A stretch of DNA of 64,000 bases from Candidatus Moraniibacteriota bacterium (GTDB lineage: Bacteria > Patescibacteriota > Minisyncoccia > Moranbacterales > UBA1568). Positions 1-64,000 of this stretch are shown piece by piece; the first letter of the stretch is position 1, and each line of letters opens with the position of its first letter. A model generated the notes under the pieces. That model saw nothing but the letters and a program-made list of their open reading frames with translations, had not been told where the DNA came from and searched no databases. The stretch covers positions 18,464 through 82,463 of the forward strand of contig JAAXXG010000004.1 in NCBI GenBank assembly GCA_013334575.1. The letters run 5' to 3'. The position numbers and the translations under genes are program-made.

Positions 1-82
1 GCCGAGGGCTCCCGGAAGGGGCATACTTGGCGATGGCACCCATTCTAGCAGGTTTTCGGAAAAAGGAAAGGCCGGTCTTTCT

Positions 83-1606
83 TCAAGAGACCCGGTGTCG
101 TCCGCGTATCTTCCGGTCGTCGGATTGCCGGCGGTCTTCTATGATCTCTTTCGCCCGCTCGCGAAGCGTATCAAGGGCTTCCTTGTCGAGTTCCTTCGAT
201 CGGCGGAGCAGCGTTTCCTTGGTATTGAGGGAGGGATCCTCGATCGTTTCCGAGAGGAGGACGTCGAGAATCGCACCGATCTTCGGTCCGGGCGCGAGTC
301 CGAGTTCATGCTGAAGGTCGTTTCCACCGATCGCGAGCATCTTTACCGATACCGGATCGTTCGAGACCTTCTCGATGACGTATTCGAGGTGTCGGAGCTT
401 GTACGGTTTCGCCTTCGGGACGCCGGAACCGAGCCGGTCCGCGATGCGGAGCTCGATAAGGTCCCGCATGTTTTCGAGTCCTACCCGTCGGATCAGCCGT
501 CGGACCGAGGATTCGGTCACCTCGTCGACGTTGTAGTAGAACATGTGCTGATCTACGAGGAGCGATGTCCGATCCGTTATATCTTTCGGGAACCGGAGCC
601 GCTCGAGGATTTTCCGGGTCATGCGCGCTCCCACGTGTTCGTGTCCGTGGAACGTGGCGCGATATCCGGAACCGCGTTTGGTGCGCGTTTTCCCGATATC
701 ATGAAACAGTGCCGCCAGCCGAACGTCGAGCCGATCCGAGCGGCAGGCGCGGAGTGACCGGATATTGTGGTCGTAGATCTCGTACCGGTGATGGAGGTTC
801 TGGGCGACGCCGACACCTTCCTCGAGTTCCGGGAGAAATTGTCGGAGCAGCCCGGTTGTCCGGAGGAGCTCCACCCCGTCAGCGGGGCTGTCCGACAGGA
901 TGATCCTCGAGAATTCGTCGCGGATCCGTTCCATCGATACGTGTGAGAGAAGTGCGGAGTGCTTTCCAATCGCGGCGAGCGTCGTCGTCTCGATCGTCCA
1001 GTCGCCGTCGGGAAGAGCGCCGTCTTTCCTGAGTTCGGAGAACAGGCGGATAGCCCGCATCATTCGTAGCGCATCTTCCCCGAAGCGCTGATCGGGATTT
1101 CCGACCGTCCGGATCGTCTTCCGTCCTATATCGTCCCTGCCGTGGAAGGGATCGACGATGTCGACTTCGCGCCGACCTTCCTTCTCGGATTTCCGGACCG
1201 ACAGGGCTATCGCGTTCATCGTGAAGTCGCGACGTGAGAGATCCTCCGTGAGGGAAGTCACGAACGTGACCCGGTCCGGACGGCGGCGGTCCGAATAGTC
1301 CGATTCTGTCCGGTAGGTCGTCACCTCGACGACGTCGTGTTCGCGTCCGGCCTTTCCGCGCGGCAGGAACGGTTCCGTCTTCACGCCGACGGTCCCGAAA
1401 TCATTCTCATAGAAACTGTCGGGAAACATCCGCAGCACGTCCTCCGGCTCCGCGTCCGTGGTGATGTCCCAATCTTTCGGCTCGCGCCCAAGGAACAGGT
1501 CCCGAACGCAGCCTCCGACGATGTGTCCCTCGTACCCGTTCGTTCCGAGCGTATCGAGGATCCCGAGAACGGGGGACGGGATGAGGGTTGAGTCGAGAAA
1601 ATCCAT
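83..1606 (-). CDS. cca: CCA-adding tRNA nucleotidyltransferase / poly(A) polymerase family enzyme with HD domain
   Basis: 507-aa ORF. N-terminal Pol-beta-like head motif GGCVRDLFLGREPKDWDITTDAEPEDV. C-terminal HD motif LFHDIGK. Confidence 0.8.
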   Translation of the reverse strand: MDFLDSTLIPSPVLGILDTLGTNGYEGHIVGGCVRDLFLGREPKDWDITTDAEPEDVLRMFPDSFYENDFGTVGVKTEPFLPRGKAGREHDVVEVTTYRTESDYSDRRRPDRVTFVTSLTEDLSRRDFTMNAIALSVRKSEKEGRREVDIVDPFHGRDDIGRKTIRTVGNPDQRFGEDALRMMRAIRLFSELRKDGALPDGDWTIETTTLAAIGKHSALLSHVSMERIRDEFSRIILSDSPADGVELLRTTGLLRQFLPELEEGVGVAQNLHHRYEIYDHNIRSLRACRSDRLDVRLAALFHDIGKTRTKRGSGYRATFHGHEHVGARMTRKILERLRFPKDITDRTSLLVDQHMFYYNVDEVTESSVRRLIRRVGLENMRDLIELRIADRLGSGVPKAKPYKLRHLEYVIEKVSNDPVSVKMLAIGGNDLQHELGLAPGPKIGAILDVLLSETIEDPSLNTKETLLRRSKELDKEALDTLRERAKEIIEDRRQSDDRKIRGRHRVS

Positions 1607-1679
1607 AGGAAAAGTTTCCCGGGACGTTTCTCGCCCGTTTCCGGGCAGAATCGCCTCCGATGATGGGACGTACTCCCGG

Positions 1680-3446
1680 TCAGAGCGTGCGACGGCGGGT
1701 TTCTTCCTTGTAGCAGGCGAGCGTATCCCCGACCTGCACCTTCTCGCTGCCCTCGAAGACGAGCCCGCATTCGTTTCCCTGGCCGACCTCGTCGACGTTC
1801 TGTTTGTTCTGCTGGAGATTGAGCAGTTTCCCGTTTCCTACGGTTTCTCCTCCGCGGCGGATCTCGATGAGCGAGTTTCGGAGGATCTTGCCCTCGCTTA
1901 CCCGGCCGCCGATGATCTGGTCGCGCTTCCCGGTCTTGAAAACCGCGAGAACCGAAAGGAGTCCGAAATCGGTGCGGACGATTTCAGGGGGGAGCAGGTC
2001 CGCAAGGCGCTCCTTCGCCGAATCGACGAGCTTGTAGATGATGTTGAAGGTCTCGATCGCGACGCCGTCCTTTTCGGCGATCCGCTTGGCGACCGGGGTC
2101 GGTTCCACGTTGAAGGCGAAGATCACCGCACCCGCTCCGGCGGCCATCTTCACGTCGGATTCCGTGACCGCTCCCACCCCGGAAGAGATCTCTTCGAGGG
2201 TTACCTCCTCGTTTCCGATCGCCCCCAGGATCTGTTCGATGGCCTCGAGCGACCCCTGGACATCGGCCTTGAGTATGTAAGGGAGGTATTTCCGGCCTTC
2301 CTCCTCTTCGGCCCTCATCTTGAGGCTCTTGCCGGAGACGACGGCCTGTGATCGGGCGCGGGCCGACGCTTTGCCGCTCTCGACCGAAACGACGTCGTTG
2401 ACCTGCGGCGCATCGTGAAATCCGTAGACGACCGCCGGGACCGACGGACCCGCGGTCTCGAGGCTTTTTCCGGCATGGTCTTCCATGCGTCGGATGCGGC
2501 CGAAGACGCCTCCGGCGACGACATCCTGACCGACCTTGAGGGTGCCGGTCCGGACAAGGACGGTCGCGACGGGCCCCTTCTGCTTGTCGAGGTGGGATTC
2601 GAGGACGACGGCAAGACCGCTTCGCTTCGGATCGGCGACGAACTCCTCGACCTCGGAGACGAGGAGGATGTTTTCGAGGAGCGAGTCGATGCCGACGTTC
2701 TGCTTGGCGCTGATCTCGGAACAGAGAATCTTTCCGCCCCACTCCTCGATGAGGATATCGTGTTCGGCGAGTTCCTGTTTCACTCGTGCCACGTTGGCGT
2801 CCGGCTTGTCGATCTTGTTGATCGCGACGATGACCGGAAGGTTCCGTTCCTTGAGGTAGGTGATGACCTCCTTGGTCTGTTTCTGGATTCCGTCGTCCGC
2901 CGCGACCACGAGAATCGCGATGTCGGCGATGGAGACACCGCGCTTTCTCATGGCCGAGAAAGCCTCGTGTCCCGGGGTGTCGATGAAGGTGATCAGCTTG
3001 CCGCGCTTCTTGACCTGGTAGGTACCGAGGTGCTGCGTGATGCCCCCCGCCTCTCCGGCCGCGACGCTCGCCTTGCGGAGAGTGTCGAGCAGCGTCGTCT
3101 TTCCGTGGTCCACGTGGCCCAGAATCGTTACGATCGGCGCTCTCGGCGAAAGCTTCTTCTCGCCCTCCTTCTCCTTGGCACAGAGTGCGAGAAGGCCTTC
3201 GAGATCGAGCGGCTTGTCGGCGGATCCTTCCTCCTCGGCAGGCGACGCCTCGAACCCGAGATCGGAAGCGATGATACTCGCGGTCTCATAGTCGACCTCC
3301 TCGTTGATCGTGGCGAGGATGCCGTTCTTCATGAGCTCGGTAATGACCTGAGCCACCGGAAGTCCCAGCCGGTCCGCGAGGTCCTTGACGGTAACGGTCG
3401 CCGGAAGGGGGACTTTCTTGACGTCGGTCTGATTCGTCTCGTTCAT
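1680..3446 (-). CDS. infB: translation initiation factor IF-2 (short form)
   Basis: 588 aa. IF2 N-terminal segment ([25 protein letters not shown]). GTPase motifs [25 protein letters not shown]. Beta-barrel C-terminal domains. Confidence 0.9.
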
Positions 3447-3461
3447 GATGATGCCGTTAGC

Positions 3462-4001
3462 TTATCCTTTCGTTTCCGTCCTTGTCTTCCCGAATGCTAC
3501 GGGCCGTTTTCCGGCAGCCGCCCCGACGACGTGCCGTTCCTCGTCGGACAAGGGATATTCCTTCGTTTCGGAGCCCTTTTCGACCGGTTTCGCGTACACG
3601 CGCGTCCCTTCGCGCGTATGGATCGACGATATGACGAATCCGGTATTCTTCCCGTCGAGGAGTGCGACCGCGAAGCTTTGGTTTCCCCCGACCTCCTTGA
3701 AGGGGTTGAATCGGAGGAGTCCGGTCTTGTGTATGCTTTCCTGGCCGAGCCGGTACAGCTGTTCGGCGATACCGTAGAGCTTTCGGATCTCTTCGTCGGC
3801 CGCGTCGAGTCCTTCCTTCTGCTTCAGGATGATCTCTTCGAGGTCGACTCCGGTCTTGCCGGAGAAGAGTGCGGTCAGGTCTTTACGGAGCTTTCGGACA
3901 CGAAAGAAGAGAAGGACGGAAACGAGCAGTCCGAGGCTGCCGATGCCGATGCTGGCCAGGGTCAGCGGTACGATTACCGATGCGGAAAACAGTCCTTCCA
4001 T
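3462..4001 (-). CDS. DUF4446 family membrane-anchored protein
   Basis: 179 aa. N-terminal TM helix. Hallmark block LLRFNPFKEVGGNQSFAVALLDGKNTGFVISSIHTREGTRVYAKPV matches the DUF4446 consensus (RYNAF-DVGG-QSF-ALLD-GNG-V-SS--R-SR-YAK). Confidence 0.7.
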   Translation of the reverse strand: MEGLFSASVIVPLTLASIGIGSLGLLVSVLLFFRVRKLRKDLTALFSGKTGVDLEEIILKQKEGLDAADEEIRKLYGIAEQLYRLGQESIHKTGLLRFNPFKEVGGNQSFAVALLDGKNTGFVISSIHTREGTRVYAKPVEKGSETKEYPLSDEERHVVGAAAGKRPVAFGKTRTETKG

Positions 4002-4098
4002 ACGCGAAAAATCGGTATTTCAAGCCTAGCACGCGGATTCGGGGGTGTAAAGGTTCCTGGAAACGGCAAAGACCTCGGGTTCCCGAGGTCTTGTGGCT

Positions 4099-4575
4099 TC
4101 ATTGATGGTGCAGAGAACGGCGGGTTTCCTGATACTGGGCGATTTTCCATTCGTTCCCGTTTTTTTCTCGACTGAAGGTAAGCGTAAGATCCGTGTACAA
4201 CGTACAAAAAGGCTCGGCTTCCGGGTCGTTGTCGCGGGTGTTCTTAAGGAGTCCCGGGACAGTGGCCTTGAAACAGAACATTATGGAAACGACTGACGGC
4301 CCACCCCAGTCATCTTCCATAAAAACTACGCTGTCGAGAAACTCGATAACCTCGGTCTTCTGGATAATCCCGAAATAGACTTCGTAGAAGTTTCGAATCT
4401 GGGTAAGGCCGTCGTGCTTACGTGGGATCAATGTTGATATGAGCCTGGCGTCGTTTCGGAAGAGTCCGATGACACGTGACAGATCTCTCGATCCGACAGC
4501 ATCGACATATGCGGATATAAGGTGCTCCGCGAGTGAGGCGACGGGATTTCCCGTCCGGGTCGCTGTAAGTGGCAT
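4099..4575 (-). CDS. hypothetical protein (possible NTF2/SnoaL-like fold)
   Basis: 158-aa ORF with coding-like composition on the minus strand. No recognisable catalytic motif. Confidence 0.35.
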   Translation of the reverse strand: MPLTATRTGNPVASLAEHLISAYVDAVGSRDLSRVIGLFRNDARLISTLIPRKHDGLTQIRNFYEVYFGIIQKTEVIEFLDSVVFMEDDWGGPSVVSIMFCFKATVPGLLKNTRDNDPEAEPFCTLYTDLTLTFSREKNGNEWKIAQYQETRRSLHHQ

Positions 4576-4792
4576 GGGCGGTGCACGGTTTTGTTGAGGT
4601 GTTAGGGGACTGTTAGCTCTGTCACGTTGTACGCCCGATGACTCCCGTTTGTCAAGGCCGTTTCCGGGGCGTATCGGAGGGGTTGCGCTTTACATTTCCA
4701 TACGGAGGACTATCATGGAAAACGTTGCGTTCCGGAACGGCGTTTCGTCGTTTCGGGCCACGTTACTTGAAGAGGAAAGAGAAAGACCGATC

Positions 4793-4843
4793 GCGACCGG
4801 ACAGACGAAAGGATTCCGGTTCCGAGTGGTCTTTTTGTTTTGC
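4793..4843 (+). promoter_or_regulatory. leader hairpin plus T-run (attenuator-like) upstream of the SulP transporter gene
   Basis: AGACC...GGTCT stem followed by TTTTTGTTTTG. A short uORF with a GGAGG SD (ATG 4715) precedes it. Confidence 0.25.
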
Positions 4844-4889
4844 CTTCGGGAAACATCATCCGTAAGCGCCGCGGCGCAGATCAATCCGT

Positions 4890-6521
4890 ATGCCGATTGC
4901 CGAGAATATCAGGAAGAACCTCAAGTCGGGACTCACGGTCTCGCTCATCTCCATCCCGCTGTCCGTCTCGCTCGCCGTCGCGTCCGGCGTGACGCCGGTC
5001 ATCGGCGTGATGACAGCGGTCTGGGCCGGTCTTATCGCCGCAGCCTTCGGCGGCAGCCATTACAATATCGTCGGTCCGACGGGAGCGCTCTCGGGCATCA
5101 TCGCGACCTTCGTCTTCTCGCAGGGAATCGGAAGCGTGCCGATGCTCGCGATCCTCGCCGGCATCATCATTCTCCTGGCATACTTCTTCCGGCTCGAGCG
5201 GTATCTCATCCTCGTGCCGTCGAGCGTAATCCACGGGTTCACCCTGGGAGTGGCCTTCATCATCGGGCTTAACCAGTGGAACGCCGCGTTCGGACTTCAC
5301 GGGCTCCCGTCGCACGAGAAGTTCTCGGAGAACCTGCTTGAGTCGTTCCGGCACGTTCCGGATCTCTCGCTGCCGACCTTCCTCGTCTTCCTCGTCTTCC
5401 TCGGCGGCCTGTTCCTCTTCAAGCGCTACGTGCCGAAGTTTCCGGGCGCCATCTTCCTCGCTCCGGTCGGTATCCTGCTCGGCTATCTCGGGCAGGCTGA
5501 CATCATCCCGCTTTCGCTCGAGACGCTCGGTATGAAGTACGGGGATATGGGATTCCGTCTCTTTTCGGCGCCTCATTTCTTCTATTCGGCGGCGCTGCTC
5601 AAGGGAGCGCTGGTCATTGCGCTCATCGCGATCCTCGAGACGATGCTCTCGGCCAAGATCGCGGACGGCATGACGAAGACGAAGCATGACGAGCGGAAGG
5701 AGATGTTCGGACTCGGGCTCGCGAACGTCGTATCCGGCCTCATGGGCGGGATGCCGGCGACCGCCGCCCTGGCGCGCACGTCCCTCAACATCAAGAGCGG
5801 TGCGGATCATAAGACATCCGCCATAATCAATGCCGTCGCCGTGACGGTCATCTCGGTTTTCCTGCTCCGCTTCTTCCAGTTCATCCCGATGGCGGTCATC
5901 GCGGCCATCCTGGTCTTCGTCGCGATCCAGATGGTCGAGACGGAGCATTTCTTCCGGTTCTTCCGGTTCGACAAGTCGATCTTCGTGATCTCGGTGATTG
6001 TCGCTTTCGTGACGGTCGCGGAGGATCCGATCGTCGGTATCCTGCTCGGTGTCGTCCTCTCGCTCCTCCTCTCGGTCGACAAGATGTCCCGCGGGCATTT
6101 CCATGTCCGGTTCAACCGCTACGACGAGGGAATCGTCGGCGAGCATTCGGGGGACCAGTTCCGCGAGACCGAGGAGAACGCGGACGTGCTGCTCTACTCC
6201 GTCCGCGGACGCCTCTGCTACTTCAACTGTCGGGCGCACGTGAGCCGCTTCGAGGAAGGACTTGAAAGATACAAGGAGATCATCCTGCGTCTGCGTGAGG
6301 TCCATTTCATCGATATCGACGGCATCGAGGCGCTCAACGAAATCATCTCGATCATCGAGGCACGCGGGCAGAAGGTCGCCCTTACGAGTATCGATCCGGC
6401 GATCGCCGACCTGCTCAAGGAAGGACTCGAGTCCTATAGCCGGCTTGAGAAGGAGGGGATGATCTTCTCCAAGTCCGAAGACGCCGTCCGCGCACTCGGC
6501 ATCGAACCGAAGAAGGAATAG
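4890..6521 (+). CDS. SulP family inorganic anion (sulfate/bicarbonate) transporter with C-terminal STAS domain
   Basis: 543 aa. Many TM helices. SulP signature region (LARTSLNIKSGADHKTSAIINA). C-terminal STAS-like domain (LLYSVRGRLCYFNC...ALTSIDPAIADLL). Confidence 0.85.
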   Translation: MPIAENIRKNLKSGLTVSLISIPLSVSLAVASGVTPVIGVMTAVWAGLIAAAFGGSHYNIVGPTGALSGIIATFVFSQGIGSVPMLAILAGIIILLAYFFRLERYLILVPSSVIHGFTLGVAFIIGLNQWNAAFGLHGLPSHEKFSENLLESFRHVPDLSLPTFLVFLVFLGGLFLFKRYVPKFPGAIFLAPVGILLGYLGQADIIPLSLETLGMKYGDMGFRLFSAPHFFYSAALLKGALVIALIAILETMLSAKIADGMTKTKHDERKEMFGLGLANVVSGLMGGMPATAALARTSLNIKSGADHKTSAIINAVAVTVISVFLLRFFQFIPMAVIAAILVFVAIQMVETEHFFRFFRFDKSIFVISVIVAFVTVAEDPIVGILLGVVLSLLLSVDKMSRGHFHVRFNRYDEGIVGEHSGDQFRETEENADVLLYSVRGRLCYFNCRAHVSRFEEGLERYKEIILRLREVHFIDIDGIEALNEIISIIEARGQKVALTSIDPAIADLLKEGLESYSRLEKEGMIFSKSEDAVRALGIEPKKE

Positions 6522-6707
6522 GGGAAGCCCAAGTGGTTTTTTCGGAAGGCGGGATCGATCATGTTCCGAGATGACTCTTCCTGTTGCTGGGACTGGTTTC
6601 AATGACCGTTGACATCGTAAAAACGGTCGGAGCATCGGTCGTATGCTTGGCGGTCAGGATACGGCTTCCAAAGGCGGGCTTTCGGCTTCGGTCCCGTTGT
6701 AAGCATA

Positions 6708-6735
6708 TAAAAAGCGGAACAGCTGTTCCGCTTGG
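6708..6735. terminator. bidirectional rho-independent terminator between the convergent sulP and the 6752-7474 gene
   Basis: Perfect palindrome AAGCGGAACAGCTGTTCCGCTT flanked by A/T runs. Confidence 0.5.
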
Positions 6736-6751
6736 TGAGTCATCTCCGCTT

Positions 6752-7474
6752 TCATCTCCACTCGAAGTAGAGTCGATTTGATGCGGTATCGGCGACACGG
6801 ATCTTTTCCTCAATTTTGAGTTCGTCTTCATTGAAATCAAACCATAAACGCACCGCTCTTTCATAATCCAGTGGACGTTTTTCTTCTTCGGGTCGTGACA
6901 CTTCGCGTGTGACTATCCGGCTTATTTCGATAAGAGTAATAAAGGGAAAGTTTTTTAATCTTATGTCTAGCCGCCTAATGTTGAGTTCAGCCTTCCTGCC
7001 TATTTCTTGAAGGCTTTTCGCAAAGGCTTGATCCGCGTAAAGAAGTTCAGTTCCATTTTCAAGAGCGTTAAGAAATTTCTTTTTAAGCGCAGGTAGTGTA
7101 GTTTCTTCTAAAATCTCGATTTTCTGCCCTTCCTGTTTGTGCCAAGGGGCGCATATTAACAGACATGAGCGGATTATCAACGTGCTGACTATGAAAATCA
7201 GTAAATGGAACAATATTGGACGATTCGGAAGAAATTGAAATTTTATAGCTATTACAACTAGAGATGCCAGTATCAAGGCGTATGCCCAAATGCGCCTCCC
7301 TCTTTTTTCTTGATTAGAACGCATACTGAATAGTTTTTCCCTCGCATCATCCAGCTCTCTTTGCAGGGTTTTAAACTCATCTAGCACTGGCATGAGGAAG
7401 GTCGCTATTCTTTCCGAAGCGGTTGTCCTTGGGACGATCGTTTTTGCCTCTAGGCTGTCGTCTGGATGTTTCAT
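6752..7474 (-). CDS. hypothetical membrane protein encoded in an AT-richer segment
   Basis: 240 aa. Central hydrophobic helices (IWAYALILASLVVIAIKF, LLIFIVSTLIIRSCLLICAPW). Visibly lower GC than the flanks. Confidence 0.5.
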   Translation of the reverse strand: MKHPDDSLEAKTIVPRTTASERIATFLMPVLDEFKTLQRELDDAREKLFSMRSNQEKRGRRIWAYALILASLVVIAIKFQFLPNRPILFHLLIFIVSTLIIRSCLLICAPWHKQEGQKIEILEETTLPALKKKFLNALENGTELLYADQAFAKSLQEIGRKAELNIRRLDIRLKNFPFITLIEISRIVTREVSRPEEEKRPLDYERAVRLWFDFNEDELKIEEKIRVADTASNRLYFEWR

Positions 7475-7640
7475 GGTAGCAGGTATTCTTGTTAAAGAGG
7501 ACTTTTTCCGTCAGGCTTCATCCTGACATGGGATCCTAGCAGATAATATAAAAAATGTCAATAGTAATTATCAAAAGTATATATCATTTTTTCTTTAAAA
7601 TAGGATAAAATGTAATATAATAAATTATTGTTATAATATG

Positions 7641-7675
7641 TTGACACAATAGTACTTAGAGAGTATAATGGCTTC
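7641..7675 (+). promoter_or_regulatory. sigma70-like promoter for the TrmB-family regulator gene
   Basis: TTGACA, then 17 bp, then TATAAT (ttgacacaatagtacttagagagtataat) immediately upstream of ATG 7678, in an AT-rich divergent intergenic region. Confidence 0.45.
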
Positions 7676-7677
7676 AT

Positions 7678-8451
7678 ATGAAAGAAAGCCTGATCAAAAT
7701 AGAAAATCTCCTGAAGAAAGCCGGTTTTCTGGATAAGGAAGTCGCGGTGTACCTTACCCTTCTCGAGATGGGTCGCGGCGTGGTTTCCGAGATCGCTCGG
7801 AGAGCGAATGTGAACCGGACGACCGGATACGTAATCCTAGACAGTCTGACGGGAAAAGGTTTGGTGAGCGTGTCCGGCAAGAAACCGAAACAGGAATATA
7901 TGGCGGAGTCGCCCGAGAATCTCGTGAAGTATCTGTATTCTGAGATTGAGTCGCGTAAGGCGATTACGAGGCAATTGGATGGACTGTTGCCTGAAATGAC
8001 TTCTTTGTATCGGAAGGGAGATCGACCGAAAGTATATTTTTATGAGGGCGAAGAGGGATTGAAGCGGGTGTATGAGGATACGCTGACCGCGACTGGGCCG
8101 ATTGTCGCCTATGCGACATATGAAGATATGCACAAGGCGTTGCCTGGATATTTCCCGGACTATTACAAGAGGCGTGCTAAAAAGGGGATATTTGCGCGCG
8201 GAATCGTTCCGGAGACGCCGCTTGCTTATGAGAGAGTGCGCGAGGATAAGAATGAGGCGCGAGAATTAGCGCTCGTTCCGGCGGACAGATACACGTTTTC
8301 TCCCGATATCGAAATCTACGACAACAAGATCATGATCGCGTCGTGGCGGGAGAAACTCGGTATCATCATCGAGTCCGGCGAGATCGCCGACGCGATGAAG
8401 AAGATCTTCGAGCTTGCGTGGATCGCAGCGAAGGGAATGGACAGGAATTGA
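7678..8451 (+). CDS. TrmB family transcriptional regulator (wHTH sugar-responsive regulator-like)
   Basis: 257 aa. N-terminal TrmB-type HTH block (LKKAGFLDKEVAVYLTLLEMGRGVVSEIARRANVNRTTGYVILDSLTGKGLV). Confidence 0.7.
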   Translation: MKESLIKIENLLKKAGFLDKEVAVYLTLLEMGRGVVSEIARRANVNRTTGYVILDSLTGKGLVSVSGKKPKQEYMAESPENLVKYLYSEIESRKAITRQLDGLLPEMTSLYRKGDRPKVYFYEGEEGLKRVYEDTLTATGPIVAYATYEDMHKALPGYFPDYYKRRAKKGIFARGIVPETPLAYERVREDKNEARELALVPADRYTFSPDIEIYDNKIMIASWREKLGIIIESGEIADAMKKIFELAWIAAKGMDRN

Positions 8452-8503
8452 ATCAAACGAAAGAAGGCCGGAGACATCCGGTCTTCTTTCGTTCGTCATG
8501 CTT

Positions 8504-9532
8504 CTATTCCTCGACGACTTCCATCTGCATCGTCGCGTAGTCCAGGATGACGGGCATGGGGTGCATGAGACCGATAAGTTCCGGATGCCGTTTCCCGATG
8601 ATCTCGCGCCCGAGCCGGTTGAGATAGAGGCTCCGTTCCTTCGCGCGGACGCGCTCTTCCGCGTCGGTGAAGATCGACGAGCTGAGCAGCACGAATCCGT
8701 CCGGCGCGCGTCCGGCCTCGACGTTCCGGCCGACGATATCGGCCGCGGTCGCGATCGGCTCGCCGACGTTCGGGTCGTACGGGCCGACGATGAGGGCCAT
8801 GTTCGGGGCGTGGAGCCAGTCGAATCCCTTCCCGATGGCGAGGATCCACTCGCCGTGAACGAGGTCTTCGGACGGCTTCCCGCTTATGGAAGTCTCGGCG
8901 ATGCGTCCCATGTTTCCCTGGACGAGCGGAAGGAGGTCGGCCAGGACCCGATCGGGCATGGAGGGATAGAGTTCGCGGAAGAGGAGACGGAGCGCGCCGT
9001 CGGAATCGTCGGACAGTGTCGAGACGTCGATCTGCTTCCCGCCATCCCCGTGGAAAATGAGCGTGTCGCGGTCCGTCTCGAGACCGACCCGGATCGGGAC
9101 GACAACCCCGTTGTCCTTTCCGTAGATGCGCAGGATCTGCTGACGGAAGTTCTCGGTGAACCGCATGGACGCCTCCTTGTCGTGCCCGAAGCCGGCGCAA
9201 CCGCGCTGCTTGTCTCCGGCGGAAAAGTGGTAGTTCACGAGGACGAGGACGCGTTTCCCCTCGGAGACGGCCTTTGTGACGAGCTGGTCGAACGCTTCGT
9301 TGAGGTATGGCCAACCGAGGTCGAATTTGCCGCCGATGTTCCGGAACGGACGCATGATTCCCAACGGCGTCTTCGTGACAGTCGGCATGTGGACGCGTCC
9401 GTCCATGCACTTGAAGACGACGATCTTCGTCGGATGCTGCGCGAGATAGAGTTCGCGTTCGAGCCGCTGCGCCATGAACATCTCGGAATGTCTGCGGTTG
9501 AGCTCGACGAGCATCTTCTTGCGGTTTTCCAT
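8504..9532 (-). CDS. carboxysome-shell carbonic anhydrase (CsoSCA)-like domain protein; function unknown
   Basis: 342 aa. CxDxR motif (KCMDGR). His...Cys pair 10 residues apart (NYHFSAGDKQRGCAG), about 60 residues downstream. This reproduces the Cys/His/Cys plus Asp-Arg arrangement of CsoSCA/beta-CA-like folds. The overlapping plus-strand ORFs are Arg/Asp-rich antisense artefacts. Confidence 0.45.
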   Translation of the reverse strand: MENRKKMLVELNRRHSEMFMAQRLERELYLAQHPTKIVVFKCMDGRVHMPTVTKTPLGIMRPFRNIGGKFDLGWPYLNEAFDQLVTKAVSEGKRVLVLVNYHFSAGDKQRGCAGFGHDKEASMRFTENFRQQILRIYGKDNGVVVPIRVGLETDRDTLIFHGDGGKQIDVSTLSDDSDGALRLLFRELYPSMPDRVLADLLPLVQGNMGRIAETSISGKPSEDLVHGEWILAIGKGFDWLHAPNMALIVGPYDPNVGEPIATAADIVGRNVEAGRAPDGFVLLSSSIFTDAEERVRAKERSLYLNRLGREIIGKRHPELIGLMHPMPVILDYATMQMEVVEE

Positions 9533-9625
9533 ACGGATTCGGCCGTGGCCGCCGGCGGATTGCGGCGAGACGACCCGGATACGGGTTCCACCCCATTATA
9601 GACCCGTTCCGTGTCGGGTACAGAA

Positions 9626-9654
9626 AAAGCCGCCCGAAGGCGGCTTTTCGGAAT
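9626..9654. terminator. rho-independent terminator (palindromic, bidirectional)
   Basis: AAAAAGCCGCCCGAAGGCGGCTTTTT between the CsoSCA-like gene and the SDR gene. Confidence 0.5.
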
Positions 9655-9663
9655 CGTCCGGAA

Positions 9664-10461
9664 TCAGGAGATGAGCGATCCACCGTCGGCGACCACCATC
9701 GAACCGGTCATATAACTTGCCGCATCGCTCGCAAGGAAGAGTGCGACAGTCGCCATCTCGTCGGGGTCCGCGTAGCGGCCCATCGGTATGGCGGAAAGGA
9801 ACGCCTTCATCTGCTCGTCGGTCATCGCCGGGGCCCCTTCGCTCATCGCGGCCACACCCTCGGTCGCCACACCGCCCGGGGCGATGGCGTTCACGCGGAT
9901 CTTGTGAGGGGCGAGTTCGAGCGCGAGGTTTTTGGTGAAGCCCCAGACGCCATGCTTGGACGTATCATAGGCGGCGAGTCCGACCATGCTCGGATGCAGC
10001 GCGTCGATCGAGGCGATATTGATGATCGTTCCGCTTCCCTGCGTGACCATCGCCTTGGCTGCCTCGCGGCAGCCAAGGAAGACTCCGCGACCGTTCACGG
10101 CCTGGACCTTGTCCCAGAACCCGACCTCCATGTCGAGGACCGGTGAGGTCGGGAAGATACCGGCATTGTTCACCATCACGTCGAGGCTTCCGAAGGCTTC
10201 CTTCGTCTTCGCGACGAGCGCCTCAACGTCTGCCTCCGAAGAGACGTCCGTCTTCACGAAGATGGCCTTCCCTCCGAACTCCGAAGCGATGGCCTCGGCC
10301 TTGGCGACGCCTGCCTCTTCGTTGATATCCGAGATGACTACTGACGCACCGGCTTCCGCGAAACGCTTCGCGATGCCGTACCCGATACCGTTGGCGCCAC
10401 CGGTCACGATGACCGTCTTTCCAGTGAAATCGAACAGCTCCGCGATTTTCTTCTGCGACAT
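9664..10461 (-). CDS. SDR family NAD(P)-dependent oxidoreductase (glucose 1-dehydrogenase / 3-oxoacyl-ACP reductase-like)
   Basis: 265 aa. Rossmann motif TGGANGIGYGIAKRFAEAGASVVISD. NNAG motif. Catalytic YxxxK region. Confidence 0.9.
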   Translation of the reverse strand: MSQKKIAELFDFTGKTVIVTGGANGIGYGIAKRFAEAGASVVISDINEEAGVAKAEAIASEFGGKAIFVKTDVSSEADVEALVAKTKEAFGSLDVMVNNAGIFPTSPVLDMEVGFWDKVQAVNGRGVFLGCREAAKAMVTQGSGTIINIASIDALHPSMVGLAAYDTSKHGVWGFTKNLALELAPHKIRVNAIAPGGVATEGVAAMSEGAPAMTDEQMKAFLSAIPMGRYADPDEMATVALFLASDAASYMTGSMVVADGGSLIS

Positions 10462-10565
10462 ATCCGTTCGTCTTACTGTTTATTTCGGCTTTATATTGCC
10501 AAATACACGTCTATTATGGCATGGAAAGGAGAAGAGGGGAATCCGGCTTTACATATAAGAATCAA

Positions 10566-10592
10566 AAAACCCCGTTTTGGGGTCTTGTGATT
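10566..10592 (-). terminator. terminator hairpin downstream of tRNA-Ser
   Basis: The minus-strand sequence reads CAAGACCCCAAAACGGGGTTTTTT. Confidence 0.4.
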
Positions 10593-10599
10593 TCCGTTG

Positions 10600-10686
10600 A
10601 GGAAAGGGAGGGATTCGAACCCTCGAGGCCCTTGCGGGCCTGCCGCTTTTCGAGAGCGGTACCTTCAACCACTCGGTCACCTTTCC
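10600..10686 (-). tRNA. tRNA-Ser (anticodon CGA)
   Basis: On the minus strand: GGAAAGG/CCTTTCC 7-bp acceptor stem. D-arm ACC-GAGTGGTTGAA-GGT. Anticodon stem CCGCT/AGCGG with loop CTCGAAA (CGA). Long variable arm. T-arm AGGG-TTCGAAT-CCCT. Confidence 0.85.
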
Positions 10687-10740
10687 TATATGTCTAACAG
10701 TATATACTATTGTTCGAAATGATCCTCCCATTTCCGGTCA

Positions 10741-10854
10741 GGGATTCGCCCCGCATGCGCGGGGCGCCCGGCGAATGCCCGGGCGAACCCTCGAGGCCCT
10801 TGCGGGCCTGCCGCTTTTCGAGAGCGGTACCTTCAACCACTCGGTCACCTTTCC
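10741..10854 (-). repeat. tRNA-Ser-derived partial copy with a 38-nt two-hairpin insertion in the T-loop
   Basis: 71 nt identical to the 5' part of tRNA-Ser up to GGGTTCG. Then an insert (CCCGGGCATTCGCCGGGCG + CGCCCCGCGCATGCGGGGCG). Then AATCCC. The sequence after that does not restore the acceptor stem. Confidence 0.7.
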
Positions 10855-10869
10855 TATATTCAACTGACA

Positions 10870-10968
10870 ACCTCTACAACGAACGACCGGCGGCTACGGA
10901 CTCGCACAGGTGAGCGCCTTTCACCAGAGGCTGACCAGCCTTTGGCTGGCAACTACTCGGCTACCTTT
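10870..10968 (-). repeat. degenerate tRNA-like fragment (third copy) starting with the same GGAAAGGT acceptor/D-arm opening
   Basis: The minus-strand sequence begins GGAAAGGTAGCCGAGTAGTTG like tRNA-Ser but does not fold into a canonical cloverleaf. Confidence 0.4.
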
Positions 10969-11050
10969 CCTTCGTTTCCATAACGCCTCCAGTTGTTGTA
11001 CTATATTTAAAGGAATCGGGCAAATCGTCCGAACCGTGCGTTAAGACTGA

Positions 11051-11602
11051 GTGAATCCTATGATGCCTTCCATGGCGTTTGTCGATCCGAGGCAGGTCAT
11101 CGGTGCCCTTCCCGAGAGACCGAAGGGCACTATCGCGGATTTCGGGTGCGGGGCGGGATATTTTTCCGTCGAGTTCGCGAAGGCGGTCGGGGACGAGGGA
11201 AACGTGATCGCGCTCGACGTGCTTCCTTCGGCGCTCGACGCGGTAGAGGGGAGGATCAAGACCGAGGGGCTCCGCAATATCACGACGAAGCGAGTCAATC
11301 TCGAGCGAGCGAACGGTTCGGGACTCGGTCCGTCGAGTGTCGACTGGGTCATCCTCAAAGACGTGTTGTTTCAGAATGCGAAGAAGGAGATTCTGGTCGG
11401 CGAGATTTTCCGGGTGCTCCGTCCCGGCGGGCACGCGATCATCATGGAGTGGGCGCCGGTTTCCGGCGGAGGAATCGGGCCCGATCAGGAGCTCCGGGTT
11501 CCGCCGGAAGCGCTCAAGGACCTGTTACGGAAGGCCGGGTTTTCCGATGTCCGCGATCTTCAGGTTGGGGCTTTCCATTACGGTTTTCTCGTGACGAAAT
11601 AA
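11051..11602 (+). CDS. class I SAM-dependent methyltransferase
   Basis: 183 aa. Motif I DFGCGAGYFSVEFA. Motif II-like VIALDV. Post-I acidic residues. Confidence 0.8.
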   Translation: MNPMMPSMAFVDPRQVIGALPERPKGTIADFGCGAGYFSVEFAKAVGDEGNVIALDVLPSALDAVEGRIKTEGLRNITTKRVNLERANGSGLGPSSVDWVILKDVLFQNAKKEILVGEIFRVLRPGGHAIIMEWAPVSGGGIGPDQELRVPPEALKDLLRKAGFSDVRDLQVGAFHYGFLVTK

Positions 11603-11607
11603 GGCGT

Positions 11608-13026
11608 ATGAAGGGACGTTTCTCGACATGGTCAAGGATGCTTCTCGTACTTCCGCTTCTCGCATCGGCGGTCGTGCTATCGGGATGCGGAAAGGTGACG
11701 GCACCTTCCTATAAGATCGATCTGGAAGTCTGGGGTATCTTTGACGATTCTGATGCCTATCAGGGCGCATTGAGCACCTATCAGCGCATAGCGCAGTCTC
11801 ATATCGGAGCCGTCACGTACCGGAAGATGACTGCGGATACGTACCGGGAAGACCTGCTGTCCGCGTTCGCGGAGGGGCGCGGGCCCGACGTGTTCCTGAT
11901 CCGCAGTTCGTGGCTTCCGCTGTTCAGGAACCTGATCGTGGCGGCTCCGGAGTACGAGTTCAGTGAGAAGGACTTCCGGGATGCGTTCGTCGATGTCGCC
12001 GCGGACGATCTTGTAGTCGACGGACGTACCTACGGGGCACCGATTTCCGTCGATTCGCTCGGGCTCTACTACAACAAGAACCTGCTGAATGCCGCCGGCA
12101 TCGCGACGCCGCCCTTGACGTGGGACGAGTTGGAGACCGATATCAAGCTGCTTAATTCGGTCGATTATTACGGGAACATACGACAGTCGGGCGTCGCGCT
12201 GGGAACTTCGAAGAACATCAACCGCTCGACCGATATTCTCATGGCAATGGCTGAACAGCGGGGTATCAGGACGCTCCGAGACGGATTCCGTGACGACGTT
12301 GACGTGTCATCGGAACCGATGCGTCAGGCGATGTCATACTATGCCGGATTCGCGAGTATCGGTTCGGAACGGTATTCGTGGAATGCCGACCAGCATTATT
12401 CCATCGACGCCTTTTCCGAGGGGAATCTGGCGATGATGATGAACTACTCGTGGCAGGTCGACGCGATCAGGAAGAAGAACGCGAAACTCAATTTCGGGGT
12501 CGCTCCGCTTCCCCAGATCCGCGGGGCCGCACCCGCGAACTTCGCGAACTACTGGGTGTTCGTCGTCGCCAAGGACCGCAAGGCCCCTTCAACCGACCAG
12601 AAGACGAAGACGTTCCCGGACGGGAAGTACAACGATATCCGGGCTCACGAGTCCTGGCAGTTCCTGCACTATCTCGCCTTTCCGCATCCCGGGAACGCGT
12701 TCGTCCTGCGGAACGCTCTCATGACGGACTCGTCTGCTCAAGTGGAGGTCAAGGAGGATCCTGCCGCGACGATCCTTGCCCGTACCGGGCAGCCGGCGGC
12801 GCGACGGGATCTCATTACGGAACAGCGGAAAGATCCGTGGCTTGCGCCGTTCGCGTACGGAAACCTGATCGCCAAGGGGTGGCGGGTCGGTGATACGGAG
12901 AGCGCAGAGCAGATCCTTTCCGATGCGATCGAATCGGTGAACCGTGGAGAGACGGCGTTGCAGCAGGCACTTTCCGCGGCATTCTCGCAGCTCTCTCAGC
13001 AGCAGAGGAGACTTCCGGGCGATTGA
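11608..13026 (+). CDS. ABC transporter substrate-binding lipoprotein (family 1 extracellular solute-binding protein, sugar-type)
   Basis: ATG 11608. Lipoprotein signal peptide MKGRFSTWSRMLLVLPLLASAVVLSGCGK. SBP_bac_1-like blocks (GPDVFLIRSSWLP, GLYYNKNLLNAAGI...TWDEL). The 5' 460 nt of the six-frame ORF 11146-13026 overlaps the methyltransferase and is not coding. Confidence 0.8.
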   Translation: MKGRFSTWSRMLLVLPLLASAVVLSGCGKVTAPSYKIDLEVWGIFDDSDAYQGALSTYQRIAQSHIGAVTYRKMTADTYREDLLSAFAEGRGPDVFLIRSSWLPLFRNLIVAAPEYEFSEKDFRDAFVDVAADDLVVDGRTYGAPISVDSLGLYYNKNLLNAAGIATPPLTWDELETDIKLLNSVDYYGNIRQSGVALGTSKNINRSTDILMAMAEQRGIRTLRDGFRDDVDVSSEPMRQAMSYYAGFASIGSERYSWNADQHYSIDAFSEGNLAMMMNYSWQVDAIRKKNAKLNFGVAPLPQIRGAAPANFANYWVFVVAKDRKAPSTDQKTKTFPDGKYNDIRAHESWQFLHYLAFPHPGNAFVLRNALMTDSSAQVEVKEDPAATILARTGQPAARRDLITEQRKDPWLAPFAYGNLIAKGWRVGDTESAEQILSDAIESVNRGETALQQALSAAFSQLSQQQRRLPGD

Positions 13027-13038
13027 CGAAGAAGATAT

Positions 13039-13326
13039 ATGGATTTTCTGAAGGAGATCGGCACGCCGGTCGCTCGGGCGGCCGGTGTCATCGAGGATGC
13101 GACTCCGGTCGCGACCATTCTCGCGAATGCGCTCTCGCTCGTCCTCGGTCTGGCGGGTGCGTTCGCCATGCTTTCGTTCGCGGTCGCCGGTGTCGCGTAC
13201 GCGCTTGCGGGCGGAGACGAATCACGGATGCGGCAGGCAAAGAATGCCATGGTCTATTCGGTCATCGGGGCGCTCGTCTGCGTGGCGTCGCTCGTCGTTG
13301 TCCGTACCGTGGCCGGCGTGCTATAA
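13039..13326 (+). CDS. VirB2/TrbC-like (T4SS pilin-like) small membrane protein
   Basis: 95 aa. Two hydrophobic helices flank the conserved motif VAYALAGGDESRMRQAKNAMVYSVIGALV. Confidence 0.55.
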   Translation: MDFLKEIGTPVARAAGVIEDATPVATILANALSLVLGLAGAFAMLSFAVAGVAYALAGGDESRMRQAKNAMVYSVIGALVCVASLVVVRTVAGVL

Positions 13327-13365
13327 TCCGACGGTACGACATCCAAACGGAAAGGAGGTGAACGC

Positions 13366-13755
13366 ATGAAATCGATGAAGCAGATCGGATACGGCGTTCT
13401 CGCCGCGGCGCTTTCGCTTCCGTCGGCGGCGCTCGCACAGTTCGGGCAGGTGCCGAGCGGCAGCAATTACAACAGTGTCGCATCGACCGGAGGACTTACG
13501 ACCGATAACTTCGGGGTCATCCTCATCCGCGTCATGAACTGGGTGCTGGGTATCCTCGGCATCGGAGCGATCATCTCCTTCGTTATCGCGGGTATCATGT
13601 ACTTGACGGCCGGCGGAGACGAGGGGAAGACCGAGAAGGCGAAGGGTATGATGACCTATGCCATTATCGCCGTCATCGTGGCGCTGGTCGGCTACGTGGT
13701 GATCAACACGGTGGTCGGATTGCTCGGAAGCAACAAGGTGTCGGGAAGCTATTGA
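13366..13755 (+). CDS. VirB2/TrbC-like (T4SS pilin-like) secreted small membrane protein
   Basis: 129 aa. Signal peptide (MKSMKQIGYGVLAAALSLPSAALA). Motif IMYLTAGGDEGKTEKAKGMMTYAIIAVIVALVGYVV. Confidence 0.6.
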   Translation: MKSMKQIGYGVLAAALSLPSAALAQFGQVPSGSNYNSVASTGGLTTDNFGVILIRVMNWVLGILGIGAIISFVIAGIMYLTAGGDEGKTEKAKGMMTYAIIAVIVALVGYVVINTVVGLLGSNKVSGSY

Positions 13756-13849
13756 CGCGTCCCGCAGGAACGAGACAGCCCCGCTTTTGCGGGGTTGTCT
13801 TTTTTCGTACCCGACGATATGATGAGGGAAAGAAACAACCTTCCCGCTT

Positions 13850-14290
13850 ATGCGAACGTACGCATCCCGCTCCCTTCTCGTTCTCGGTCTTCTTCTTCTC
13901 GTTCCGACGGCCGATGTTTCCGCGGCAGCGACGTGTACCAACGGCGAGCTCATAAACGGCGTCTGTGTCCCGTCGGCGTCCTCGACGGGGCTTCCGGATA
14001 CCGCCGCTGATACGGTCGTCATCAATATCATGAACTGGCTGCTCGGGATGCTCGGTTTGCTGGCCATGATCATGTTCGTCGTCTCCGGAATCATGTATCT
14101 GACCGCGGGAGGGGACGAGAAGCGGACGGAGAGCGCGAAGAACAATATCAAGTATGCGGTCATCGGGGTCGCCGTCGCGTTGCTCGGGTACGCCGTCGTT
14201 TTCACCGTACAGCAGATAGTGACCGGCGGCGCTTCGGGGACGTCGTACGGCTCGTCATCGACGACCGGAGGGAGCGGGGTGAAGTATTGA
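13850..14290 (+). CDS. VirB2/TrbC-like (T4SS pilin-like) secreted small membrane protein
   Basis: 146 aa. Signal peptide. Motif IMYLTAGGDEKRTESAKNNIKYAVIGVAVALLGYAVV. Gly/Ser/Thr-rich C-terminal tail. Confidence 0.6.
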   Translation: MRTYASRSLLVLGLLLLVPTADVSAAATCTNGELINGVCVPSASSTGLPDTAADTVVINIMNWLLGMLGLLAMIMFVVSGIMYLTAGGDEKRTESAKNNIKYAVIGVAVALLGYAVVFTVQQIVTGGASGTSYGSSSTTGGSGVKY

Positions 14291-14331
14291 AATCCTTGTC
14301 GGGAGGTTCTGAATACAAGAATGCACGTCTT

Positions 14332-15519
14332 ATGAAAAAAGCGGGAAGGGAAGTCATTATTTTTTTGGTAAGTGCGTCTTTGTTTGTAATTTCCATTCCT
14401 CAGGTTTCCGCTGCTACGCTTTGGAAATTTACAGGCACCAAGACGACCAGCGTGACACAATCCGGTTTCGCGACGCCAGAGGCGTGCAGCTCCTACATGG
14501 TCAGCAACGGTTACGCTGGAACGTGTAAATATGACAGTGCGGCTGGATCGTATCGGTTTACCGGAACCAAGACCGAGAGCGCAACGTACGACGGATTTGC
14601 TTCTTTGGCAGCCTGCGATTCCTATGCGACAAGCAATAATCTTAATGGAACCTGCGCCTCCTATACGACATCGTCAGGATCGGCAGGCACCTGTACCGGG
14701 AATACGACGAAGGTTGTTGGATCGTGTCGGGCGACCTGCGTGAGTTCTGCGGAAAAGGCGGACGGCGTGTGCACTGCCGAAAGCGGGGCGTCGTATAGCG
14801 GACTAAATTGCTGCGTTGCTACTTCGGCGGGTCAGACGTCCGGAACGTGTACCGGAACAAGCGGTCGGTCGGGGAGCTGTTATTCCGTCGGAAACTGTCC
14901 AAGCGGCACGGTTTCCGACGGTTCGTGCACGAGCGGCGATTCTTGTTGTACCGCGTCGTCGAGTGCGCAGACGACTTCAGCCAGCGGCAGCGTTTCGACC
15001 ACGGCCACGTTCACGAATCCGCTCAATTTCTCGACCGTTCAGGAGGCGACGGGAGTGTTTCTTTCCGCGTTCCAGGGGATCATCGTCATGCTCGCGCTCA
15101 TCTTCCTGGTGCTCGGCGGGATATTCTATATCACCTCCGGCGGCGATTCCAAGAGGATAGACAAGGCCAAGGCGATGATCACCGCGGCCATGATCGGACT
15201 CGCTATCGGAGTCCTGGCGCCGTCCCTCCTTAAGGAGATCGGCAACATACTCGGCTGGGGCGGTGCGCAGGTTCCGTCGGAAGTAAGCAGTGCGAAATCG
15301 GCGGTCGAGGTCGCGCAGAACGTTCTGAATTTCCTGCTTTCCATCGTCGGTCTGCTCGCCATGATCATGCTTGTCATCGGCGGGCTCATGTTCTTCGCGG
15401 CTGCCGGCGACGAGAAACGGGCCGAAACGGCCAAGGGTATCGTCAAGTACTCGGTCATGGGTCTTTCGCTTGCCGTCGTCTCACTCATCATCGTGCGGAC
15501 CATCGCGACGTTGTTGTAG
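14332..15519 (+). CDS. secreted Cys/Thr-rich protein with two tandem VirB2/TrbC-like pilin domains
   Basis: Signal peptide. A ~40-aa ectodomain unit is repeated twice ((W/R)FTGTKT-S-T--GFA---AC-SY--SN). A Cys-rich stretch. Two pilin motifs: IFYITSGGDSKRIDKAKAMITAAMIGLAIGVL and LMFFAAAGDEKRAETAKGIVKYSVMGLSLAVV. An alternative TTG start at 14287 overlaps the previous gene. Confidence 0.55.
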   Translation: MKKAGREVIIFLVSASLFVISIPQVSAATLWKFTGTKTTSVTQSGFATPEACSSYMVSNGYAGTCKYDSAAGSYRFTGTKTESATYDGFASLAACDSYATSNNLNGTCASYTTSSGSAGTCTGNTTKVVGSCRATCVSSAEKADGVCTAESGASYSGLNCCVATSAGQTSGTCTGTSGRSGSCYSVGNCPSGTVSDGSCTSGDSCCTASSSAQTTSASGSVSTTATFTNPLNFSTVQEATGVFLSAFQGIIVMLALIFLVLGGIFYITSGGDSKRIDKAKAMITAAMIGLAIGVLAPSLLKEIGNILGWGGAQVPSEVSSAKSAVEVAQNVLNFLLSIVGLLAMIMLVIGGLMFFAAAGDEKRAETAKGIVKYSVMGLSLAVVSLIIVRTIATLL

Positions 15520-15605
15520 CGGACTCGGTTTTTCCAGGAGAAGAAAAAAAGCGGCCGAGGGAGGATTTCCCAGGGGCCGCTTCTTGTGTTTTTTTGATTG
15601 ACGGG

Positions 15606-16685
15606 CTACCAGGCTAACCACGGCCGCCAGAGACGAAATGTGACGACGGTGCGTTCAATCGACTTATCGCCAGTGCGGAACTGGCTTTCTGTCGGCTCGC
15701 ACAGGTTGAACGTGACATGAGCTCCTTTGTCACCGGGCGAGATGATTATTTTTCCTCCTTTCTTCCTGATGATTTGGTCTTGGTCAGAGAACAGCGTTTC
15801 GGAGACGCCATTCAGCATGATGACGTACGGAGGACTGTCTGGATAATTCCAGACGGCGCTCGTGTCTCCCCGGTCGGTCCGTTTCAGGTCGTAGTACTCG
15901 TCGACCCCGCCGTCCCTGCGGATGACATGGAGACGCTTTTCTCCTACGACCTTGAAACGCAGTTCACCTTCCACAGGCATCGGAAGGAATGTGCGCTGCG
16001 AGATGTCGCTCGGGACGTGAAACTCGACGTCGATTCCGACGGTTCGTGCCTTCAGCTCGAACGGGATTCCCGGAGCGAACGCGAGGATGAGGCCGTACAC
16101 GAGCTCCGCGATACCGGCATAGATCGCGATCTTGACGAACCACTTTCCTTTGCCGGGCTCGGCGATATCCTTCGCACCGAACGTGCATAAGGCTGCGAGC
16201 ACGATGGCAATCGCCACCGGGTTTCGCAGCTGGAATATCGTCAGCACCGCTCCGAAGATGCCGATCCCCATGTATACGTAGGCCCACAGACGAATCATCT
16301 TCATCACCTCCTCGCCACCCGCCTCCGCAAACTTCTTGAGTTCGAAATCCGGAAACTTCTCCTTCGTGAAGAGGGCGGTCAACAGTTGAGGGATTCGGAC
16401 TGACGGCATTCCGTTCAAACCGGCGCCGGCGGCAAACGACGCTGAAAGCGGTTCAGCACGCAGAACGAGGAAGGTTCCCGCGAATGCGAACACGATTTGC
16501 AAAGCCGCTACCGCGATGCTCCATCCGAGCGAGCTGAACAGCATCATAAGCGAGAGAAGTACCGCGGCCGGGGCGAGTATCGCGATCCAGGCATTTTTCA
16601 GGAGGACGTTCGCTTTCGCGAGCCAGTCTTCTCCCACGTTCTGACTATGTCGTAAAAAGAATCTCATTATTTTTTTCCTCCCCAC
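15606..16685 (-). CDS. hypothetical polytopic membrane protein with C-terminal soluble domain
   Basis: 359 aa. Multiple N-terminal TM helices. No recognisable family. Confidence 0.45.
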   Translation of the reverse strand: MGRKKIMRFFLRHSQNVGEDWLAKANVLLKNAWIAILAPAAVLLSLMMLFSSLGWSIAVAALQIVFAFAGTFLVLRAEPLSASFAAGAGLNGMPSVRIPQLLTALFTKEKFPDFELKKFAEAGGEEVMKMIRLWAYVYMGIGIFGAVLTIFQLRNPVAIAIVLAALCTFGAKDIAEPGKGKWFVKIAIYAGIAELVYGLILAFAPGIPFELKARTVGIDVEFHVPSDISQRTFLPMPVEGELRFKVVGEKRLHVIRRDGGVDEYYDLKRTDRGDTSAVWNYPDSPPYVIMLNGVSETLFSDQDQIIRKKGGKIIISPGDKGAHVTFNLCEPTESQFRTGDKSIERTVVTFRLWRPWLAW

Positions 16686-16715
16686 CGGATACGAGCACCC
16701 GGTGATTATTTGTTG

Positions 16716-17714
16716 TTAGTGTTGTGAACAATACTGGGCGAGGGCGACGACGGCGACACAGAAGGCAAGCGATACCCATCCGGCAATCCTCCACCGCAGG
16801 GGAAGCTTCTCAGACGCTTTCGGGTGATTCTCGACCTTTTCGCTCATCGCCGACTTGAGGCGGAGCTCCAGCTCTTTCTCGTAGTAGGCTTTGCGTGCCG
16901 CACAGCTTTCCTGCTTCTTCTGACTGGCGTTCGGGGCGCATATGTCCGGGACGTTCGGGTATGCGTCGTCCGTCGATTTTATGGCCGATCGCCTTACCCG
17001 TTCGTACTCGTCCGAACCGAGGACCCATTGCGCCTCGAGCATCGTCGAGAGAAGCGGGAGGTTCGACTTCCGGACTGCGTCCAGGATCTCTTCGAATCGC
17101 TTCTCGAACGATTCCGTCGAGATGAATCCGCTCGCCTCCAGTTCGTCGATGACTGTGTCGATGGCTTTTTCGCGGGTCAGGTTGTCCTTTCTTATCTTTT
17201 CATTGATCCGTACGGCGATATCTTCAAGATATTTCACCCTGATATCGTCCGGCGTATCCTCGAGCGGCGATCTCGTCGTTTCCTTGATGGTGACCGTGGC
17301 TGGTTCAGAACCATTCTTCGATCCTTTCCCCTTTGCGGACTGGGACGGTTGATTCAGTTCTTTGACCGTCTCAGTCGCGTTCTTTTTGAAGAAGATGTTC
17401 GTGGCAAGGGATGCCACCCGCTTTCCTTTGTCGGCCTCGTCCAATTTTTTCAAGCGAACGATGAACGCGCGGACGAGCTCCTTGTCTTCTTTGGATCTCA
17501 TGAGGGCGACAACGAAGTCCAGAGCGGCGGTGTCCTGACTGGTGAGTGCTGCCAGCAGCATGTTTTTCAGCCATTCCAGAAAGCCGTTCGTGGAATCCTT
17601 TCCGACGACAGGCATCGAGTGATTTCCGGGCCTCGACTCCTTAAAGAGTGTCAGGAATGTTACAACGAGAGTCGTGAGATCCGTGAGGCGTTCTCCAAAT
17701 GGGTAAGACTTCAT
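16716..17714 (-). CDS. hypothetical protein with C-terminal TM anchor
   Basis: Start refined to ATG 17714 (MKSYPFGERL), preceded by a GGAGGG SD. Lys/Glu-rich. C-terminal hydrophobic helix (IAGWVSLAFCVAVVALA). Confidence 0.45.
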   Translation of the reverse strand: MKSYPFGERLTDLTTLVVTFLTLFKESRPGNHSMPVVGKDSTNGFLEWLKNMLLAALTSQDTAALDFVVALMRSKEDKELVRAFIVRLKKLDEADKGKRVASLATNIFFKKNATETVKELNQPSQSAKGKGSKNGSEPATVTIKETTRSPLEDTPDDIRVKYLEDIAVRINEKIRKDNLTREKAIDTVIDELEASGFISTESFEKRFEEILDAVRKSNLPLLSTMLEAQWVLGSDEYERVRRSAIKSTDDAYPNVPDICAPNASQKKQESCAARKAYYEKELELRLKSAMSEKVENHPKASEKLPLRWRIAGWVSLAFCVAVVALAQYCSQH

Positions 17715-18046
17715 GATTATGTCCCTCCGTTTAGTGTCGTGTTTGATGCAGAAAAAATTGTTCAGGTGCCCGTTACGGTTTGGTTGGCCTTTCGGGCACG
17801 GATCCGTAACGGGGTATTCTAGCATAAAAAAACAAAAAAGTCAATTATACGGAGCAGCGAGTGGTCGGACGGAGAGGGAGCTTAAATAATGGCTTTTTAT
17901 AGGCATTTTCATGATTTCTTTCGGAAAGTACGAGTCGGTGTCAGTCCGGGTTTCCGGACCTGCCGTTCAGGGGTTCGCACTCTCGTTTTTAACGTCTGTC
18001 CGACAGCGTGTTCCGAGGTGGTTTTAAGAAGGGTCGTTTTTTTCTT

Positions 18047-18081
18047 GGCCGTTTGACATCGGGGCCGTTCCGCGCTATACT
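18047..18081 (+). promoter_or_regulatory. candidate sigma70 promoter of the nusA transcription unit, followed by ~160-nt leader with a hairpin
   Basis: TTGACA, then 17 bp, then TATACT (tttgacatcggggccgttccgcgctatact). Hairpin AGCCCCTCGTCGGGGCT in the leader. Confidence 0.3.
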
Positions 18082-18243
18082 TGACCCATACGGTGACGGT
18101 CGGCTGGAGTTCGCGAGGAGCGGACTTCTTTTCTTTAGAAGCCCCTCGTCGGGGCTTTGAGAACGATGCCGGTCGGAGCCGATAATCGGTTAAATAGGGC
18201 GTATTCTGGTCGTTCCGGCCGGGAGACGCCGTAATCAAACGGT

Positions 18244-19524
18244 ATGGCAGCACGGAAGAAAATGCCCGAACCGGAGCCGAGTCTCTCGGGACGGCTCGGG
18301 GAGTTCGGGAGCGCGATCATGCAGATCGTCGACGAGAAGGGACTTCCCAAGGAGAAGGTTCTCGAGGTCGTCGAGGCGGCGCTCGCCGTCGCGTACAAGC
18401 GCGATTATGGCAAGAAGAGTCAGGTCATTCGCGCGGAGTTCGACGAGGTCGCGAAGACGGCCCGGTTCTTTCTCGTGAAGGAGGTCGTCGACGAGACGAC
18501 TCGCGAGTTCGTCGAGGAAGGGGAGGAATCCGAGGACGAGGAGGCCGAGGCTCCGGTGACTGAGCCGGTCGCGGAAGGCGAGACGGCCGAAGATGGTGAG
18601 GAGAAGCTTTCCCGGTACAATCCGGAGCGCGACCTGACGCTTCCGGACGCGCAGCTTATCAAGCCGGACGCGAAGGTCGGCGACGTGATCGAGACGGAAC
18701 TTCCGGCGCACGAGGACTTCGGCCGCGTGGCGGCACAGACTGCCAAGCAGGTCGTCATTCAGCGTCTCCGCGAGGCGGAGCGCCAGGTCATGTACGAGGA
18801 GTACAAGGATCACGAGGGCGAAGTCGTCAACGGCATCGTCCAGCGCATCGAGGGCCGCAACGTCTACGTCGACCTCGGTAAGTCGGTCGGTATCCTGTTC
18901 CCGTCGGAGCAGGTGGAGGGCGAGCTCTATCGGATCGGGCAGCATCTCAAGGTGTATCTCGTCCGCGTCGAGGCGGAATCGAAGGGTCCCGGGCTCGTAC
19001 TGTCCCGTTCGCATCCCGAGATGATCCGACACCTGTTTACGCTCGAGGTTCCCGAGATCTCGCTCGGGACCGTCGAGATCAAGGCGATTGCCCGCGAGGC
19101 GGGATCCCGTACGAAGATCGCGGTGTCCGCGAATCAGGAAGGCGTCGATCCGATCGGTTCCTGTGTCGGTCAGCGCGGTACTCGTGTTCAGGCCGTGATC
19201 GACGAACTCGGCGGCGAGAAGGTCGACATCATCGAGTGGAACGAGGATCTGCCGAAGTTCGTGACCGCGGCGATGAGCCCGGCCAAGGTCGTGTCGGTCG
19301 ACATCGTCGAGGACGAGGCCGAAGGCCGTCGGGCCAAGGTGGTCGTTCCCGAGGATCAGCTCTCACTCGCCATCGGGAAGCGCGGACAGAACGTCCGCCT
19401 CGCGGCGAAGCTTGTCGGATTGCGTATCGACGTGTCCGGGACGGGCGCGACCGCCATCGAGGCGGAGCCGGCCCAGGAAGAGCCGGTCGAGGCGGGCGGG
19501 GACGACATGACGGCTGCCGCATAG
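18244..19524 (+). CDS. nusA: transcription termination/antitermination factor NusA
   Basis: NusA N-terminal domain (VVEAALAVAYKRDYGKK). S1 domain (GEVVNGIVQRIEGRNVYVDLG). Two KH domains (IKAIAREAGSRTKIAVSANQEGVDPIGSCVGQRGTRVQAV...GEKVDII). Alternative internal starts at 18262 or 18319 are possible. Confidence 0.9.
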   Translation: MAARKKMPEPEPSLSGRLGEFGSAIMQIVDEKGLPKEKVLEVVEAALAVAYKRDYGKKSQVIRAEFDEVAKTARFFLVKEVVDETTREFVEEGEESEDEEAEAPVTEPVAEGETAEDGEEKLSRYNPERDLTLPDAQLIKPDAKVGDVIETELPAHEDFGRVAAQTAKQVVIQRLREAERQVMYEEYKDHEGEVVNGIVQRIEGRNVYVDLGKSVGILFPSEQVEGELYRIGQHLKVYLVRVEAESKGPGLVLSRSHPEMIRHLFTLEVPEISLGTVEIKAIAREAGSRTKIAVSANQEGVDPIGSCVGQRGTRVQAVIDELGGEKVDIIEWNEDLPKFVTAAMSPAKVVSVDIVEDEAEGRRAKVVVPEDQLSLAIGKRGQNVRLAAKLVGLRIDVSGTGATAIEAEPAQEEPVEAGGDDMTAAA

Positions 19525-19573
19525 GCGTCTTTGCGGCAGCGTCCCTATTCTCAAAACGGTTAACGTTTCCAAT

Positions 19574-20116
19574 ATGAACCTCTGGCATGAGATTTCCGAA
19601 GGCGCCAAGGCGCCCGAGGTCGTGAATGTGATCATCGAGTGTCCCAAGGGCACCAAGAACAAGTACGAAATCGACAAGGAGACGGGGCTCATCAAACTCG
19701 ATCGCGCGATGAAGACCGCGCAGGACTATCCGTTCGACTACGGCTTCGTCCCGCGTTCGCTCTGGGAGGACGGCGATCCTCTGGATGTGGTCGTGCTCAC
19801 GACCTATCCGCTCGCGCCCGGCATCCTCGTCGAGGTGCGCCCGGTCGCGGTGATGGGTATGATCGACTGCGGTGAGGGTGACGACAAGATCATCGCCGTC
19901 CCGAAGGACGATCTCCGTTGGGACGACGTGAAGGATCTCAAGGATATAAACCCGCATACGCTCAAGGAGATCCAGCATTTCTTCCAGACGTACAAGTCCA
20001 TCGAAGAAGGCAAAGAGGTCGTCGTGAAGAAGTTCCGCGGGAAGAAGGAGGCCGTCGCGGCCGTGAAGAAGGGGCTTTCGCTCTACGCGAAGAAGTACGG
20101 GAAGAAGAATGACTGA
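19574..20116 (+). CDS. ppa: inorganic pyrophosphatase (family I)
   Basis: 180 aa. Motifs VIIECPKGTKNKYEIDKETG, DYPFDYGFVPRSLWEDGDPLDVVVL. Confidence 0.9.
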   Translation: MNLWHEISEGAKAPEVVNVIIECPKGTKNKYEIDKETGLIKLDRAMKTAQDYPFDYGFVPRSLWEDGDPLDVVVLTTYPLAPGILVEVRPVAVMGMIDCGEGDDKIIAVPKDDLRWDDVKDLKDINPHTLKEIQHFFQTYKSIEEGKEVVVKKFRGKKEAVAAVKKGLSLYAKKYGKKND

Positions 20117-20190
20117 CAACTAACAACCGACAACCGACGACCCGACTTCGTTGTACGTCGCGGGTCGCGTGTTGTGGGTTCGGAATCACT

Positions 20191-21480
20191 ATGGACGTGA
20201 ACGTGAAGAAACTGCCGAAATCGACCGTCGAACTGGCCGTCTCGATCCCGTGGGACGAATGGAAAGGGGAGATCGACCATGCGGCGGCCCATCTTTCGGA
20301 GCAGGTGAAGGTCGAGGGATTCCGCAAGGGGAAGGTCCCGCGCGAGGTGCTGGAGAAGAAGCTCGGAATGTCGACTGTCCTTCTGGAAGGGGCCGAGCAT
20401 GCGATCGACCACCTGTTTCCGCAGGTGCTCCGCGAAGCCGGAGTCGACGGTATCGGCCGCCCGGAAATCAGGCTCGACGACGTGAAGGAGGAAGGCGCGC
20501 TCGAGTTCACCGTGACGGTGGCCGTCATGCCGAAAGCCGGATTGAAAGGATGGTCGAAGGCGGTATCGGCCGTGAACGCCGGGCATGCCAAGGAAGAGGT
20601 CGCGGTTCCGGATGAGGAGGTGGAAAGGGAGCTTGACCGTCTCGCGAAGAGCCGGGCGAAGCTCGTTACCGTCGACCGCGTCGCACGGGAAGGTGACGCG
20701 GTGGAAGTCGACTTCGACGTGACCCGCGGCGGCGTCGCCATCGAGGGAGGCGCCGGCAGAAAGCACCCGATCGTTCTCGGATCGGGTACGTTCATTCCCG
20801 GTTTCGAGGAGCGCGTGATCGGAATGGAACCCGGGACGGAGCAGGCGTTCACGCTGACATTCCCGTCGGAATATCACGAGAAGACGCTGGCCGGGAAGCC
20901 GGCCGAGTTCCGCGTGAAGCTTCTCCTCGTACAGGAGCGGGAGATTCCGGAACTGACCGACGATTTCGCGAAGTCCCTCGGGAGATTCGAGGATCTCGCC
21001 GCGCTTCGGAAGAGCATTTCCGAGGGGATGCTCGCGGAGCGTCGCGAGCAGGCAGCGGAGAAGCGTCGGACCGATATCCTCGAGGCGCTCGTCGGTGAAG
21101 TCGAAGCGGAGCTGCCGGACGTGCTGGTCGAGAACGAGCTCCGTCGGATGATCGGCGAGTTCTCACATCAGGCGTCTATGACCGGACTCTCGCTTTCCGA
21201 CTATCTCGATCGGATCGGGAAGAGCGAGAACGACCTTGCAGCCGAATGGAAACCTCAGGCCGAAAAGCGCGTGCTTTCGCAGCTCGCGCTCGAAGCGATC
21301 GCCGCGGAACGCGAGATCGAGGTCGCGTCCGAGGAGATCGAATCCGAGATGAACAAGGTTCTTGCGTACGTAAAGAGCGTCCGTCAGGCGGAGAAGGATC
21401 TCGATCTTCCGGCGATCTACGCCTCGATCCGTGAGCGTCTCCGGAACGAGAAGGTTTTTGCGCTGCTCGAATCGCTCTGA
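20191..21480 (+). CDS. tig: trigger factor
   Basis: 429 aa. Ribosome-binding N-terminal motif (FRKGKVPREVLEKKLG). Central PPIase-like domain. C-terminal arm. Confidence 0.9.
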   Translation: MDVNVKKLPKSTVELAVSIPWDEWKGEIDHAAAHLSEQVKVEGFRKGKVPREVLEKKLGMSTVLLEGAEHAIDHLFPQVLREAGVDGIGRPEIRLDDVKEEGALEFTVTVAVMPKAGLKGWSKAVSAVNAGHAKEEVAVPDEEVERELDRLAKSRAKLVTVDRVAREGDAVEVDFDVTRGGVAIEGGAGRKHPIVLGSGTFIPGFEERVIGMEPGTEQAFTLTFPSEYHEKTLAGKPAEFRVKLLLVQEREIPELTDDFAKSLGRFEDLAALRKSISEGMLAERREQAAEKRRTDILEALVGEVEAELPDVLVENELRRMIGEFSHQASMTGLSLSDYLDRIGKSENDLAAEWKPQAEKRVLSQLALEAIAAEREIEVASEEIESEMNKVLAYVKSVRQAEKDLDLPAIYASIRERLRNEKVFALLESL

Positions 21481-21551
21481 ACCGGGGATGAAAACCGGCG
21501 GGCCGGAGGTCCGTTGTAGGTTTCGGTACCTCCTCCTAACGTTTCCGACCT

Positions 21552-22136
21552 ATGAAGAACCAGCACCTGGTGCCCATGGTCGTCGAGAAGACGAGTCTCG
21601 GCGAGCGGGCCTATGACATCTATTCGCGCCTCCTGCAGGACCGCATCGTGTTTCTCGGTTCGGCAATCGATGATCCGGTGGCCAATACCGTGATCGCGGA
21701 ACTCCTGTTTCTTGATTCGCAGAATTCAAAGGAGGATATCCGGCTTTATGTCAATTCGCCCGGCGGATCGGTCACGGCCGCGCTTGCGATCTACGATACG
21801 ATGCAGCACGTAAAGGCGCCGGTCTCGACGATCTGCGTCGGTATGGCGGCCTCGGCCGCGGCGCTCCTTCTGGCTTCCGGCGCGAAGGGGAAGCGGCTCG
21901 CGCTTCCGAACAGCGAAGTGATGATCCATCAGGTGCTTGGCGGCGCGGAAGGGCAGGCGACCGAGGTGGAGATTCACGCGAGGCATATCCTCAGGACGCG
22001 GGACCGGCTCAATCGGATCCTCGCGAAGCACACCGGACAGAAGCTCGGGAAGATCGAGAAGGATACCGAACGTGATTACTTCATGACCGCCGACGAGGCG
22101 AAAGCCTATGGTATCGTGGATAAGGTGATTTCCTGA
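21552..22136 (+). CDS. clpP: ATP-dependent Clp protease proteolytic subunit
   Basis: 194 aa. Classic ClpP blocks ([48 protein letters not shown], catalytic Ser/His/Asp context). Confidence 0.95.
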
Positions 22137-22165
22137 TCGCCGGTATCCGTGGAAGATCGAAAAAG

Positions 22166-22189
22166 CCCCGAAAGGGGCTTTTTCGATTC
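22166..22189. terminator. bidirectional rho-independent terminator between convergent clpP and gpmI
   Basis: AAAAAGCCCCGAAAGGGGCTTTTT. Confidence 0.55.
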
Positions 22190-22200
22190 CGGCTCCGTCG

Positions 22201-23880
22201 TTATTTCAGGATCGACAGCAGGCTTGAACCGTTCATTTCCGGCGGTTGCGGCAACCCCATGACCTCGAGGATCGTCGGTGCGACATCGGAGAGGAGTCCT
22301 CGGACCTCGTTCTGCTCGCGTACCATCACGGAGGCGTCCTTCTCGCGGTGGTTGTCGGGCGTGATGTACCAGAGGGGGACCGGATTGATCGAATGCTCGG
22401 TGTCCGTCTCGCCGGTCGCCGCCTTCTTGAGTTCTTCGGCGTTCCCGTGGTCGGCGGTGATCATAAGCGCTCCACCGGCTTTCAGGATGGCCGGGATGAC
22501 GAGGGCGAGACATCGGTCGACGGACTGGACCGCCTCGATGGTGGCCTGTTCGTTTCCGGTGTGCGCGACCATGTCCGGGTTCGCGTAGTTGACCAGGATG
22601 AAGTCGTATTTTCCCTCGCTGACCGCGTGGATAAGCGTCTCGGTGATCTCTCCGGAACTCATTTCCGGTACCTCGTCGAATCGTGAGACGATCGGCGAGG
22701 GGATGAGGATCCGATCCTCCTCCGGAAAGGCGCGTTCCTTTCCTCCGTTGAAGAAGTAAGTGACGTGGGCGTACTTTTCGGTCTCGGCGATACGGAGCTG
22801 CTTGCGGCCCGCTTCGGAGATGACTTCCCCGAGGCTGAGCTCGACGGTCTCGGGCGGAAACAGGATTCCCGACACCGGCAGGTCCCGTTCGTATTCGGTC
22901 ATGGTCACGAAATGGATGTCGAGGAACTTCGGACGTTCGAAGTTCTCGAATCCCGGGAGCGTGAAGGCCTTGGTGATCTCGCGCGCCCGGTCCTCGCGGT
23001 AGTTGAAGAAGATGATCGAATCGCCTTCGCGGACGAGCCCGATCGGTTCGTCGTTCTCGCAGACGACGCCGGGTTCTATGAATTCGTCGGTGATTCCCTT
23101 CGCGTAGGACTGTTCGAGATAGAGTGACGGGTCGGTCAGGTGCTCGCCTTTTCCCTCGGTGAGCATCCGGTACGCTTTTTCGATCCGGTCCCAGTTGTTG
23201 TTGCGGTCCATCGCCCAGTTGCGTCCGATGAGCGAGGCGATCCGTCCCGTACCGAGAAGCCGCATTCGTTTTTCGAGTTCCCGTATCTGGACGGTTCCGT
23301 CTGTCGGGGAGGAGTCCCGTCCGTCGGTGAAGATATGGACAAACGTCTCGGAGATGCCTTCGTCGGACGCCGCTTTCAGGATGGCATCGAGATGATCCCT
23401 GTTGGAGTGGACGGAGCCGGAACTTAAGAGTCCCATGACGTGGAGGCGCCCGCCGCGGGATTTGACGTTCTCGATGGCGGCGAGAAGTACCGGGTTGCGC
23501 GAAAAACTCCCGTCCTGGATCGAGAGGGCGATACGCGGAAGGTTCTGGTATATGACGCGCCCGGCTCCGAGAGTCATATGACCGACTTCGCTGTTTCCGA
23601 CCACGTTCCACGGGAGGCCGACCGAGATGCCGGACGCCTGCAGGGTGGTGAGGGGATAGAACCGGTTGAGTTTTTCGAACGTGGGCAGTTTCGCTTCGCG
23701 GATGGGGTTTCCCTGGGTGATATTGCTCACCCCCCAGCCGTCGAGGACCACGAGGACGAACGGTCGGTACACGATCTTTCTGTTATTTTCGGTATAAATC
23801 CGGCTTTTGAAGTATACCACCCGCGATCCCGCTTTGACAAAGCGACCCGCCGAGGCTATGATGAAGCCGCTACTAACCAT
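22201..23880 (-). CDS. gpmI: 2,3-bisphosphoglycerate-independent phosphoglycerate mutase
   Basis: 559 aa. N-terminal PFVLVVLDGWG. Metal-binding and phosphotransferase domain blocks typical of iPGM. Confidence 0.9.
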   Translation of the reverse strand: MVSSGFIIASAGRFVKAGSRVVYFKSRIYTENNRKIVYRPFVLVVLDGWGVSNITQGNPIREAKLPTFEKLNRFYPLTTLQASGISVGLPWNVVGNSEVGHMTLGAGRVIYQNLPRIALSIQDGSFSRNPVLLAAIENVKSRGGRLHVMGLLSSGSVHSNRDHLDAILKAASDEGISETFVHIFTDGRDSSPTDGTVQIRELEKRMRLLGTGRIASLIGRNWAMDRNNNWDRIEKAYRMLTEGKGEHLTDPSLYLEQSYAKGITDEFIEPGVVCENDEPIGLVREGDSIIFFNYREDRAREITKAFTLPGFENFERPKFLDIHFVTMTEYERDLPVSGILFPPETVELSLGEVISEAGRKQLRIAETEKYAHVTYFFNGGKERAFPEEDRILIPSPIVSRFDEVPEMSSGEITETLIHAVSEGKYDFILVNYANPDMVAHTGNEQATIEAVQSVDRCLALVIPAILKAGGALMITADHGNAEELKKAATGETDTEHSINPVPLWYITPDNHREKDASVMVREQNEVRGLLSDVAPTILEVMGLPQPPEMNGSSLLSILK

Positions 23881-24055
23881 TGTACCCCTCTCCTTGCGGC
23901 AGCGACGAACGACTATGAAAGGGATCGGATTTTCACCTATTTCTCAGATTTCTCCGAACGGTTCCGGTGGTTGCCGGACGCCTCTTTCTCGCGTCATGTC
24001 CGCGCGGTCCTAGTCCGCGCGGTCTCGGCGCCGTGCCGGGAGAGCGACACTCCCT

Positions 24056-25582
24056 ATGACCGTATCCATGCTTTTGACCGCCGCCGTCGCGTTGGCGGCC
24101 GGTTCCGTCGCGGGCTATCTCGCCCGTCAGTCCATGGCGAAGACCCGGCTTTCGACGGCCGAGGGACAGGCCGAGAAGATGCTGAAGGAGGCCGAAAAGA
24201 AAGCGGCCGATATCACGCTGGACGCCAAGAACAAGGCGGTCGGCATTCTTGACGAGGCGAAGAAGGAAACGCAGACGAAGGAAGAGGATTTCCGCGAACA
24301 GAAGAAGCGCGTCGAGAAGCGCGAGGAACAGCTCGAGAAGCGGCTCGAGGAGGTGGACCGCGAGAAGCAGAAGCTGCTTTCAAAGGCCGACGAGATCCGA
24401 GGCATCCAGGCGGAGACCGAACGGTTGAGAGGCGAGGAGATCGAGCGGCTCGAGCGGATCGCGAAGCTGTCCAGGGAAGAGGCGGAAAAGGAGATCTTCC
24501 GCGCCGTCGAGGAGGAGAGTCGCGATGTCATCGCGTCCCGTATCGCCAAGCTCGAACGGGAGGGGGAGGATCAGGTCGAAGAGCGGGCGCTCAACCTGAT
24601 GGCAGCCGTCATCCAGAAGTACTCTCGTTCGCACGTATCCGAGTTCACGACGACGACCGTCGCTATCCCGTCCGACGACATCAAGGGGAAGATCATCGGA
24701 AAGGAGGGGCGGAATATCCGCGCCCTCGAGAAGGAGACCGGTGTCGAGCTTATCGTCGATGATACGCCGGAATCCGTCGTCATCTCCGGTTTCGATCCGG
24801 TCCGGCGCGAGGTCGCCCGGGTGGCGCTTGAGAAGCTGATCTCAGACGGGCGCATCCACCCGGCCCGTATAGAGGAGGCCGTCGAGGAGGCTCGAAAGGA
24901 CATCGATCAGAAGATCAAGGAGGCCGGTGAGGCCGCCGCGTTCGAGGCGGGCGTCGCCGGACTTCATCCGAAACTCCTGTATATCCTCGGCCGGCTCCGG
25001 TTCCGGTACAGCTATAAGCAGAACGTCCTCCTGCATTCGCTCGAGGTGTCGTATATCGCCGGGGCACTTGCCTCCGAGCTCGGGGCAAACGTCGCCGTCG
25101 CCAAGAAGGCCGGTCTTCTGCATGACATCGGCAAGGCGGTCGACCACGAGATCGAAGGGACGCATGTCAACATCGGCATCCGCATCCTCGAGAAATTCAA
25201 CGTTCAGAAGGAGGTCATCGATGCGATGAAGAGCCATCATGACGAGTATCCGCAGACGTCCGTCGAAGCGGCGATCGTGACCGCGGCCGATATCATCTCG
25301 GCCGGCCGTCCGGGAGCGCGAAAGGAGACCGCGGAAAAATACCTGAAACGGCTCGAGGAGCTCGAGGCGCTCGTGAATTCGTTTACGGCCGTCGAGAAGT
25401 CCTACGCCATCCAGGCGGGACGCGAAGTCCGCGTGTTCGTGAATCCCGAGAAGACCGATGACCTCGGCGCGACGAAACTGGCGCGCGAGATCGCGGACCG
25501 GATCCAGAACGAGCTCAAGTATCCCGGAGAGATCCGCGTGGTGGTGATGCGCGAGACGCGCGCGATCGAATTCGCCCGATAG
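24056..25582 (+). CDS. rny: ribonuclease Y
   Basis: 508 aa. N-terminal TM helix. Long coiled coil. KH domain (GKIIGKEGRNIRALE). HD domain (LLHDIGKAVDHE). Confidence 0.9.
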   Translation: MTVSMLLTAAVALAAGSVAGYLARQSMAKTRLSTAEGQAEKMLKEAEKKAADITLDAKNKAVGILDEAKKETQTKEEDFREQKKRVEKREEQLEKRLEEVDREKQKLLSKADEIRGIQAETERLRGEEIERLERIAKLSREEAEKEIFRAVEEESRDVIASRIAKLEREGEDQVEERALNLMAAVIQKYSRSHVSEFTTTTVAIPSDDIKGKIIGKEGRNIRALEKETGVELIVDDTPESVVISGFDPVRREVARVALEKLISDGRIHPARIEEAVEEARKDIDQKIKEAGEAAAFEAGVAGLHPKLLYILGRLRFRYSYKQNVLLHSLEVSYIAGALASELGANVAVAKKAGLLHDIGKAVDHEIEGTHVNIGIRILEKFNVQKEVIDAMKSHHDEYPQTSVEAAIVTAADIISAGRPGARKETAEKYLKRLEELEALVNSFTAVEKSYAIQAGREVRVFVNPEKTDDLGATKLAREIADRIQNELKYPGEIRVVVMRETRAIEFAR

Positions 25583-25699
25583 CGTACGGTTGACAGTCCG
25601 ACGTGATTTGCTTTTTTTCAGCCAAAAGGTAGAATGGGACTCGGAGGTAATCCGTAGCCAGCTCCCGGATTTATCCGGGACGAGATCCTAGGAAGGCAG

Positions 25700-25990
25700 G
25701 TGAACACTATGGCAAACGTCAACAAGGACGCACTCGTCGCCGCCATCGTCGGGAAGATCGATCTCTCGAAGAAGGACGTCGAGGCGGTCATCGAGACGAT
25801 GGTCGATGAGATCACCAATTCGCTCCGAAAGGGAGACAAGGTGACCATCACCGGTTTCGGGACCTTCCGTGTCTCCAGCCGTGCGGCTCGCGAGGGAATC
25901 AACCCTCAGACCAAGGCGAAGATCATCATTCCGGCCATGACCGTTCCGAAATTCACCGCCGGGAAGACCCTCAAAGAGGCCGTCAAGTAG
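25700..25990 (+). CDS. hup: HU family DNA-binding protein
   Basis: MANVNKDALVAAIVGK...GFGTFRVSSRAAREGINPQT. HU/IHF fold signature. Alternative start 25709. Confidence 0.9.
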   Translation: MNTMANVNKDALVAAIVGKIDLSKKDVEAVIETMVDEITNSLRKGDKVTITGFGTFRVSSRAAREGINPQTKAKIIIPAMTVPKFTAGKTLKEAVK

Positions 25991-26052
25991 TCGTGTGACG
26001 CGGATCGGTTCCTGCTCGGACCATCCCGTGGAACCCGAACACAAAAGATAGG

Positions 26053-26090
26053 GCAATATCCCGTCCGAAAGGGCGGGATATTGCTTTTTT
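26053..26090 (+). terminator. rho-independent terminator after hup
   Basis: GCAATATCCCG-tccgaaagg-CGGGATATTGC followed by TTTTTT. Confidence 0.5.
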
Positions 26091-26196
26091 CCGGGATGTC
26101 CGTAGACTGGACGAGAAGCGGCTCGATATATCGAAGGATGGATTTTTTCGGAAGCGGCGTCCGGACTTTCGTAGGGAGCCCTTTGTCGAAGTTTAT

Positions 26197-26225
26197 CGGG
26201 ACAGGGTATAGTGGTAGTACGTCTG
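26197..26225 (+). repeat. partial duplicate of the 5' end (acceptor, D-arm and start of anticodon stem) of tRNA-Pro
   Basis: cgggacagggtatagtggtagtacgtctg versus tRNA cgggacatagtatagtggtagtacgtctg. Confidence 0.6.
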
Positions 26226-26241
26226 GGGACAATAACGCTGT

Positions 26242-26312
26242 CGGGACATAGTATAGTGGTAGTACGTCTGCTTTGGGAGCAGATAGTCCCGGTCCGATTC
26301 CGGGTGTCCCGA
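26242..26312 (+). tRNA. tRNA-Pro (anticodon TGG)
   Basis: CGGGACA/TGTCCCG acceptor. D-arm GTAT-AGTGGTA-GTAC. Anticodon stem TCTGC/GCAGA with loop TTTGGGA. T-arm CCCGG-TCCGATT-CCGGG. The T-loop has C at position 55, which is unusual. Confidence 0.7.
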
Positions 26313-26360
26313 CAGCGGGATTGTCCGACGGTCTCCAGGGTCGTCGTCGCTCCGCAGGAG

Positions 26361-26426
26361 AGATAGTCCCGGTCCGCCCGAGCATTCGCCGGGCGTCCGG
26401 CGTATGCCGGACGATTCCGTGTATCC
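26361..26426 (+). repeat. tRNA-Pro-derived fragment (anticodon-stem 3' side to T-loop) interrupted by a two-hairpin insertion
   Basis: AGATAGTCCCGGTCCG, then CCCGAGCATTCGCCGGGCG, then TCCGGCGTATGCCGGACG, then ATTCCG. The first hairpin element is the near-exact reverse-strand equivalent of the insert at the tRNA-Ser locus. Confidence 0.6.
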
Positions 26427-26432
26427 TGACAA

Positions 26433-27227
26433 GTGCCCGAATCGATAATGACGGATAAGGGAATAAGAATAAAATCTATGGATTTCCTGCCGATTTCGTT
26501 GTTGAAGGTCGAGACGGTCGCCGACCGCACGAAGGCGTTCTTCTTCACGAAGCCGGATGGATTCTCGTTCCGCGCGGGGCAGTATGTGATGATCCGGATC
26601 CCGTCGGAGCGACTTGTCGAGCCGGATGTCCGTTCCGGAATGCGTCCGATATCGATCGCGTCGGCACCCGGTGATCGCGAACTGACGTTCGTCATGCGGG
26701 CGGGATCGACCGGATTCAAGAAGACGATGTGGAACCTGGTGCCGGGCGAGACGATAGGAGTCGGTGGGCCGCTCGGGAACGCGACCGTTCCGGATGAAGA
26801 GAGCCGTCCGATCGCGATACTGTGCGGTGGCGTAGGAATCGCGCCGGCACGCTCGATGATTCGCGATGCGGTTTCGAAAGGGGATCGGCGGAAGTTCGTG
26901 TTGTTCTCCTCGAATCGGACCCTTCGGGATGTTCCCTGCCACGAAGAGCTGCTCTCGACGGATCTTCCGGGATATTCGTATGTCTGGACGTTGACGAAAG
27001 CCGAGAATGAGCCGTCTCAAAAGGGTGAGGAACGCGGATACATTACGGCGGAGATGATCGAACGACACTTGCCAGAATGGCGGGAAGCACTCTATTATGT
27101 CATCGGTGCGCCGGCATTCGCCGATTCGATGAAGTCCGTTCTGCTCGGGATGGGCGTTGTGCCGGAAAATGTGCATATGGATCCGTTCGCGGGGCTTACC
27201 GGTTCGGGATCGAAGAATGTCGCGTAA
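26433..27227 (+). CDS. FNR-like oxidoreductase with FAD-binding FR-type and NAD(P)-binding domains
   Basis: RAGQYVMIRIP...RPISIASAP (FAD-binding), GGPLG, and an NAD-binding Rossmann segment. No ferredoxin cysteine cluster. Likely true start near 26478 (MDFLPISL). Confidence 0.7.
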   Translation: MPESIMTDKGIRIKSMDFLPISLLKVETVADRTKAFFFTKPDGFSFRAGQYVMIRIPSERLVEPDVRSGMRPISIASAPGDRELTFVMRAGSTGFKKTMWNLVPGETIGVGGPLGNATVPDEESRPIAILCGGVGIAPARSMIRDAVSKGDRRKFVLFSSNRTLRDVPCHEELLSTDLPGYSYVWTLTKAENEPSQKGEERGYITAEMIERHLPEWREALYYVIGAPAFADSMKSVLLGMGVVPENVHMDPFAGLTGSGSKNVA

Positions 27228-27247
27228 ACCGCCGGGTTTCGCGGGAA

Positions 27248-27319
27248 GCGGGTGTCGTATAGTGGCTATTATATCAGCCTTCCAAGCTGAGGATGTGGGT
27301 TCGATTCCCATCACCCGCT
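27248..27319 (+). tRNA. tRNA-Gly (anticodon TCC)
   Basis: GCGGGTG/CACCCGC acceptor. Anticodon stem TCAGC/GCTGA with loop CTTCCAA. T-arm GTGGG-TTCGATT-CCCAT. Confidence 0.85.
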
Positions 27320-27591
27320 CAGTGCAGACAAAAGAGGCTCCGTGAAGGAGTCTCTTTTGTCTGTTATGAGGCGATGGGAATCGAACGGGCAGAAGCGAGT
27401 CTCCGAGCGTCGATGAATGCGACCGGATAGGAAGCATTCAGCGCTGCCCCGGGCTACGAGGCACCGTCAGGTGCCGAGGACGAAATTCCCATCACCCGCT
27501 CAGTGCAGACAAAAGAGGCTCCGTGAAGGAGTCTCTTTTGTCTGTTATGAGGCGATGGGAATCGAACGGGCAGAAGCGAGTCTCCGAGCGT
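27304..27591 (+). repeat. tandem direct repeat: two 107-nt copies, each carrying the last 16 nt of tRNA-Gly from the T-loop onward plus 91 nt of flank, separated by a 74-nt hairpin-containing spacer
   Basis: Copies at 27304-27410 and 27485-27591, both beginning ATTCCCATCACCCGCTCA. Each contains a terminator-like hairpin GACAAAAGAGGCTCCGTGAAGGAGTCTCTTTTGTC. The spacer ends with GGCACCGTCAGGTGCC GAGGACGAA. Confidence 0.75.
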
Positions 27592-27752
27592 AGGCTGCGA
27601 GGAGGCTCGAACATCCGGCTCCGTCTCGGACAACGAGGTGCCGTCAGGGCGGTCGAAGACGACATCTTCGTCATTCTTGGAAGCCGAGTGAATGGGAGTC
27701 TGGAATATGGGGAATACCGAATCTATTCTGTCCGTGATATACTGTCCCCGAA

Positions 27753-28322
27753 ATGAACGTACGACGTATGAACAAGGTTTTTCTCGCATTGGGGGCTGTG
27801 GCGTTCGGATTCGCGGTCTGGCTGCTCGTGGGAGCGCCGGGAGGGAGCAAAATAACGGATTCGCGATCGGAGGGCGACGCCGTCGAGGTGAAAACGGACA
27901 AGAGTGCGGGGTCGGGTCGCGACGCGTCGACTGTGTCGCAAGGGAGTCGGAAGGAACCGGTAAGCAGCGATAAGAACAAGACTATGACGGAAGTCACCGA
28001 ACTGAAGATCGAGAAGCTCGCGGACGGGACGGGAGACCGGATGACGAAGAAGGGAGATACGATCTCCGTCCATTACACTGGGACATTGACGGACGGGACG
28101 AAGTTCGATTCGAGTCTCGACCGTGGGACGCCGTTTTCCTTCACGGTCGGAGGGGGACAGGTCATCGCCGGATGGGACCAGGGACTTCTCGATATGAAGG
28201 TCGGTGAGAAGCGTCGGCTTACGATTCCCGCCTCGCTCGGGTACGGATCACGCGGAGCCGGAGGAGTCATCCCGCCGAATGCGACGCTTATCTTTGAGAC
28301 GGAGCTGGTCTCGATCAAATAG
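27753..28322 (+). CDS. FKBP-type peptidyl-prolyl cis-trans isomerase, membrane-anchored/secreted
   Basis: N-terminal hydrophobic segment. FKBP domain ([62 protein letters not shown]). Confidence 0.85.
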
Positions 28323-28436
28323 CCGGCTCTTCGGTTTTCGGTTTCCGACAGGAGGCGTGCGAACGCCTCCTTCCCGTTTCGCCCGATCCGAATCGACGTA
28401 TGATATACTGAACCGGTAGCGGTCGCCATTCCGGAA

Positions 28437-29597
28437 ATGCGTCGGATCTTTTTCTTCTGTTATCAGGTATTCCTCCACATCTTCGCCGCCGCGGGACTTG
28501 TTCTTGTGGGTGGCTTTTTTGCGGTGCGATTCCATCTGACGGACGTGAAGGGCGGAGTCGATCCGAGAAACGGGGAATACCAGCCGATCGTTCTTGGAAC
28601 CGAGACGGATCAGACGGTCGTCTCGTCCGGTTCGTCGGATTCGTTCGCGCAGCTCGATCGACGCCTTGCCGAATTGTCCCGGAAGCGCTCGCTTCGGGCA
28701 CGGAATCTCTGTGGTATAGGCATTCTCGGCGGCTATGCTCCGGCGAGCGCACGCTCCGTCCTCGGGGCGCTCGATATGACCGATTCGGATCAGGTTACCG
28801 CAAAGATGCTTCTTGCCGCGAAAATCCGCCTCGAGGAGTCCGGACATCCGGACCCGTTCGGGTCGTGCGACGACGGATCCGCGAACGTGTCCGATGAGTC
28901 CGTACTCCGTTCCTTGTATGGGAACGCTTCCGGGGCGAGCCTGTTTCCGTGGATGAACGACAAGGAATGGTCGACCATCCGTTCCGCCATCGTGAAGGAC
29001 CGTGAAGCGATCGATCGGGCCGCCGTCACAGCGGGCGTCGAGCCGCGCCTTCTTGTCTCCTGTGCCATCGTCGAGCAGTTGCGGCTGTTCCATTCGCAAC
29101 GGGAGCTTTTCGAGAAGGTCTTCGAGCCGCTCAAGATCCTCGGGAACGCGAATAAGATCTCACTCGGCGTGATGGGTATCAAGGATGCCGCGGCCGCGGA
29201 GACGGAGGCTCATCTTTCCGATCCGTCGTCGCCGTATTATCTCGGTCCGGAATATCGGAACCTGCTCGACTATCCCGCCGGGGCGGACGTTTCCTCGGCG
29301 CGGTATGCGCGGCTCACGGAGGATGGCGATCATTACTATTCTTACCTGTACGGCGCCCTGTATCTTCGGCAAATGCTCGAGCAATGGAAGAAAGCCGGAT
29401 ACGATATCGTCTATCGGCCGGAAATCGCCGTGACACTCTTCAATGTCGGGTTTCCGCAGTCGAAGCCGAACGCCGATCCGAAGGTGGGTGGGAGCTCGAT
29501 CTCGGTCGGTGACGCTTCGTACAGCTTCGGGTCGCTCGGCTACGAGTTCTACTACTCCGGAGAGCTTCTGGACGCGTTCCCGTACGTCGTGAACTAG
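28437..29597 (+). CDS. hypothetical membrane-anchored protein
   Basis: 386 aa. N-terminal TM helix. No recognisable family. Confidence 0.45.
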   Translation: MRRIFFFCYQVFLHIFAAAGLVLVGGFFAVRFHLTDVKGGVDPRNGEYQPIVLGTETDQTVVSSGSSDSFAQLDRRLAELSRKRSLRARNLCGIGILGGYAPASARSVLGALDMTDSDQVTAKMLLAAKIRLEESGHPDPFGSCDDGSANVSDESVLRSLYGNASGASLFPWMNDKEWSTIRSAIVKDREAIDRAAVTAGVEPRLLVSCAIVEQLRLFHSQRELFEKVFEPLKILGNANKISLGVMGIKDAAAAETEAHLSDPSSPYYLGPEYRNLLDYPAGADVSSARYARLTEDGDHYYSYLYGALYLRQMLEQWKKAGYDIVYRPEIAVTLFNVGFPQSKPNADPKVGGSSISVGDASYSFGSLGYEFYYSGELLDAFPYVVN

Positions 29598-29662
29598 CCG
29601 TATCCGCCCGAACGGAAGACGAGGCCCGTTCGCGGGCCTCGTCTTCCTTTTTCGTTCCGATA

Positions 29663-31408
29663 CTATGTGAGCGGGTCGGTTTCCTTCGCGAGCCGGGCGA
29701 CGAGGTCCGTGATTGTCAGTTCGCCGACTTTGCCATGATCGCGGCTCTCGAGCGTGACGGAGCCGTTCTCAGCCTCGCGCTTTCCGATTACCGCGAGGTA
29801 GGGAACCTTCGCGACCTTGCCGCTGCGGATCTTCTTGCCGAGGGATTCGTCGGAGAGATCGAGTTCGGCGCGGATGCCGACGGCGCGGAGTTCGGAAAGG
29901 ACATTCTTCGCCGACGCCGCTTCCGATTCCCCGATCGGAAGGATGCGGACCTGTTCCGGCGCGAGCCAGAAGGGGAACGCGCCGGCATAGTGCTCGATCA
30001 TGATGCCCATGAACCGCTCGAGCGATCCGGAAATGGCACGGTGGATGACGACCGGGCGCTCGGCTTCCCCTTGTTCGTTCGTGAAGGAAAGATCGAACCG
30101 TTCGGGCAGGTTGAAGTCGCACTGGATGGTCGCGAGTTGCCACTCCCGCCCGATGGCGTCTTTGAACATGAAGTCGAGTTTCGGCCCGTAGAATGCGGCT
30201 TCGCCTTCAACCCGTCGGTAGTTGAGGCCGTTCTCCATCGCCGCTCGTTCGAGCGCCGTCTCGGCGGCTTCCCATGCCTCGTCGGTACCGAGGTATTTCT
30301 CCTTTTCTCCATCGCGGACGGAGAGCGAGACCCAGTAGCCGTCCATCATGCCGAAGACCGTGTAGAAGGTCCGGATGATGCCGACGATCGTCGAGACCTC
30401 TTCCGCGATCTGTGAGACGCGGCAGAAGAGGTGACCGTCGTCCTGCGTGATGGCGCGGACGCGCGTAAGACCGCCGAGCTGACCGGATTTTTCATCGCGG
30501 TAGACGGTCGCCGGTTCGAAGTAACGCACCGGCATGTCCCGGTACGAGAACCGGTTGTCTGCGAAGATCTGCATGTGATGCGGGCAGTTCATCGGCTTCA
30601 TGATGAACTTCTCCTCCTTGCCGGAGACGCGGAAGAGCTCGTCGCCGAACTTGGATGCGTGTCCGGACGTTTCGTAGAGCGCCTCCTTGGCGATGTGCGG
30701 GGTCCAGACGCGGGAGTATCCGCGGTCCCGGTGCAGTCGCCAGAGGAGTGATTCGATCTCCTGTCGGATGATCATGCCCTTGGGCTGCATAAGGGGGAGT
30801 CCGGCGCCGACGAGCGGCGAGACGGTGAAAAGGCCGAGTTCCTTTCCGAGCTTGCGGTGGTCGCGTTTTTTCGCCTCTTCGAGCATGGCGAGATGGGTGT
30901 CGAGTTCAGTCTTCGAGAGGAAGGCATAGCCAGAGATGCGTACGAGCATCGGGTTCTTCTCGTCTCCGCGCCAGTAGGCGCCGGCAAGCCCCTTCATCGC
31001 GAAGGATTCCGGGTCGATATCGCCGGTCGTTCCGGCATGCGGTCCCGCGCACAGATCGACGAAATTCCCGGTCCGATAGACCGTGATTTCCTCGCCTCTC
31101 GCTTCCGCCTCGCTGACGATCTCGAGCTTGAAGGGGTTGTCCGCGAAGAGATGCCGCGCCTCATCCGCCGTGACGACGCTCCGTTCGAAGGGGGCGTTTT
31201 CGCGTATGATCGCGCGCATGCCGGCGACGATCCCGTCGAAGTCCTCCGGCGAGAAGGTGATTCCGTCGGAGAGGAGGACGTCGTAGAAGAATCCGTCGTC
31301 GGTCGCGGGACCGGTGCCGAGCTTCGCGTTCGGGTCGCGCTTCAGGATCGCCATCGCGAGGATGTGCGCGAGCGAATGGCGGACGGTTGCGATTTCGAGG
31401 TGTTTCAT
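29663..31408 (-). CDS. thrS: threonine--tRNA ligase
   Basis: 581 aa. Class II aaRS motifs (HRKLGKELGLF, FRVSGKEE...MKPMNCPHH, anticodon-binding C-terminus). Confidence 0.9.
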   Translation of the reverse strand: MKHLEIATVRHSLAHILAMAILKRDPNAKLGTGPATDDGFFYDVLLSDGITFSPEDFDGIVAGMRAIIRENAPFERSVVTADEARHLFADNPFKLEIVSEAEARGEEITVYRTGNFVDLCAGPHAGTTGDIDPESFAMKGLAGAYWRGDEKNPMLVRISGYAFLSKTELDTHLAMLEEAKKRDHRKLGKELGLFTVSPLVGAGLPLMQPKGMIIRQEIESLLWRLHRDRGYSRVWTPHIAKEALYETSGHASKFGDELFRVSGKEEKFIMKPMNCPHHMQIFADNRFSYRDMPVRYFEPATVYRDEKSGQLGGLTRVRAITQDDGHLFCRVSQIAEEVSTIVGIIRTFYTVFGMMDGYWVSLSVRDGEKEKYLGTDEAWEAAETALERAAMENGLNYRRVEGEAAFYGPKLDFMFKDAIGREWQLATIQCDFNLPERFDLSFTNEQGEAERPVVIHRAISGSLERFMGIMIEHYAGAFPFWLAPEQVRILPIGESEAASAKNVLSELRAVGIRAELDLSDESLGKKIRSGKVAKVPYLAVIGKREAENGSVTLESRDHGKVGELTITDLVARLAKETDPLT

Positions 31409-31668
31409 AGCTCTTCTTCCGTTATGACCCGTATCCCGTTCTTTCTGAACAGTTCTCCGGTTATCCCGTCCCGACCGGTAAGCGTTCCGGAGAACGTGCC
31501 ATCGTACGTCTTTCCGAATCCGCAGGAAGGGGAATTCGCCTTGAGAATCGCTTCACCCTTCCGTATCAGTTCCACGATATCCGCGCAGGGTTTCGATGTC
31601 CCGTCCCAACGAGACATCCTATTCCGGCGAGGCATGCGCTGACGATCTTCATAGGGGTGGAATCGCAT
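31405..31668 (-). CDS. DUF523 (TudS/2-thiouracil desulfurase-like) fragment, possibly truncated
   Basis: 87 aa containing the DUF523 C-terminal signature AILKANSPSCGFG. Stop overlaps the thrS start (ATGA). Shorter than full-length family members. Confidence 0.35.
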   Translation of the reverse strand: MRFHPYEDRQRMPRRNRMSRWDGTSKPCADIVELIRKGEAILKANSPSCGFGKTYDGTFSGTLTGRDGITGELFRKNGIRVITEEEL

Positions 31669-31781
31669 GATATCTCGAGCGTAGCATCCATCGGGAGAAG
31701 TATCAACCGTCGGCCGGAAAAACGATACCGGCCCATCGGACGGACCGATAGGCCGGAAATCGGTTCCGTCGATACCCTTTT

Positions 31782-33197
31782 CTATCGTTTTTCATCGGTG
31801 GTCCGGAAGGAGAGGCGAAGGTCCTTTCGGAGATCCGCGGTCTGCACGTACTCCTTGTCCTTGGCCTTTACGGTGACCTTGACCGGGATCGTGCCCGTTC
31901 CGGACTGCTTCTGGATGAGGAGTTCGTAATTCTCCGCCGTGACCGTCGAGGGGAGGGTATAACTGATGGAGGTCGGCAGCGTCTGGCCGATCAGGCAGTC
32001 CACCTTGTATCCGAAGACCGATTTGTTCCAGTCGGCGGAATCGGCCGACGAGACGCCGCCCGTCTTCTGTCGGCTGTTCTCGACGTAGACGGATCCCTTC
32101 GGCGCGATGACGCGCGCATAGGAGTGATAGTCGCTGGTCCGCCAGTCTCCGTGCGTCGCGGTGTGGTCGTACGTGTAGGTCACCGTCGCGGTCGGTTTTT
32201 CCACGGTAAAGTCTACGACATAGTCGAGTGACCGTTTCACATAGTAGTCGCTTTTGAGCGCTCCTACATTGGCATCGACCACCATGAGATAGTCCTTGGT
32301 CCAGTCCTTTTCCACTTCGCCGTCCCAGTGAACCGCCTCGACCTGCTTCTGAAGGGCCTCATCCTTGAAATACAGCTGTACGTTCTTGTTACGGAGCTCC
32401 TCGAGGCCGAGGTCGGTAAGCTTCTTCAGGTCGCCGATGCCGGATACGTGCGAAACGATCTCGGCGGCAAGCTTCTTCATGACGTTCTTGCGGGCCTGCT
32501 TGAGTTCAGCCGGGACGTCGTCGCCGAGGTAGGCCTTCTCGACATCCTCTTCCAGGTCTATGGCACCGCCGTCTTTCGAGTAGGTGCCGAACCCCGGTAT
32601 GGTGATGGGTCCGGTTACGCCGAGCACGTCGTTCAGGACGTCGGCGTTCACCGCGATGGCACCCTCGAATTTCTCGTATCCGCCGCCGAGACGGTAGAAG
32701 TACTCGGCCTTGGCGACGTTTTCGGGGAAGCTCGGGCTCCAGTTGGAATCGCGGAACTTCCATTTCTTGATCTGCATGTATCGCGTAAGGGGATACGGCG
32801 GGGTGATCTTGGCCGTGATGCGCTGGTCGAGCAGGTTGGCATCCTCGACCGAGAACGAGACGATCTTCCCGTCCTTCACCTTGAGCACGCCGTACTGACC
32901 GAGAAATCCGCCGCCCGGTCGGAGCTCGTAGTTGTTCTGGAGCATCACGAGGAGCGTGTGGGTAACACCGTCCTGCTTCGTGAAGGTCGAGACGAGAGAG
33001 TCCACGGTCGCGATCTCCTGTTTGGTATCCGCCTCGATCGGCAGGAGTTTGGTCACTTTCGTGAGGAGGGAGAGTCCTCCGACCGCGAATTCCTGCTTGT
33101 GGCTCTTCGCATACGAGTAGAGGAACCAGCCCCCGACGATCAATACGAGAACGACGAGGATCGCGATGACGCGTCCCTTGGTGAGAAATCGGTTCAT
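31782..33197 (-). CDS. DUF4012 domain-containing membrane-anchored protein
   Basis: 471 aa. N-terminal TM. Hallmark MLQNNYELRPGGGFLGQYGVLKVKDGKI, matching the DUF4012 NNAELRPTGGFIG motif. Confidence 0.7.
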   Translation of the reverse strand: MNRFLTKGRVIAILVVLVLIVGGWFLYSYAKSHKQEFAVGGLSLLTKVTKLLPIEADTKQEIATVDSLVSTFTKQDGVTHTLLVMLQNNYELRPGGGFLGQYGVLKVKDGKIVSFSVEDANLLDQRITAKITPPYPLTRYMQIKKWKFRDSNWSPSFPENVAKAEYFYRLGGGYEKFEGAIAVNADVLNDVLGVTGPITIPGFGTYSKDGGAIDLEEDVEKAYLGDDVPAELKQARKNVMKKLAAEIVSHVSGIGDLKKLTDLGLEELRNKNVQLYFKDEALQKQVEAVHWDGEVEKDWTKDYLMVVDANVGALKSDYYVKRSLDYVVDFTVEKPTATVTYTYDHTATHGDWRTSDYHSYARVIAPKGSVYVENSRQKTGGVSSADSADWNKSVFGYKVDCLIGQTLPTSISYTLPSTVTAENYELLIQKQSGTGTIPVKVTVKAKDKEYVQTADLRKDLRLSFRTTDEKR

Positions 33198-33354
33198 GAC
33201 GTTTCGGCAGTATGTTACCGGGTCATTCTATCACGGCGGGCCGTCCGTCGGAAGCGGGCCGGCGTCTCCTTGGCCGGAGAAGAGGCTCCCTTTACAGTAC
33301 GTTCTCGCGTGCTACAATATTTCCGAACTGCCGGAACGCGTGGTTCCGGGCAAG

Positions 33355-33425
33355 GCGGGTATAGTACAATGGTAGTACACTAGCTTCCCAAGCTAGGGAC
33401 ACGGGTTCGATTCCCGTTACCCGCT
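33355..33425 (+). tRNA. tRNA-Gly (anticodon CCC)
   Basis: GCGGGTA/TACCCGC acceptor. D-arm GTAC-AATGGTA-GTAC. Anticodon stem CTAGC/GCTAG with loop TTCCCAA. T-arm ACGGG-TTCGATT-CCCGT. Confidence 0.85.
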
Positions 33426-33452
33426 CAGAAAAAATGTTCACTCGTACGTCTT

Positions 33453-33791
33453 ATGGAACAGTGTAAGGACAAGATTCTCCTGGTCGTTCGAGGGGTATCG
33501 TCCGATGATGACTGTCGGATGTGGGAGGATATCCTCGGGTATGTGCCGGACGAGGCGTGTGCCGATATCCTTCGGTTTCTTGAAGAGGATCCGAAGAATA
33601 TCGCGTCGCTTTCCGCGCGCCTGCGTCGGAAGATCATGGCGGTCGTGAATCTTGACGAGGAGGCATGGGACGCCGCTCTTAAGGAGGATGTCGAATATCT
33701 TCGTTCGATGATTCCTTCGGATCTTCTGGACGAGGCGGATCGCCGTCTGTCAGAGACGGGGGAAGTCGTCAGTCAGGCGCCCGAAGCGTAA
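33453..33791 (+). CDS. hypothetical protein
   Basis: 112-aa acidic ORF immediately downstream of tRNA-Gly(CCC). Confidence 0.35.
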   Translation: MEQCKDKILLVVRGVSSDDDCRMWEDILGYVPDEACADILRFLEEDPKNIASLSARLRRKIMAVVNLDEEAWDAALKEDVEYLRSMIPSDLLDEADRRLSETGEVVSQAPEA

Positions 33792-33827
33792 CACGGACGG
33801 CGATTTAAACCGCAGCAAGTCTTCATT

Positions 33828-34316
33828 ATGGGAATGGAATCGCATACGTCGGCAGGTGCAGAATCGGAGGCGAAGAATCGAGAATCGGATCGCGAAAGCG
33901 AGCTGTCGCATGAACCGGAGAAGTTCCGCACAGTTTTGCTGGTAACGGCTCCTTTGGCTGCTGCGACACTCCAGTACGTGAGCGCGCTTTTTGAGCAGCG
34001 GAAGCAGAAGGGGACTGTTGATTATAAGGAGGCTCTCATGAATCCGGAAGTGCTTACTCGCATGAAGGATTCCGGCCTCAAGACCTATGATGCAATGGGT
34101 GCCTTGGAAGGGGTTGTCGAGGAGCAACGGTTCGATCGATTTGAGACAGGGATGCGGGAAAGGATCGACGCGGCCGGTTCCGAAGAGGAGAAAGAGAGGC
34201 TTCTGAACGAGCTGAAACAGCTGAAAACCCGTAGAGATAAGGAGCAGGATGATGCGAAAAAGAGAAAAGAAGCAACAGGAAATCTTTTGAGAGCGCTGTT
34301 CGGAGTTCAGAAATAG
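33828..34316 (+). CDS. hypothetical protein (charged, coiled-coil-prone C-terminus)
   Basis: 162-aa ORF. Confidence 0.35.
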   Translation: MGMESHTSAGAESEAKNRESDRESELSHEPEKFRTVLLVTAPLAAATLQYVSALFEQRKQKGTVDYKEALMNPEVLTRMKDSGLKTYDAMGALEGVVEEQRFDRFETGMRERIDAAGSEEEKERLLNELKQLKTRRDKEQDDAKKRKEATGNLLRALFGVQK

Positions 34317-34423
34317 GCGACATCATTTCTCTTGCCCGCGGATCGACTCCGCGGGCTTTTCGTATCCGCAGAATTGCATGTTATGGCTTTATTAAGAGAT
34401 TTTTCGTTCTTTTTTAGAATGAT

Positions 34424-34458
34424 ATTGACATATTTTAAATTTTGATATATAATATAAA
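34424..34458 (+). promoter_or_regulatory. near-consensus sigma70 promoter
   Basis: TTGACA, then 17 bp, then TATAAT (ttgacatattttaaattttgatatataat) in an AT-rich stretch about 40 bp upstream of ATG 34498. Confidence 0.5.
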
Positions 34459-34497
34459 AACAAATAAAGACAACGAAAACTTAGACACTTAAAAAAG

Positions 34498-34809
34498 ATG
34501 ATCATAAAAGACATTAACGATGGAGCGACCGCCTTTTGGTCTTTCCTGAAGAAGCTTTTCGTGGCCGTTCTGTTGGCTGAGTTTGTGGTGGTGTGTCTGG
34601 CCGCCGCAATAAAATCAGGCAAGATCGCTTTCGTGGCGTACGTTGCGTATGCCGTGATAGAGGGGATTGATCCCTTCTTGCCAGTTTCTTCATTCCCGCT
34701 AGTAGGAGGTTTCTTCCTCTTGGCGGGGGTGGCGTGCCTTATCGTCGCCATCCTGGCGGTCGTGAAGGCAGTCAAAATTATTTTCGGGAGAGACTCGACA
34801 GGAGATTAA
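34498..34809 (+). CDS. small two-TM membrane protein, hypothetical
   Basis: 103 aa. Helices LFVAVLLAEFVVVCLAAAI and LVGGFFLLAGVACLIVAILAVV. Lower GC than the surroundings. Confidence 0.45.
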   Translation: MIIKDINDGATAFWSFLKKLFVAVLLAEFVVVCLAAAIKSGKIAFVAYVAYAVIEGIDPFLPVSSFPLVGGFFLLAGVACLIVAILAVVKAVKIIFGRDSTGD

Positions 34810-34832
34810 GTCTCTTCAAAAAAATTGGAGTC

Positions 34833-34867
34833 ACCTTCGTGCTTGTGTGCGAAGGTGATTTTTTTGG
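34833..34867 (+). terminator. rho-independent terminator
   Basis: GTCACCTTCGTGCTTGTGTGCGAAGGTGA followed by TTTTTTT. Confidence 0.55.
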
Positions 34868-34963
34868 TGCGCGAGCCTTACTCCGGATTGACCGAAGTTT
34901 CCTTATCGAATAAGTGATGTATCCTGGTCGTGAATGGTTATGGACCGTCGAGGATAAAAACTC

Positions 34964-35470
34964 TTGACGGAATCTTCCGGGAACGATAGAACGGGGACAT
35001 ATCATGAACCCTTAAAACAGATCGGCTATGTACTTTTATCAGAAACCGGAAGGATTCGATCCGAAGTTCGAGATCGTCGCTTGCTGGCTCATGCGATCCG
35101 ATGGTCGCCTCGCTCTCCTTCTCGGCAACCATGGAAACCCGAGGGGAATACGTGGGGTGTGCCTGCCGGGAAGGTCGAAGAAGGGGAGGTGCCGATTGTC
35201 GCCATGATGCGTGAGCTTTCCGAAGAGGCGGGATTCGTCGCGCTTTCCAGGGATGCTATCGGTTTCGAACGCACGCTGTATGTGCGATATCCGGACTACG
35301 AGTTCGTCTATCACATGTTCCGTACCGATGCCCCGGACGGATTTGAGACGGTGATCAATCCGGAAGAGCATCAGGGCTTCCGTTGGGTCACGCCGGAAGA
35401 AGCGCTCACGATGCCACTCATTCCGGAACTTGATTCCTGCATCAGGATTTCCTTTCTCGGAGGCGAATAA
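34964..35470 (+). CDS. NUDIX hydrolase
   Basis: Nudix box GKVEEGEVPIVAMMRELSEEAGF (GX5EX7REUXEEXGU pattern). Confidence 0.8.
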   Translation: MTESSGNDRTGTYHEPLKQIGYVLLSETGRIRSEVRDRRLLAHAIRWSPRSPSRQPWKPEGNTWGVPAGKVEEGEVPIVAMMRELSEEAGFVALSRDAIGFERTLYVRYPDYEFVYHMFRTDAPDGFETVINPEEHQGFRWVTPEEALTMPLIPELDSCIRISFLGGE

Positions 35471-35675
35471 TCCGAAAGCGGTACGTACATCCGTGCCGCT
35501 TTCAACGTTTTGACGCGCCCTTACGTCGTTCCGGCCCGCCTCTTGTCGTTGATGGCAGTCGGCACTTTACGGCGGTCCGAAAAGGTGCTATACTGTAACT
35601 GTCGTGAAAGACGGGTGTGCCGCGAGTGCGCCCGTCTTTTCCGTTGTCGGGGTAAAAAGTAACAGGAATATCGGT

Positions 35676-36776
35676 ATGATTCAGGCGAGTATTTTCCCGG
35701 GACGGTATGTCCAGGGCGCTGGGGCCCTGTCGAGGCTCGGCAAGGAGTCGGCCCGGTTCGGTAAGAAGGCGTTCGCGATCTGTGATCCCTACGCGTTCGA
35801 GCATATCGTGCCCGGATACGAGGCGGACATCCGCAAGGAGGTCGAGATCGCGTTCGAGAAGTTCAACGGGGAGTGCAGCGACAAGGAGATCGGTCGCGTC
35901 ACCGGGCTCGTGAAGGAGTCGGGGAGTTCCGTGGTGATCGCGATCGGCGGAGGCAAGACGATCGATACCGCCAAGGCGGTCGCCCACGCGCTGTCGCTTC
36001 CGGTCATCATCGCGCCGACCATCGCCTCGACCGACGCGCCGTGCAGTGCGCTGTCGGTCATCTATACCGACGAGGGCGCCGTCGACCGTTATCTCTTCCT
36101 GCCGGCGAACCCGAACGTCGTCCTCGTGGACACCTCGGTCATCGCCAAGGCGCCGGTGCGGTTCCTCGTGTCGGGCATGGGCGATGCGCTCTCGACCTGG
36201 CTCGAGGCCAAGTCGTGTCAGACGAAATATGCGAACAATTTCGCGGGCGAGAAGGGGAGCATGACCGCGTATGCCCTCGCCGAGCTCTGTTTCGATACCC
36301 TGCTCGAGTTCGGCGTCGCCGCGAAGGTCTCGAACGAGACGGGGACCGTCACGCCCGCCTTCGAGAAGGTCGTCGAGGCGAATACGCTCCTCTCCGGTCT
36401 CGGATTCGAGAGCGGCGGTATCGCCTCGTGCCATGCCGTACATAACGGACTCACCGTCCTCGAGCCGACGCACGCGTACTATCACGGCGAGAAGGTTTCG
36501 ATCGGTGTCGTCACTTCGCTCTTCCTGACCGACAAGCCCGCCGATTTCATCGACGACGTCTACGACTTCTGCGAGTCGGTCGGCCTTCCGACGACGCTTG
36601 CTCAGGTCGGACTCGCGGACGTGTCCGACGAGGATCTCATGAAGGTCGCGGTCCGGGCCTGTGCGGAGGGCGAGACCATCTATAACGAACTCGTGCCGGT
36701 CACGCCGGAGTCGGTCTTCAACGCCATCAAGGCGGCGGATGCCTACGGCCGGGCGCGCAAGTCGGGAGAGGTGTAA
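35676..36776 (+). CDS. gldA: glycerol dehydrogenase (iron-containing alcohol dehydrogenase family)
   Basis: Start refined to ATG 35676 (MIQASIFPGRYVQGAGAL). GGGKTIDTAKAVAH. Metal-binding His/Asp blocks. Confidence 0.85.
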   Translation: MIQASIFPGRYVQGAGALSRLGKESARFGKKAFAICDPYAFEHIVPGYEADIRKEVEIAFEKFNGECSDKEIGRVTGLVKESGSSVVIAIGGGKTIDTAKAVAHALSLPVIIAPTIASTDAPCSALSVIYTDEGAVDRYLFLPANPNVVLVDTSVIAKAPVRFLVSGMGDALSTWLEAKSCQTKYANNFAGEKGSMTAYALAELCFDTLLEFGVAAKVSNETGTVTPAFEKVVEANTLLSGLGFESGGIASCHAVHNGLTVLEPTHAYYHGEKVSIGVVTSLFLTDKPADFIDDVYDFCESVGLPTTLAQVGLADVSDEDLMKVAVRACAEGETIYNELVPVTPESVFNAIKAADAYGRARKSGEV

Positions 36777-36796
36777 TCGACCGTTTCGATTGCCGT

Positions 36797-36826
36797 CGAG
36801 AAACGGGGCCCGTACGGGTCCCGTTT
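36797..36826 (+). terminator. terminator-like hairpin after gldA
   Basis: GAAACGGGGCCCGTACGGGTCCCGTTTC. Confidence 0.4.
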
Positions 36827-37028
36827 CTGTCTGTCTTCGCGAGGAGTCTTCGGCATGGCGGGCAAGGATTCGGAATTTCTCGATTACTACCGCATGCATC
36901 CGGTATTATAGGGAGCAAGATATTCGTGATGAGGCCTTTCGTCATTGACAATGGCGGCTGCTTCCACTAGTGTCGTGGCAAGGAGTTTCAATGCGAGTCA
37001 CTTAAAACTATCTGGACCGGAGGAAACA

Positions 37029-37502
37029 ATGAGCATACGAAATAGAAGGGAAGGGAAAACGAACCTTGATTTTCTTCGCATCATCGTTGTTATCGTGGCA
37101 CTGTTCTACCTTCTCTATTTTATCTTACGGGTACAGTATTTCAATCATGAGACCGCTCAGAGACTCATGACGGAGATACCGCGGGAGCAGGTAATGAAAA
37201 AGGGCGACAGCTTCTATCGATTCGATTTTTTGGCGGTTCACACCGACGGAACACTCAAGGAAATACGACTTGTCCCACATACGACGGTCGGCAGTTCATG
37301 GCGCTTGGATTATGTCGCGACCTTGGGCTACCAAGATCCCCATTCCCTTGAGAATCGTCTGACAGCTGAGATAGACGAAAGGACCATCCCGATAAAAGGG
37401 ACAAAGTGCTTTCGTGGGACTGGAACGGTTGAGTTGCATGACGGGAAAGCTCTCTGGACGAATATCCATCTTATTCCCGGTACGACGTTTCCGATTCAAT
37501 AA
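37029..37502 (+). CDS. hypothetical membrane-anchored protein, paralog A
   Basis: ATG 37029 with GGAGG SD. One TM. C-terminal block IPIKGTKCFRGTGTVELHDGKALWTNIHLIPG, shared with the 38364-38858 product. Confidence 0.5.
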   Translation: MSIRNRREGKTNLDFLRIIVVIVALFYLLYFILRVQYFNHETAQRLMTEIPREQVMKKGDSFYRFDFLAVHTDGTLKEIRLVPHTTVGSSWRLDYVATLGYQDPHSLENRLTAEIDERTIPIKGTKCFRGTGTVELHDGKALWTNIHLIPGTTFPIQ

Positions 37503-37527
37503 CGATCGTTTGCGGGAACAGTGAAAG

Positions 37528-37617
37528 CGACCGGGAATATCCCAGTCGCTTTTCTCTTTTCATGGTACGAGTCAGGTTGTTCCCGTCACGAACGCGTTGA
37601 GCGTCGGGAGAGGCGTA
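37528..37617 (+). repeat. terminator hairpin plus trailing sequence, duplicated at 39050-39140
   Basis: GCGACCGGGAATATCCCAGTCGC followed by TTTTCTCTTTTCATGGTACGAGTCAGGTTGTTCCCGTCACGAACGCGTTGA. The second copy is about 85% identical. Confidence 0.6.
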
Positions 37618-37791
37618 GGGTAGCTTAATATCAAAATATTAGCGAAAATGGATTCGTATGACTCCATTTTTCAAATTTGAAGCCTTGTTTTTCATCTGTA
37701 GAAGTAAGTTAATTCGGGCGGTTGACAGCGGCGTGTTCTAGTGGTAGCGTGCCTGTGCTTAACAATTTTTCAACCAAAAGACTTTGAAATC

Positions 37792-38298
37792 ATGATGCAA
37801 CACAACGGAAGTTACCCGGTTCAATGGAGCATTCGTCTTTCGGTGTACGCCCTTGCGGCCTACTCGATGTATGCTCTCGCCATGCGTGTAGAAACCCTCA
37901 CGCCGCAGTCGTTCTTTTTCCCGTATCTGATGTACACGATATTTTCGTCGTTCGGTTCCGGGACGATGGTCGAGTCCGCAGGGGATGTTATCAACACGAT
38001 GCTCCTGACAGACGTCGTCGGCTTTATGGGGATTTCTTTCCTTGTCTCGAAGCGAGAGGTGTCGCTGAGGCCGAAGTTTCTGTTTGGATCCGTCCCAGTC
38101 GTGTCTGGATTGATAGCGTTACATGTTTGGTATATCAGCCTTTCAAACGGACGCGGAGACTTTTGGCAGGATAGTTCCGGGCTTGCCGTAGAATTCATGA
38201 TGTTTGCCGTCCTCGGGCTGTTTCTTGGTGCTATCTGGTTCTTGATCAAAAACGGTCCGGATAGCCGCACGCTTGGCGTGCTCGGGCAACCGGAATAA
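37792..38298 (+). CDS. hypothetical polytopic membrane protein
   Basis: About 168 aa with 4-5 predicted TM helices. Lies between the two paralogs. Confidence 0.45.
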   Translation: MMQHNGSYPVQWSIRLSVYALAAYSMYALAMRVETLTPQSFFFPYLMYTIFSSFGSGTMVESAGDVINTMLLTDVVGFMGISFLVSKREVSLRPKFLFGSVPVVSGLIALHVWYISLSNGRGDFWQDSSGLAVEFMMFAVLGLFLGAIWFLIKNGPDSRTLGVLGQPE

Positions 38299-38363
38299 TG
38301 CCGTACGATTACTGAATGGTCTGATCCCGCGAGCCGAAGAAGGTCGCGGGATTAATATCTTAA

Positions 38364-38858
38364 ATGGAGGCACTCATGGATAGTTTAAAAAGGACGAACA
38401 TCAATCTGTTCTTGGTCAACTCGGCCCTTTTCGGCATTTTAATTTGCATCGCATGGCTTGGTATCCGGGAGTATGACAGCTGGAGGCTTGGCAGCGATCT
38501 TACAAGGGAAGTGCCGATGGAACAGGTTTCGATAAGTGGGAGCAGGGAATATCGCCTGTGCTTCTTGGCGAGGTACGAGGATGGAAAATGTGAGAGTATC
38601 GATCTCATCCGCGGAACCACGGAGACTTATCCGGTCGATAATCCGCATTGCTGGCAATTTCAGGAGGAATTGAATTGGCAACCCGGTTTTCCTACGCTCC
38701 CTACTCTCAAGGCGAGGCTGACGGAAGGTGTTCCAAAAGACGAGATTCCTGTCCGAGGAAAAAAGACTTTTCAAGGGGTGGCTGTCGTGGAATATGTCGA
38801 TGGCTTCGCTGGCTGGAGAAATATCCATGTGGTTCCGCAATCAATCAGAGCTGAATAA
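38364..38858 (+). CDS. hypothetical membrane-anchored protein, paralog B
   Basis: One TM. C-terminal block IPVRGKKTFQGVAVVEYVDGFAGWRNIHVVPQ, paralogous to 37029-37502. Confidence 0.5.
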   Translation: MEALMDSLKRTNINLFLVNSALFGILICIAWLGIREYDSWRLGSDLTREVPMEQVSISGSREYRLCFLARYEDGKCESIDLIRGTTETYPVDNPHCWQFQEELNWQPGFPTLPTLKARLTEGVPKDEIPVRGKKTFQGVAVVEYVDGFAGWRNIHVVPQSIRAE

Positions 38859-38879
38859 ACCACATGACAACCGAAAGCG

Positions 38880-38910
38880 GCGCGAGAATCGTGCCGCTTT
38901 CAAAGTTTCT
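38880..38910 (+). terminator. rho-independent terminator-like hairpin after paralog B
   Basis: GAAAGCGGCGCGAGAATCGTGCCGCTTTC. Confidence 0.4.
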
Positions 38911-39049
38911 ATCCTCGTTCTCGATGTTGACTGATGATATTCGGCACGTTTCGTGAAGCTTGAATTGGTTTCTTTTCGTATTCACGACCTTTTCGGGGGA
39001 GTCTAGTTTCGGTGAAAAGACCGTATGCTGTAACCGAAAAGGAAAGGAG

Positions 39050-39140
39050 CGGCTGGGATATTTCCGGTCGCTTTTCTCTTTTCATGGTACGAGTCAGGTT
39101 GTTTCTGTCACGAACCCGTTGAACATCCGGAAGAGGGAAT
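39050..39140 (+). repeat. second copy of the 37528-37617 terminator/tail repeat
   Basis: GGTCGCTTTTCTCTTTTCATGGTACGAGTCAGGTTGTTTCTGTCACGAACCCGTTGA. Confidence 0.6.
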
Positions 39141-39276
39141 CGAGGAGCGATCCGGCTCCCGTTTGACCGAAAAGGGCTTTCTTGCTAGGATTTTTCCGCT
39201 ATCTGTCAAGCAGGGTGCTTGATTTTTTCGTTAACAAGACGCGGGTCATCCGTGTCGACAACCATGGGGGTGTATC

Positions 39277-40758
39277 ATGAAGCCTTTCGTATCGAAGATT
39301 TTTCCGGGTAAAGAACTGGTCTTTCCCGGTTCAAAAGAATGGGTCGCTATCGGTGGGAGGGATATGTTTCCCGCCGCAGCCAAGGTGCTTCTGAGCACCA
39401 GTATTTACACTATCGGCGTCATCGGATACGGTTCGCAGGGGCACGCGCATGCGTTGAACCTCCGCGATTCGCTCAAAGGGGTCGATATCACGGTCAGAGT
39501 CGGTCTTTCGGTGGGGAGTGCTTCCCGGGCGAAGGCAATAGCCGACGGATTTACGGAAGAAAACGGCACGCTCGGTGAGACGTTTGACGTCATCCGGAAA
39601 TCGGACCTTGTCATCCTGCTGATTCCCGACTCGGAACAGGTCAGGCTGTATAAGGAAATCTTCGAGGCGATGCGTCCGGGAGCGTTTCTTGGTCTCGCGC
39701 ACGGGTTCCTGCTCGGTCATCTGGAAAGCGTCGGCGAGTATTTCCCGGACAAGTTCAGCGTCATCGGGGTCTGTCCGAAGGGGGTCGGCCCGTCCGTCCG
39801 CTGGTGGTACGAACAGGGGCGCGAGCGGAACGGTGCCGGAATCCCATGCTCTTTCACGGTGGAGCGCGATTATGGCGGTGCCGGTGACGTCGCGCTTGCC
39901 TGGGCGATCCTGATCGGCGCGCCGTCTGTTTCCTGGACGACGCTCCGGCAGGAGTATCGGAGCGATCTGGTCGGGGAACGTGCCGTATTGCTTGGCGGTT
40001 TGTGGGCGCTTGTCGAGGAGACCTACCGGTATTTCGTCGCCAACGGCATGCGAGAGGAGGATGCATTCAATCTGGCCGTCGAAGGCATTACCGGCCCGAT
40101 CAGCGATCGCATCTCGCGGCATGGCGGACTGCTCGGACTCTACCGCGAGGTTTCGGAAAAGGAGGGAGGTGTGGAGGAGTTCGCTCGTGCCTATATCGTC
40201 ATGTACGGTCCGGCGAAGGAGTTGATCAAGCAGATCTATGAAAGTGTCTACTCCGGAGACGAGATCCGTGAAGTGGTCGCGATGGCGAATCAGCCGATGA
40301 AACCGATCGACGGTTCCGACATGTGGACGGTCGGCAAGCGGGTTCGGGAGAATCGCGGGCGCATGAACTGGGAAATCGATCCGATGGTCGCCGGTTTCTA
40401 TGTCGCCATGATGATGGCACAGGTCGACGTGTTCCGCGAGAACGGCCATTACTGGAGCGAAGTCTGCAACGAGAGCATCATCGAGGCGATCAAATCGCTG
40501 AGTCCGCTCATGCATGCCAAAGGCGTCGGCTTCATGGTGGATAGCTGCTCTCCGACGGCGAGACTTGGCACCAGGAAAAGGGGTCCGCAGTTCATGACGG
40601 TCATCCGGGAAGAGGTTCTGCCCGGCTTCGACCAGTCGATGGGGATGCCGTCATCGGAGACCCATCTTTTCCAGGAGTTTCTGACACATCCGGTACACTC
40701 AGCACTCGCTCTGTGTCTCCATCTGGTTCCGCAAGAGGACCTGTACGTAGGCAATTGA
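39277..40758 (+). CDS. ilvC: ketol-acid reductoisomerase, class II (long, plant/enterobacterial type)
   Basis: 493 aa. Rossmann GVIGYGSQGHAHALNLRDS. Blocks GFTEENGTLGE, GLAHGFLLGH, VIGVCPKGVGPSVR. Duplicated knotted C-terminal domain. Near-colinear with plant KARI. Confidence 0.85.
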   Translation: MKPFVSKIFPGKELVFPGSKEWVAIGGRDMFPAAAKVLLSTSIYTIGVIGYGSQGHAHALNLRDSLKGVDITVRVGLSVGSASRAKAIADGFTEENGTLGETFDVIRKSDLVILLIPDSEQVRLYKEIFEAMRPGAFLGLAHGFLLGHLESVGEYFPDKFSVIGVCPKGVGPSVRWWYEQGRERNGAGIPCSFTVERDYGGAGDVALAWAILIGAPSVSWTTLRQEYRSDLVGERAVLLGGLWALVEETYRYFVANGMREEDAFNLAVEGITGPISDRISRHGGLLGLYREVSEKEGGVEEFARAYIVMYGPAKELIKQIYESVYSGDEIREVVAMANQPMKPIDGSDMWTVGKRVRENRGRMNWEIDPMVAGFYVAMMMAQVDVFRENGHYWSEVCNESIIEAIKSLSPLMHAKGVGFMVDSCSPTARLGTRKRGPQFMTVIREEVLPGFDQSMGMPSSETHLFQEFLTHPVHSALALCLHLVPQEDLYVGN

Positions 40759-40830
40759 CGGGAGCCAAACCAAAAACGAAAGCGGGAGAGAAACCACTCC
40801 CGCTTTCAACGTTTCCGGCGATATCCGCAA

Positions 40831-43503
40831 TCAAACCGTTCCGGTCGCGAGGCTGTTCAACATACGGAACAGCGTATCGAGAAAAAGCTTGCCTGGATTC
40901 GGTTCGGAACCGTTTCGCAGCCGTTCGTCGGAGGCACCGAGGACGCGGGGGAGGGTGTCCGGAAGGTCGGCACGGACGGGCGTGCCGAGCGAGACGAATT
41001 CGTCGAAGCCGATCCGATCGACGGTCGGGTTCTCGGTCATACCGGTCAGCGTCGCTCCCGTTTCTTCCGCGGTTATATCCACGGCCGCGGCATCCGTTTC
41101 CGGAGTATCGTCCTCCGAAGCAAGGATCCAGACCCAACCCGCTCCCGTATCGGCATAGACGGCGTCGTCCGGGACGCTTTTTCCATACGAATATTCCACG
41201 GTCTGTACGGTCTTCCCGTCGGGGCGGCGGAGTTCTATGACGGCGCGTCCGTTGGGGAACGTGAAACGCGAGTCCGCATGACGGAGGATGATCTCCTCGC
41301 CGGGATCGACGGAGATGTCCGAGAGGATCGCGTGGTTCACGAGCTTCGACATGTCCGAGCCGGTCGCGATACTCCAGCCGGAGAGCGGGACCCGCTTCGG
41401 GGAATCGTTCCGGATGCGTATCCATTCGGAATCCGTATCCCTGCCGGTCGGATTCGGACAGAGCCGGGTCAGATGCAGGTTCCTCGAGGGGTATTTGGCG
41501 ATGGTGATCGAAAACGGCTTCACGTATTCCTCGGTGCCGTCGCGGAGCGTGAGCGTTCCCTCGTACGTGCCGGTCTTTTCGTACCGGTGCCGGGTTGAGG
41601 CGAGGTAACTCCGGTGTCCGTCGCCGAAGTCCCAGACGTACTTCATCTTCTTCTTGTTCCCTTCGGTCGAGAACGGCGTCAGGACGCCGCGGTATCCCTT
41701 TTTCGGGATCGAGACCTCTTTTGCCTTCGGCTCCTTGCCGAAGAGGTTGTCGAGGCCGGGCGTGCGAGTCCTGCTCCATCGGTATTTCCCGTTTCCGGAA
41801 TACCCGTACGAGGCGTCTTCGGACGCGGTTTCGTAGGAGACCGCGTCCATTATCGTGCCGTCGCGCGCGACGAGCGAGACCGCGCCGTCGGAATTGCGGA
41901 GTGCGAGCCGGGTGAGCGAGCGTGGAAGGACGAGATACCCTTTCGCCGGGATCGTCATGTACGTCGGGTCGGTCTTTTCGGTCCAGGTGAATTTTCCGGC
42001 ACCGCTCCGGACGGTCCATCCGGAAAGTCCGACCGGTTCGTCGCCCGCGTTGGAGAGCTCGATCCATTCGTCCGGTTCGCCTTTCGTCTTCGGGTTCGGG
42101 AAGAGCTCGTTGAGGCGCACGATGCCGACCGGAGGTATGTGTGTGATGACCGGTTCCGGATCGAACGTATTCGGCGTGCCTCGTGTCGGGACGTGCGTCA
42201 ATCGGAACGCGTCTCCCGTCCGGGCATACGAGGCGTTCTGTTCGGTCTTCGAATAGGAAAACGAGTCGGCTACGGAGCCGTCCGGAAAAAGGAGGGAGAG
42301 CGTTTCCGTCCCGGTATTGTTGAGCGCGATGCCGGACAGTTTCGCGTCGATGATCGGAAACGATCCGGCGTCGGCGGAGAATCCCTTTGCGAATACATAT
42401 GTCCTGCCGGAAGCGTCGCGGAGCGCCCATCCGGAGAGGTCGACGGACGCGGCGGACGTATTCCGCAGCTCGATCCACTCGTCGGAGCCGGATTCGGGAT
42501 AGGGGAGAAACTCGTTTATGAGGATCGTTCCGAACGGTGGAACCGGAGCCGGTTCCGGAGTAGGTTCGACGGTCTCTTTCCTATGATTCGTAGGCGTCGG
42601 GAGCTTCGAGAGGGACCACTTTCCGGTTTCCCGGTCGAAGACGAGGCTCTCGTTCTTTCCCGGGTTGTCGCCGATACTCTTGGAAAACGGCGCCGTATGT
42701 CCCGAACCCCAGGTGACGGATGTGACCATGCCGCCCTTGTCATCGAAGAGCGCGAGGCTATTGTCCGTCGTGAGTGCGGGCGAGGTCTTGTTCGTGCTCA
42801 CGGCATCGGCGAGTCCGATGAATGCCGCGGAACCGTCCTTGTTCGCCCAGAGGAAGTATCCGTGCCCCGGGATCGTATCCGTATCCGAGAAGGCATGGAA
42901 GAGCGCGCCCTTCGTCGCCGTATCCCCCTTGGTCTTGCGGCGCAGTTCGAACCCTTTCAGGGAGAAGGCGGCCTCGTCCGTATTGTAAAGCTCGACGAAG
43001 TCGTCGTTTACGGTATCTCCGGCGATCTGAAGCTCGTTCAGGATCGGTCCGGTAGCGGCGTCTTTCGAAGGTCCATCCGCCGGATCGGCTCCGGATGCGG
43101 TCGGGAGAGTCGTAATGCCCGTGGAATCCGTTGTCTGGTACGCCGAAACGTCCGACGGTTCCGCATTGTCGGCTCCGGATGATGCCGGTGTTGCTGAAGG
43201 GGCGACCTCGACCGGCGGAATATCCGCAGTATCCGAAGACGCCTCCATCGTAGCCGGAGCGTCATCGGCGGATACCCGCGATGTCGGGGGCTCGGCCTCC
43301 GTTGCCTTGGTCGATTCGGCGGAAACGGATTCCGGTGATGATTCCGACGGCCCGGTGTCTTCGGAATCCGATGTGTCGGGCGTGGCCGACTCCGTCGTAG
43401 CGACGTTCCCGGCCCCGTCGGTCACGTCGGCGATGACGGGATCCGCCTCGCAGACGATGAGAGAGAAACAGAGCAGGAGCGGAATGACCGTTCGGTGTCC
43501 CAT
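40831..43503 (-). CDS. large secreted protein with four lamin-tail-domain (LTD) repeats and a PKD domain
   Basis: Start refined to ATG 43503 (signal peptide MGHRTVIPLLLCFSLIVCEA). Acidic Ser/Thr/Pro-rich linker. LTD units (LNELQIAGD...FVELYN, ILINEFLPYPESGSDEWIELRNTSAASVDLSGWALRD, VRLNELFPNPKTKGEPDEWIELSN...LSGWTV, LHLTRLCPNPTGRDTDSEWIRIRN...LSGWSI). PKD-like WDFGDG. Confidence 0.75.
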   Translation of the reverse strand: MGHRTVIPLLLCFSLIVCEADPVIADVTDGAGNVATTESATPDTSDSEDTGPSESSPESVSAESTKATEAEPPTSRVSADDAPATMEASSDTADIPPVEVAPSATPASSGADNAEPSDVSAYQTTDSTGITTLPTASGADPADGPSKDAATGPILNELQIAGDTVNDDFVELYNTDEAAFSLKGFELRRKTKGDTATKGALFHAFSDTDTIPGHGYFLWANKDGSAAFIGLADAVSTNKTSPALTTDNSLALFDDKGGMVTSVTWGSGHTAPFSKSIGDNPGKNESLVFDRETGKWSLSKLPTPTNHRKETVEPTPEPAPVPPFGTILINEFLPYPESGSDEWIELRNTSAASVDLSGWALRDASGRTYVFAKGFSADAGSFPIIDAKLSGIALNNTGTETLSLLFPDGSVADSFSYSKTEQNASYARTGDAFRLTHVPTRGTPNTFDPEPVITHIPPVGIVRLNELFPNPKTKGEPDEWIELSNAGDEPVGLSGWTVRSGAGKFTWTEKTDPTYMTIPAKGYLVLPRSLTRLALRNSDGAVSLVARDGTIMDAVSYETASEDASYGYSGNGKYRWSRTRTPGLDNLFGKEPKAKEVSIPKKGYRGVLTPFSTEGNKKKMKYVWDFGDGHRSYLASTRHRYEKTGTYEGTLTLRDGTEEYVKPFSITIAKYPSRNLHLTRLCPNPTGRDTDSEWIRIRNDSPKRVPLSGWSIATGSDMSKLVNHAILSDISVDPGEEIILRHADSRFTFPNGRAVIELRRPDGKTVQTVEYSYGKSVPDDAVYADTGAGWVWILASEDDTPETDAAAVDITAEETGATLTGMTENPTVDRIGFDEFVSLGTPVRADLPDTLPRVLGASDERLRNGSEPNPGKLFLDTLFRMLNSLATGTV

Positions 43504-43606
43504 GGGTGTCGGTTTCGGTGTCGGTTTTATCACATCATAGCAGACGCGGTCGACGACGTTGAGAGAGGGCGATATTTCGTGTATACTATTGATAAGAAAC
43601 AAACCT

Positions 43607-43954
43607 ATGCGTATCGACATCGTCCCGGAAGGGAACAAGACCAAGCGCGAGAGTCAGCCGGAGAACGATTACGGCCTTCCGTTCATTTTCGATACCGTGT
43701 TCGGTGGCGTGAAGCATCTTTTGGAAAGCGTCGTCTCGAGCGTCGCCGACATGGTCGACGAGGCGCTCGGCATGGCGTTGCGGCGGGCCTTCGCCGTCAT
43801 TCTGGGAGTGTTCGGTATCTGGTTCCTGTTCAGCGGATTCGCGAAGCTGCTCGACTACCTGTACGGGGCTCCCGGCGTCGGCGAGGTGATCGTCGGGGCG
43901 CTGGTATTCATGTCGGCGATCATCGTGTCGGCGTTCGCCCGTCGATCCCGATAG
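43607..43954 (+). CDS. small hypothetical membrane protein
   Basis: Two hydrophobic helices (AFAVILGVFGIWFLFSGF, VIVGALVFMSAIIVSAFA). Start choice uncertain (ORF from 43559). Confidence 0.35.
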   Translation: MRIDIVPEGNKTKRESQPENDYGLPFIFDTVFGGVKHLLESVVSSVADMVDEALGMALRRAFAVILGVFGIWFLFSGFAKLLDYLYGAPGVGEVIVGALVFMSAIIVSAFARRSR

Positions 43955-43999
43955 GGCGGCGGAATAATAAACGGACCGTAAACCATAACAACAACGGTA

Positions 44000-44280
44000 T
44001 GGCGAAGAAAACGATCAGAAAGTCGACGAAGAAGCCGGTAAAGGCGTCATCGGTCGAGGCGTTCCGGAAGAACTTCGAGAAGGAGGTCGCGAAGGGGATG
44101 AAGTCGGTCGAGAAGGAGGCCGCGAAGATGAAGAAGTCGGTCGATACGGCCGTGAAGCAGGCCGACGCCTACATCCGCAAGAATCCCGAGAAGGCCATGG
44201 CGATCGCGTCCGGCATATCGGCGGCGCTCGGTGCGGCTGCGGCGCTTATAGCGACACATGGCAAGAAGGGGAAGAAATAG
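44000..44280 (+). CDS. DUF883/YqjD-ElaB-like small protein with C-terminal membrane anchor
   Basis: Lys-rich helical N-terminus. C-terminal KNPEKAMAIASGISAALGAAAALIA followed by basic residues. Confidence 0.4.
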
Positions 44281-44390
44281 CGTCCCGTACCGCTTCCGAC
44301 CGCCCCGGCGGATGCCGGGGCGGTTTTGGTATTCCTTGCGGAGCTCGGGTTCTTCACGATAGAGTATGAGAAAGTCGACTTGTTTCGAAT

Positions 44391-44858
44391 ATGACTACGG
44401 ACGAGCTGCTGGGACTGGTTCGCGATATCGTGGATGATGCGTTCCGATTGAGTGTCAAGCGGACATCGGAACATGTGGCGCCAGTGAACTACGCGTGTGT
44501 GTTCACTCAGTCTGCTGACGCTTACGAGGAAACGTTCGCCGCCGCCAAGTTGCTCGGCCGGGTCGTGACCGAAACGACGACGGGTCCGGTCTTTCTGATC
44601 AGGCCTATTCCGACCGATGCTGGTGACCTTCGTATATTGAAGATACGAAAGCCGGATCCGAAACGACGGGAACGAGGCGATGCGGATTTTACCGTCCCGG
44701 ACTACGAATCGTTCAAGGGGAAGCATGTCGGGACGCCGGGATTTTCCGTGATCGTTCGGCCGGAAATGGAAATGGTCGAACTGCTGGATCCGTCGAGTGA
44801 CGTGCTTGTCTATTATTCTCATCCGACTCTCGGGGAGGTTCTCGGACTTGCGATGTAG
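44391..44858 (+). CDS. hypothetical protein
   Basis: 155-aa ORF. No recognised motif. Confidence 0.3.
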   Translation: MTTDELLGLVRDIVDDAFRLSVKRTSEHVAPVNYACVFTQSADAYEETFAAAKLLGRVVTETTTGPVFLIRPIPTDAGDLRILKIRKPDPKRRERGDADFTVPDYESFKGKHVGTPGFSVIVRPEMEMVELLDPSSDVLVYYSHPTLGEVLGLAM

Positions 44859-44877
44859 GAGTCTTGTCGCTTCCGGT

Positions 44878-45660
44878 ATGTTGCGTCGCAGCATTATCGT
44901 ATATAGCTTATCTGTCTTGATCGTCGCCGGTTTCGCGGTGACGCTTTTGCGTGTCTCGTTCAGCGGGAAACGATCCTTCGAGAATCCCGTGAGTGATCCG
45001 GTGCCGACGGAGGTATCCGCGGAAAGGGCCGATTCCGACTCGCAGGCGGGGGATACCGTGACGGCCGACGGGTCCGAACAGGTTTCGATCGAAGGCGGAA
45101 CGGGTGCGCCGGAAGCGGCTGTGTCATCCGCGGGTACCGAGAAGGCGACTGAGCCCGATACGGTATCGTCCCGGAAGGAGGTCGGAGGTGTTCGGGCTCC
45201 GAAAATCACCGATCGGCTTGTCACGTTCGGGTACGAGGATCGCTCGTCGCGGAATATCGATACGATCGTCGTTCATTCTTCCTACGATGCGATCGGGGAC
45301 GATCCGTATTCGGTGTCGGGCGTCATCGAGGAATATCGGCAGTACGGCGTCTCGGCGCACTACCTGATCGATCGGAAGGGGGGCATCTCCCGGCTGGTCG
45401 AGGATCGCGATGTCGCATACCATGCCGGAGTCTCCACGATGCCGGACGGCCGTACGGGCGCGAATGCGTTCTCGATCGGCATCGAGGTCATCGAGAAGGA
45501 TACGGACTCGCCGACTTCGGCGCAGTACGCGAGTCTCCGGTCGCTCGTCACGTACCTCAAGGGGGAGTACGACATAAAGTACGTCCTCGGACATCGCGAT
45601 ATCGCACCCGGCCGCAAGACCGATCCATGGGGGTTCGACTGGAGCAGGATGAGAGAGTAA
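44878..45660 (+). CDS. N-acetylmuramoyl-L-alanine amidase (Amidase_2/PGRP family), membrane-anchored
   Basis: N-terminal TM (IIVYSLSVLIVAGFAVTLL). Amidase_2 blocks IVVHSS, AHYLIDRKGGISRLV, AYHAGVS, GHRDIAPGRKTDP. Confidence 0.8.
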   Translation: MLRRSIIVYSLSVLIVAGFAVTLLRVSFSGKRSFENPVSDPVPTEVSAERADSDSQAGDTVTADGSEQVSIEGGTGAPEAAVSSAGTEKATEPDTVSSRKEVGGVRAPKITDRLVTFGYEDRSSRNIDTIVVHSSYDAIGDDPYSVSGVIEEYRQYGVSAHYLIDRKGGISRLVEDRDVAYHAGVSTMPDGRTGANAFSIGIEVIEKDTDSPTSAQYASLRSLVTYLKGEYDIKYVLGHRDIAPGRKTDPWGFDWSRMRE

Positions 45661-45672
45661 AGAAAAAACGAC

Positions 45673-46221
45673 ATGGGAAAAAGGATTACGTTCGTAACCG
45701 GAAATCCGGCGAAGGCGGACTATCTCGCGAAGTACCTTGGCTTTCCGGTGGAACATCGGAAGCTGGATCTCGACGAACTTCAATCGCTTGATCTCCGGGA
45801 AATCGTCGAACACAAAGTCCGACAGGCATACGCATCGGTCGGAGCGCCGGTTATCGTCGAGGATGTCTCGCTTGAATTTTTCGCACTCGGTCGGCTTCCG
45901 GGGCCGTTCATCCGTTTTTTCGTGGAGGAGGTTCCGTTTGAAACGATCTGCTCGATGCTCGACGGAAAGCCTCGCGAGGCGATAGCCCGGTGCGTTTTCG
46001 GGTATTTTGACGGCAACACCCTTGAGCTTATCGAGGGCGAGTTGCCGGGACGGATCGCGAATCAGCCTGCGGGCGATCGAGGCTATGGTTGGGATCGCAT
46101 CTTTATTCCGGAAGGGTACGATATCACTCGTGCGCAGTTCAACGAGGAAGACGACCGGAAGACCTATCTCCGACTGAAACCGTTTGCTGCACTCAAATCG
46201 TTCCTGGAGACTACCGTATGA
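45673..46221 (+). CDS. rdgB: non-canonical purine NTP pyrophosphatase (RdgB/HAM1 family)
   Basis: MGKRITFVTGNPAKADYL. Ham1 fold blocks. Acidic/Lys catalytic residues in expected positions. Confidence 0.8.
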   Translation: MGKRITFVTGNPAKADYLAKYLGFPVEHRKLDLDELQSLDLREIVEHKVRQAYASVGAPVIVEDVSLEFFALGRLPGPFIRFFVEEVPFETICSMLDGKPREAIARCVFGYFDGNTLELIEGELPGRIANQPAGDRGYGWDRIFIPEGYDITRAQFNEEDDRKTYLRLKPFAALKSFLETTV

Positions 46222-46520
46222 CGTATTCATTCAATCTAAACATCGATAAGGAGTCGTCGCGACTCGTCCTGCTGAAGGACGTGGAAGAGATCGTGTCGCG
46301 GGAGTGGCCGGAGTCGCGGGATATGGGGCGACAGCTTTTCGAGGCGATCGATGGCATTCTGACGGAGACCGGTCTTGTGCCGGCGGACGTGCCTTCGTTC
46401 GGTATCGAGACCGACGTTTCGGATTCGTTTACATCGGTGAAGATCGGCGAGTCCGTGGCGAAGGCATGGGAGTTTGGAACGGGCGACTTAAAGGCTTCAA
46501 ATGGGAAAGGGGCTTTGTAG
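46218..46520 (+). CDS. hypothetical small protein
   Basis: About 100 aa. ATG 46218 overlaps the rdgB stop (ATGA). Confidence 0.3.
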   Translation: MTYSFNLNIDKESSRLVLLKDVEEIVSREWPESRDMGRQLFEAIDGILTETGLVPADVPSFGIETDVSDSFTSVKIGESVAKAWEFGTGDLKASNGKGAL

Positions 46521-46806
46521 AGCCGTATTCTTGGATTAAAATTGGCTGCTTGACAGAGAGTCGGCCGATTGGTATCATGAGTCTACTTGCATAGGGAGTC
46601 CGCTCTAGAGGGCTTTCGATAGGGGTAAACAAACAACCGCGCCTCGGCGCGGATTTGCACGTCGAGTTTTTCCTTTTTTCCCCAAAGGAGAATGTTCCGC
46701 GACCTCTCGGGTGGATCAATTTCATAGATAACCAGAACCATCAGTCCCTGCTTGCCTTCGGGTCGCTCCCGAGAAGAAGACAAGAAGTGGCGATGGAAAT
46801 TTTCGT

Positions 46807-50238
<3,432 letters not shown>

Positions 50239-50265
50239 GCTTCACTGACTTCTAACGCCATCCCT

Positions 50266-53868
<3,603 letters not shown>

Positions 53869-53889
53869 GCCCGACACGCATGTCCCGAA

Positions 53890-53925
53890 GAAAACGCTCC
53901 CGATCCGTCGGGGGCGTTTTCGGTT
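53890..53925 (+). terminator. rho-independent terminator after rpoC
   Basis: GAAAACGCTCCCGATCCGTCGGGGGCGTTTTC. Confidence 0.5.
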
Positions 53926-54008
53926 TATACAGACGCATGCGTATCGGAAGTCGATCGTGAATCCGGGAATCGCTTTTTCACTTGTAGGTACGAAAAAGTC
54001 CGACAGTA

Positions 54009-54608
54009 TTACTGTCGGACTTCCTGTTGTCGGTTCGGATTTCCGAGATAGTACGGCATAGTCCGATCGTTCAGGGCCGCCTTGTACTTTACCGCCATGA
54101 CCGCATCCGCGAACGGCTTGGGAATCCATGATTGGAAGTTTTCCGGTCCTTCTGCTACGGCGCGTTTCCTGAGGAATACGAGGTCGCCCGTGAGATGGGC
54201 ACCGATGCTTCGTTGAACAATTTCGATCATTCCGCTGCCGCGGCGGGTAACCGTGATGATCGAATGCGCGGACGAACACCACCCCTGTATGTCGCAGTTC
54301 TTTCCGGTTTCCTGAAGCCAGTATGGATTCAGTTTCTGGCCCGAAGGTCCGCAGACCACTATGACGGATCTGTCCGCATCCCGGAAACGTTCCGGATAGC
54401 TGATCCGTTGCAATTTTCCTCGGAGGGGTTCCGGAACGATAAAAAGTCCATGTTCGGATTTCGATTTCGGTAATCTGAGGATGGCACGTTTGTCGTTTCT
54501 TGCGAGAAGCAGTCTTCGCAGCTCAGTCGCACGGACGGCCGATTCGAATTCGTCGCGACTAATGGCAACCGTGATGTGCGGAGAGGTCGGGATACCGGAA
54601 TAGTTCAT
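54009..54608 (-). CDS. uncharacterised protein, member 1 of a four-gene tandem paralog array
   Basis: 199 aa. Shares the blocks PHITVAISRDEF / VIVVCGPSGQKLNPYWL / GWCSS / GMIEIVQR with the three upstream genes. Confidence 0.55.
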   Translation of the reverse strand: MNYSGIPTSPHITVAISRDEFESAVRATELRRLLLARNDKRAILRLPKSKSEHGLFIVPEPLRGKLQRISYPERFRDADRSVIVVCGPSGQKLNPYWLQETGKNCDIQGWCSSAHSIITVTRRGSGMIEIVQRSIGAHLTGDLVFLRKRAVAEGPENFQSWIPKPFADAVMAVKYKAALNDRTMPYYLGNPNRQQEVRQ

Positions 54609-54722
54609 GATAGGTATTTCTGGCGGTTTGGTTTAAGAATTGATGGTAAGGGGCGAAAAGAGATGATACCTGAGCGGACGGATCCGGTCAACCGGTTGCG
54701 TACAAGTGAAAGGCCTCGCGTA

Positions 54723-55352
54723 TTACGGCGAGGCCTGATCGGTCGTTTTGTGGAAGTACGAGATCCGCAAAAGCGGATTTTTCTCGGTCATTTCGAGATC
54801 TTTCTTTCTGTTACACGCTTTGTCGAGTGCGGCACGGATCGTCTCCTCGTATCTGCAAAGCGTTATTTTGTCGAGATGTCCGATTTTCTCGTCGGTGATT
54901 TTATTTACGAAGATCCTGATAATGCCATCCTGAACGTCTCCCATCGCATGATTCCTGATGATCACTCTGGGATTCTGCGTCTTGGCGCGGACGGTGTATG
55001 CGGTATAGCCTTGATCCGGAGAGAACCAGGCGGTGATTTCCGGCGGCATATCGTCGGAGACATCCCTGAACCATTGCCTGAACCTCCTTCCCTTATGCGT
55101 GCATACGATTGTCGCCGCATCGGTATTCTGCGAGTACGTTTCCGGGACGAAGAGTCGGAGCCGTCGGTTCCGCAGTGATTCGGGAACGTGGAACGCCTTC
55201 TTGTTCGCGTCGAGAATCGGTAACGGCACGATCCGTTTTCCGCCGCTTATCCAGCTCGCTTCGAGAAGTTCCTGGTCGAGCTTTCTCTCGATATCGACGA
55301 CAACCGCGATGAACGGTTCCCGTCCCCGGTACGCTTTTTGCGGTCGTTTCAT
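54723..55352 (-). CDS. uncharacterised protein, member 2 of tandem paralog array
   Basis: 209 aa. Blocks PFIAVVVDIERKL / ATIVCTHKGRRFRQWF / AWFSP / PRVIIRN. Confidence 0.55.
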   Translation of the reverse strand: MKRPQKAYRGREPFIAVVVDIERKLDQELLEASWISGGKRIVPLPILDANKKAFHVPESLRNRRLRLFVPETYSQNTDAATIVCTHKGRRFRQWFRDVSDDMPPEITAWFSPDQGYTAYTVRAKTQNPRVIIRNHAMGDVQDGIIRIFVNKITDEKIGHLDKITLCRYEETIRAALDKACNRKKDLEMTEKNPLLRISYFHKTTDQASP

Positions 55353-55410
55353 GGTGAACGGGTTTTCGTTTGAGGTAAGTCGGTCGAGCGCCTATCGTCG
55401 GAATGTGATC

Positions 55411-56352
55411 TTATGCGGTTCGCCGCTCCAGATGGTAAAACGCGTGGATCCGGTCTTCACTTCCGACTTTGCGTAGGAGGGCCGCGACTGCATCACCGTA
55501 CGGACCGAACGCTCCCGGAGTATCCGACGGACGCTTCCGCATCAGGATGGCCTTTTCCAGGTTGATAGAAGTAACGGATATCCGGTCGCGGACGATGAGG
55601 CGCTTCGCGATCTCGACCGTCCCGTCCGGCCGGTAGCATGCCGTTACCAGGTTCTTCTGACTCGAGAACCATGCTTGGGCGCGTGAGCTGCCCAGCTGAT
55701 CGTCCCGGATCCAGAACGGACGAAGCGGCTTTCCGTCTTCCGCACAGACGACGACCGTCCCGTCGTTTCTGATGTGCTCCGCAAAACACAGATTGAGACG
55801 CATCTCGTTGAACTGCGGATCGAGGTAATACTGCCGATTCCGTTCGAGCAGACTCGGGAGGGAAACGATGGCGGAGTCGTGGCTGACTCTGACCAGCGTC
55901 GCCGTTATCCAAGGGAGGCGTTCCGCTATTTTCGAGAGCGTGTCACGGGGGAGCCAGATCGAGATGAACGGCTGGGTCATTTCATTCAGTCTGAGTTGCA
56001 TGGCTTTTCTGTTGGCTTGAAGTTTGCGAATCCGATCCCGGAGGCGTTTTCCGGGGTTTTTCGTTTTGTGAAAGGGCGACGTGGCATGATACGATATCGT
56101 CTTTCGTCGGTCAATACCCCCCCGGCGCGCCTTGACGAGCCGTGACGATGCGACGGCGTCTTGGCGGGACAACTCGGCTTTTACGGCGAATTTCCGAATT
56201 TTATGAATAAGGCGGCCATGAGTGATGTAGCATGTGAAAAAGGATGGAGCGGTTCGGCGTATTTGAGCATGCGAGCCCAAAGCGTGCCAGGGAGAAGTGT
56301 CTGACGGCGGACAGGATACGAAAAACCCGGCGATGTTCATGCCGGGCTTCAT
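55411..56352 (-). CDS. uncharacterised protein, member 3 of tandem paralog array (with ~110-aa N-terminal extension)
   Basis: 313 aa. Blocks PFISIWLPRDTL / TVVVCAEDGKPLRPFWI / AWFSS / GTVEIAKR. Confidence 0.55.
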   Translation of the reverse strand: MKPGMNIAGFFVSCPPSDTSPWHALGSHAQIRRTAPSFFTCYITHGRLIHKIRKFAVKAELSRQDAVASSRLVKARRGGIDRRKTISYHATSPFHKTKNPGKRLRDRIRKLQANRKAMQLRLNEMTQPFISIWLPRDTLSKIAERLPWITATLVRVSHDSAIVSLPSLLERNRQYYLDPQFNEMRLNLCFAEHIRNDGTVVVCAEDGKPLRPFWIRDDQLGSSRAQAWFSSQKNLVTACYRPDGTVEIAKRLIVRDRISVTSINLEKAILMRKRPSDTPGAFGPYGDAVAALLRKVGSEDRIHAFYHLERRTA

Positions 56353-56365
56353 CGTTTGACGGTTT

Positions 56366-56974
56366 TCAGACTGTCAGGCCGGGTTCTTTTCCACAGGGGT
56401 TGAAGAAGTAGCTCATTCTGTACTTCGGGTACTGTGATTTCGCGATGGCCGCATTTATGGCGTCCCTGAAACATTCGAGATCGGAAGGTAGCGCGTCTCC
56501 GAAACCGAATTCGTGTCTTGATTCCAGCAGATCCGATATGAAGACGGACCGATCTTCTATCACCAGGGAACGCCTTTTGATAATGATTTTCCGTTCTTCG
56601 TACCAGGCGGTCACGGTGTAGGCCGTATTGATGGCGGAGAACCAGCACGTGAGGTAGTCCGGGAGGGGGGACTTGTAGAGAAAATGCGGTCGCAGTTTTC
56701 CGCCTTTCAATCCGCACACGACCGTGGCGCCGCCATCTTTCCGATACCGTTCAGCGATATGCAGTCTGATCTTTTCGCGCGGGAAGCAGTCCGGAAAAAT
56801 GAAGCCGGCCGCTTCTTTCGGCATCCTCCGCAGCGGGACATAGAGGCGGTCTTGGAGCTGCCAAGCCGTCTTTTCGAACGGCGTATCCTTGATGATGTCG
56901 AGGCCATCTTTCGTATCGAGATGAACTGCTACGTACGGCGCGACCATGAAGTACGGTCTTCTGTGTTTTCCCAT
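56366..56974 (-). CDS. uncharacterised protein, member 4 of tandem paralog array
   Basis: Start refined to ATG 56974 (MGKHRRPYFMVAPY). Blocks VAVHLDTKDGL / ATVVCGLKGGKLRPHFL / CWFSA / RKIIIKR. The 833-aa six-frame ORF extending to 58867 is an antisense artefact over the helicase gene. Confidence 0.55.
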   Translation of the reverse strand: MGKHRRPYFMVAPYVAVHLDTKDGLDIIKDTPFEKTAWQLQDRLYVPLRRMPKEAAGFIFPDCFPREKIRLHIAERYRKDGGATVVCGLKGGKLRPHFLYKSPLPDYLTCWFSAINTAYTVTAWYEERKIIIKRRSLVIEDRSVFISDLLESRHEFGFGDALPSDLECFRDAINAAIAKSQYPKYRMSYFFNPCGKEPGLTV

Positions 56975-57028
56975 GTAGATTGGATCTGTGGCCGATATCC
57001 GGCCGTTGACGTGATGTAAAACAACGGA

Positions 57029-58705
57029 ATGAAAATACAGGAAAACAAGTGGCGTGTCAAGGGTCTTCGAAAAGCCCTGTCGGAATTTTCGATGGGATGG
57101 TACGCTTTTCCTATGACCCAGGATCAGGCCCTCTCCATTCTCAGAACCGGTGCGTCGGTCTTCCTTACGGGGGAGGCCGGTTCCGGCAAGACACATGTCG
57201 TGAACCGGTATGCGGCGTACCTGCGTTCCCGCGGGATCCCGTACGCGATGACCGCCTCGACCGGGATCGCGGCGACGCATATCCGCGGTACCACCATCCA
57301 TTCGTGGAGCGGCGTCGGAGCGAACCGTGACATGAGCGACGAAGGGTTCGAGCAGCTTGTGAAGAACCGGAGGGCCGTACGGCGGATCCGTGAGGCCCGC
57401 GTTCTCGTGATCGACGAGGTGTCGATGCTCGACGCCCGGGTCCTCTCGCTCGTGGAGCGGATGTGTCGCCGAGCGAAGGGATCGACGTCGCTTCCCTTCG
57501 GCGGACTGCAGGTCGTGCTCGTCGGCGACTTCTTCCAGCTGCCGCCGGTCTCGCGCGAGGGCGCCTCGCGGTTCGCGTTCGAGTCGTCCGCCTGGGATGC
57601 GCTTCGTCCGGTCGTCTGCTACCTTCACGAGCAGCACCGGCAGGAGGACCCGGCGTTCCTTTCGGTCCTTTCGGCGATCCGCCGCGACGAGGTCGGCGAG
57701 GAACACCTCGCGCTCGTGCGGGGGCGGATTCTTGGGCGGGACGACGTGCCGGACGAGGATCTGCCAGTACTCTTCTCGCATAACGCGGACGTGGACGGTC
57801 TCAACGCCGCGGCACTCGACCGACTGCCCGGCAGGTCGCGCGTCTTCCTCATGGCCAAGCGCGGACCGGACAAGCCGCTCGAAGCGCTCGTGCGCGGGTG
57901 TCTTTCGCCCGAGCGGCTCGAGCTCAAGGAGGGCGCATCGGTCATGTTCACCAAGAACAATCCGGACGAAGGGTACGTGAACGGGACGCTCGGCACCGTC
58001 ATCGGGTTCGATGCGGCGAAGAAGTTTCCGATCGTCCGGACGCGAGACGGCGAGGCAGTGACGGTCGCTCCTGCGGAGTGGTTGGTCGAGGAGGGCGAGG
58101 AGATCGTCGCGCGAGTGCGTCAGATCCCGCTTCGGCTCGCGTGGTCGATCACGATCCACAAGAGTCAGGGTGTCTCGCTCGATGCGGCGGTCATGGACCT
58201 CTCGCGCGTCTTCGAATACGGGCAGGGGTATGTCGCGCTCTCGCGGGTGCGCACGCTTGCCGGGCTCTCGCTCGTCGGACTTTCCGACCGGGCGTTCGCG
58301 ACGCATCCCTCGGTACGCGAGAAGGACCGCCTGTTCCGCGAGGAAAGCGAGCGTGCCGAACGCGCGTACGGTTCGCGAAGCGAGGAGGAGATACGGAAGG
58401 ACGAGGAGGCGTTCCTGGTCCTGTGCGGGGTGTCCGGGAAAAAAGAAGGCGGTCCGCACGGCCGCGCGAAGGGAACCGCGAAGAAGGGAAATGGAAAACG
58501 GAAAGCCGCCGGTGCGGGCGGCGGGTTCGACGAGATACGGAAGAAGCATCCCAAGGCGTATATGCCGTGGAAGGAAGACGAGGACAAATGGCTCCGAAGG
58601 CTTTTCCAAGGCGGCGCCGATGTGAAATCCATCGCCGAAGCGCTCGGCCGACAGCCGGGGAGTATCCGCGCGCGGATGAGGAAGCTCGGGCTGGAGGGAG
58701 ACTGA
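57029..58705 (+). CDS. Pif1-like SF1B DNA helicase with C-terminal HTH-like tail
   Basis: Walker A FLTGEAGSGKTH. VLVIDEVSML. GDFFQLPPV. Motif V-VI AWSITIHKSQGVSLD...YVALSRVR. C-terminal KWLRRLFQGGADVKSIAEALGRQPGSIRARMRKLGLEGD. Possible internal start at 57092. Confidence 0.85.
   Translation: MKIQENKWRVKGLRKALSEFSMGWYAFPMTQDQALSILRTGASVFLTGEAGSGKTHVVNRYAAYLRSRGIPYAMTASTGIAATHIRGTTIHSWSGVGANRDMSDEGFEQLVKNRRAVRRIREARVLVIDEVSMLDARVLSLVERMCRRAKGSTSLPFGGLQVVLVGDFFQLPPVSREGASRFAFESSAWDALRPVVCYLHEQHRQEDPAFLSVLSAIRRDEVGEEHLALVRGRILGRDDVPDEDLPVLFSHNADVDGLNAAALDRLPGRSRVFLMAKRGPDKPLEALVRGCLSPERLELKEGASVMFTKNNPDEGYVNGTLGTVIGFDAAKKFPIVRTRDGEAVTVAPAEWLVEEGEEIVARVRQIPLRLAWSITIHKSQGVSLDAAVMDLSRVFEYGQGYVALSRVRTLAGLSLVGLSDRAFATHPSVREKDRLFREESERAERAYGSRSEEEIRKDEEAFLVLCGVSGKKEGGPHGRAKGTAKKGNGKRKAAGAGGGFDEIRKKHPKAYMPWKEDEDKWLRRLFQGGADVKSIAEALGRQPGSIRARMRKLGLEGD
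58642..58694 (+). repeat. repeat R1 (palindrome-cored), in frame as the 3' end of the helicase gene
   Basis: gctcggccgacagccggggagTATCCGCGCGCGGATGaggaagctcgggctgg. Confidence 0.7.
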
Positions 58706-58790
58706 CGATCCTGTTCGCAGCGTTTGTCTTCCTGATGGCCGTGTCGTATCATAGTATATGAAAGAACGGTAAACAAAGAATCGCATCGCT

Positions 58791-59639
58791 ATGGAATCCC
58801 TTATTCCGTTTGAAGAAGAGCGGATCCGGAAGGTCTGGCATAGAGAGAGGTGGTTCTTCTCGGTCATCGATATCGTCGCGGTTCTGACCGATCAGACGGA
58901 TTTCAAGAAGGCCAAAAGTTACTGGACGACCCTGAAAAGCAGGCTCAAGAAGGAGGGAAGTGAAGTGGTCACAAAATGTGACCGGTTGAAGCTCGTCGCC
59001 CGAGACGGTAAGATGCGTGAAACGGACGTCGCCGATATCGAAATCCTGCTCCGGCTCATCCAGTCTGTTCCGTCGCCGAAGGCGGAACCGCTCAAACTCT
59101 GGCTGGCGCGCGTCGGGACCGAGCGGATCGCCGAGATCCGGGACCCGTCACAAGGCATCGACCGGGCGCGGGATTTGTGGAAGAAATACGGCCGGAGCGA
59201 GAAATGGATCCGGCAACGGATGATGGGACAGGAGACGCGAAACCGGTTGACCGACTACTGGAAGGACCACGATGTGCAGGAAGGTGACGAGTACGCCATT
59301 TTGACGAATATCATCCACGAGGAGTGGTCCGGGCTCGGTGTCCGGGAACACAAAGCGCTCAAGAAGCTGGACACCGCGCATAATCTTCGCGACCACATGA
59401 ACGAAGCGGAGCTCGTCCTGACGGCGCTTGCGGAGTTGTCAACGCGGCAGATCGCCGAGAGTACGGGTGCGACCGGATTCTCGGAGAATACGGTTCCGGC
59501 CCGGAAAGGCGGACGCATCGCGAAAAACGCCCGTCTCGAACTGGAATCGAAGACCGGGAAGCGTGTCGTCTCCGGAGAGAACTTTCTCCCGCCGATGAAA
59601 ACCGGAAAAGAAAAGAGATTGAGGTCGGAAAAGAAATAG
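58791..59639 (+). CDS. dinD: DNA-damage-inducible protein D-like (Bro-N domain + DinD C-terminal domain)
   Basis: N-terminal Bro-N block (WFFSVIDIVAVLTDQTD...KAEPLKLWL). C-terminal HKALKKLDTAHNLRDHMNEAELVLTALAELSTRQ resembles E. coli DinD. Confidence 0.65.
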   Translation: MESLIPFEEERIRKVWHRERWFFSVIDIVAVLTDQTDFKKAKSYWTTLKSRLKKEGSEVVTKCDRLKLVARDGKMRETDVADIEILLRLIQSVPSPKAEPLKLWLARVGTERIAEIRDPSQGIDRARDLWKKYGRSEKWIRQRMMGQETRNRLTDYWKDHDVQEGDEYAILTNIIHEEWSGLGVREHKALKKLDTAHNLRDHMNEAELVLTALAELSTRQIAESTGATGFSENTVPARKGGRIAKNARLELESKTGKRVVSGENFLPPMKTGKEKRLRSEKK

Positions 59640-59665
59640 AACATGCATGGTGCATCACAAAGACC

Positions 59666-59755
59666 CTCGGCCGTCAGCCCGGAAGCATCCGCGCGCGGAT
59701 GAGGAAGCTCGGGCTGGCATGAAGAAAGAGGCTCTCGCGAGAAGAGCCTCTTTTT
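59666..59755 (+). repeat. repeat R2 (palindrome core CATCCGCGCGCGGATG) fused to a terminator hairpin
   Basis: ctcggccgtcagcccggaagCATCCGCGCGCGGATGaggaagctcgggctggcatgaagaaag, then GAGGCTCTCGCGAGAAGAGCCTC followed by TTTTTT. Confidence 0.7.
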
Positions 59756-59775
59756 TCTTTGTGCCGATACGGCGG

Positions 59776-60729
59776 TCACCCTTTCATGACGTCGATCACG
59801 GTGAAGTAGGTGTCGGGTGGTTCGTTCGTGAAGTCGTTGTACTGCGTCTCCTCGATCTTTTTCATGAGAAAATCGATGCAAGGAATCGTCCCGTCGACAT
59901 AGGTCTGTCGGCCGTTCACGTTGTGCGTAAACTCGAGCGTGACGCTGCCGTCCGGTGATACCAGGCGGTAGGTGTGCCAGCCATGGCCGTCGAGATATTT
60001 CGGCAGGATGCCCATCGCGAGCTGTGCCATGCGGTTTCTGATCGCCTTGATCGAATCTTCGCCGCGATAGTTGACGCCGAGCCGTCCGAGGAGCTCGCCC
60101 ACCTTCTGCGCCGTCCCGCTCTTGTCCTTCTTTCCGGCCTGGTGGCTTTCGACGATCTCGAGTGAGAAGCCCTTGAGCGTGTCCGGATAGGTTGTCGCCG
60201 CGTGCTCGAACATCGAGAGCAGGAGAACGATCGCCGGGGACATGTTGGGTGAGATGACGGCCGGAACCCCGGATTGCCTGACGGTACGTTCCAGGGCCTC
60301 GCGATCGCCACCGGTCGTGCCCATGACGAACGGGATGCCGACCTTGCAGAACAGTTCGGCGTTTTCGTTCACCGCCGACGGGACGGAATAGTCCACGATG
60401 ATAAGTTCGTCGTAGCGTTTTTTCAGCTCGCGGAGTTTCGCCTCGCGGCCATCCGGGCCGATCGTCTTGAAGACGGTCTTCTTGTCTGCCGATGACCGTA
60501 CCGATACCGTCTTCGTCGTCGTATCCGGACCGACGAGCGCGTACCGGATGACGGCGTAGCGGTCATCGTTGAGTAATGCCTGTGTCACCTGTGTCGCCAT
60601 TTCTCCTGGCAGGCCGGAAATGAGGATAGACTGTTTTAGTTCCATGATATGCATGATTTGGCGTTGAAGAATTGCTGCTTGTGAAGAATACGAATACGGT
60701 AGCCTATCAGGGTCGGGCGAGACCGTCAA
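59776..60729 (-). CDS. dapB: 4-hydroxy-tetrahydrodipicolinate reductase
   Basis: 317 aa. N-terminal Rossmann GLPGEMA. DapB signature EIVESHQAGKKDKSGTAQK (E-x-H-H/Q-x-K-x-D-x-P/K-SGTA). Confidence 0.8.
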   Translation of the reverse strand: MTVSPDPDRLPYSYSSQAAILQRQIMHIMELKQSILISGLPGEMATQVTQALLNDDRYAVIRYALVGPDTTTKTVSVRSSADKKTVFKTIGPDGREAKLRELKKRYDELIIVDYSVPSAVNENAELFCKVGIPFVMGTTGGDREALERTVRQSGVPAVISPNMSPAIVLLLSMFEHAATTYPDTLKGFSLEIVESHQAGKKDKSGTAQKVGELLGRLGVNYRGEDSIKAIRNRMAQLAMGILPKYLDGHGWHTYRLVSPDGSVTLEFTHNVNGRQTYVDGTIPCIDFLMKKIEETQYNDFTNEPPDTYFTVIDVMKG

Positions 60730-60758
60730 TCACACCGCTGTCCTTAGTCGCTGACCCA

Positions 60759-60832
60759 GGAGCATCCGCGCACGGATGAGGAAGCTCGGGCTGGAATGAA
60801 GAAAGGGATCCTCTTGGAGAATCCCTTCTTTC
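60759..60832 (+). repeat. repeat R3 (CATCCGCGCACGGATG) fused to a terminator hairpin, in the dapB upstream region
   Basis: ggagCATCCGCGCACGGATGaggaagctcgggctggaatgaagaaag, then GGATCCTCTTGGAGAATCCC followed by TTCTTTC. Confidence 0.7.
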
Positions 60833-60849
60833 GTGATGATGCACGGTTT

Positions 60850-61458
60850 TCAGTTTTTCCTGAAGCCTTCCGGAAGGCAAATATTTCGGTAGTACAGGGA
60901 CGCGTACGTCCCATAGTCCTGTTCGGACGGGATTATGACTCGGTTTATTTTTCGAGCAAGAGGAAGTATCGGTTCTGATTTTGACCGCGAGCCGTTTTTC
61001 CAGCAGATTGCTACAGTATCAGAGATGCTTCGGGGAGTCATGATCATGCCGAGCTCCATTCTTCCGTTAGATTGATTCCTCCGGATCAGAAGGGAGCCTT
61101 TCGGCGCATTCGATATCTGAGATTCGTTGGCTATGTTGCGGAAGCTTCTATCCAGAGCCTCGTACGCTTCTTCTCCGGGGAGGTACAGAAAATCTGTCTT
61201 GTAGGAGAGGCTGGCGATTCCGATTTTGTGCAGCGTACCGTCAGCGGTATAGACGGAAAGACTGTCGCGATCGGCGGATTTCGACTCGATTCTCAGACAC
61301 GTTTTCTCTTTGGTGATAATATAGGATCCGATCGGAATATTCTTCAGTTTACGTTGGAATTCTTCCGCGCCATCCAGTGGGTTGGTTGTTTTTACGTACG
61401 CGGCAAAAAGAAAGAGAGTGATACCGAGAATCATCCCGACAAGCGTGAATTTGCGCAT
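60850..61458 (-). CDS. hypothetical secreted/membrane-anchored protein in an AT-richer island
   Basis: Start refined to ATG 61458 (MRKFTLVGMILGITLFLFAAYV, signal/anchor). No recognised family. Confidence 0.45.
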   Translation of the reverse strand: MRKFTLVGMILGITLFLFAAYVKTTNPLDGAEEFQRKLKNIPIGSYIITKEKTCLRIESKSADRDSLSVYTADGTLHKIGIASLSYKTDFLYLPGEEAYEALDRSFRNIANESQISNAPKGSLLIRRNQSNGRMELGMIMTPRSISDTVAICWKNGSRSKSEPILPLARKINRVIIPSEQDYGTYASLYYRNICLPEGFRKN

Positions 61459-61653
61459 GAGTAAACCCGTTTCCGGGCCCTGGTTGAGGTTGGTGATGTG
61501 AAGACTACTATGGCATTCTATTATAGCAGAAAAGAGCCGCATCGTCAACCGTCAGGAAAGGGCTTGGATGAGGCGAAATAGGGAGAAGTAACTTTTGATG
61601 TGTTCAAATATGCACGGCATATGTTTTCTGGTGCAGCAAGCTTTGTGGCTTGA

Positions 61654-62742
61654 TTGGGGCTTTACAAAGGGGTTTTTCGGCGTATAGTGAAGGGAGAAAC
61701 TATTCTTGAACTTCCTATGGAGCGCACCGAACTTCTCAAGAAGATAGAACAACTTCGCGGATCGAAGGCTATCTCGTATGTGACGAGCGATCGGCAGGGT
61801 CCGGTGAATGCACGCATTGCGATGGATATCATCCCGTATATGAGCGAGCAGTTGCGCTCGATCGGCAAGGTTCCGAAGATCGACCTCGTCCTGTTCAGCG
61901 CGGGTGGGGACACGATGGTGCCGTGGCGGCTCGTCTCGATGATCCGTGAGTACTGCGATACCTTCTCGGTTCTCGTGCCGTACAAGGCACACAGCGCGGC
62001 GACGATGATTTCGCTCGGGGCCGACGAGATCGTGATGACCGATATGGGTGAACTGACCCCGATCGATCCCTCGACGGCGAACCCCTTCAATCCCTCCGAT
62101 CCGCAGAATGTTCAGAATAAGATTCCGATCTCCGTTGAGGAGGTGATGGCATACTTCGATCTCGCGAAGAACCGCGTCGGCATTACCGAGGAGGCCGAAC
62201 TGACGAAGGTCTTCAATAAGCTCACGGAGAGCACTCCGTCCGTCCATCCGCTCGCGCTCGGGAACGTGAACCGTACCTACAAGCTCATCCGCATCCTCGC
62301 GAAGCGGCTTCTTGGGAGCCATCGCGAGCCGCTCGGAGAATCCGAGATAGAGATGATCATAGACGCTCTGACCGAGAAACTCTATTCGCATCAGTACGTG
62401 ATAGGTCGCCGCGAGGCCAAGGAAGACCTCGGTATCAAAAGCGTTTCGTACGCCGATGATGAACTCGCCTCGCTTCTCGCCTCGCTGTATGAGTCCTATC
62501 GTGATTCGATGGGCCTTCATGGACAGTGGAATCCCGAGGCCGAAGTCGGCGAGTTCCGCGCCGAGAATAAAAAGGACTACGTCATTGCCGCAATCGAGAG
62601 TGCCGGTAAGTCGAACCGGTTCGAGATCCGTATGGAGTTCAAGAAGACCCAGCAGGTCGTTCCGCAGCAGACCCCGCAGGGGATCGTGAACGTCCAGCAG
62701 GAGCAGGTCTCGTTCCGTATCGTCAATCAGGGGTGGAAGTAA
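61654..62742 (+). CDS. SDH family ClpP-fold serine proteinase (S49-like periplasmic serine protease class)
   Basis: Block DLVLFSAGGDTMVPWRLVSMIREYCDTFSVLVPYKAHSAATMISLGADEIVMTDMGELTPIDP matches the SDH family (DLILHTPGG...VPHYAMSGGTLIALAADEIVM...LGPVDP). Possible internal start 61717 (MERTELL). Confidence 0.65.
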   Translation: MGLYKGVFRRIVKGETILELPMERTELLKKIEQLRGSKAISYVTSDRQGPVNARIAMDIIPYMSEQLRSIGKVPKIDLVLFSAGGDTMVPWRLVSMIREYCDTFSVLVPYKAHSAATMISLGADEIVMTDMGELTPIDPSTANPFNPSDPQNVQNKIPISVEEVMAYFDLAKNRVGITEEAELTKVFNKLTESTPSVHPLALGNVNRTYKLIRILAKRLLGSHREPLGESEIEMIIDALTEKLYSHQYVIGRREAKEDLGIKSVSYADDELASLLASLYESYRDSMGLHGQWNPEAEVGEFRAENKKDYVIAAIESAGKSNRFEIRMEFKKTQQVVPQQTPQGIVNVQQEQVSFRIVNQGWK

Positions 62743-62755
62743 GGAAGGTGTTCGT

Positions 62756-63298
62756 ATGATCGAAGAGATGGCGTATTCTTATTCTGGTCTAGAAGAAGGG
62801 CTTTCCACAGGCGTTGTTCCTGAATCTTTTCGGAGTTCCTGGCAGAATTCTTTAGTAGGTGTAGAAAAAATTGCGACTGAAAACGATGATCCAGATAAAA
62901 GCATACTAGCAAAGTATCAGTTAAAGCAGAAATCAGAAATAGACAGCTTAGTGAAACAAGTAAGAGAGTCTCTGGATGAAATAAAAGAGAAAGAAAATGA
63001 TTTTGATAAAGAATTAAAACGGCATAAGTCAGATTTAGGTAATACAAACAATTTCTTAGTTGGCGTCGTTGTCGCTGTTGTTTTATTTTTTGTGACGACA
63101 CTAACGACGGTATTCTGGGAATTGATACTCTCAAATAAAGCAACAAGCGAGCTGAACCTTCAGTACAATCAGAATTATAAGAATTATTCAGACCGGATTA
63201 TTTCTCAGAAGGATGAAATTGATTCTCTGCAAAGGGAAGTTGATGCTACGAGAAATGAAATTCAGCGCTTGCGAGATAGAAATCAATATCTGAAGTGA
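62756..63298 (+). CDS. hypothetical coiled-coil protein with one central TM helix (AT-rich)
   Basis: 180 aa. Lys/Glu-rich heptad-like segments flank FLVGVVVAVVLFFVTTLTTVFW. Markedly lower GC. Confidence 0.45.
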   Translation: MIEEMAYSYSGLEEGLSTGVVPESFRSSWQNSLVGVEKIATENDDPDKSILAKYQLKQKSEIDSLVKQVRESLDEIKEKENDFDKELKRHKSDLGNTNNFLVGVVVAVVLFFVTTLTTVFWELILSNKATSELNLQYNQNYKNYSDRIISQKDEIDSLQREVDATRNEIQRLRDRNQYLK

Positions 63299-63459
63299 TT
63301 TTTTCCTTTGTAAATTCATGATCGACCTTAAGCAACAGACCATCGAGACATACGAGCGGGCTACGCGGGAGATGGTGCGCGAGTGAACTCATTTTTCTGT
63401 CATTCCGGACTTGATCCGGAATCTACGGCTTCCGTTCAGATGCGTTTTTTGGTCTGATT

Positions 63460-63487
63460 TACTACCATATTACGTAATATGGTAGTA
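63460..63487. promoter_or_regulatory. 28-bp perfect palindrome, candidate operator
   Basis: TACTACCATATTACGTAATATGGTAGTA, about 210 bp upstream of the LysE-family gene. Confidence 0.45.
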
Positions 63488-63696
63488 CTGGGTTGGAATC
63501 GAATGTGGGGTATTTTTTGGATGGCGCGGGCGGTTGTCGTTTTTCGTCAGGAATGACGAACCCCTCGCAATGTTGGAAAAGAGTGAAGATTTTGTTTGCA
63601 GTAAAACTTATCGTCCTGGATCCCGGGTCAAGCCCGGGATGACGGGGTTGTATGATTCATATATGCTGTTGGAGTGAAACGAAAAACGTAGAACAT

Positions 63697-64000
63697 ATGC
63701 TGCTACTGACAACGCTTCTCGAAACGTTCCTGCTCGGGCTGGTGGGCGGGGCGGTGCCCGGGCCGATGATGGCGTCGGTCTTCGCCGAGGTGCTCGGGCG
63801 CGGGTTCGCGCGGAGTCTGCGCGTCGTCTTTCGTGCGCTCGTCGCCGAATCGCTCGTCGCGCTCATTGTACTTCTGGTCTTCTCCGGACTGTCCGTTCCC
63901 GAGTCGGCGTTCCATCTCGTCTCGATCGCCGGGGCGGGCGTGCTCTTGTGGCTCGCCTTTCAGGTCTGGCATATATCGTCGGTGCCCGAGGAAGGTGGCG
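63697..64000 (+). CDS. LysE/RhtB family amino-acid exporter (partial, runs off window end)
   Basis: MLLLTTLLETFLLGLVGGAVPGPMMASVFAEVLGRGFARSL. The N-terminal GxxPGP motif is characteristic of LysE-type translocators. Confidence 0.6.
   Translation, partial: MLLLTTLLETFLLGLVGGAVPGPMMASVFAEVLGRGFARSLRVVFRALVAESLVALIVLLVFSGLSVPESAFHLVSIAGAGVLLWLAFQVWHISSVPEEGG

Follow-up and report, generated by a model that had tools for sequence, protein, structure and literature searches.

Why does an intact tRNA gene lie next to a perfect copy of its own 5´ part, and why does this copy break off in the TΨC loop to make room for a double hairpin? This question is raised by the tRNA-Ser(CGA) locus of a Candidatus Moraniibacteriota genome, which was analysed here within a stretch of 64,000 nucleotides (termed the window). 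The best explanation, to which we assign a probability of about 60%, is that the locus is an ORF-deleted relic of a small selfish GIY-YIG nuclease cassette of tRNA genes, which replaced the 5´ part of the gene. A cassette of this kind is apparently undescribed: we found no published description of GIY-YIG genes arranged with tRNA fragments, including in the literature on CPR bacteria, UPF0213 and YhbQ.

The features of the window are collected in Table 1; related loci and contigs from genome and metagenome assemblies (NCBI, JGI, ENA, Logan) are designated with L-numbers. The intact minus-strand tRNA-Ser of the original prediction was found by ARAGORN and Rfam alike. The copy upstream of it had been described as a perfect 71-nt repeat of the tRNA 5´ part. 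Its identity is indeed 100%, but the repeat search (family D1) showed it to be longer, with 76 nt including a 5-nt upstream flank (10616-10691 = 10784-10859), located 168 nt upstream of the intact gene. The last five nucleotides of the spacer (10687-10691, ATATA) are part of this perfect repeat. As predicted, the copy stops after GGGTTCG, so that the breakpoint is G57|A58 in GGTTCGAATCC, a highly conserved sequence of an essential gene. Both hairpins of the insert were confirmed, but its length is 37 nt and not 38 nt, since a shared CG had been counted twice; an alternative parse yields 35 nt with a flanking CG duplication. After the insert AATCCC resumes and the 3´ acceptor strand is missing, both as originally seen, and without this strand a spliceable tRNA is ruled out. 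A resumption of 5–8 tRNA nucleotides after the insert is also present in L144, L051, L125, L147, L150 and L153.

Table 1. Positions of the tRNA genes, tRNA relics and double-hairpin elements (DHE) in the window.
Feature	Position	Strand	Evidence and remarks
Intrinsic-terminator-like hairpin and T-run	10566..10586	-	Promoter/terminator scan and sequence
Intact tRNA-Ser(CGA)	10599..10686	-	Functional-looking; ARAGORN; Rfam tRNA 56.7 bits, full length
54-nt spacer	10687..10740	-	Site of the GIY-YIG ORF in relatives, as placed by alignment to L144 (full-length, orthologous)
AATCCC	10741..10746	-	6 nt of T-loop and T-stem following the insert (tRNA positions 58-63); no tRNA homology beyond
37-nt DHE	10747..10783	-	CCCGGGCATTCGCCGGGCG + CCCCGCGCATGCGGGGCG, at the centre of the T-loop TTCGAA
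Displaced tRNA-Ser copy	10784..10859	-	Positions 1-57 (10854..10784) plus 5 upstream bases; 100% identity to the intact gene
Older relic upstream of the displaced copy	10893..10970	-	Repeat search family D2, 86%; fold
30-nt copy of the tRNA-Pro 5´ end	26196..26225	+	93% identity; just upstream of the intact gene; family D1
Second DHE copy	26377-26413 within 26361..26431	+	Covariance model 70.5 bits; repeat families D2, D3

The displaced copy was not called by ARAGORN, and its Rfam tRNA score of 18 bits is below the gathering threshold of 29. At gathering as well as permissive thresholds Rfam returned only the four tRNAs, and no intron or other RNA family; weak matches (sX4 and others) merely mirror the tRNA-like sequence. 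The copy keeps a native-type upstream region with the motif GTTGTCAGTTG at about 10866-10876, which it has in common with the single-copy relatives L158 and L161. This argues that the upstream piece is the displaced resident 5´ part of the gene.

The window contains further tRNA relics. A third tRNA-like fragment had been proposed upstream of the displaced copy; it is real, but shorter than originally stated and tRNA-like only at 10970..10950, where it resembles tRNA-Ser positions 1-21 (19 of 22 bases equal the tRNA 5´ end). Its D-loop is broken by a double hairpin of a second family, CCAGCCAAAGGCTGG+TCAGCCTCTGGTGA (10949..10921), which is also present in L129, and its 3´ end reads AAGGCGC...CCTGTGCGAGTCCG (10920..10893). 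Homologous fragments with a broken D-loop were found upstream of tRNA-Ser in L047, L051, L121, L155 and L156. We read this fragment as what is left of an older D-loop insertion, with another hairpin family. The predicted near-identical insert at tRNA-Pro is likewise present. It interrupts a degenerate tRNA-Pro 3´ half, which follows downstream of the intact gene (26242-26313); the tRNA-Pro sequence adjoining it extends over 16 nt (100%) on one side and 20 nt (85%) on the other, and CG is found on both of its sides. A duplication of tRNA-Gly(TCC) in the window has its breakpoint in the T-loop too, without a hairpin.

The search with the covariance model revealed only two DHE copies in the window (75.5 and 70.5 bits), the next match scoring 16.8 bits. 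In agreement with this, the 19-nt motif named in the original prediction occurs exactly twice, and two or more matches were obtained in only 2 of 100 shuffles. The DHE is a separate, conserved and pseudo-palindromic module for which the model scores both strands: in the tRNA-Ser copy the minus strand obtains 75.5 bits and the plus strand 51.4 bits. Stem 2 is paired to 98.8% among 21 copies and contains four pairs with compensatory changes; compensatory pairs are also present in stem 1, where the signal is blurred by a register difference of one nucleotide between subfamilies. The observed covariation was reached by none of 500 shuffles. Since the folding energies are modest (z-scores -1.8 to -2.8), the structural argument rests on the covariation.

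The element is not restricted to this genome or to tRNA-Ser, but recurs in approximately 28 independent assemblies of Patescibacteria and at ten or more different tRNA genes. A first genome-wide pattern, CCCGNGCATTCGCCGGGCG, gave true matches in 6 of 119 stretches; the others were chance matches in GC-rich coding DNA, in which the pattern encodes a PGHSPG-type motif. To these six matches in genome contigs the unbiased pattern scans added 22 of 23 loci in metagenome contigs. All 28 scanned DHE loci are situated in tRNA loops beside an intact tRNA (Ser, Pro, Tyr, Thr, Lys, Arg, Gln or Val), in the T-loop or, for one locus family, in the anticodon loop. No copy outside tRNA-derived sequence was detected in these scans of genome and metagenome contigs, and viral contigs contained no match to the element. 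The DHE occurs in both orientations relative to the tRNA, always at TTCG|AA, and is antisense in about half of the loci.

With its covarying hairpins and a 5´ part kept 100% identical, the interrupted copy might be taken for a functional RNA: a tRNA that is split or contains an intron, or else a regulatory or leader RNA that resembles a tRNA and has the hairpins as processing or stability signals. It is probably transcribed, as no terminator separates it from the tRNA: the terminator-like site in Table 1 is the sole one and lies 3´ of the whole tRNA-Ser array, so that fragment, spacer and tRNA-Ser could be co-transcribed. A functional RNA is nevertheless highly improbable, given the absent acceptor strand, the low Rfam score, the missing ARAGORN call, the lack of a match to an Rfam intron or other RNA family and the relatives that carry a single plain tRNA at this locus. 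In addition, an insertion at the RNA level cannot explain why the element is antisense in so many loci. A tRNA intron of the group I or bulge-helix-bulge type was ruled out by the antisense copies, the missing 3´ exon and the Rfam result, and an RNA-level origin through a reverse-transcription stop at m1A58 or through an intron was rejected because both orientations occur.

The comparison with related genomes provided the link to a nuclease. Many relatives contain a gene for a GIY-YIG nuclease of about 85 amino acids (UPF0213/Slx1-like; Pfam PF01541, 63 bits) in the spacer, ending 2–6 nt before the intact tRNA. This ORF adjoins the element in L051, L121, L125, L129, L130, L133, L134, L136, L137, L144, L145, L147, L150, L153 and L162. 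In 23 homologues the Tyr, Gly, Arg, His and Glu of the catalytic site (Y3, Y5, Y16, G18, R26, H30, E50) are conserved. Read in tRNA sense, a full-length cassette consists of the tRNA from position +1 to the loop, the GC-rich double hairpin in either orientation, 5–8 tRNA bases, a leader of about 20 nt with a ribosome-binding site, the nuclease gene, 2–6 nt and the complete tRNA. The spacers range from 14 to 330 nt across loci, and the nuclease is the only ORF in them. The tRNAs at which cassettes with the GIY-YIG gene were observed are limited to Ser, Tyr, Asp and Trp. Besides Patescibacteria (CPR), at least one lineage of Smithella has such cassettes.

The orthologous tRNA-Ser(CGA) locus could be identified beside the same methyltransferase and SBP genes, and the comparison of related genomes suggested in the original prediction revealed it in several states. 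It is full-length, with the GIY-YIG ORF, in L144 and L145, ORF-less in the window and in L124, and empty in L159 and L160, thus showing presence/absence polymorphism among related genomes. In L158 only 3´ remnants are left, and the tRNA-Ser of L155 is chimeric (5´ GGAGAGA, 3´ CCTTTCC, with an A7·C66 mismatch). In the alignment the 264-nt ORF of L144, which encodes a protein of 87 amino acids, maps together with its leader to a gap at the window spacer, which is homologous to the ORF-less spacer of L124. A regex scan, tblastn and the alignment to L144 detected no GIY-YIG ORF or coding remnant in the window, and the global alignment to L144 showed no convincing homology inside the spacer. A possible C-terminal remnant ('...FEQ*'), seen by eye, was judged too weak. 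Since relatives have the nuclease gene, the ORF-less copy in the window points to a relic and not to an active member, and its link to the cassette rests on the architecture and the orthologous locus.

For a metagenome-assembled genome an assembly artefact has to be considered, in which a repeat was mis-joined or duplicated, all the more as the relative L157 has a scaffold gap at exactly this repeat. However, independent assemblies from NCBI, JGI, ENA and Logan show the same architecture, with sequence variants and compensatory changes, which leaves an artefact hardly credible.

It might also be that the double hairpin is an independent MITE- or REP-like palindromic element that inserts at TTCGAA-type loops and survives only in dead tRNA fragments, while the fragments and the GIY-YIG genes are unrelated to it and result from nuclease-induced tandem amplification or old integrations. 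The two orientations and the possible flanking 2-bp CG duplication would fit such an element, as would its presence at many tRNA types without a GIY-YIG ORF and the additional single hairpins in dead copies (the D-loop of L134, the third fragment of the window). The hairpin-free T-loop break of the tRNA-Gly(TCC) duplication and the 158-nt contig L098, which contains the same T-loop with and without the element, also agree with a separate insertion. We consider this unlikely, because in full-length loci the hairpin is located exactly at the junction of the displaced tRNA part and the nuclease leader, across tRNAs, loops and phyla, a pattern that independent insertion would not give, and because the unbiased scans found no copy outside tRNA-derived sequence. 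Elements of the IS200/IS605 type have subterminal hairpins and a TnpA (HUH) partner, and insert 3´ of a fixed tetranucleotide without a duplication. The hairpins seen here and the site TTCG|AA agree with this type, but the insertion sites of other loci differ, and a CG duplication is possible.

A third possibility is that the tRNA copies are attL/attR remnants of an integrase-driven island or prophage in the T-loop that was later deleted. The T-loop is a known crossover sublocation of tyrosine integrases (reportedly described by Williams in 2002), and the Pro and Gly loci duplicate the 3´ part of the tRNA, as integrases do. Partial tRNA copies beside intact tRNA genes are typical scars of integrase islands, but these are 3´-part duplications left by kilobase-scale integrase elements (bioRxiv 10.1101/2022.07.05.498093), and neither is found at the Ser locus, where the 5´ part is duplicated. 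The original statement that the window lacks an integrase holds for ±10 kb around the Ser locus, where no integrase or recombinase Pfam family was listed. Together with breakpoints that in some cases are in D- and anticodon loops, the viral contigs without a match and the recurring architecture of 14–330-nt spacers with the 85-aa GIY-YIG protein as only ORF, this makes an integrase origin quite improbable. Thus, the original suspicion of a mobile element carrying a tRNA part was borne out, but the partner appears to be a GIY-YIG nuclease cassette instead of an integrase with its attP.

How could a GIY-YIG cassette have generated the locus? The nuclease would cut a conserved loop of the tRNA gene, similar to the break that SegB of phage T4 introduces at GGTTCRANTCC, and repair or Campbell-type homologous recombination with a tRNA homology arm might install the cassette such that the tRNA survives. 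In the window the insertion point would be the TΨC loop, between G57 and A58 in the centre of the palindrome TTCGAA. The working tRNA would then be composed of a new 5´ part, imported with the cassette, and the resident 3´ part. A later loss of the nuclease ORF would have left behind the displaced 5´ part, the double hairpin, 6 nt of the T-arm and the 54-nt spacer. In the displaced fragment the target is interrupted by the double hairpin, so that this fragment would no longer be cleavable; the hairpin may also be a cis site bound by the nuclease. Recombination between the two identical 5´ parts could excise the cassette precisely. The tRNA-Pro locus would be a mirror-image version, in which the 3´ part is concerned.

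Several observations do not fit easily with this cassette. The intact tRNA-Ser retains an unbroken TTCGAA, so that self-cleavage is not obviously prevented. The insertion sites vary between T-, anticodon and D-loops and have little in common beyond G|A, which speaks against a single, simple enzyme with sequence specificity. The ORF-less copies at Pro, Thr, Lys, Arg, Gln and Val contain no trace of a GIY-YIG gene. For the 5´ parts in the window to be 100% identical, the donor must have been very close, or gene conversion must have followed. That the duplicated part begins at tRNA position +1 is likewise without explanation in the cassette reading.

Contig L146 (544 nt, k141) has a terminal repeat of 141 nt and therefore contains a closed path of 403 nt (5´ part, DHE and GIY), the junction of which is absent from the chromosomal arrangement in L145; ERZ27299975 and ERZ27300082 are the samples from which L145 and L146 derive. 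Read from the contig sequence, this closed unit implies a circle or a tandem array. The mini GIY-YIG protein and the double hairpin might even constitute an unrecognised class of cellular mobile elements that integrates via a tRNA homology arm (Campbell-type or break-induced), forms a transient circle of about 400 bp or a tandem array, uses the hairpin as cis recognition or immunity site and mobilises in trans, as non-autonomous derivatives, ORF-less tRNA fragments with hairpins such as those of the window. This extension is tentative, and we regard it as rather doubtful.

If the cassette reading is true, essential tRNA genes of CPR bacteria, whose genomes are tiny and whose tRNA genes are often present in a single copy, can harbour a selfish cassette since it restores the tRNA. 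The reading would also explain the arrays of tRNA fragments and the GC-rich palindromes in CPR genomes that confuse tRNA annotation and break assemblies, and would provide a concrete role for the widespread but uncharacterised mini GIY-YIG proteins of the UPF0213 type. In this reading, chimeric tRNAs like that of L155 point to the cassette as a driver of horizontal replacement of tRNA gene parts as well.

Among the closest parallels is SegB of phages T4 and T6, a free-standing GIY-YIG homing endonuclease in a tRNA gene cluster. Its recognition motif is GGTTCRANTCC in the TΨC stem-loop (RAWTSGAAC in the complementary strand), its breaks have overhangs of 2 nt, and its activity leads to the amplification of tRNA segments in tandem (PMC2330249; PMC13096335). 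In both cases a GIY-YIG gene is located among tRNA genes, and the SegB motif is the motif that is split in the window. The 2-nt overhangs would fit a CG duplication, and the segmental amplification is comparable to the tandem partial tRNA repeats. However, SegB is a phage protein of about 220 amino acids with a DNA-binding domain, encoded between intact tRNA genes, whereas the cassette protein is a single-domain UPF0213/Slx1-like protein of about 85 amino acids in cellular chromosomes, and the cassette interrupts a tRNA gene, for which it supplies a new 5´ part, while a double hairpin marks the junction. The similarity of its sequence to phage homing endonucleases is weak (about 20 bits). If our reading is correct, tRNA targeting of the SegB type extends from phages to cellular chromosomes.

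Double-hairpin elements are also known from fungal mitochondria, where they have been found beside mobile endonuclease ORFs as well. Those of Allomyces and Schizosaccharomyces (Paquin et al. 2000, as summarised in PMC10085805 and PMC2800124) are, by description, short, GC-rich, composed of two adjacent stem-loops, multi-copy, variable in position and suspected to be mobile. The elements studied here likewise have two adjacent GC-rich stem-loops, with a structure that is more conserved than the sequence, and occur in multiple copies at different positions. The fungal elements differ in being mitochondrial and located mostly in intergenic regions, introns and rRNA genes, and no tRNA-loop target is reported for them. 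In Allomyces, the atp6 gene is reportedly a hybrid (described by Paquin and colleagues in 1994) that arose from an endonuclease cassette carrying a piece of the host gene. As proposed for the cassettes described here, an endonuclease ORF travels with a foreign segment of its target gene, the hybrid gene is functional and the resident segment is left as a fragment; the analogue in our data is the chimeric tRNA of L155. The target in Allomyces is protein-coding and its 3´ part was replaced, whereas here a tRNA gene is affected, in its 5´ or 3´ part. If true, the cassette would be a bacterial counterpart of the mitochondrial double-hairpin elements.

The window has four tRNA genes. Beside one of them, tRNA-Ser(CGA), lies a non-functional relic, a member of a recurrent family of tRNA-splitting cassettes with a double hairpin and a GIY-YIG gene. 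The locus contains a direct repeat of 76 nt with 100% identity (10616-10691 = 10784-10859), made up of the first 71 nt of tRNA-Ser (position 1 to G57, standard numbering) and 5 nt of upstream flank. This repeat and the sequence itself confirm the original prediction of a T-loop-interrupted tRNA copy beside the intact gene; the predicted 71-nt copy is correct for the tRNA part, the repeat being longer by the flank. The double-hairpin element (DHE) in the T-loop comprises 37 nt and not the predicted 38 nt, because the shared CG had been counted twice; an insert of 35 nt with a flanking CG duplication is an equally good reading. The interrupted copy lacks the 3' acceptor strand, was not called by ARAGORN and scored 18 bits with the Rfam tRNA model (threshold 29). 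Of the two, only the intact gene is followed by a terminator-like hairpin.

The near-identical insert anticipated at tRNA-Pro is indeed present there. Since fragments are located both upstream and downstream, tRNA-Pro is flanked on both sides. The tandem repeat at tRNA-Gly(TCC) includes the downstream terminator and is free of the double hairpin. Of the window's four tRNA genes, three carry duplications with a boundary at or close to the T-loop. The third tRNA-like fragment, originally placed at 10870-10968, has a tRNA-Ser-like 5' part as described, but its extent had to be corrected: only 10970..10950 is tRNA-like, followed by a double hairpin in the D-loop. Homologues broken in the D-loop are located upstream of tRNA-Ser in five relatives (L047, L051, L121, L155, L156), and the same hairpin family is present in L129. 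As a relic, the third fragment is older; the later insertion displaced it upstream. Runs of the heptamer GTTGTYA (GTTGTTAGTTGTCAGTTG...) were seen upstream of the tRNA-Ser genes of this clade (L157/L158 ~2020-2200, window ~10860-10885, minus strand) and could be a promoter-region repeat.

Two pattern scans, with patterns free of any tRNA sequence, were made for the DHE. When a single genome per species was scanned, most matches were due to chance and lay in GC-rich coding DNA, and six were true DHEs, nearly all labelled Moranbacteria/Moraniibacteriota; in the scan of metagenome contigs, 22 of 23 loci carried a true DHE. In both scans all true copies were located in tRNA-derived loops, nearly all in the T-loop (TTCG|AA) and those of one locus family in the anticodon loop of tRNA-Ser(CGA) (CTCG|AAA). 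Wherever the flank was long enough, the copy was found to adjoin an intact tRNA of matching identity (Ser, Pro, Tyr, Thr, Lys, Arg, Gln, Val). No DHE was found in viral contigs. In about half of the loci the DHE is reversed relative to the tRNA (GGATTCG|...|AACC), and since both orientations occur, insertion at the RNA level or an intron origin is ruled out. Insertion into DNA at the TTCGAA palindrome is consistent with this.

The structure of the element is conserved. When 21 distinct copies were aligned, stem 2 proved to be 98.8% paired, with compensatory changes in four pairs (e.g. C-G 11, U-A 8), and stem 1 has compensatory pairs as well; none of 500 shuffles reached the observed covariation, and slid controls collapsed. 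Within the window, the covariance model built from this alignment matched the DHEs at the Ser and Pro loci (75.5 and 70.5 bits) and nothing else. It scored either strand of both, thus the DHE is pseudo-palindromic. The DHE hairpins resemble terminator stems without the T-run; a terminator-like hairpin in the window (CCGCCCCGGC-GGAT-GCCGGGGCGG then TTTT, 44296-44326, plus strand) shares their stem style and GNAT loop.

Read in the tRNA sense, DHE loci are of two mirror-image types. In type A, to which the Ser locus of the window belongs, the order is tRNA from +1 to the loop, DHE, 5-8 more tRNA bases, spacer and intact tRNA. Type B, which the Pro locus approximates, has the intact tRNA, a spacer, a few T-arm bases, the DHE and tRNA positions 58-76. 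Many type A spacers consist of an ORF of ~85 aa, which ends 2-6 nt before tRNA +1 or overlaps the tRNA start. The ORF encodes a GIY-YIG domain (Pfam PF01541, 63 bits); among solved structures, the UPF0213 proteins BH0048 and EF2693 are closest to it, with the SLX1 nuclease domain next. Its 188 homologues come mainly from Patescibacteria and Smithella. Conservation extends to the predicted catalytic residues (Tyr, Tyr, Gly, Arg, His, Glu), as seen in 23 homologues. A search of the window for this ORF found none. A second, more divergent GIY-YIG gene (~42% identical) was observed in the same tRNA neighbourhoods (L051 7100-7333, L162 2366-2614); in L162 it is located within a split tRNA-Trp with one long hairpin at the anticodon loop.

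Features of the window and of related loci (L-numbers, loci or contigs from other assemblies)
Feature	Position or locus	Strand	Remarks
tRNA-Ser(CGA), intact	10599-10686	-	ARAGORN; Rfam 56.7 bits
Interrupted tRNA-Ser copy, end of 5' part	upstream of intact gene	-	terminates ...GAGGGTTCG
DHE, 37 nt	10783..10747	-	CCCGGGCATTCGCCGGGCG then CCCCGCGCATGCGGGGCG; from sequence
T-loop resumption AATCCC	10746..10741	-	tRNA homology ends after these bases
Spacer, 54 nt	between interrupted copy and intact tRNA-Ser	-	from sequence
Older fragment, tRNA-Ser-like positions 1-21	10970..10950	-	from sequence
Different double hairpin, D-loop of older fragment	10949..10921	-	CCAGCCAAAGGCTGG+TCAGCCTCTGGTGA; from sequence
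AAGGCGC...CCTGTGCGAGTCCG	after D-loop hairpins of older fragment	-	from sequence
DHE copy 2, nearly identical	26377-26413		inside degenerate tRNA-Pro 3' half
tRNA-Pro 5'-end copy, 30 nt, 93% identical	26196-26225	+	directly upstream of intact tRNA-Pro; breaks off in anticodon stem
tRNA-Gly(TCC)	27248-27320	+	gene followed by tandem repeat
Perfect tandem repeat, 107 nt, period 181	27304-27410, 27485-27591	+	start exactly at A58 of tRNA-Gly(TCC) T-loop
Inverted T-arm/acceptor copy, 17 nt	27370-27386, 27551-27567	opposite	GTTCGATTCCCATCACC; one per tRNA-Gly repeat unit
Type A with ORF	L051, L137, L121		Ser GGA
Type A with ORF	L125, L130, L136, L153		Ser CGA, anticodon loop
Type A with ORF	L129, L133, L134		other Ser
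Type A with ORF	L162		Tyr in T-loop; Trp in anticodon loop
Type A with ORF	L147		Uhrbacteria, tRNA-Asp D-loop
Type A with ORF	L150, 600-2350		Smithella (non-CPR lineage), tRNA-Ser(TGA) anticodon loop; directly downstream of serS (seryl-tRNA synthetase), upstream of tRNA-Ser(TGA)
Ser(CGA) locus, empty	L159/L160		single plain tRNA-Ser(CGA), no fragments
Ser(CGA) locus, full-length	L144/L145		[5' part]-DHE variant-AATCCC-22 nt with AAGGAG-87-aa GIY-YIG-4 nt-[tRNA]
Ser(CGA) locus, ORF-less	window, L124
Ser(CGA) locus, 3' remnants only	L158
Ser(CGA) locus, scaffold gap at repeat	L157
Chimeric tRNA-Ser(CGA)	L155 374-461	-	5' strand GGAGAGA (as L144), 3' strand CCTTTCC (as window)

Orthologous tRNA-Ser(CGA) loci were fetched via the neighbouring methyltransferase, L144/L145 via the nuclease, and form a polymorphic series from empty to full-length and ORF-less states. 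In the alignment of the window with L144 the ORF falls exactly in the gap of the window spacer, which contains no convincing coding remnant. L124 shares the ORF-less state, and its Pro locus lies ~13 kb from the Ser locus as in the window. The displaced fragment retains the GTTGTCAGTTG-type upstream region that precedes the single tRNA of relatives; it is therefore the resident 5' part, and the 5' part of the working gene came with the cassette. Downstream of the tRNA, L144/L145 carry two displaced 3' ends with an acceptor sequence of the window type. The L155 acceptor strands stem from two lineages, making this a chimeric tRNA gene, in which G4·U69 forms a wobble pair and A7·C66 is mismatched. 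Downstream of tRNA-Ser(CGA), L144 (2360-2720) and L158 (reverse strand) contain displaced 3' ends in arrays (…AATCCCTCCCTTTCCTCA with a terminator). Each end is preceded by other hairpin pairs, e.g. ATATGGAAATGTGAACGATTTCACGTTTCCATGT and CCCCGGCCCGCAGGGG, thus several hairpin families are in play. In L144 the tRNA array is separated from the methyltransferase gene by ~300 nt of non-coding, apparently structured DNA (1480-1800).

L146 (ena:ERZ27300082 k141_1139978) is a MEGAHIT k141 contig of 544 nt, whose 141-nt terminal repeat equals the assembler's k. The contig closes into a 403-nt path ([5' part-DHE-AATCCC-leader-GIY-YIG]), in which the downstream 5' part runs into the DHE, a junction that the same organism's chromosome, as arranged in L145, does not have. 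The reads therefore support a circle or a tandem array, and either form would be a sign of cassette activity. Recombination between the two 5' parts would generate a circle and restore the plain tRNA.

The architecture, the GIY-YIG association, the polymorphic series, the chimeric tRNA, the closed-path contig and the hairpins conserved in structure and present in both orientations are the observations from which a mechanism can be proposed. The nuclease might cut tRNA genes at conserved loops, and repair, or else a single crossover via the cassette's tRNA homology arm, would put the cassette in place; the type A order is exactly what such a crossover would yield. The hairpin could render the displaced fragment uncleavable and/or serve as binding site for the nuclease. 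A transcript from the native tRNA promoter would span fragment, hairpin and ORF, with RNase P freeing the tRNA, and later deletion of the ORF would lead to the state seen in the window. The mechanism gives no reason for the duplicated part beginning at tRNA position +1 or for the intact tRNA being spared from cleavage, and the insertion sites, located in three different loops, have little more than G|A in common. The DHE copies at Pro, Thr, Lys and other tRNAs have no ORF; they may once have had one or may be mobilised in trans.

A recent survey of tRNA introns in Patescibacteria does not mention the tRNA-splitting arrangement, and our literature search, with incomplete coverage, found no description of it; an earlier one is possible, but the cassette family appears to be undescribed. 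The nearest known category is that of free-standing homing-endonuclease cassettes. Some mitochondrial endonuclease cassettes bring with them a piece of the host gene and give rise to hybrid genes, as in Allomyces atp6, a logic that matches that of the tRNA cassettes. Double-hairpin elements suspected to be mobile have been described in fungal mitochondria (PMC10085805, PMC2800124). The gene of SegB, a GIY-YIG homing endonuclease of phages T4/T6, lies amid tRNA genes. The recognition sequence of SegB is GGTTCRANTCC, its cuts have 2-nt 3' overhangs, and it causes tRNA-containing segments to be amplified in tandem (PMC2330249, PMC13096335). Although SegB is a larger phage protein not encoded inside a split tRNA, whereas the cassette protein of ~85 aa is, and the sequence similarity between the two is weak, SegB is by analogy the closest functional precedent.

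What the first reader, a model, noticed from the sequence alone, without database searches (positions are those of the whole stretch)
13039..15519. Four-gene tandem cluster of VirB2/TrbC-like (T4SS pilin-like) proteins downstream of an ABC solute-binding lipoprotein
Four consecutive plus-strand genes encode small proteins sharing the motif [hydrophobic helix]-(Y/F)(L/I)T(A/S)GGD(E/S)-x3-(E/K)-AK-[hydrophobic helix]. Three carry cleavable signal peptides. This is the signature of the conjugative-pilin-like family that is abundant in CPR genomes. No T4SS ATPases (VirB4/VirD4) are in the window.

The tandem diversification, with each copy having a different tail, suggests surface-exposed variable structures: adhesion to a host cell, or phage-receptor variation.
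Basis: partly seen in the sequence, partly recalled or inferred. Interest (0 to 1): 0.55.

Follow-up and report, generated by a model that had tools for sequence, protein, structure and literature searches.

The report
Pilin gene array of a Patescibacterial T4SS
Four neighbouring genes in a Candidatus Moranbacteria chromosome encode five copies of the small VirB2-like pilin domain that ultrasmall Patescibacteria pair with their type IV secretion machine, a gene array already described in 2023-2025 papers, so the finding is correct but mostly not new.

Summary
Four + strand genes (13039-15519) all pass Pfam PF18895 T4SS_pilin. The loop motif occurs five times, because the last gene carries two pilin domains; 0.02 are expected by chance.

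The window matches a Ca. Moranbacteria MAG (GCA_013336155.1). A PrgI/VirB3-TrsD-VirB4 cluster lies on the same strand, 4.7 kb outside the window and about 17.7 kb from the array. In 14 of 80 related species the order is MT-SBP-pilin-di-pilin-PrgI-TrsD-VirB4 without a break, so the array belongs to the T4SS.

Tandem VirB2-like arrays in Patescibacteria are published (Wang 2023; Quinonero-Coronel 2025, whose dataset includes this assembly).

- Paralogs are 26-51% identical, but orthologs at the same position are 57-86% identical.
- dN/dS is below 0.4.
- Two co-occurring strains differ by only three synonymous SNPs.

Things I did not find described in the papers read:
- The terminal gene belongs to a "di-pilin" subfamily: signal peptide, variable Cys-rich ectodomain with beta-defensin-like Cys spacing, and two pilin domains.
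- An orphan SBP lipoprotein travels with the pilins.
- A strain-hypervariable two-gene cassette abuts the array.

The parts
11060..11602 (+). Class I SAM-methyltransferase gene (MT, 180 aa). It is the first gene of the conserved MT-SBP-pilin block.
   Evidence: Pfam Methyltransf_31/25/11. An ortholog lies upstream of the array in 56 of 80 related loci.
11608..13026 (+). Orphan solute-binding lipoprotein (SBP_bac_1, 472 aa, lipobox VLSGC). It ends 12 nt before g1.
   Evidence: Pfam SBP_bac_1 at 80.5 bits. Gene call of 472 aa. An ortholog lies directly upstream of the pilins in 58 of 80 loci, including those where VirB4 follows the pilins. None of the window proteins I scanned is an ABC permease or ATPase.
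13039..13326 (+). g1: 95-aa pilin with no leader (or an atypically short one). The pilin domain is aa 22-90, with two TM helices and the loop AGGDESRMRQAK.
   Evidence: PF18895 at 52 bits. TM helices at 34-52 and 70-88. Orthologs are 57-60% identical and share the N-terminal motif AAGVIEDA(T/V)P.
13298..13327 (+). Promoter-like site (TTGTCC-18-TATAAT with TG) just upstream of g2.
   Evidence: Consensus scan only. g2 also has the best Shine-Dalgarno sequence, GGAGGTG, 6 nt upstream.
13366..13755 (+). g2: 129-aa prepilin and candidate major subunit. Leader aa 1-24 (ALA|QF), pilin domain aa 46-119, C-terminal aromatic residue.
   Evidence: PF18895 at 39.8 bits. Signal peptide and TM helices. Orthologs are 69-81% identical. 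Strong SD, followed by a conserved terminator-like hairpin.
13772..13801 (+). Intrinsic-terminator-like hairpin (13-bp stem, 8 GC pairs, T-run) between g2 and g3.
   Evidence: A hairpin sits at the same position after the g2 orthologs in L006 (9932-9959) and L008 (9458-9486). In L008 the sequence is different.
13850..14290 (+). g3: 146-aa prepilin. Leader aa 1-25 (VSA|AA). Mature N-terminus ATCTxGxLxNGVCVPS with two Cys, modelled as a beta-hairpin. Pilin domain aa ~54-126. Gly/Ser/Thr tail ending in Tyr.
   Evidence: PF18895 at 43.3 bits; PF04956 TrbC at 16.7 bits, below threshold. Alignment A2. AF2 model with pLDDT 72.5: strands 33-40, helices 53-85 and 90-126.
14332..15519 (+). g4: 395-aa di-pilin. 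Leader aa 1-27. Ectodomain aa 28-~230, made of two beta-beta-alpha-beta repeats (aa 30-116) and two six-Cys modules. Conserved NPLxF motif. Pilin domain a at aa ~238-310 and pilin domain b at aa ~326-395.
   Evidence: PF18895 at 73.1 bits with 2 matched stretches. Own HMM scores 92.8 and 93.7 bits. AF2 model with pLDDT 81.3. All 120 listed homologues have exactly two pilin domains. The ATG start at 14332 is used on Logan contigs.
14692..14949 (+). Two six-cysteine modules ending in CC within the g4 ectodomain (aa 121-161 and 173-206). The Cys spacing resembles beta-defensins.
   Evidence: Regex and module census. Pfam Defensin_beta scores only 12.6 bits, E 0.14, for module 2. The di-pilin homologue P0105 passes the Defensin_beta_2 and Defensin_beta gathering scores. 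AF2 models these as beta modules with pLDDT 76-92.
15606..16667 (-). d1: ~353-aa membrane protein with 5 N-terminal TM helices and a ~150-aa C-terminal domain. It is the first gene of a strain-hypervariable cassette. I do not claim it belongs to the pilin system.
   Evidence: TM helices. No Pfam, NCBIfam, PHROG, PADLOC or PDB hit. 49% identical to the allele in the NCBI contig, while the flanks are >=99.8% identical.
16716..17714 (-). d2: ~332-aa helical protein with a C-terminal TM anchor. It is the second gene of the hypervariable cassette.
   Evidence: TM helix. No family hits. 29% identical to the NCBI-contig allele. Proteins of the same architecture are found in this position in most related loci.

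Best explanation
The four genes encode the pilin set of the chromosomal Patescibacteria-type type IV secretion system of a Candidatus Moranbacteria bacterium. The set comprises five VirB2/TrbC-like helical-hairpin domains.

Shown here:
- Family membership.
- Two-TM hairpins joined by a short charged loop.
- Sec-type leaders on g2-g4.
- Conserved linkage to PrgI/VirB3, TrsD and VirB4.
- Purifying selection.
- Positional orthology of each paralog.

Inferred:
- The prepilins are inserted by Sec/YidC, and leaders are removed by signal peptidase I. This leaves hairpins with both termini outside and the GGD(E/S)-x-AK loop in the cytoplasm.
- The VirB4 ATPase, with PrgI/VirB3 and TrsD, extracts the hairpins from the membrane. 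It stacks them into a pilus or an envelope-spanning tube that contacts the host cell on which the epibiont depends.
- The paralogs are specialised subunits, not interchangeable variants.
- g2 is the likely major subunit. It has the best ribosome-binding site, a promoter-like site, and a conserved terminator-like hairpin after it.
- g1 and g3 are minor or initiator subunits.
- g4 is a di-pilin equivalent to two fused subunits. It displays a disulfide-rich, species-variable ectodomain, probably at the tip or base, as the host-contact or adaptor element.
For: Family membership:
- PF18895 is above threshold for all four genes.
- NCBIfam's Mbov_0395 pilin-like conjugal transfer model gives E 1e-6 to 6e-9, below its cutoff.
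- Homologues of g3 and g4 pass PF04956 TrbC/VirB2 on the same residues: P0141 52.6, P0021 40.8, P0066 37.8, P0105 33.9, P0075 30.1, P0115 30.0 bits, against a cutoff of 27.9.

Structure:
- Helical-hairpin AF2 models.
- Leader and TM layout.

Linkage to the T4SS:
- VirB4 (P-loop_TraG 95.7 bits), PrgI (34.4 bits) and a TraC-like/TrsD protein lie on the same contig and strand, about 17.7 kb upstream.
- The same spacing is seen in a relative with 72-75% identical proteins.
- In 14 of 80 related species the order MT>SBP>pilin>di-pilin>PrgI>TrsD>VirB4 is contiguous.
- The assembly is listed as VirB4-positive in the Patescibacteria T4SS survey.

Specialised paralogs:
- Paralogs are 26-51% identical; orthologs are 57-86% identical.
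- dN/dS is 0.07-0.36.

g2 expression signals.

Literature:
- The VirB2-like array is essential in S. epibionticum (PMC10633639; PMC12857230).
- 441 arrays of 2-11 pilins were found in 383 assemblies (PMC12102498).
- T4SS pilins are among the most expressed secreted proteins of Paceibacteria (PMC10936435).
Against: - No filament has ever been shown for a Patescibacterial T4SS, and monoderm conjugation systems generally lack pili (PMC12102498).
- The window proteins themselves do not reach the TrbC/VirB2 threshold (16.7 bits).
- A profile search against PDB sequences finds nothing.
- hhalign against A. tumefaciens VirB2 gives only 3% probability.
- Foldseek gives no significant match, because a helical hairpin is too simple a fold.
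- In this genome eleven unrelated protein genes and a tRNA gene separate the array from VirB4.
- g1 lacks a recognisable leader.
- The roles assigned to g1-g4 rest only on expression signals and architecture.
Confidence: 0.72

Rival explanations
1. The proteins are VirB2-derived but do not polymerise into a pilus. They stay in the cytoplasmic membrane. There they act either as part of the T4SS translocon or stator in a monoderm envelope, or simply as two- or four-helix anchors that display ectodomains (g3's disulfide hairpin, g4's Cys-rich domain) on the cell surface.
For: - Monoderm MPF_FATA systems, from which the Patescibacterial VirB4 derives, work without pili (PMC12102498).
- g4-type proteins carry ectodomains of 23-535 aa in front of an invariant four-helix block. 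This looks like an anchor-plus-cargo design.
- No structural match to solved pilus subunits was obtained.
Against: - Multiple specialised paralogs, one with high-expression signals, is the pattern of filament systems with major and minor subunits.
- The family is homologous to filament-forming TrbC/VirB2.
- A simple anchor would not need 4-8 conserved paralogs in nearly every species.
Confidence: 0.2
2. The array is a diversification device: interchangeable, rapidly evolving surface variants used for antigenic, phage-receptor or host-range variation, as proposed for virB2 paralog arrays in Bartonella and Anaplasma.
For: - Paralogs differ in their mature N-termini and C-terminal tails.
- Array size varies from 2 to 8 genes among species.
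- The g4 ectodomain is much less conserved than its pilin domains: 40% against 71% identity.
- The literature raises this possibility (PMC12102498).
Against: - Each paralog has a positional ortholog at 57-86% identity.
- dN/dS is 0.07-0.36, close to neighbouring housekeeping genes at 0.09-0.17.
- No shared DNA repeats, inverted repeats or tandem repeats that could drive recombination or switching.
- Two co-occurring strains that have swapped the neighbouring cassette differ by only 3 synonymous SNPs in the array.
Confidence: 0.06
3. The genes encode unrelated small membrane proteins, such as holin-like or bacteriocin-immunity-type proteins, and the GGD loop motif is incidental.
For: Small two-TM proteins with charged loops are common. 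Several weak Pfam hits to unrelated membrane families appear below threshold.
Against: - Five independent above-threshold PF18895 matches.
- Transitive above-threshold matches to TrbC/VirB2.
- Contiguity with PrgI-TrsD-VirB4 in 14 species.
- No PHROG hit apart from one marginal g3 match to an unknown-function family (E 0.0089).
- No phage or toxin genes among the flanking genes scanned.
Confidence: 0.02

Closest known systems
VirB2-like pilin arrays of Patescibacterial T4SSs (S. epibionticum ML1 SEML1_0006-0019 cluster; survey of Quinonero-Coronel et al. 2025)
   Same: - Tandem, sequence-divergent PF18895/PF04956-type pilins in a chromosomal, relaxase-less, MPF_FATA-like T4SS context.
- Paralog identity is 26-51% here, against a mean of 25% and a maximum of 54% in the survey.
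- The source assembly is in that survey's dataset and is listed as VirB4-positive.
   Different: - Here the array is split from the PrgI-TrsD-VirB4 block by eleven housekeeping protein genes and a tRNA gene (about 17.7 kb).
- The array always ends in a two-domain di-pilin with a Cys-rich ectodomain.
- It is preceded by a conserved MT-SBP pair.
- None of these features is mentioned in the papers read.
- Essentiality is shown only for Saccharibacteria, not for Moranbacteria.
TrbC/VirB2 conjugative pilins of Gram-negative T4SSs (A. tumefaciens VirB2, RP4 TrbC; Pfam PF04956)
   Same: - Cleavable leader, two hydrophobic helices and a short polar loop.
- Genetic association with VirB3/VirB4.
- Close homologues of g3 and g4 pass the PF04956 threshold.
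   Different: - The window proteins score only 16.7 bits on PF04956.
- There is no PDB sequence or fold match.
- The host is a monoderm with no outer-membrane core complex.
- I saw no VirB5, and no TraF-type cyclase.
- There are several paralogs instead of one major pilin.
- A fused two-domain form exists.
virB2 paralog arrays of Bartonella and Anaplasma phagocytophilum T4SSs
   Same: Several tandem, divergent virB2 copies in a host-interaction (non-conjugative) T4SS.
   Different: Those arrays are interpreted as antigenic or host-range variation. Here the copies are individually conserved and under purifying selection.
Pilin-like conjugal transfer proteins of monoderm ICEs (NCBIfam NF045849, Mbov_0395 family of Mycoplasma ICEs)
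   Same: This is the best NCBIfam match for all four genes (E 2e-6 to 6e-9). It covers the same two-helix core in a wall-less or monoderm T4SS setting.
   Different: Scores of 27-35 bits are below the equivalog cutoff of 40. Those proteins are single-copy and sit on mobile elements.
Archaeal Ced/Ted conjugation-like pili (VirB2-like subunits, e.g. PDB 8dfu)
   Same: VirB2-like helical-hairpin pilins used by organisms without an outer membrane, in DNA-import systems rather than classical conjugation. 8dfu appears among the fold hits.
   Different: The fold hit is not significant (rank 27, E 5.8). No sequence relationship was tested.

Membership tests
Pfam PF18895 T4SS_pilin | Whole-protein HMM score at or above the gathering threshold (26.6 bits), covering most of the 71-position model. 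| tested here: met
   g1 52.0, g2 39.8, g3 43.3, g4 73.1 bits. Model positions 2/3/6 to 63-71 are covered. g4 has two matched stretches.
Pfam PF18895 T4SS_pilin | Two hydrophobic helices joined by a short polar loop. | tested here: met
   Hydropathy segments. AF2 helices 53-85 and 90-126 in g3; 236-268/273-306 and 324-356/361-394 in g4.
TrbC/VirB2 conjugative pilin (Pfam PF04956) | Direct HMM match of the window proteins above the gathering threshold (27.9 bits). | tested here: not met
   The best is g3 at 16.7 bits, E 0.0084. The others give no hit.
TrbC/VirB2 conjugative pilin (Pfam PF04956) | Homology by transitivity: close homologues match PF04956 on the same residues as PF18895. | tested here: met
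   P0141 52.6, P0021 40.8, P0066 37.8, P0105 33.9, P0075 30.1, P0115 30.0 bits. These proteins hit g3 or g4 at E 4e-15 to 1e-49.
TrbC/VirB2 conjugative pilin (Pfam PF04956) | Cleavable N-terminal leader on the prepilin. | tested here: inconclusive
   g2, g3 and g4 have n-h-c regions with AxA-type sites by inspection. g1 has none. No dedicated predictor such as SignalP was available.
TrbC/VirB2 conjugative pilin (Pfam PF04956) | Structural similarity to solved pilus subunits (T-pilus, F-pilus and others). | tested here: inconclusive
   - Foldseek against PDB: no hit with E<=0.001.
- PDB sequence profile search: 0 hits.
- hhalign against VirB2 of 8cue: probability 3%, helix 1 aligned only.
TrbC/VirB2 conjugative pilin (Pfam PF04956) | Encoded with the T4SS ATPase VirB4 and VirB3. 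| tested here: met
   - VirB4, a TrsD-like protein and PrgI/VirB3 lie about 17.7 kb upstream on the same strand.
- They are directly adjacent to the pilins in 14 of 80 related species.
TrbC/VirB2 conjugative pilin (Pfam PF04956) | Polymerises, with phospholipid, into an extracellular conjugative pilus. | not testable with these tools
   This needs microscopy or biochemistry. It has not been shown for any Patescibacterium (PMC12857230).
Patescibacterial VirB2 array (sensu Quinonero-Coronel et al. 2025) | Two or more pilin genes in tandem (or separated by one non-pilin gene), detected with PF18895/PF04956 at i-E<0.001 and >50% profile coverage. | tested here: met
   Four consecutive genes, with E 7e-14 to 2e-20 and coverage >80% of the model.
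Patescibacterial VirB2 array (sensu Quinonero-Coronel et al. 2025) | The genome encodes a VirB4, and the array counts as 'near' it if within 20 CDS. | tested here: met
   The assembly is listed as 'Presence of VirB4: Yes'. g1 is the 16th CDS after virB4 on the contig. Whether this VirB4 belongs to the Patescibacteria clade was not tested.
Patescibacterial VirB2 array (sensu Quinonero-Coronel et al. 2025) | High divergence among paralogs (reported mean 25%, maximum 54% identity). | tested here: met
   26-51% identity among the five pilin cores.
Type IV pilus (T4P) pilins, considered and rejected | Class III signal peptide with the G|F/M-x-x-x-E prepilin peptidase site and a single N-terminal hydrophobic helix. 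| tested here: not met
   None of the four sequences has this motif. All have two C-terminal TM helices (sequences). No T4P Pfam family was hit.
Beta-defensin-like domain (Pfam PF00711/PF13841), for the g4 ectodomain modules | HMM score above the gathering threshold, plus a six-Cys framework C-x6-C-x4-C-x9-C-x6-CC. | tested here: not met
   - Window g4 module 2 scores 12.6 bits, E 0.14, against a cutoff of 21.
- Its spacing C-x9-C-x5-C-x9-C-x5-CC is similar.
- The homologue P0105 passes both models, at 24.4 and 22.6 bits.
- These scores are largely Cys-driven, so homology is unproven.

The most novel reading that the evidence does not exclude
The last gene of the array defines an undescribed 'di-pilin' class. 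It consists of two fused VirB2-like subunits carrying a disulfide-rich, species-variable ectodomain built from six-cysteine modules with beta-defensin-like spacing. The class comprises about 400 clusters at 50% identity and is found almost only in Moranbacteria.

In this reading the di-pilin caps or nucleates the T4SS filament and is the element that touches, and possibly perturbs, the host envelope. It would thus be the missing adhesin of the Patescibacterial T4SS. The orphan SBP lipoprotein and the neighbouring strain-hypervariable two-gene cassette would be accessory parts of the same host-interaction locus.
Probability: 0.15. Interest if true: 0.65.

Novelty: new member of a known kind. 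Interest (0 to 1): 0.33.

Why it matters
The T4SS of Patescibacteria is essential for epibiotic growth in the one species tested, and its function is unknown. VirB2-like pilins in a monoderm are its oddest feature. This locus adds nothing new at the level of kind.

The comparative picture does give concrete handles:
- The paralogs are old, position-specific and conserved. This argues for a multi-subunit structure rather than antigenic variation.
- One subunit (g2) has major-pilin expression signals.
- A fused di-pilin with a variable Cys-rich ectodomain is a ready candidate for the host-contact element. The 2025 survey looked for PrgB-type adhesins and found none.
- In one subclade the pilins, an SBP lipoprotein and PrgI-TrsD-VirB4 are contiguous.

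These points are testable by cryo-ET, proteomics or AF-multimer modelling in any Paceibacteria co-culture.

Tried and rejected
Searches that gave nothing useful:
- Foldseek of the g3 and g4 AF2 models against PDB gave no significant hits. The best E-values were 1.8 and 0.088, all generic helical proteins.
- A profile of the g3 family against PDB sequences gave 0 hits.
- hhalign of the g3 family against A. tumefaciens VirB2 gave 3% probability.
- PHROGs gave nothing beyond one marginal g3 match to an unknown-function family (E 0.0089), and PADLOC gave nothing for the flanking genes d1 and d2, so a phage or defence reading has no support.

Readings rejected:
- Type IV pilus pilins: there is no class III leader.
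- Recombination or switching: there are no DNA-level repeats, inverted repeats or tandem repeats among the paralogs.
- Extra pilin genes elsewhere in the window or in the upstream T4SS block: my own HMM on six-frame ORFs found none.
- VirD4, VirB6 or VirB4 inside the window: none among the proteins scanned.
- Beta-defensin membership of the g4 modules: below threshold.

Dead ends on the flanking genes d1 and d2:
- Exact-product look-ups with three candidate start sites found nothing on record.
- A 43-mer from d1 is absent from JGI metagenome contigs.
- d1 and d2 have no PDB sequence relatives.

Table S3 of the 2025 survey, which lists per-assembly components, was cut off in the stored file. 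I therefore could not confirm that this particular array was counted there.

Full report
**1. What is in the sequence**

Between 13039 and 15519 there are four consecutive + strand ORFs with coding-type GC3 (0.66-0.80, against 0.43-0.56 at position 2):
- g1: 13039-13326, 95 aa.
- g2: 13366-13755, 129 aa.
- g3: 13850-14290, 146 aa.
- g4: 14287-15519, 410 aa from a TTG.

An independent assembly calls g4 from the ATG at 14332 (395 aa). That version begins with a typical leader, MKKAGREVIIFLVSASLFVISIPQVSA|A.

All four exceed the gathering score of Pfam PF18895 "T4SS_pilin", with 52.0, 39.8, 43.3 and 73.1 bits against 26.6. g4 matches twice.

The loop motif [AS][GA]GD[ES]-x5-6-AK occurs five times in the six-frame translation of the 64-kb window. 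All five are in these genes, with 0.02 expected in shuffles. A profile built from the pilin cores finds no other copy in the window.

By inspection g2, g3 and g4 carry Sec-type leaders with AxA-like sites, and g1 does not. The gene just upstream (11608-13026) is an SBP_bac_1 lipoprotein with lipobox VLSGC.

**2. Source and setting**

g3 is encoded, residue for residue, on NCBI contig JAAXUE010000001.1 (138.7 kb) of GCA_013336155.1, and on two Logan contigs from SRR11449211 and SRR11449212. The T4SS survey of Quinonero-Coronel et al. 2025 lists that assembly as Candidatus Moranbacteria, GTDB class Paceibacteria, 1.14 Mb, "Presence of VirB4: Yes".

The window is ordinary chromosome. It carries IF2, nusA, ppa, tig, clpP, iPGM, RNase Y, ThrRS, rpoB and rpoC.

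No T4SS ATPase is in the window. Fetching the DNA beyond position 1 showed that the same contig carries, on the same strand, the block 416 aa - PrgI/VirB3 (34.4 bits) - TraC-like/TrsD (229 aa) - VirB4 (822 aa; P-loop_TraG 95.7 bits) - 157 aa - 220 aa - 934 aa. The 157-aa protein has 2 TM helices. The 220-aa protein has 5 TM helices. The 934-aa protein has a signal peptide, a large ectodomain and a C-terminal anchor. VirB4 ends about 4.7 kb before window position 1 and about 17.7 kb before g1, and g1 is the 16th CDS after it.

A Logan contig that is 100% identical to window 1-2840 carries the same block.

**3. Is the array part of that T4SS?**

Comparative data say yes.

A relative with 72-75% identical proteins has the same layout: LysM/CHAP hydrolase - 773 aa - 460 aa - PrgI - TrsD - VirB4 - 197 - 220 - 921 aa - CCA - IF2 ... 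MT - SBP - four pilins - two minus-strand genes - nusA.

A scan of one genome per GTDB species with the g4-family profile found 169 species with a relative. Of the 80 best loci, nearly all are Moranbacteria/Moraniibacteriota.

In these loci the pilin genes are always tandem and co-oriented, and the array ends with a two-domain gene. Arrays have 1-8 genes, with a mode of 5; the single-gene cases are mostly at contig ends.

The MT and SBP orthologs precede the pilins in 56 and 58 of the 80 loci. In 14 loci the order is MT > SBP > pilin > di-pilin > PrgI > TrsD > VirB4, contiguous on one strand. In that subclade the pilins are physically inside the T4SS gene cluster. In the window's clade the same two blocks are separated by a rearrangement.

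**4. Relation to VirB2/TrbC**

- Directly, only g3 touches PF04956, at 16.7 bits and E 0.008.
- NCBIfam's closest model for all four genes is the Mbov_0395 pilin-like conjugal transfer family, at E 2e-6 to 6e-9 and below its cutoff.
- Close homologues of g3 and g4 (E 4e-15 to 1e-49) pass PF04956 on the very residues that match PF18895: 52.6, 40.8, 37.8, 33.9, 30.1 and 30.0 bits against 27.9. Homology to TrbC/VirB2 therefore holds by transitivity.
- AF2 gives helical hairpins. The g3 model has pLDDT 72.5 and the g4 model 81.3.
- Fold and PDB-sequence comparisons are uninformative.

The family is very large. There are 43,721 representatives at 50% identity with E<=1e-3 to the g4 profile.

**5. 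Are the copies "variants"?**

The five cores are 26-51% identical to each other. Each gene has a positional ortholog in related genomes at 57-86% identity.

dN/dS by Nei-Gojobori is as follows (dS is above 1, so the values are approximate):

| Gene | dN/dS |
|---|---|
| g1 | 0.31-0.36 |
| g2 | 0.21-0.23 |
| g3 | 0.18-0.31 |
| pilin half of g4 | 0.07-0.23 |
| MT, SBP, nusA, tig | 0.09-0.17 |

No DNA repeats link the paralogs. The window and the NCBI contig represent two co-occurring strains, and their arrays differ at three synonymous sites only.

This is the signature of old, specialised subunits, not of a variation device. What does vary is the g4 ectodomain: 40% identity against 71% for its pilin half between species, and 23-535 aa in length among homologues.

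**6. Division of labour (inferred)**

g2 has the best Shine-Dalgarno sequence (GGAGGTG) and a promoter-like site just upstream. A 13-bp GC-rich hairpin with a T-run follows it. That hairpin recurs at the same place in two relatives, once with a different sequence. This suggests that g2 is the abundant major subunit.

g3 orthologs share a mature N-terminus, ATCTxGxLMNGVCVPS, with two Cys, modelled as a beta-hairpin. g2 and g3 both end in an aromatic residue after a Gly/Ser/Thr tail.

g4 is a di-pilin. All 120 listed homologues have exactly two pilin domains after an N-terminal region that is Cys-rich (median 10 Cys). 405 representative clusters reach E<=1e-30.

The g4 ectodomain contains two beta-beta-alpha-beta repeats (pLDDT above 90) and two six-Cys modules ending in CC. 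The module spacing resembles beta-defensins. One homologue passes the Pfam beta-defensin thresholds, but the window's module does not (12.6 bits), and such scores are dominated by the cysteines. I treat this as a lead only.

**7. Mechanism proposed**

- The prepilins are inserted by Sec, and signal peptidase I removes the leaders.
- The resulting hairpins pool in the membrane, with the GGD...AK loop (one invariant Lys) on the cytoplasmic side.
- VirB4, with PrgI/VirB3 and TrsD, extracts and stacks them into a filament or tube through the thin envelope. g2 forms the body, g1 and g3 are minor subunits, and g4 is a two-protomer adaptor displaying a disulfide-rich domain.
- The structure would mediate contact or exchange with the host cell.

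The first part (family, topology features, linkage, selection) is shown. Polymerisation and the subunit roles are inferred.

The main rival is that the proteins stay in the membrane as translocon parts or anchors. No Patescibacterial T4SS filament has been seen yet (PMC12857230).

**8. What is known**

- Wang et al. [quoted passage not shown]
- Quinonero-Coronel et al. 2025 searched 3,035 genomes, including this one, with PF18895 and PF04956. They reported 441 arrays of 2-11 pilin genes in 383 assemblies, with 25% mean identity, and raised the host-range idea.
- A 2025 FEMS review highlights the arrays.
- Kuroda et al. 2024 found T4SS pilins among the most highly expressed secreted proteins of Paceibacteria.

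The finding is therefore a correct recognition of a published kind. In the papers read I did not find mention of the fused di-pilin, its Cys-rich ectodomain, the MT-SBP companion genes or the neighbouring hypervariable cassette. The 2025 survey states that no PrgB-type adhesins were detected.

**9. A surprise next door**

The window is not identical to the deposited contig. The flanks are 99.8-99.97% identical. Positions 15644-17754, which hold the two minus-strand genes after g4, have essentially no DNA similarity. The encoded proteins are 49% (d1) and 29% (d2) identical between the two versions.

A Logan contig from SRR11449211 carries the window's version and breaks 19 nt into it. The SRR11449212 contig carries the other version. 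In two related genomes compared directly (L006, L008), the positional counterparts of d1 and d2 are only 24-38% identical to the window's versions.

In 42 related loci with nusA downstream, the gap of about 2.7 kb between the di-pilin and nusA usually holds two minus-strand genes of the same architecture. One has multiple N-terminal TM helices and the other has a C-terminal TM anchor. Their sequence is barely recognisable: tblastn finds d1 in 5 and d2 in 2 of the 80 loci.

Neither gene hits any family library. Their function and any link to the pilins remain unexplained.

**10. Verdict**

- Observation: confirmed.
- Interpretation: right on identity, incomplete on context, and not supported on "variation".
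- Novelty: a new member of a known kind, with a few sub-features that may be undescribed.
- Interest: modest.

Noticed in passing
window 15644-17754 (genes d1 15606-16667 and d2 16716-17714, minus strand): A strain-hypervariable two-gene cassette lies directly after the pilin array.
- The window and NCBI contig JAAXUE010000001.1 are >=99.8% identical on both sides.
- Across the cassette there is almost no DNA similarity. d1 is 49% and d2 29% identical at protein level between the two versions.
- Both alleles occur in sister samples (SRR11449211 and SRR11449212).
- Related species keep the architecture (multi-TM protein plus tail-anchored protein) but not the sequence.
- There are no family hits.

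   Followed up: partly
window 14332-15519 (g4), especially 14692-14949; homologues P0024-P0143: g4 belongs to a 'di-pilin' subfamily: leader, variable Cys-rich ectodomain (23-535 aa) and exactly two pilin domains.
- There are about 405 clusters at 50% identity, almost all from Moranbacteria.
- The ectodomains are built from six-Cys modules ending in CC, with beta-defensin-like spacing.
- One homologue (P0105) passes the Pfam beta-defensin thresholds. The window's own module does not.

   Followed up: partly
locus L004 12241-21524 (about 0.6-9.9 kb beyond window position 1); also L005, L010: The T4SS core lies just outside the window, on the same strand as the pilins. The block runs 416 aa, PrgI/VirB3, TrsD-like, VirB4, a 2-TM protein of 157 aa, a 5-TM protein of 220 aa, and a 934-aa anchored surface protein. 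A relative also has a LysM/CHAP hydrolase upstream.
   Followed up: yes
window 11060-13026 (MT and SBP): A methyltransferase and an orphan SBP_bac_1 lipoprotein precede the pilin array in 56-58 of 80 related species, with no ABC permease or ATPase seen beside them. This includes the 14 species where PrgI-TrsD-VirB4 follow directly. The SBP stop is 12 nt from the g1 start. This may be a functional link to the T4SS rather than to an ABC importer.
   Followed up: partly
window 13772-13801; L006 9932-9959; L008 9458-9486: A terminator-like hairpin directly after g2 is conserved in position across three genomes, once with a different sequence. Together with a strong SD and a promoter-like site before g2, it suggests separate, high expression of g2.
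   Followed up: partly
window 13366-14290 (g2, g3) and alignment A2: g2 and g3 orthologs nearly all end in an aromatic residue (Y/F) after a Gly/Ser/Thr-rich tail. g3 orthologs also keep a two-Cys N-terminal hairpin, ATCTxGxLMNGVCVPS. The significance is unknown; it might be a processing or packing signal.
   Followed up: no
window 10616-10691 and 10784-10859 (tRNA-Ser at 10599-10686, minus strand): A perfect 76-nt direct repeat duplicates most of tRNA-Ser(CGA) 168 nt away, and a third partial copy starts at 10950. The NCBI contig differs here by about 100 nt, so the repeat number varies between strains or assemblies.
   Followed up: partly
window 40831-43644 (minus strand): A 937-aa protein with four lamin-tail domains (185 bits) and a PKD domain. 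This is a typical large CPR surface protein.
   Followed up: no
window ~57000-64000: This region holds a Pif1-like helicase (57029-58705), a Bro-N domain protein (58791-59639) and a ClpP-like SDH protease (61654-62742). GC falls to 0.50-0.53 at 60-64 kb. It may be a mobile-element or phage-derived patch.
   Followed up: no
loci L020, L022, L024, L031 and about 25 others (record titles): Many TPA metagenome-assembled genomes labelled 'uncultured Bdellovibrionales bacterium' carry the Moranbacteria-type SBP - pilin array - nusA locus. Their taxonomic labels are probably wrong.
   Followed up: no

What the first reader, a model, noticed from the sequence alone, without database searches (positions are those of the whole stretch)
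26197..26426. tRNA-Pro(TGG) flanked by a 5' partial duplicate and by a downstream fragment with the same T-loop two-hairpin insertion as the tRNA-Ser locus
Upstream of tRNA-Pro (26242-26312) is a 29-nt near-copy of its acceptor/D-arm (26197-26225). Downstream, a 22-nt copy of the anticodon-stem/variable/T-stem region (GGAGAGATAGTCCCGGTCCG, 26355-26376) is followed by an insert, then ATTCCG. The insert is CCCGAGCATTCGCCGGGCG plus hairpin TCCGGCGTATGCCGGACG. Its first hairpin differs by a single base from the tRNA-Ser-locus insert (CCCGGGCATTCGCCGGGCG). It sits at the identical position (after T-loop TCCG, before ATTCC) on the opposite genomic strand, that is, in the same orientation relative to the tRNA.

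A shared sequence-specific element at the same tRNA breakpoint in two unrelated tRNA loci argues for a site-specific process: a relic of T-loop-targeting integration, or a small non-autonomous element.
Basis: seen in the sequence. Interest (0 to 1): 0.7.

Follow-up and report, generated by a model that had tools for sequence, protein, structure and literature searches.

The report
Relics of a tRNA-invading endonuclease element
The tRNA fragments carrying a two-hairpin insert beside tRNA-Pro and tRNA-Ser are dead remnants of a small selfish DNA cassette, common in Patescibacteria, that sits in a loop of a tRNA gene, encodes a tiny GIY-YIG nuclease and supplies a replacement copy of the tRNA part it displaced; I could not find this arrangement described.

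Summary
The window holds two copies of a 37-nt two-hairpin module (H), at 26377-26413 (+) and 10747-10783 (-). Each sits after T-loop ...CG of a partial tRNA copy lying next to an intact tRNA of the same identity.

The module recurs in about 30 loci from Moranbacteria, other Patescibacteria and Smithella, always inside a tRNA-derived fragment. The layout is fixed: pseudo-tRNA from +1 to a loop ...CG, then H, then 4-8 nt of tRNA sequence, a spacer, and the complete tRNA.

In full-length versions the spacer is an 83-99 aa GIY-YIG (UPF0213-like) gene under purifying selection, which stops 0-6 nt before the tRNA. One of these, L136, sits in tRNA-Ser(CGA) and is the intact counterpart of the window's Ser relic. 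All 13 close homologues examined have this context, with insertion in a D-, anticodon or T-loop.

The hairpins covary strongly. They are 37/37 identical between genomes whose neighbouring DNA is about 70% identical.

Best reading: these are ORF-less relics of a homing-endonuclease-type cassette whose homology arms are the tRNA itself. The mechanism is inferred, not shown. Still unexplained are the hairpins' role, the domain-only nuclease, and the intact target site in the restored tRNA. I rate it a new variant of a known kind.

The parts
26242..26313 (+). Intact tRNA-Pro(TGG). Its T-loop is unusual (TCCGATT). The 5' leader cgctgt (26236-26241) pairs with the 3' trailer acagcg (26312-26317), extending the acceptor helix.
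   Evidence: ARAGORN; Rfam RF00005 at 65.5 bits; sequence.
26197..26229 (+). 5' pseudo-fragment of tRNA-Pro. Positions 1-29 match at 27/29, followed by GGGA (the 3' part of the anticodon loop). It lies 12 nt upstream of the intact gene.
   Evidence: Sequence; 18-mer scan. I read it as a heavily reduced relic of a separate loop-breakpoint event; this is inference.
26357..26376 (+). Pseudo-fragment of tRNA-Pro running from the 3' part of the anticodon loop to T-loop TCCG (about positions 36-57). It lies 43 nt downstream of the intact gene.
   Evidence: Sequence; alignment with L003, L109 and L114. In those relatives the full pseudo-copy (1-57) plus H lies upstream of the tRNA.
26377..26413 (+). 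Two-hairpin module H. H1 is 26377-26395 (its G-to-A change breaks one pair). H2 is 26396-26413 (6-bp stem, GUAU loop).
   Evidence: Covariance model R1 at 65.9 bits, E 4e-11; covariation analysis; predicted fold.
26414..26419 (+). Short post-insert homology ATTCCG, equal to tRNA-Pro positions 58-63. After it the sequence diverges.
   Evidence: Sequence. The same 4-8 nt feature occurs in every locus tabulated.
10599..10686 (-). Intact tRNA-Ser(CGA), followed by an intrinsic terminator.
   Evidence: ARAGORN; Rfam; terminator scan.
10784..10854 (-). Pseudo-tRNA-Ser running from +1 to T-loop TTCG, 71/71 identical to the intact gene.
   Evidence: It co-varies with the tRNA between the window and L109.
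10747..10783 (-). Two-hairpin module H. H1 is 10783..10765 and H2 is 10764..10747.
   Evidence: Pattern search; R1 at 64.8 bits; 37/37 identical to the L109 orthologue.
10687..10746 (-). AATCCCT (tRNA positions 58-64) plus a 53-nt spacer. The spacer looks like the collapsed remnant of the nuclease gene: an ATG is kept about 15 nt after AATCC, and a TTCGAA-containing tail remains.
   Evidence: Alignment with L109 (48/70 identical). In the full-length counterpart L136 an 87-aa GIY-YIG ORF occupies this position. Reading the spacer as an ORF remnant is inference.
10861..10970 (-). Probable older relic of a second element type. It is a tRNA-Ser 5' fragment (GGAAAGGTAGCCGAGTAGTTG) broken in the D-loop and followed by degenerate GC-rich hairpins.
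   Evidence: Comparison with L030 6300-6470, L076 1535-1665 (where a GIY-YIG ORF follows) and L028. The similarity is weak, so this is tentative.

Best explanation
The window features are ORF-less relics of a family of small cassettes that live inside tRNA genes of Patescibacteria (and Smithella).

Anatomy of a full cassette (shown):
- A resident tRNA 5' part runs from +1 to a loop position ending ...CG.
- A 37-nt pair of GC-rich hairpins (H) follows.
- Next come 4-8 nt that continue the tRNA loop and stem.
- About 20 nt further on, an 83-99 aa single-domain GIY-YIG (UPF0213-like) nuclease gene begins.
- A complete tRNA starts 0-6 nt after its stop codon.

Mechanism (inferred):
- The nuclease breaks the matching tRNA gene in a loop.
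- The break is repaired from a cassette-bearing copy. The pseudo-tRNA serves as the left homology arm and the restored tRNA as the right arm.
- This copies hairpins, nuclease gene and a replacement tRNA 5' part into the broken gene. The tRNA stays functional and a displaced 5' fragment is left upstream.
- Because both arms are tRNA sequence, the cassette can move between genomes that share nothing else. This would explain why homology starts at +1.
- The stop codon abuts the tRNA, so the nuclease gene and the tRNA are probably co-transcribed from the native tRNA promoter upstream of the pseudo-copy.

In the window:
- The nuclease gene has been deleted at both loci.
- At tRNA-Pro, additional breakpoint events moved or split the pseudo-copy.

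The hairpins are a selected cis-element of the cassette. My best guess is a nuclease-binding or operator site, or a 5'-UTR element. Their function is not established.
For: Anatomy across loci:
- The same layout is seen in about 30 loci (junction table).
- The pseudo-copy starts at +1 and ends at ...CG. It is 100% identical to the resident tRNA in most loci.
- The ATG lies 14-27 nt after H.

The nuclease:
- It matches GIY-YIG PF01541 at E 3e-17.
- Its nearest solved relatives are the UPF0213 proteins 1zg2 and 1ywl.
- Catalytic-type residues are invariant: Y3, Y5, Y16, G18, R26, H30, E50.
- dN/dS is 0.05-0.12.
- All 13 distinct homologues at roughly 60% identity or more lie between a pseudo-tRNA with hairpins and a complete tRNA. 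The tRNAs are Ser-CGA, Ser-GGA, Ser-TGA, Asp, Arg, Val, Trp and Gln.
- Two homologues at 54-55% identity do not have this context.

Links to the window:
- L136 is a full-length cassette in the T-loop of tRNA-Ser(CGA). It is the intact counterpart of the window's Ser relic.
- L109 is syntenic with the window and carries both relics.

Turnover and import:
- L131 and L132 are filled and empty versions of one tRNA-Gln(CTG) site.
- The short 3' homology in L131 (AATCCTGTC) matches another tRNA, so it travels with the element.
- In L123 and L080 the pseudo-copy and the complete tRNA differ in their stems, as expected if the complete copy was imported.

Hairpins under selection:
- 97.9% of cells are paired and 7 of 14 pairs show double-sided changes; 0 of 500 shuffles reach this.
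- H is 37/37 identical between genomes that are about 70% identical in flanking coding DNA and spacers.

Precedent: the T4/T6 GIY-YIG endonuclease SegB cuts within tRNA gene regions and drives conversion or amplification by homologous recombination (PMC2330249, PMC13096335).
Against: - No cleavage activity or target has been shown for any member.
- The protein is a bare ~85-aa catalytic domain with no DNA-binding domain. Even so, homologues at 60-80% identity sit at very different sites: T-loop TTCG^AAT, anticodon loop CTCG^AAA, D-loop CCCG^GTT.
- The restored tRNA keeps an intact copy of the presumed target. The usual self-immunity of homing elements is therefore missing.
- The model does not predict the constant 4-8 nt post-insert homology.
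- The model does not predict the strong conservation of H in ORF-less relics.
- How a cassette acquires the 5' part of a new tRNA species is unexplained.
- The L131/L132 polymorphism could be a deletion between direct repeats rather than an insertion.
- The window itself contains no nuclease gene.
Confidence: 0.7

Rival explanations
1. Scar of integrase-mediated (tyrosine or serine recombinase) integration and excision at a tRNA T-loop att site.
For: tRNA genes are classic att sites, and integration leaves partial tRNA copies (10.1101/2022.07.05.498093). One related locus (L127) has a Phage_integrase-family gene upstream.
Against: - The fragment and the intact gene are 42-300 nt apart, with no island between them.
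- The module is an insertion inside the loop, with tRNA sequence resuming after it. It is not a crossover boundary.
- Fragments are mostly 5' parts that start at +1.
- The only gene enclosed is a GIY-YIG nuclease.
- Insertion sites include D- and anticodon loops.
- The integrase-family gene in L127 lies outside the cassette and is absent from the other loci.
Confidence: 0.03
2. The pseudo-tRNA plus hairpins is a functional RNA in its own right. It could be a structured leader or decoy kept by the host, or a cofactor or guide for the nuclease. On this view the DNA arrangement is secondary to that RNA function.
For: - Compensatory changes occur in both hairpins.
- H is 37/37 conserved in ORF-less relics whose spacers have diverged.
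- The pseudo-copy is kept identical to the tRNA within each genome.
- The predicted fold is a three-way junction closed by the tRNA arm's own stem.
- The order pseudo-tRNA / hairpins / ORF resembles the guide / scaffold / ORF layout of OMEGA systems (own knowledge).
Against: - Hairpin covariation is equally expected for DNA hairpins or protein-binding palindromes.
- The module is near-palindromic as a whole and scores on both strands.
- The sense-strand departures from pairing include 3 A-C cells against 1 G-U.
- It occurs in both orientations relative to the tRNA (L076, L110, L111).
- There are no expression data.
- No Rfam family matches.
Confidence: 0.15
3. H is an independent REP/BIME-like palindromic mini-element that inserts into hairpin loops (tRNA loops included). 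Its association with the GIY-YIG gene would be coincidental or secondary.
For: - H is a doublet of two related hairpins in inverted orientation, like a REPIN/BIME.
- Most copies lack an ORF.
- In L088/L112 the loop of H2 is itself interrupted by a nested ~170-nt insertion.
- Other hairpin modules sit at the same loop positions (L119, L127, L130; window tRNA-Gly).
Against: - Every full module found lies in tRNA-derived sequence, and always next to a duplicated tRNA part.
- There are only two copies in 64 kb.
- The H-to-ATG distance is fixed at 14-27 nt in all ORF-bearing loci.
- Relic spacers keep the ORF's start and end (L013 vs L108/L030).
- No RAYT-type gene was seen.
Confidence: 0.1
4. Assembly artefact: a chimeric or collapsed repeat around tRNA genes.
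For: The sequences are short repeats close to each other in a metagenome-type assembly.
Against: Orthologous arrangements occur in at least 10 independent assemblies from different projects, with diverged spacers.
Confidence: 0.01

Closest known systems
Free-standing GIY-YIG homing endonucleases of T-even phages, especially SegB in the T4/T6 tRNA gene cluster (PMC2330249; PMC13096335)
   Same: - It is a GIY-YIG nuclease gene lodged among tRNA genes.
- It cuts within tRNA-gene DNA.
- It spreads or amplifies neighbouring sequence by break-induced homologous recombination and can create tandem duplications.
   Different: - SegB is about 220 aa and has a DNA-binding region. It is intergenic and leaves no pseudo-tRNA or hairpin module.
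- Here the protein is a bare ~85-aa domain of the UPF0213 branch.
- The cassette sits at the break site inside the gene, carries a replacement tRNA part and has a conserved double hairpin.
- It is chromosomal in cellular organisms; nothing was found in viral contigs.
Free-standing homing endonuclease genes of fungal mitochondria that insert into protein genes and bring a duplicate of the displaced gene end (e.g. Allomyces atp6/ORF360; own knowledge; cf. PMC5626475, PMC7487136)
   Same: The logic is the same. The endonuclease gene sits in an essential gene, function is preserved because the element supplies a replacement for the displaced part, and a pseudo-fragment of the original is left behind.
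   Different: - Those targets are protein-coding 3' ends in organelles. Here the target is a tRNA gene loop in bacteria, and the replaced part is mostly the 5' part.
- In the fungal cases the imported part differs in sequence and destroys the target. Here the restored tRNA is identical to the displaced part.
- The fungal elements have no hairpin module.
Partial tRNA genes left by integrase-mediated integration (attL/attR) (10.1101/2022.07.05.498093)
   Same: [quoted passage not shown] T-loop and anticodon-loop breakpoints are typical.
   Different: Those repeats flank kilobase-scale islands with an integrase, and homology simply ends at the crossover. Here the interval is 42-300 nt, no recombinase is enclosed, and tRNA sequence resumes after a 37-nt insert.
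UPF0213 / YhbQ-type stand-alone GIY-YIG proteins (PDB 1zg2, 1ywl)
   Same: They are the closest solved relatives by sequence (E 6e-6 and 1e-3). They have the same size and single-domain build.
   Different: No function or tRNA association is recorded for those proteins. More distant members of the present family (54-55% identity) are also not next to tRNAs. The tRNA-embedded clade is therefore a specialised branch.
REP / BIME / REPIN palindromic doublets (own knowledge)
   Same: H is a short GC-rich doublet of two related hairpins in inverted orientation. It is conserved in sequence, and non-autonomous copies outnumber the protein-coding ones.
   Different: REPINs are dispersed intergenically in tens to hundreds of copies and are tied to RAYT (HUH) transposases. 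H is found only inside tRNA-derived fragments and is tied to a GIY-YIG gene.
[quoted passage not shown]
   Same: Same phylum, and tRNA genes are interrupted in loops.
   Different: Those are self-splicing ribozymes of several hundred nt inside an otherwise complete tRNA. Here the insert is 37 nt with no ribozyme, the 3' exon is missing from the interrupted copy, and a separate intact gene does the work.

Membership tests
Homing endonuclease gene (free-standing, GIY-YIG type) | Encodes a GIY-YIG catalytic domain with intact active-site residues. | tested here: met
   This holds for the full-length relatives: PF01541 at E 3e-17, invariant Y, Y, G, R, H and E, and dN/dS of 0.05-0.12. The window copies themselves have lost the ORF.
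Homing endonuclease gene (free-standing, GIY-YIG type) | Site-specific cleavage of the allele that lacks the element. | not testable with these tools
   The only support is indirect: insertion always follows ...CG in a tRNA loop.
Homing endonuclease gene (free-standing, GIY-YIG type) | Presence/absence polymorphism at the same site in related genomes. | tested here: met
   L131 (filled) and L132 (empty) are versions of one tRNA-Gln(CTG) site. There are also full versus ORF-less versions at the same tRNA: L136 vs the window and L109, and L030/L108 vs L013/L073. Whether the polymorphism reflects gain or loss is unresolved.
Homing endonuclease gene (free-standing, GIY-YIG type) | Insertion destroys the recognition site, making the carrier immune. 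| tested here: not met
   The restored tRNA carries the same loop sequence as the displaced copy in all ORF-bearing loci.
Homing endonuclease gene (free-standing, GIY-YIG type) | A separate DNA-binding domain that gives a long recognition site. | tested here: not met
   The proteins are 83-99 aa and the GIY-YIG domain covers residues 1-71.
Integrase-generated att-site tRNA fragment | Partial and complete tRNA copies flank an integrated island that encodes a recombinase. | tested here: not met
   The interval is 12-53 nt in the window and about 280-340 nt in full-length loci. It holds only the GIY-YIG ORF.
tRNA intron (group I or archaeal bulge-helix-bulge type) | The insert interrupts an otherwise complete tRNA with both exons present, and has a recognisable intron fold. 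| tested here: not met
   Homology ends 4-8 nt after the insert, so there is no 3' acceptor strand. No Rfam intron match was found.
REP/BIME/REPIN elements | Palindromic hairpin doublet. | tested here: met
   H1 is roughly the reverse complement of H2, and the model hits both strands.
REP/BIME/REPIN elements | Many dispersed intergenic copies, and association with a RAYT transposase. | tested here: not met
   There are two copies in 64 kb, both in tRNA fragments. All other copies are also in tRNA fragments. RAYT genes were not searched for genome-wide.
UPF0213 (YhbQ-like) GIY-YIG proteins | Sequence similarity to the family's solved members, and the same single-domain size. | tested here: met
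   1zg2_A at E 6.2e-6 and 1ywl_A at E 9.8e-4. This applies to the relatives' ORFs.

The most novel reading that the evidence does not exclude
The pseudo-tRNA plus double hairpin may not be a passive scar. It could be the nuclease's specificity module: an RNA (or DNA hairpin) transcribed or exposed just upstream of the gene. Its tRNA-derived 5' part would pair with the matching tRNA gene, and its hairpins would dock the bare 85-aa GIY-YIG domain, so that cleavage falls exactly where the homology ends. That would be an RNA- or structure-guided homing system built on a GIY-YIG fold, analogous in layout to guide/scaffold/ORF in IscB and TnpB systems.

This reading would explain three things at once:
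- how near-identical domain-only proteins serve D-, anticodon and T-loop sites;
- why the pseudo-copy is kept identical to the tRNA;
- why H is conserved even in ORF-less copies, which would act as extra guides used in trans.
Probability: 0.08. Interest if true: 0.95.

Novelty: new variant of a known kind. Interest (0 to 1): 0.72.

Why it matters
- **Annotation.** It explains a recurrent oddity in Patescibacteria and other genomes: tRNA fragments, "split" tRNA hits and small GIY-YIG genes next to tRNAs.
- **A function for an orphan family.** It gives a testable function to a branch of the long-orphan UPF0213/YhbQ family.
- **A selfish-element strategy in bacteria.** The element occupies an essential, universally conserved gene while carrying its own repair patch. 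Using the tRNA itself as portable homology arms would allow spread between unrelated genomes.
- **Practical interest.** If the hairpin/pseudo-tRNA module helps to target a domain-only nuclease, it would be an extremely compact programmable nuclease.
- **Record of past invasions.** The stacked fragments upstream of tRNA-Ser, and the scars at tRNA-Gly, preserve successive invasions that can be used to study element turnover in uncultured lineages.

Tried and rejected
- **Known RNA families.** Rfam at gathering threshold over the whole window, and at E-value threshold over 26150-26480, found only tRNAs and one sub-threshold sRNA hit. Nothing matched the module.
- **Further copies in the window.** A covariance-model search with filters off found only the two known sites.
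- **Nuclease gene in the window.** tblastn with three cassette ORFs gave no significant hit.
- **The exact 19-mer as a search probe.** Most of the 107 genome hits were coding sequence of metallo-beta-lactamase-fold proteins (motif HTPGHSPGG). I rejected them by context and by model score of 39 bits or less.
- **Phage or viral carriage.** The pattern and the protein profile found nothing in viral contigs. In GenBank phages there were only weak hits at 38-42% identity.
- **Integrase/att reading.** Rejected on anatomy.
- **Intron reading (group I or bulge-helix-bulge).** Rejected because the 3' exon is missing and there is no intron fold.
- **An RNA-level origin (tRNA halves).** I considered this because the pseudo-copy starts at +1. 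I set it aside because no reverse transcriptase is present and the upstream boundary varies from 0 to 22 nt (L127, window Ser). Cross-species recombination within tRNA sequence explains that better.
- **Promoter scans.** One promoter-like site overlaps the Pro 5' fragment, and none was found at the Ser locus. This decides nothing.
- **Literature.** Seven searches found no description of this arrangement. The library is incomplete, so prior description cannot be excluded.
Full report
**1. The observation**

ARAGORN and Rfam find four tRNA genes in the window: Ser(CGA) at 10599-10686 (-), Pro(TGG) at 26242-26313 (+), Gly(TCC) at 27248-27320 (+) and Gly(CCC) at 33355-33426 (+).

- A 5' near-copy at 26197-26225 (27/29 identical), which continues as GGGA.
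- The intact gene.
- 43 nt further on, GGAGAGATAGTCCCGGTCCG at 26357-26376.
- A 37-nt insert: CCCGAGCATTCGCCGGGCG plus TCCGGCGTATGCCGGACG (26377-26413).
- ATTCCG, the tRNA's own continuation.

On the minus strand upstream of tRNA-Ser:
- A 71/71 identical copy of the tRNA from +1 to T-loop TTCG (10854..10784).
- CCCGGGCATTCGCCGGGCG plus CCCCGCGCATGCGGGGCG (10783..10747).
- AATCCCT, a 53-nt spacer and the intact gene.

The two inserts sit at the same tRNA position (57/58). The first hairpins differ by one base. The second hairpins differ by two compensatory pair changes.

**2. It is not chance and not an artefact**

- A covariance model of the module (R1) scores 65.9 and 64.8 bits at the two sites, against 16.7 bits for the next best hit in the window.
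- 95 unrelated loci that contain the exact 19-mer reach at most 39 bits. Most are coding sequence for the HTPGHSPGG motif of metallo-beta-lactamase-fold proteins.
- Orthologous copies occur in independent assemblies. L109 is syntenic with the window and carries both relics about 13 kb apart. L003, L114 and L116 carry the Pro relic.

**3. The family**

Exact-pattern scans of genome and metagenome contigs, followed by the model, recovered the full module in about 30 loci. These come mostly from Candidatus Moranbacteria and other Patescibacteria. In every case the module lies inside a tRNA-derived fragment next to an intact tRNA of the same identity: Pro, Ser-GGA, Ser-CGA, Ser-TGA, Tyr, Val, Leu and Thr.

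The junction table shows a fixed architecture:
- The pseudo-copy starts at tRNA +1 and ends at ...CG.
- The 37-nt module follows.
- Then come 4-8 nt that continue the tRNA (the rest of the loop plus 2-4 nt of the stem).
- Then unrelated sequence, and finally the intact tRNA.

The site is not always the T-loop. In L079, L085 and L088 the module sits in the anticodon loop of tRNA-Ser(CGA), at CTCG^AAATC. In L076, L110 and L111 it is inverted relative to the tRNA and attached to a 3' fragment.

**4. The gene**

In L030/L113, L108, L079 and L085 the interval between module and tRNA is about 280 nt. It encodes an 84-87 aa protein that matches the GIY-YIG domain at E 3e-17. Its nearest solved relatives are the UPF0213 proteins BH0048 and EF2693.

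A protein search found 188 relatives in Moranbacteria, Uhrbacteria, other Patescibacteria and Smithella. I looked up the genomic context of 13 distinct members at roughly 60% identity or more. Every one lies between a pseudo-tRNA with GC-rich hairpins and a complete tRNA. Examples:
- L117: the D-loop of tRNA-Asp (GCCCG^GTTAACAC). Hairpin 1 keeps the loop GCATTCG but has a fully covarying stem.
- L119, L122 and L129: anticodon arms of Ser-TGA, Ser-CGA and Val.
- L123 and L136: the T-loop of Ser-CGA.
- L127: Arg-TCT.
- L130: Trp.
- L131: Gln.

Further properties of the gene:
- The ATG lies 14-27 nt after the module, and the stop codon lies 0-6 nt before tRNA +1. There is no room for a separate tRNA promoter.
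- Active-site-type residues are invariant, and dN/dS is 0.05-0.12.
- Two more distant homologues (54-55% identity) are not next to tRNAs.
- Nothing related was found in viral contigs.

**5. The window copies are relics**

L136 comes from the same MAG as L030. It is a full-length cassette in the T-loop of tRNA-Ser(CGA), the same gene and site as the window's Ser locus.

In the window and in L109 the ORF is replaced by a 53-61 nt spacer. The spacer still has an ATG about 15 nt after AATCC. Similarly, the relic spacers in L013 and L073 keep the start (ATGTTTT) and the end (TTGG..AATAC) of the ORF seen in L108 and L030. No nuclease homologue is present in the window.

At tRNA-Pro the relatives have the standard order: pseudo-copy 1-57, H, ATTCC, a ~64-nt spacer and the tRNA. 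The window differs. It has a 5' fragment (1-29 plus GGGA) 12 nt upstream of the intact gene, and the fragment (36-57) plus H 43 nt downstream. This needs at least one more break-and-repair event in the anticodon loop. I cannot reconstruct it with confidence.

**6. Evidence for turnover and transfer**

- L131 and L132 are two related genomes with the same nuclease protein. They differ by the presence or absence of pseudo-Gln(CTG) 1-57, H, AATCCTGTC and a spacer at an otherwise identical site.
- The short sequence after H in L131 matches Ser-GGA and Gln-TTG rather than Gln-CTG. It therefore belongs to the element and was carried in.
- In L123 and L080 the pseudo-copy and the complete tRNA differ in their acceptor and T stems, as expected if the complete gene was imported from a diverged donor.
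- L111 and L060 show tandem arrays of units.

**7. The hairpins are selected**

- On ten distinct modules, 97.9% of cells pair and 7 of 14 pairs show changes on both sides. No shuffle reaches this.
- H is 37/37 identical between the window and L109 (Ser), and among L003, L109 and L114 (Pro). In the same comparisons the adjacent spacers are 69-88% identical and neighbouring coding DNA is 69-73% identical.
- Between L079 and L085, synonymous sites of the ORF are near saturation (pS 0.72), yet hairpin 1 is identical.
- The pseudo-copy also tracks its tRNA. The window and L109 differ at four tRNA-Ser positions, and each pseudo-copy carries its own genome's version.
- The module is near-palindromic as a whole, because hairpin 2 is roughly hairpin 1 inverted with loops ATTC and GAAT. 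It therefore scores on both strands.
- It can also fold as a three-way junction closed by the tRNA arm's stem.
- Whether it acts as DNA or as RNA cannot be decided from sequence.

**8. Mechanism**

Shown: the anatomy, the gene family and its exclusive tRNA context, selection on the ORF and on the hairpins, and the filled/empty and full/relic states.

Inferred: the nuclease breaks the cognate tRNA gene in a loop after CG. The break is repaired from a cassette-bearing copy. The pseudo-tRNA and the restored tRNA act as homology arms, which copies the cassette and regenerates a working tRNA. Because the arms are tRNA sequence, transfer between genomes with unrelated flanks is possible. That accounts for homology starting at +1. 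Co-transcription from the native tRNA promoter follows from the tight packing.

The closest precedents are:
- T-even phage SegB, a GIY-YIG enzyme that cuts tRNA-gene DNA and drives conversion and tandem amplification by homologous recombination (PMC2330249; PMC13096335).
- Fungal mitochondrial endonuclease genes that bring a replacement gene end (own knowledge).

**9. What does not fit**

- The protein is only a catalytic domain, yet close homologues occupy quite different sites.
- The restored tRNA keeps the presumed target.
- The 4-8 nt post-insert homology has no assigned role.
- The conservation of H in ORF-less relics has no assigned role either.

These points keep alive a more novel reading, in which the pseudo-tRNA/hairpin module contributes to targeting. 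I give that about 8%.

**10. Comparison with known systems, and novelty**

This is not an integrase att scar (describes that class), not an intron and not a dispersed REP-type repeat. It works most like a free-standing homing endonuclease gene with a gene-part rescue.

It fails two membership criteria of classical homing endonucleases: target disruption and a DNA-binding domain. It also adds a conserved double hairpin.

Seven literature searches found no description. I therefore rate it a new variant of a known kind, with the caveat that the searched library is incomplete.

**11. Verdict**

- The finding is real.
- The window features are inactive relics.
- The family they point to appears undescribed and is mechanistically intriguing.

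Interest: 0.72.

Noticed in passing
window 27304-27410 and 27485-27591 (+); 27370-27386: tRNA-Gly(TCC) at 27248-27320 is also scarred. A 107-nt perfect direct repeat starts exactly at T-loop position 57/58 (ATTCCCATCACCCGCTC plus terminator). A 17-nt inverted copy of the tRNA 3' end follows the terminator. Between the repeats lie the hairpins GAATGC..GCATTC and GGCACC..GGTGCC. A similar layout (terminator, inverted copy of the tRNA 3' end, a hairpin-bearing segment, then the ATTCCCATCACC fragment) is present in L109, L114 and L116.
   Followed up: partly
window 10861-10970 (-); L030 6300-6470; L076 1535-1901 and 2128-2190; L028 3540-3680: A second type of tRNA-interrupting element. It is a tRNA-Ser 5' fragment broken in the D-loop (GAGTGGTTG^), followed by a ~100-nt two-hairpin insert (CCCGCTCG..CGAGCGGG, then ..GATGTAGCGGAAAGG). 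In L076 a different small GIY-YIG ORF follows (about 42% identity to the first type). The window appears to hold a decayed copy upstream of the Ser pseudo-gene, which would give stacked relic layers.
   Followed up: partly
window 26295-26301; L131 650-660: The intact tRNA-Pro(TGG) has T-loop TCCGATT, with C where the near-universal U55 is expected. tRNA-Gln(CTG) in L131/L132 likewise has TCCGAAT. This could be an escape change at the nuclease target, or a lineage peculiarity.
   Followed up: no
window 26236-26241 with 26312-26317; L127 around 980-1100: The leader and trailer of tRNA-Pro are complementary (cgctgt / acagcg), which extends the acceptor helix to 13 bp. L127 tRNA-Arg has a ~20-nt leader/trailer complement, and that leader is duplicated with the pseudo-copy.
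   Followed up: no
window 10861-10875 (-); L109, L030, L028, L108, L136 upstream of the Ser pseudo-copies: Runs of heptamer-like repeats (GTTGTCA / GTTTACT) lie immediately upstream of pseudo-tRNA-Ser in several genomes. They may be a promoter or UP region, or element interior.
   Followed up: no
L088 4890-5065 (= L112): The loop of hairpin 2 is itself interrupted by a ~170-nt nested insertion (tccggcgaatg[...]atgccggacg). This suggests that hairpin loops are general insertion targets in these genomes.
   Followed up: no
L111 1199-1323; L060 1-158: Tandem arrays of units (tRNA 3' fragment, H, spacer). L060 alternates an intact T-loop junction with an H-bearing junction.
   Followed up: no
L030 7100-7330; L130 1193-1444: Additional small GIY-YIG genes lie just downstream of the complete tRNA in the same loci, so some tRNAs are flanked by nuclease genes on both sides.
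   Followed up: no
window 26183-26212 (+): A promoter-like site (TTGTCG, 18-nt spacer, TATAGT) takes its -10 hexamer from the D-arm sequence of the tRNA-Pro 5' fragment. The fragment could therefore be supplying a promoter for the intact gene.
   Followed up: no
L001-L107 (about 95 loci): The 19-mer CCCGGGCATTCGCCGGGCG recurs in many unrelated bacteria as coding sequence for the HTPGHSPGG motif of metallo-beta-lactamase-fold proteins. This is a source of false positives for any search with hairpin 1 alone.
   Followed up: yes
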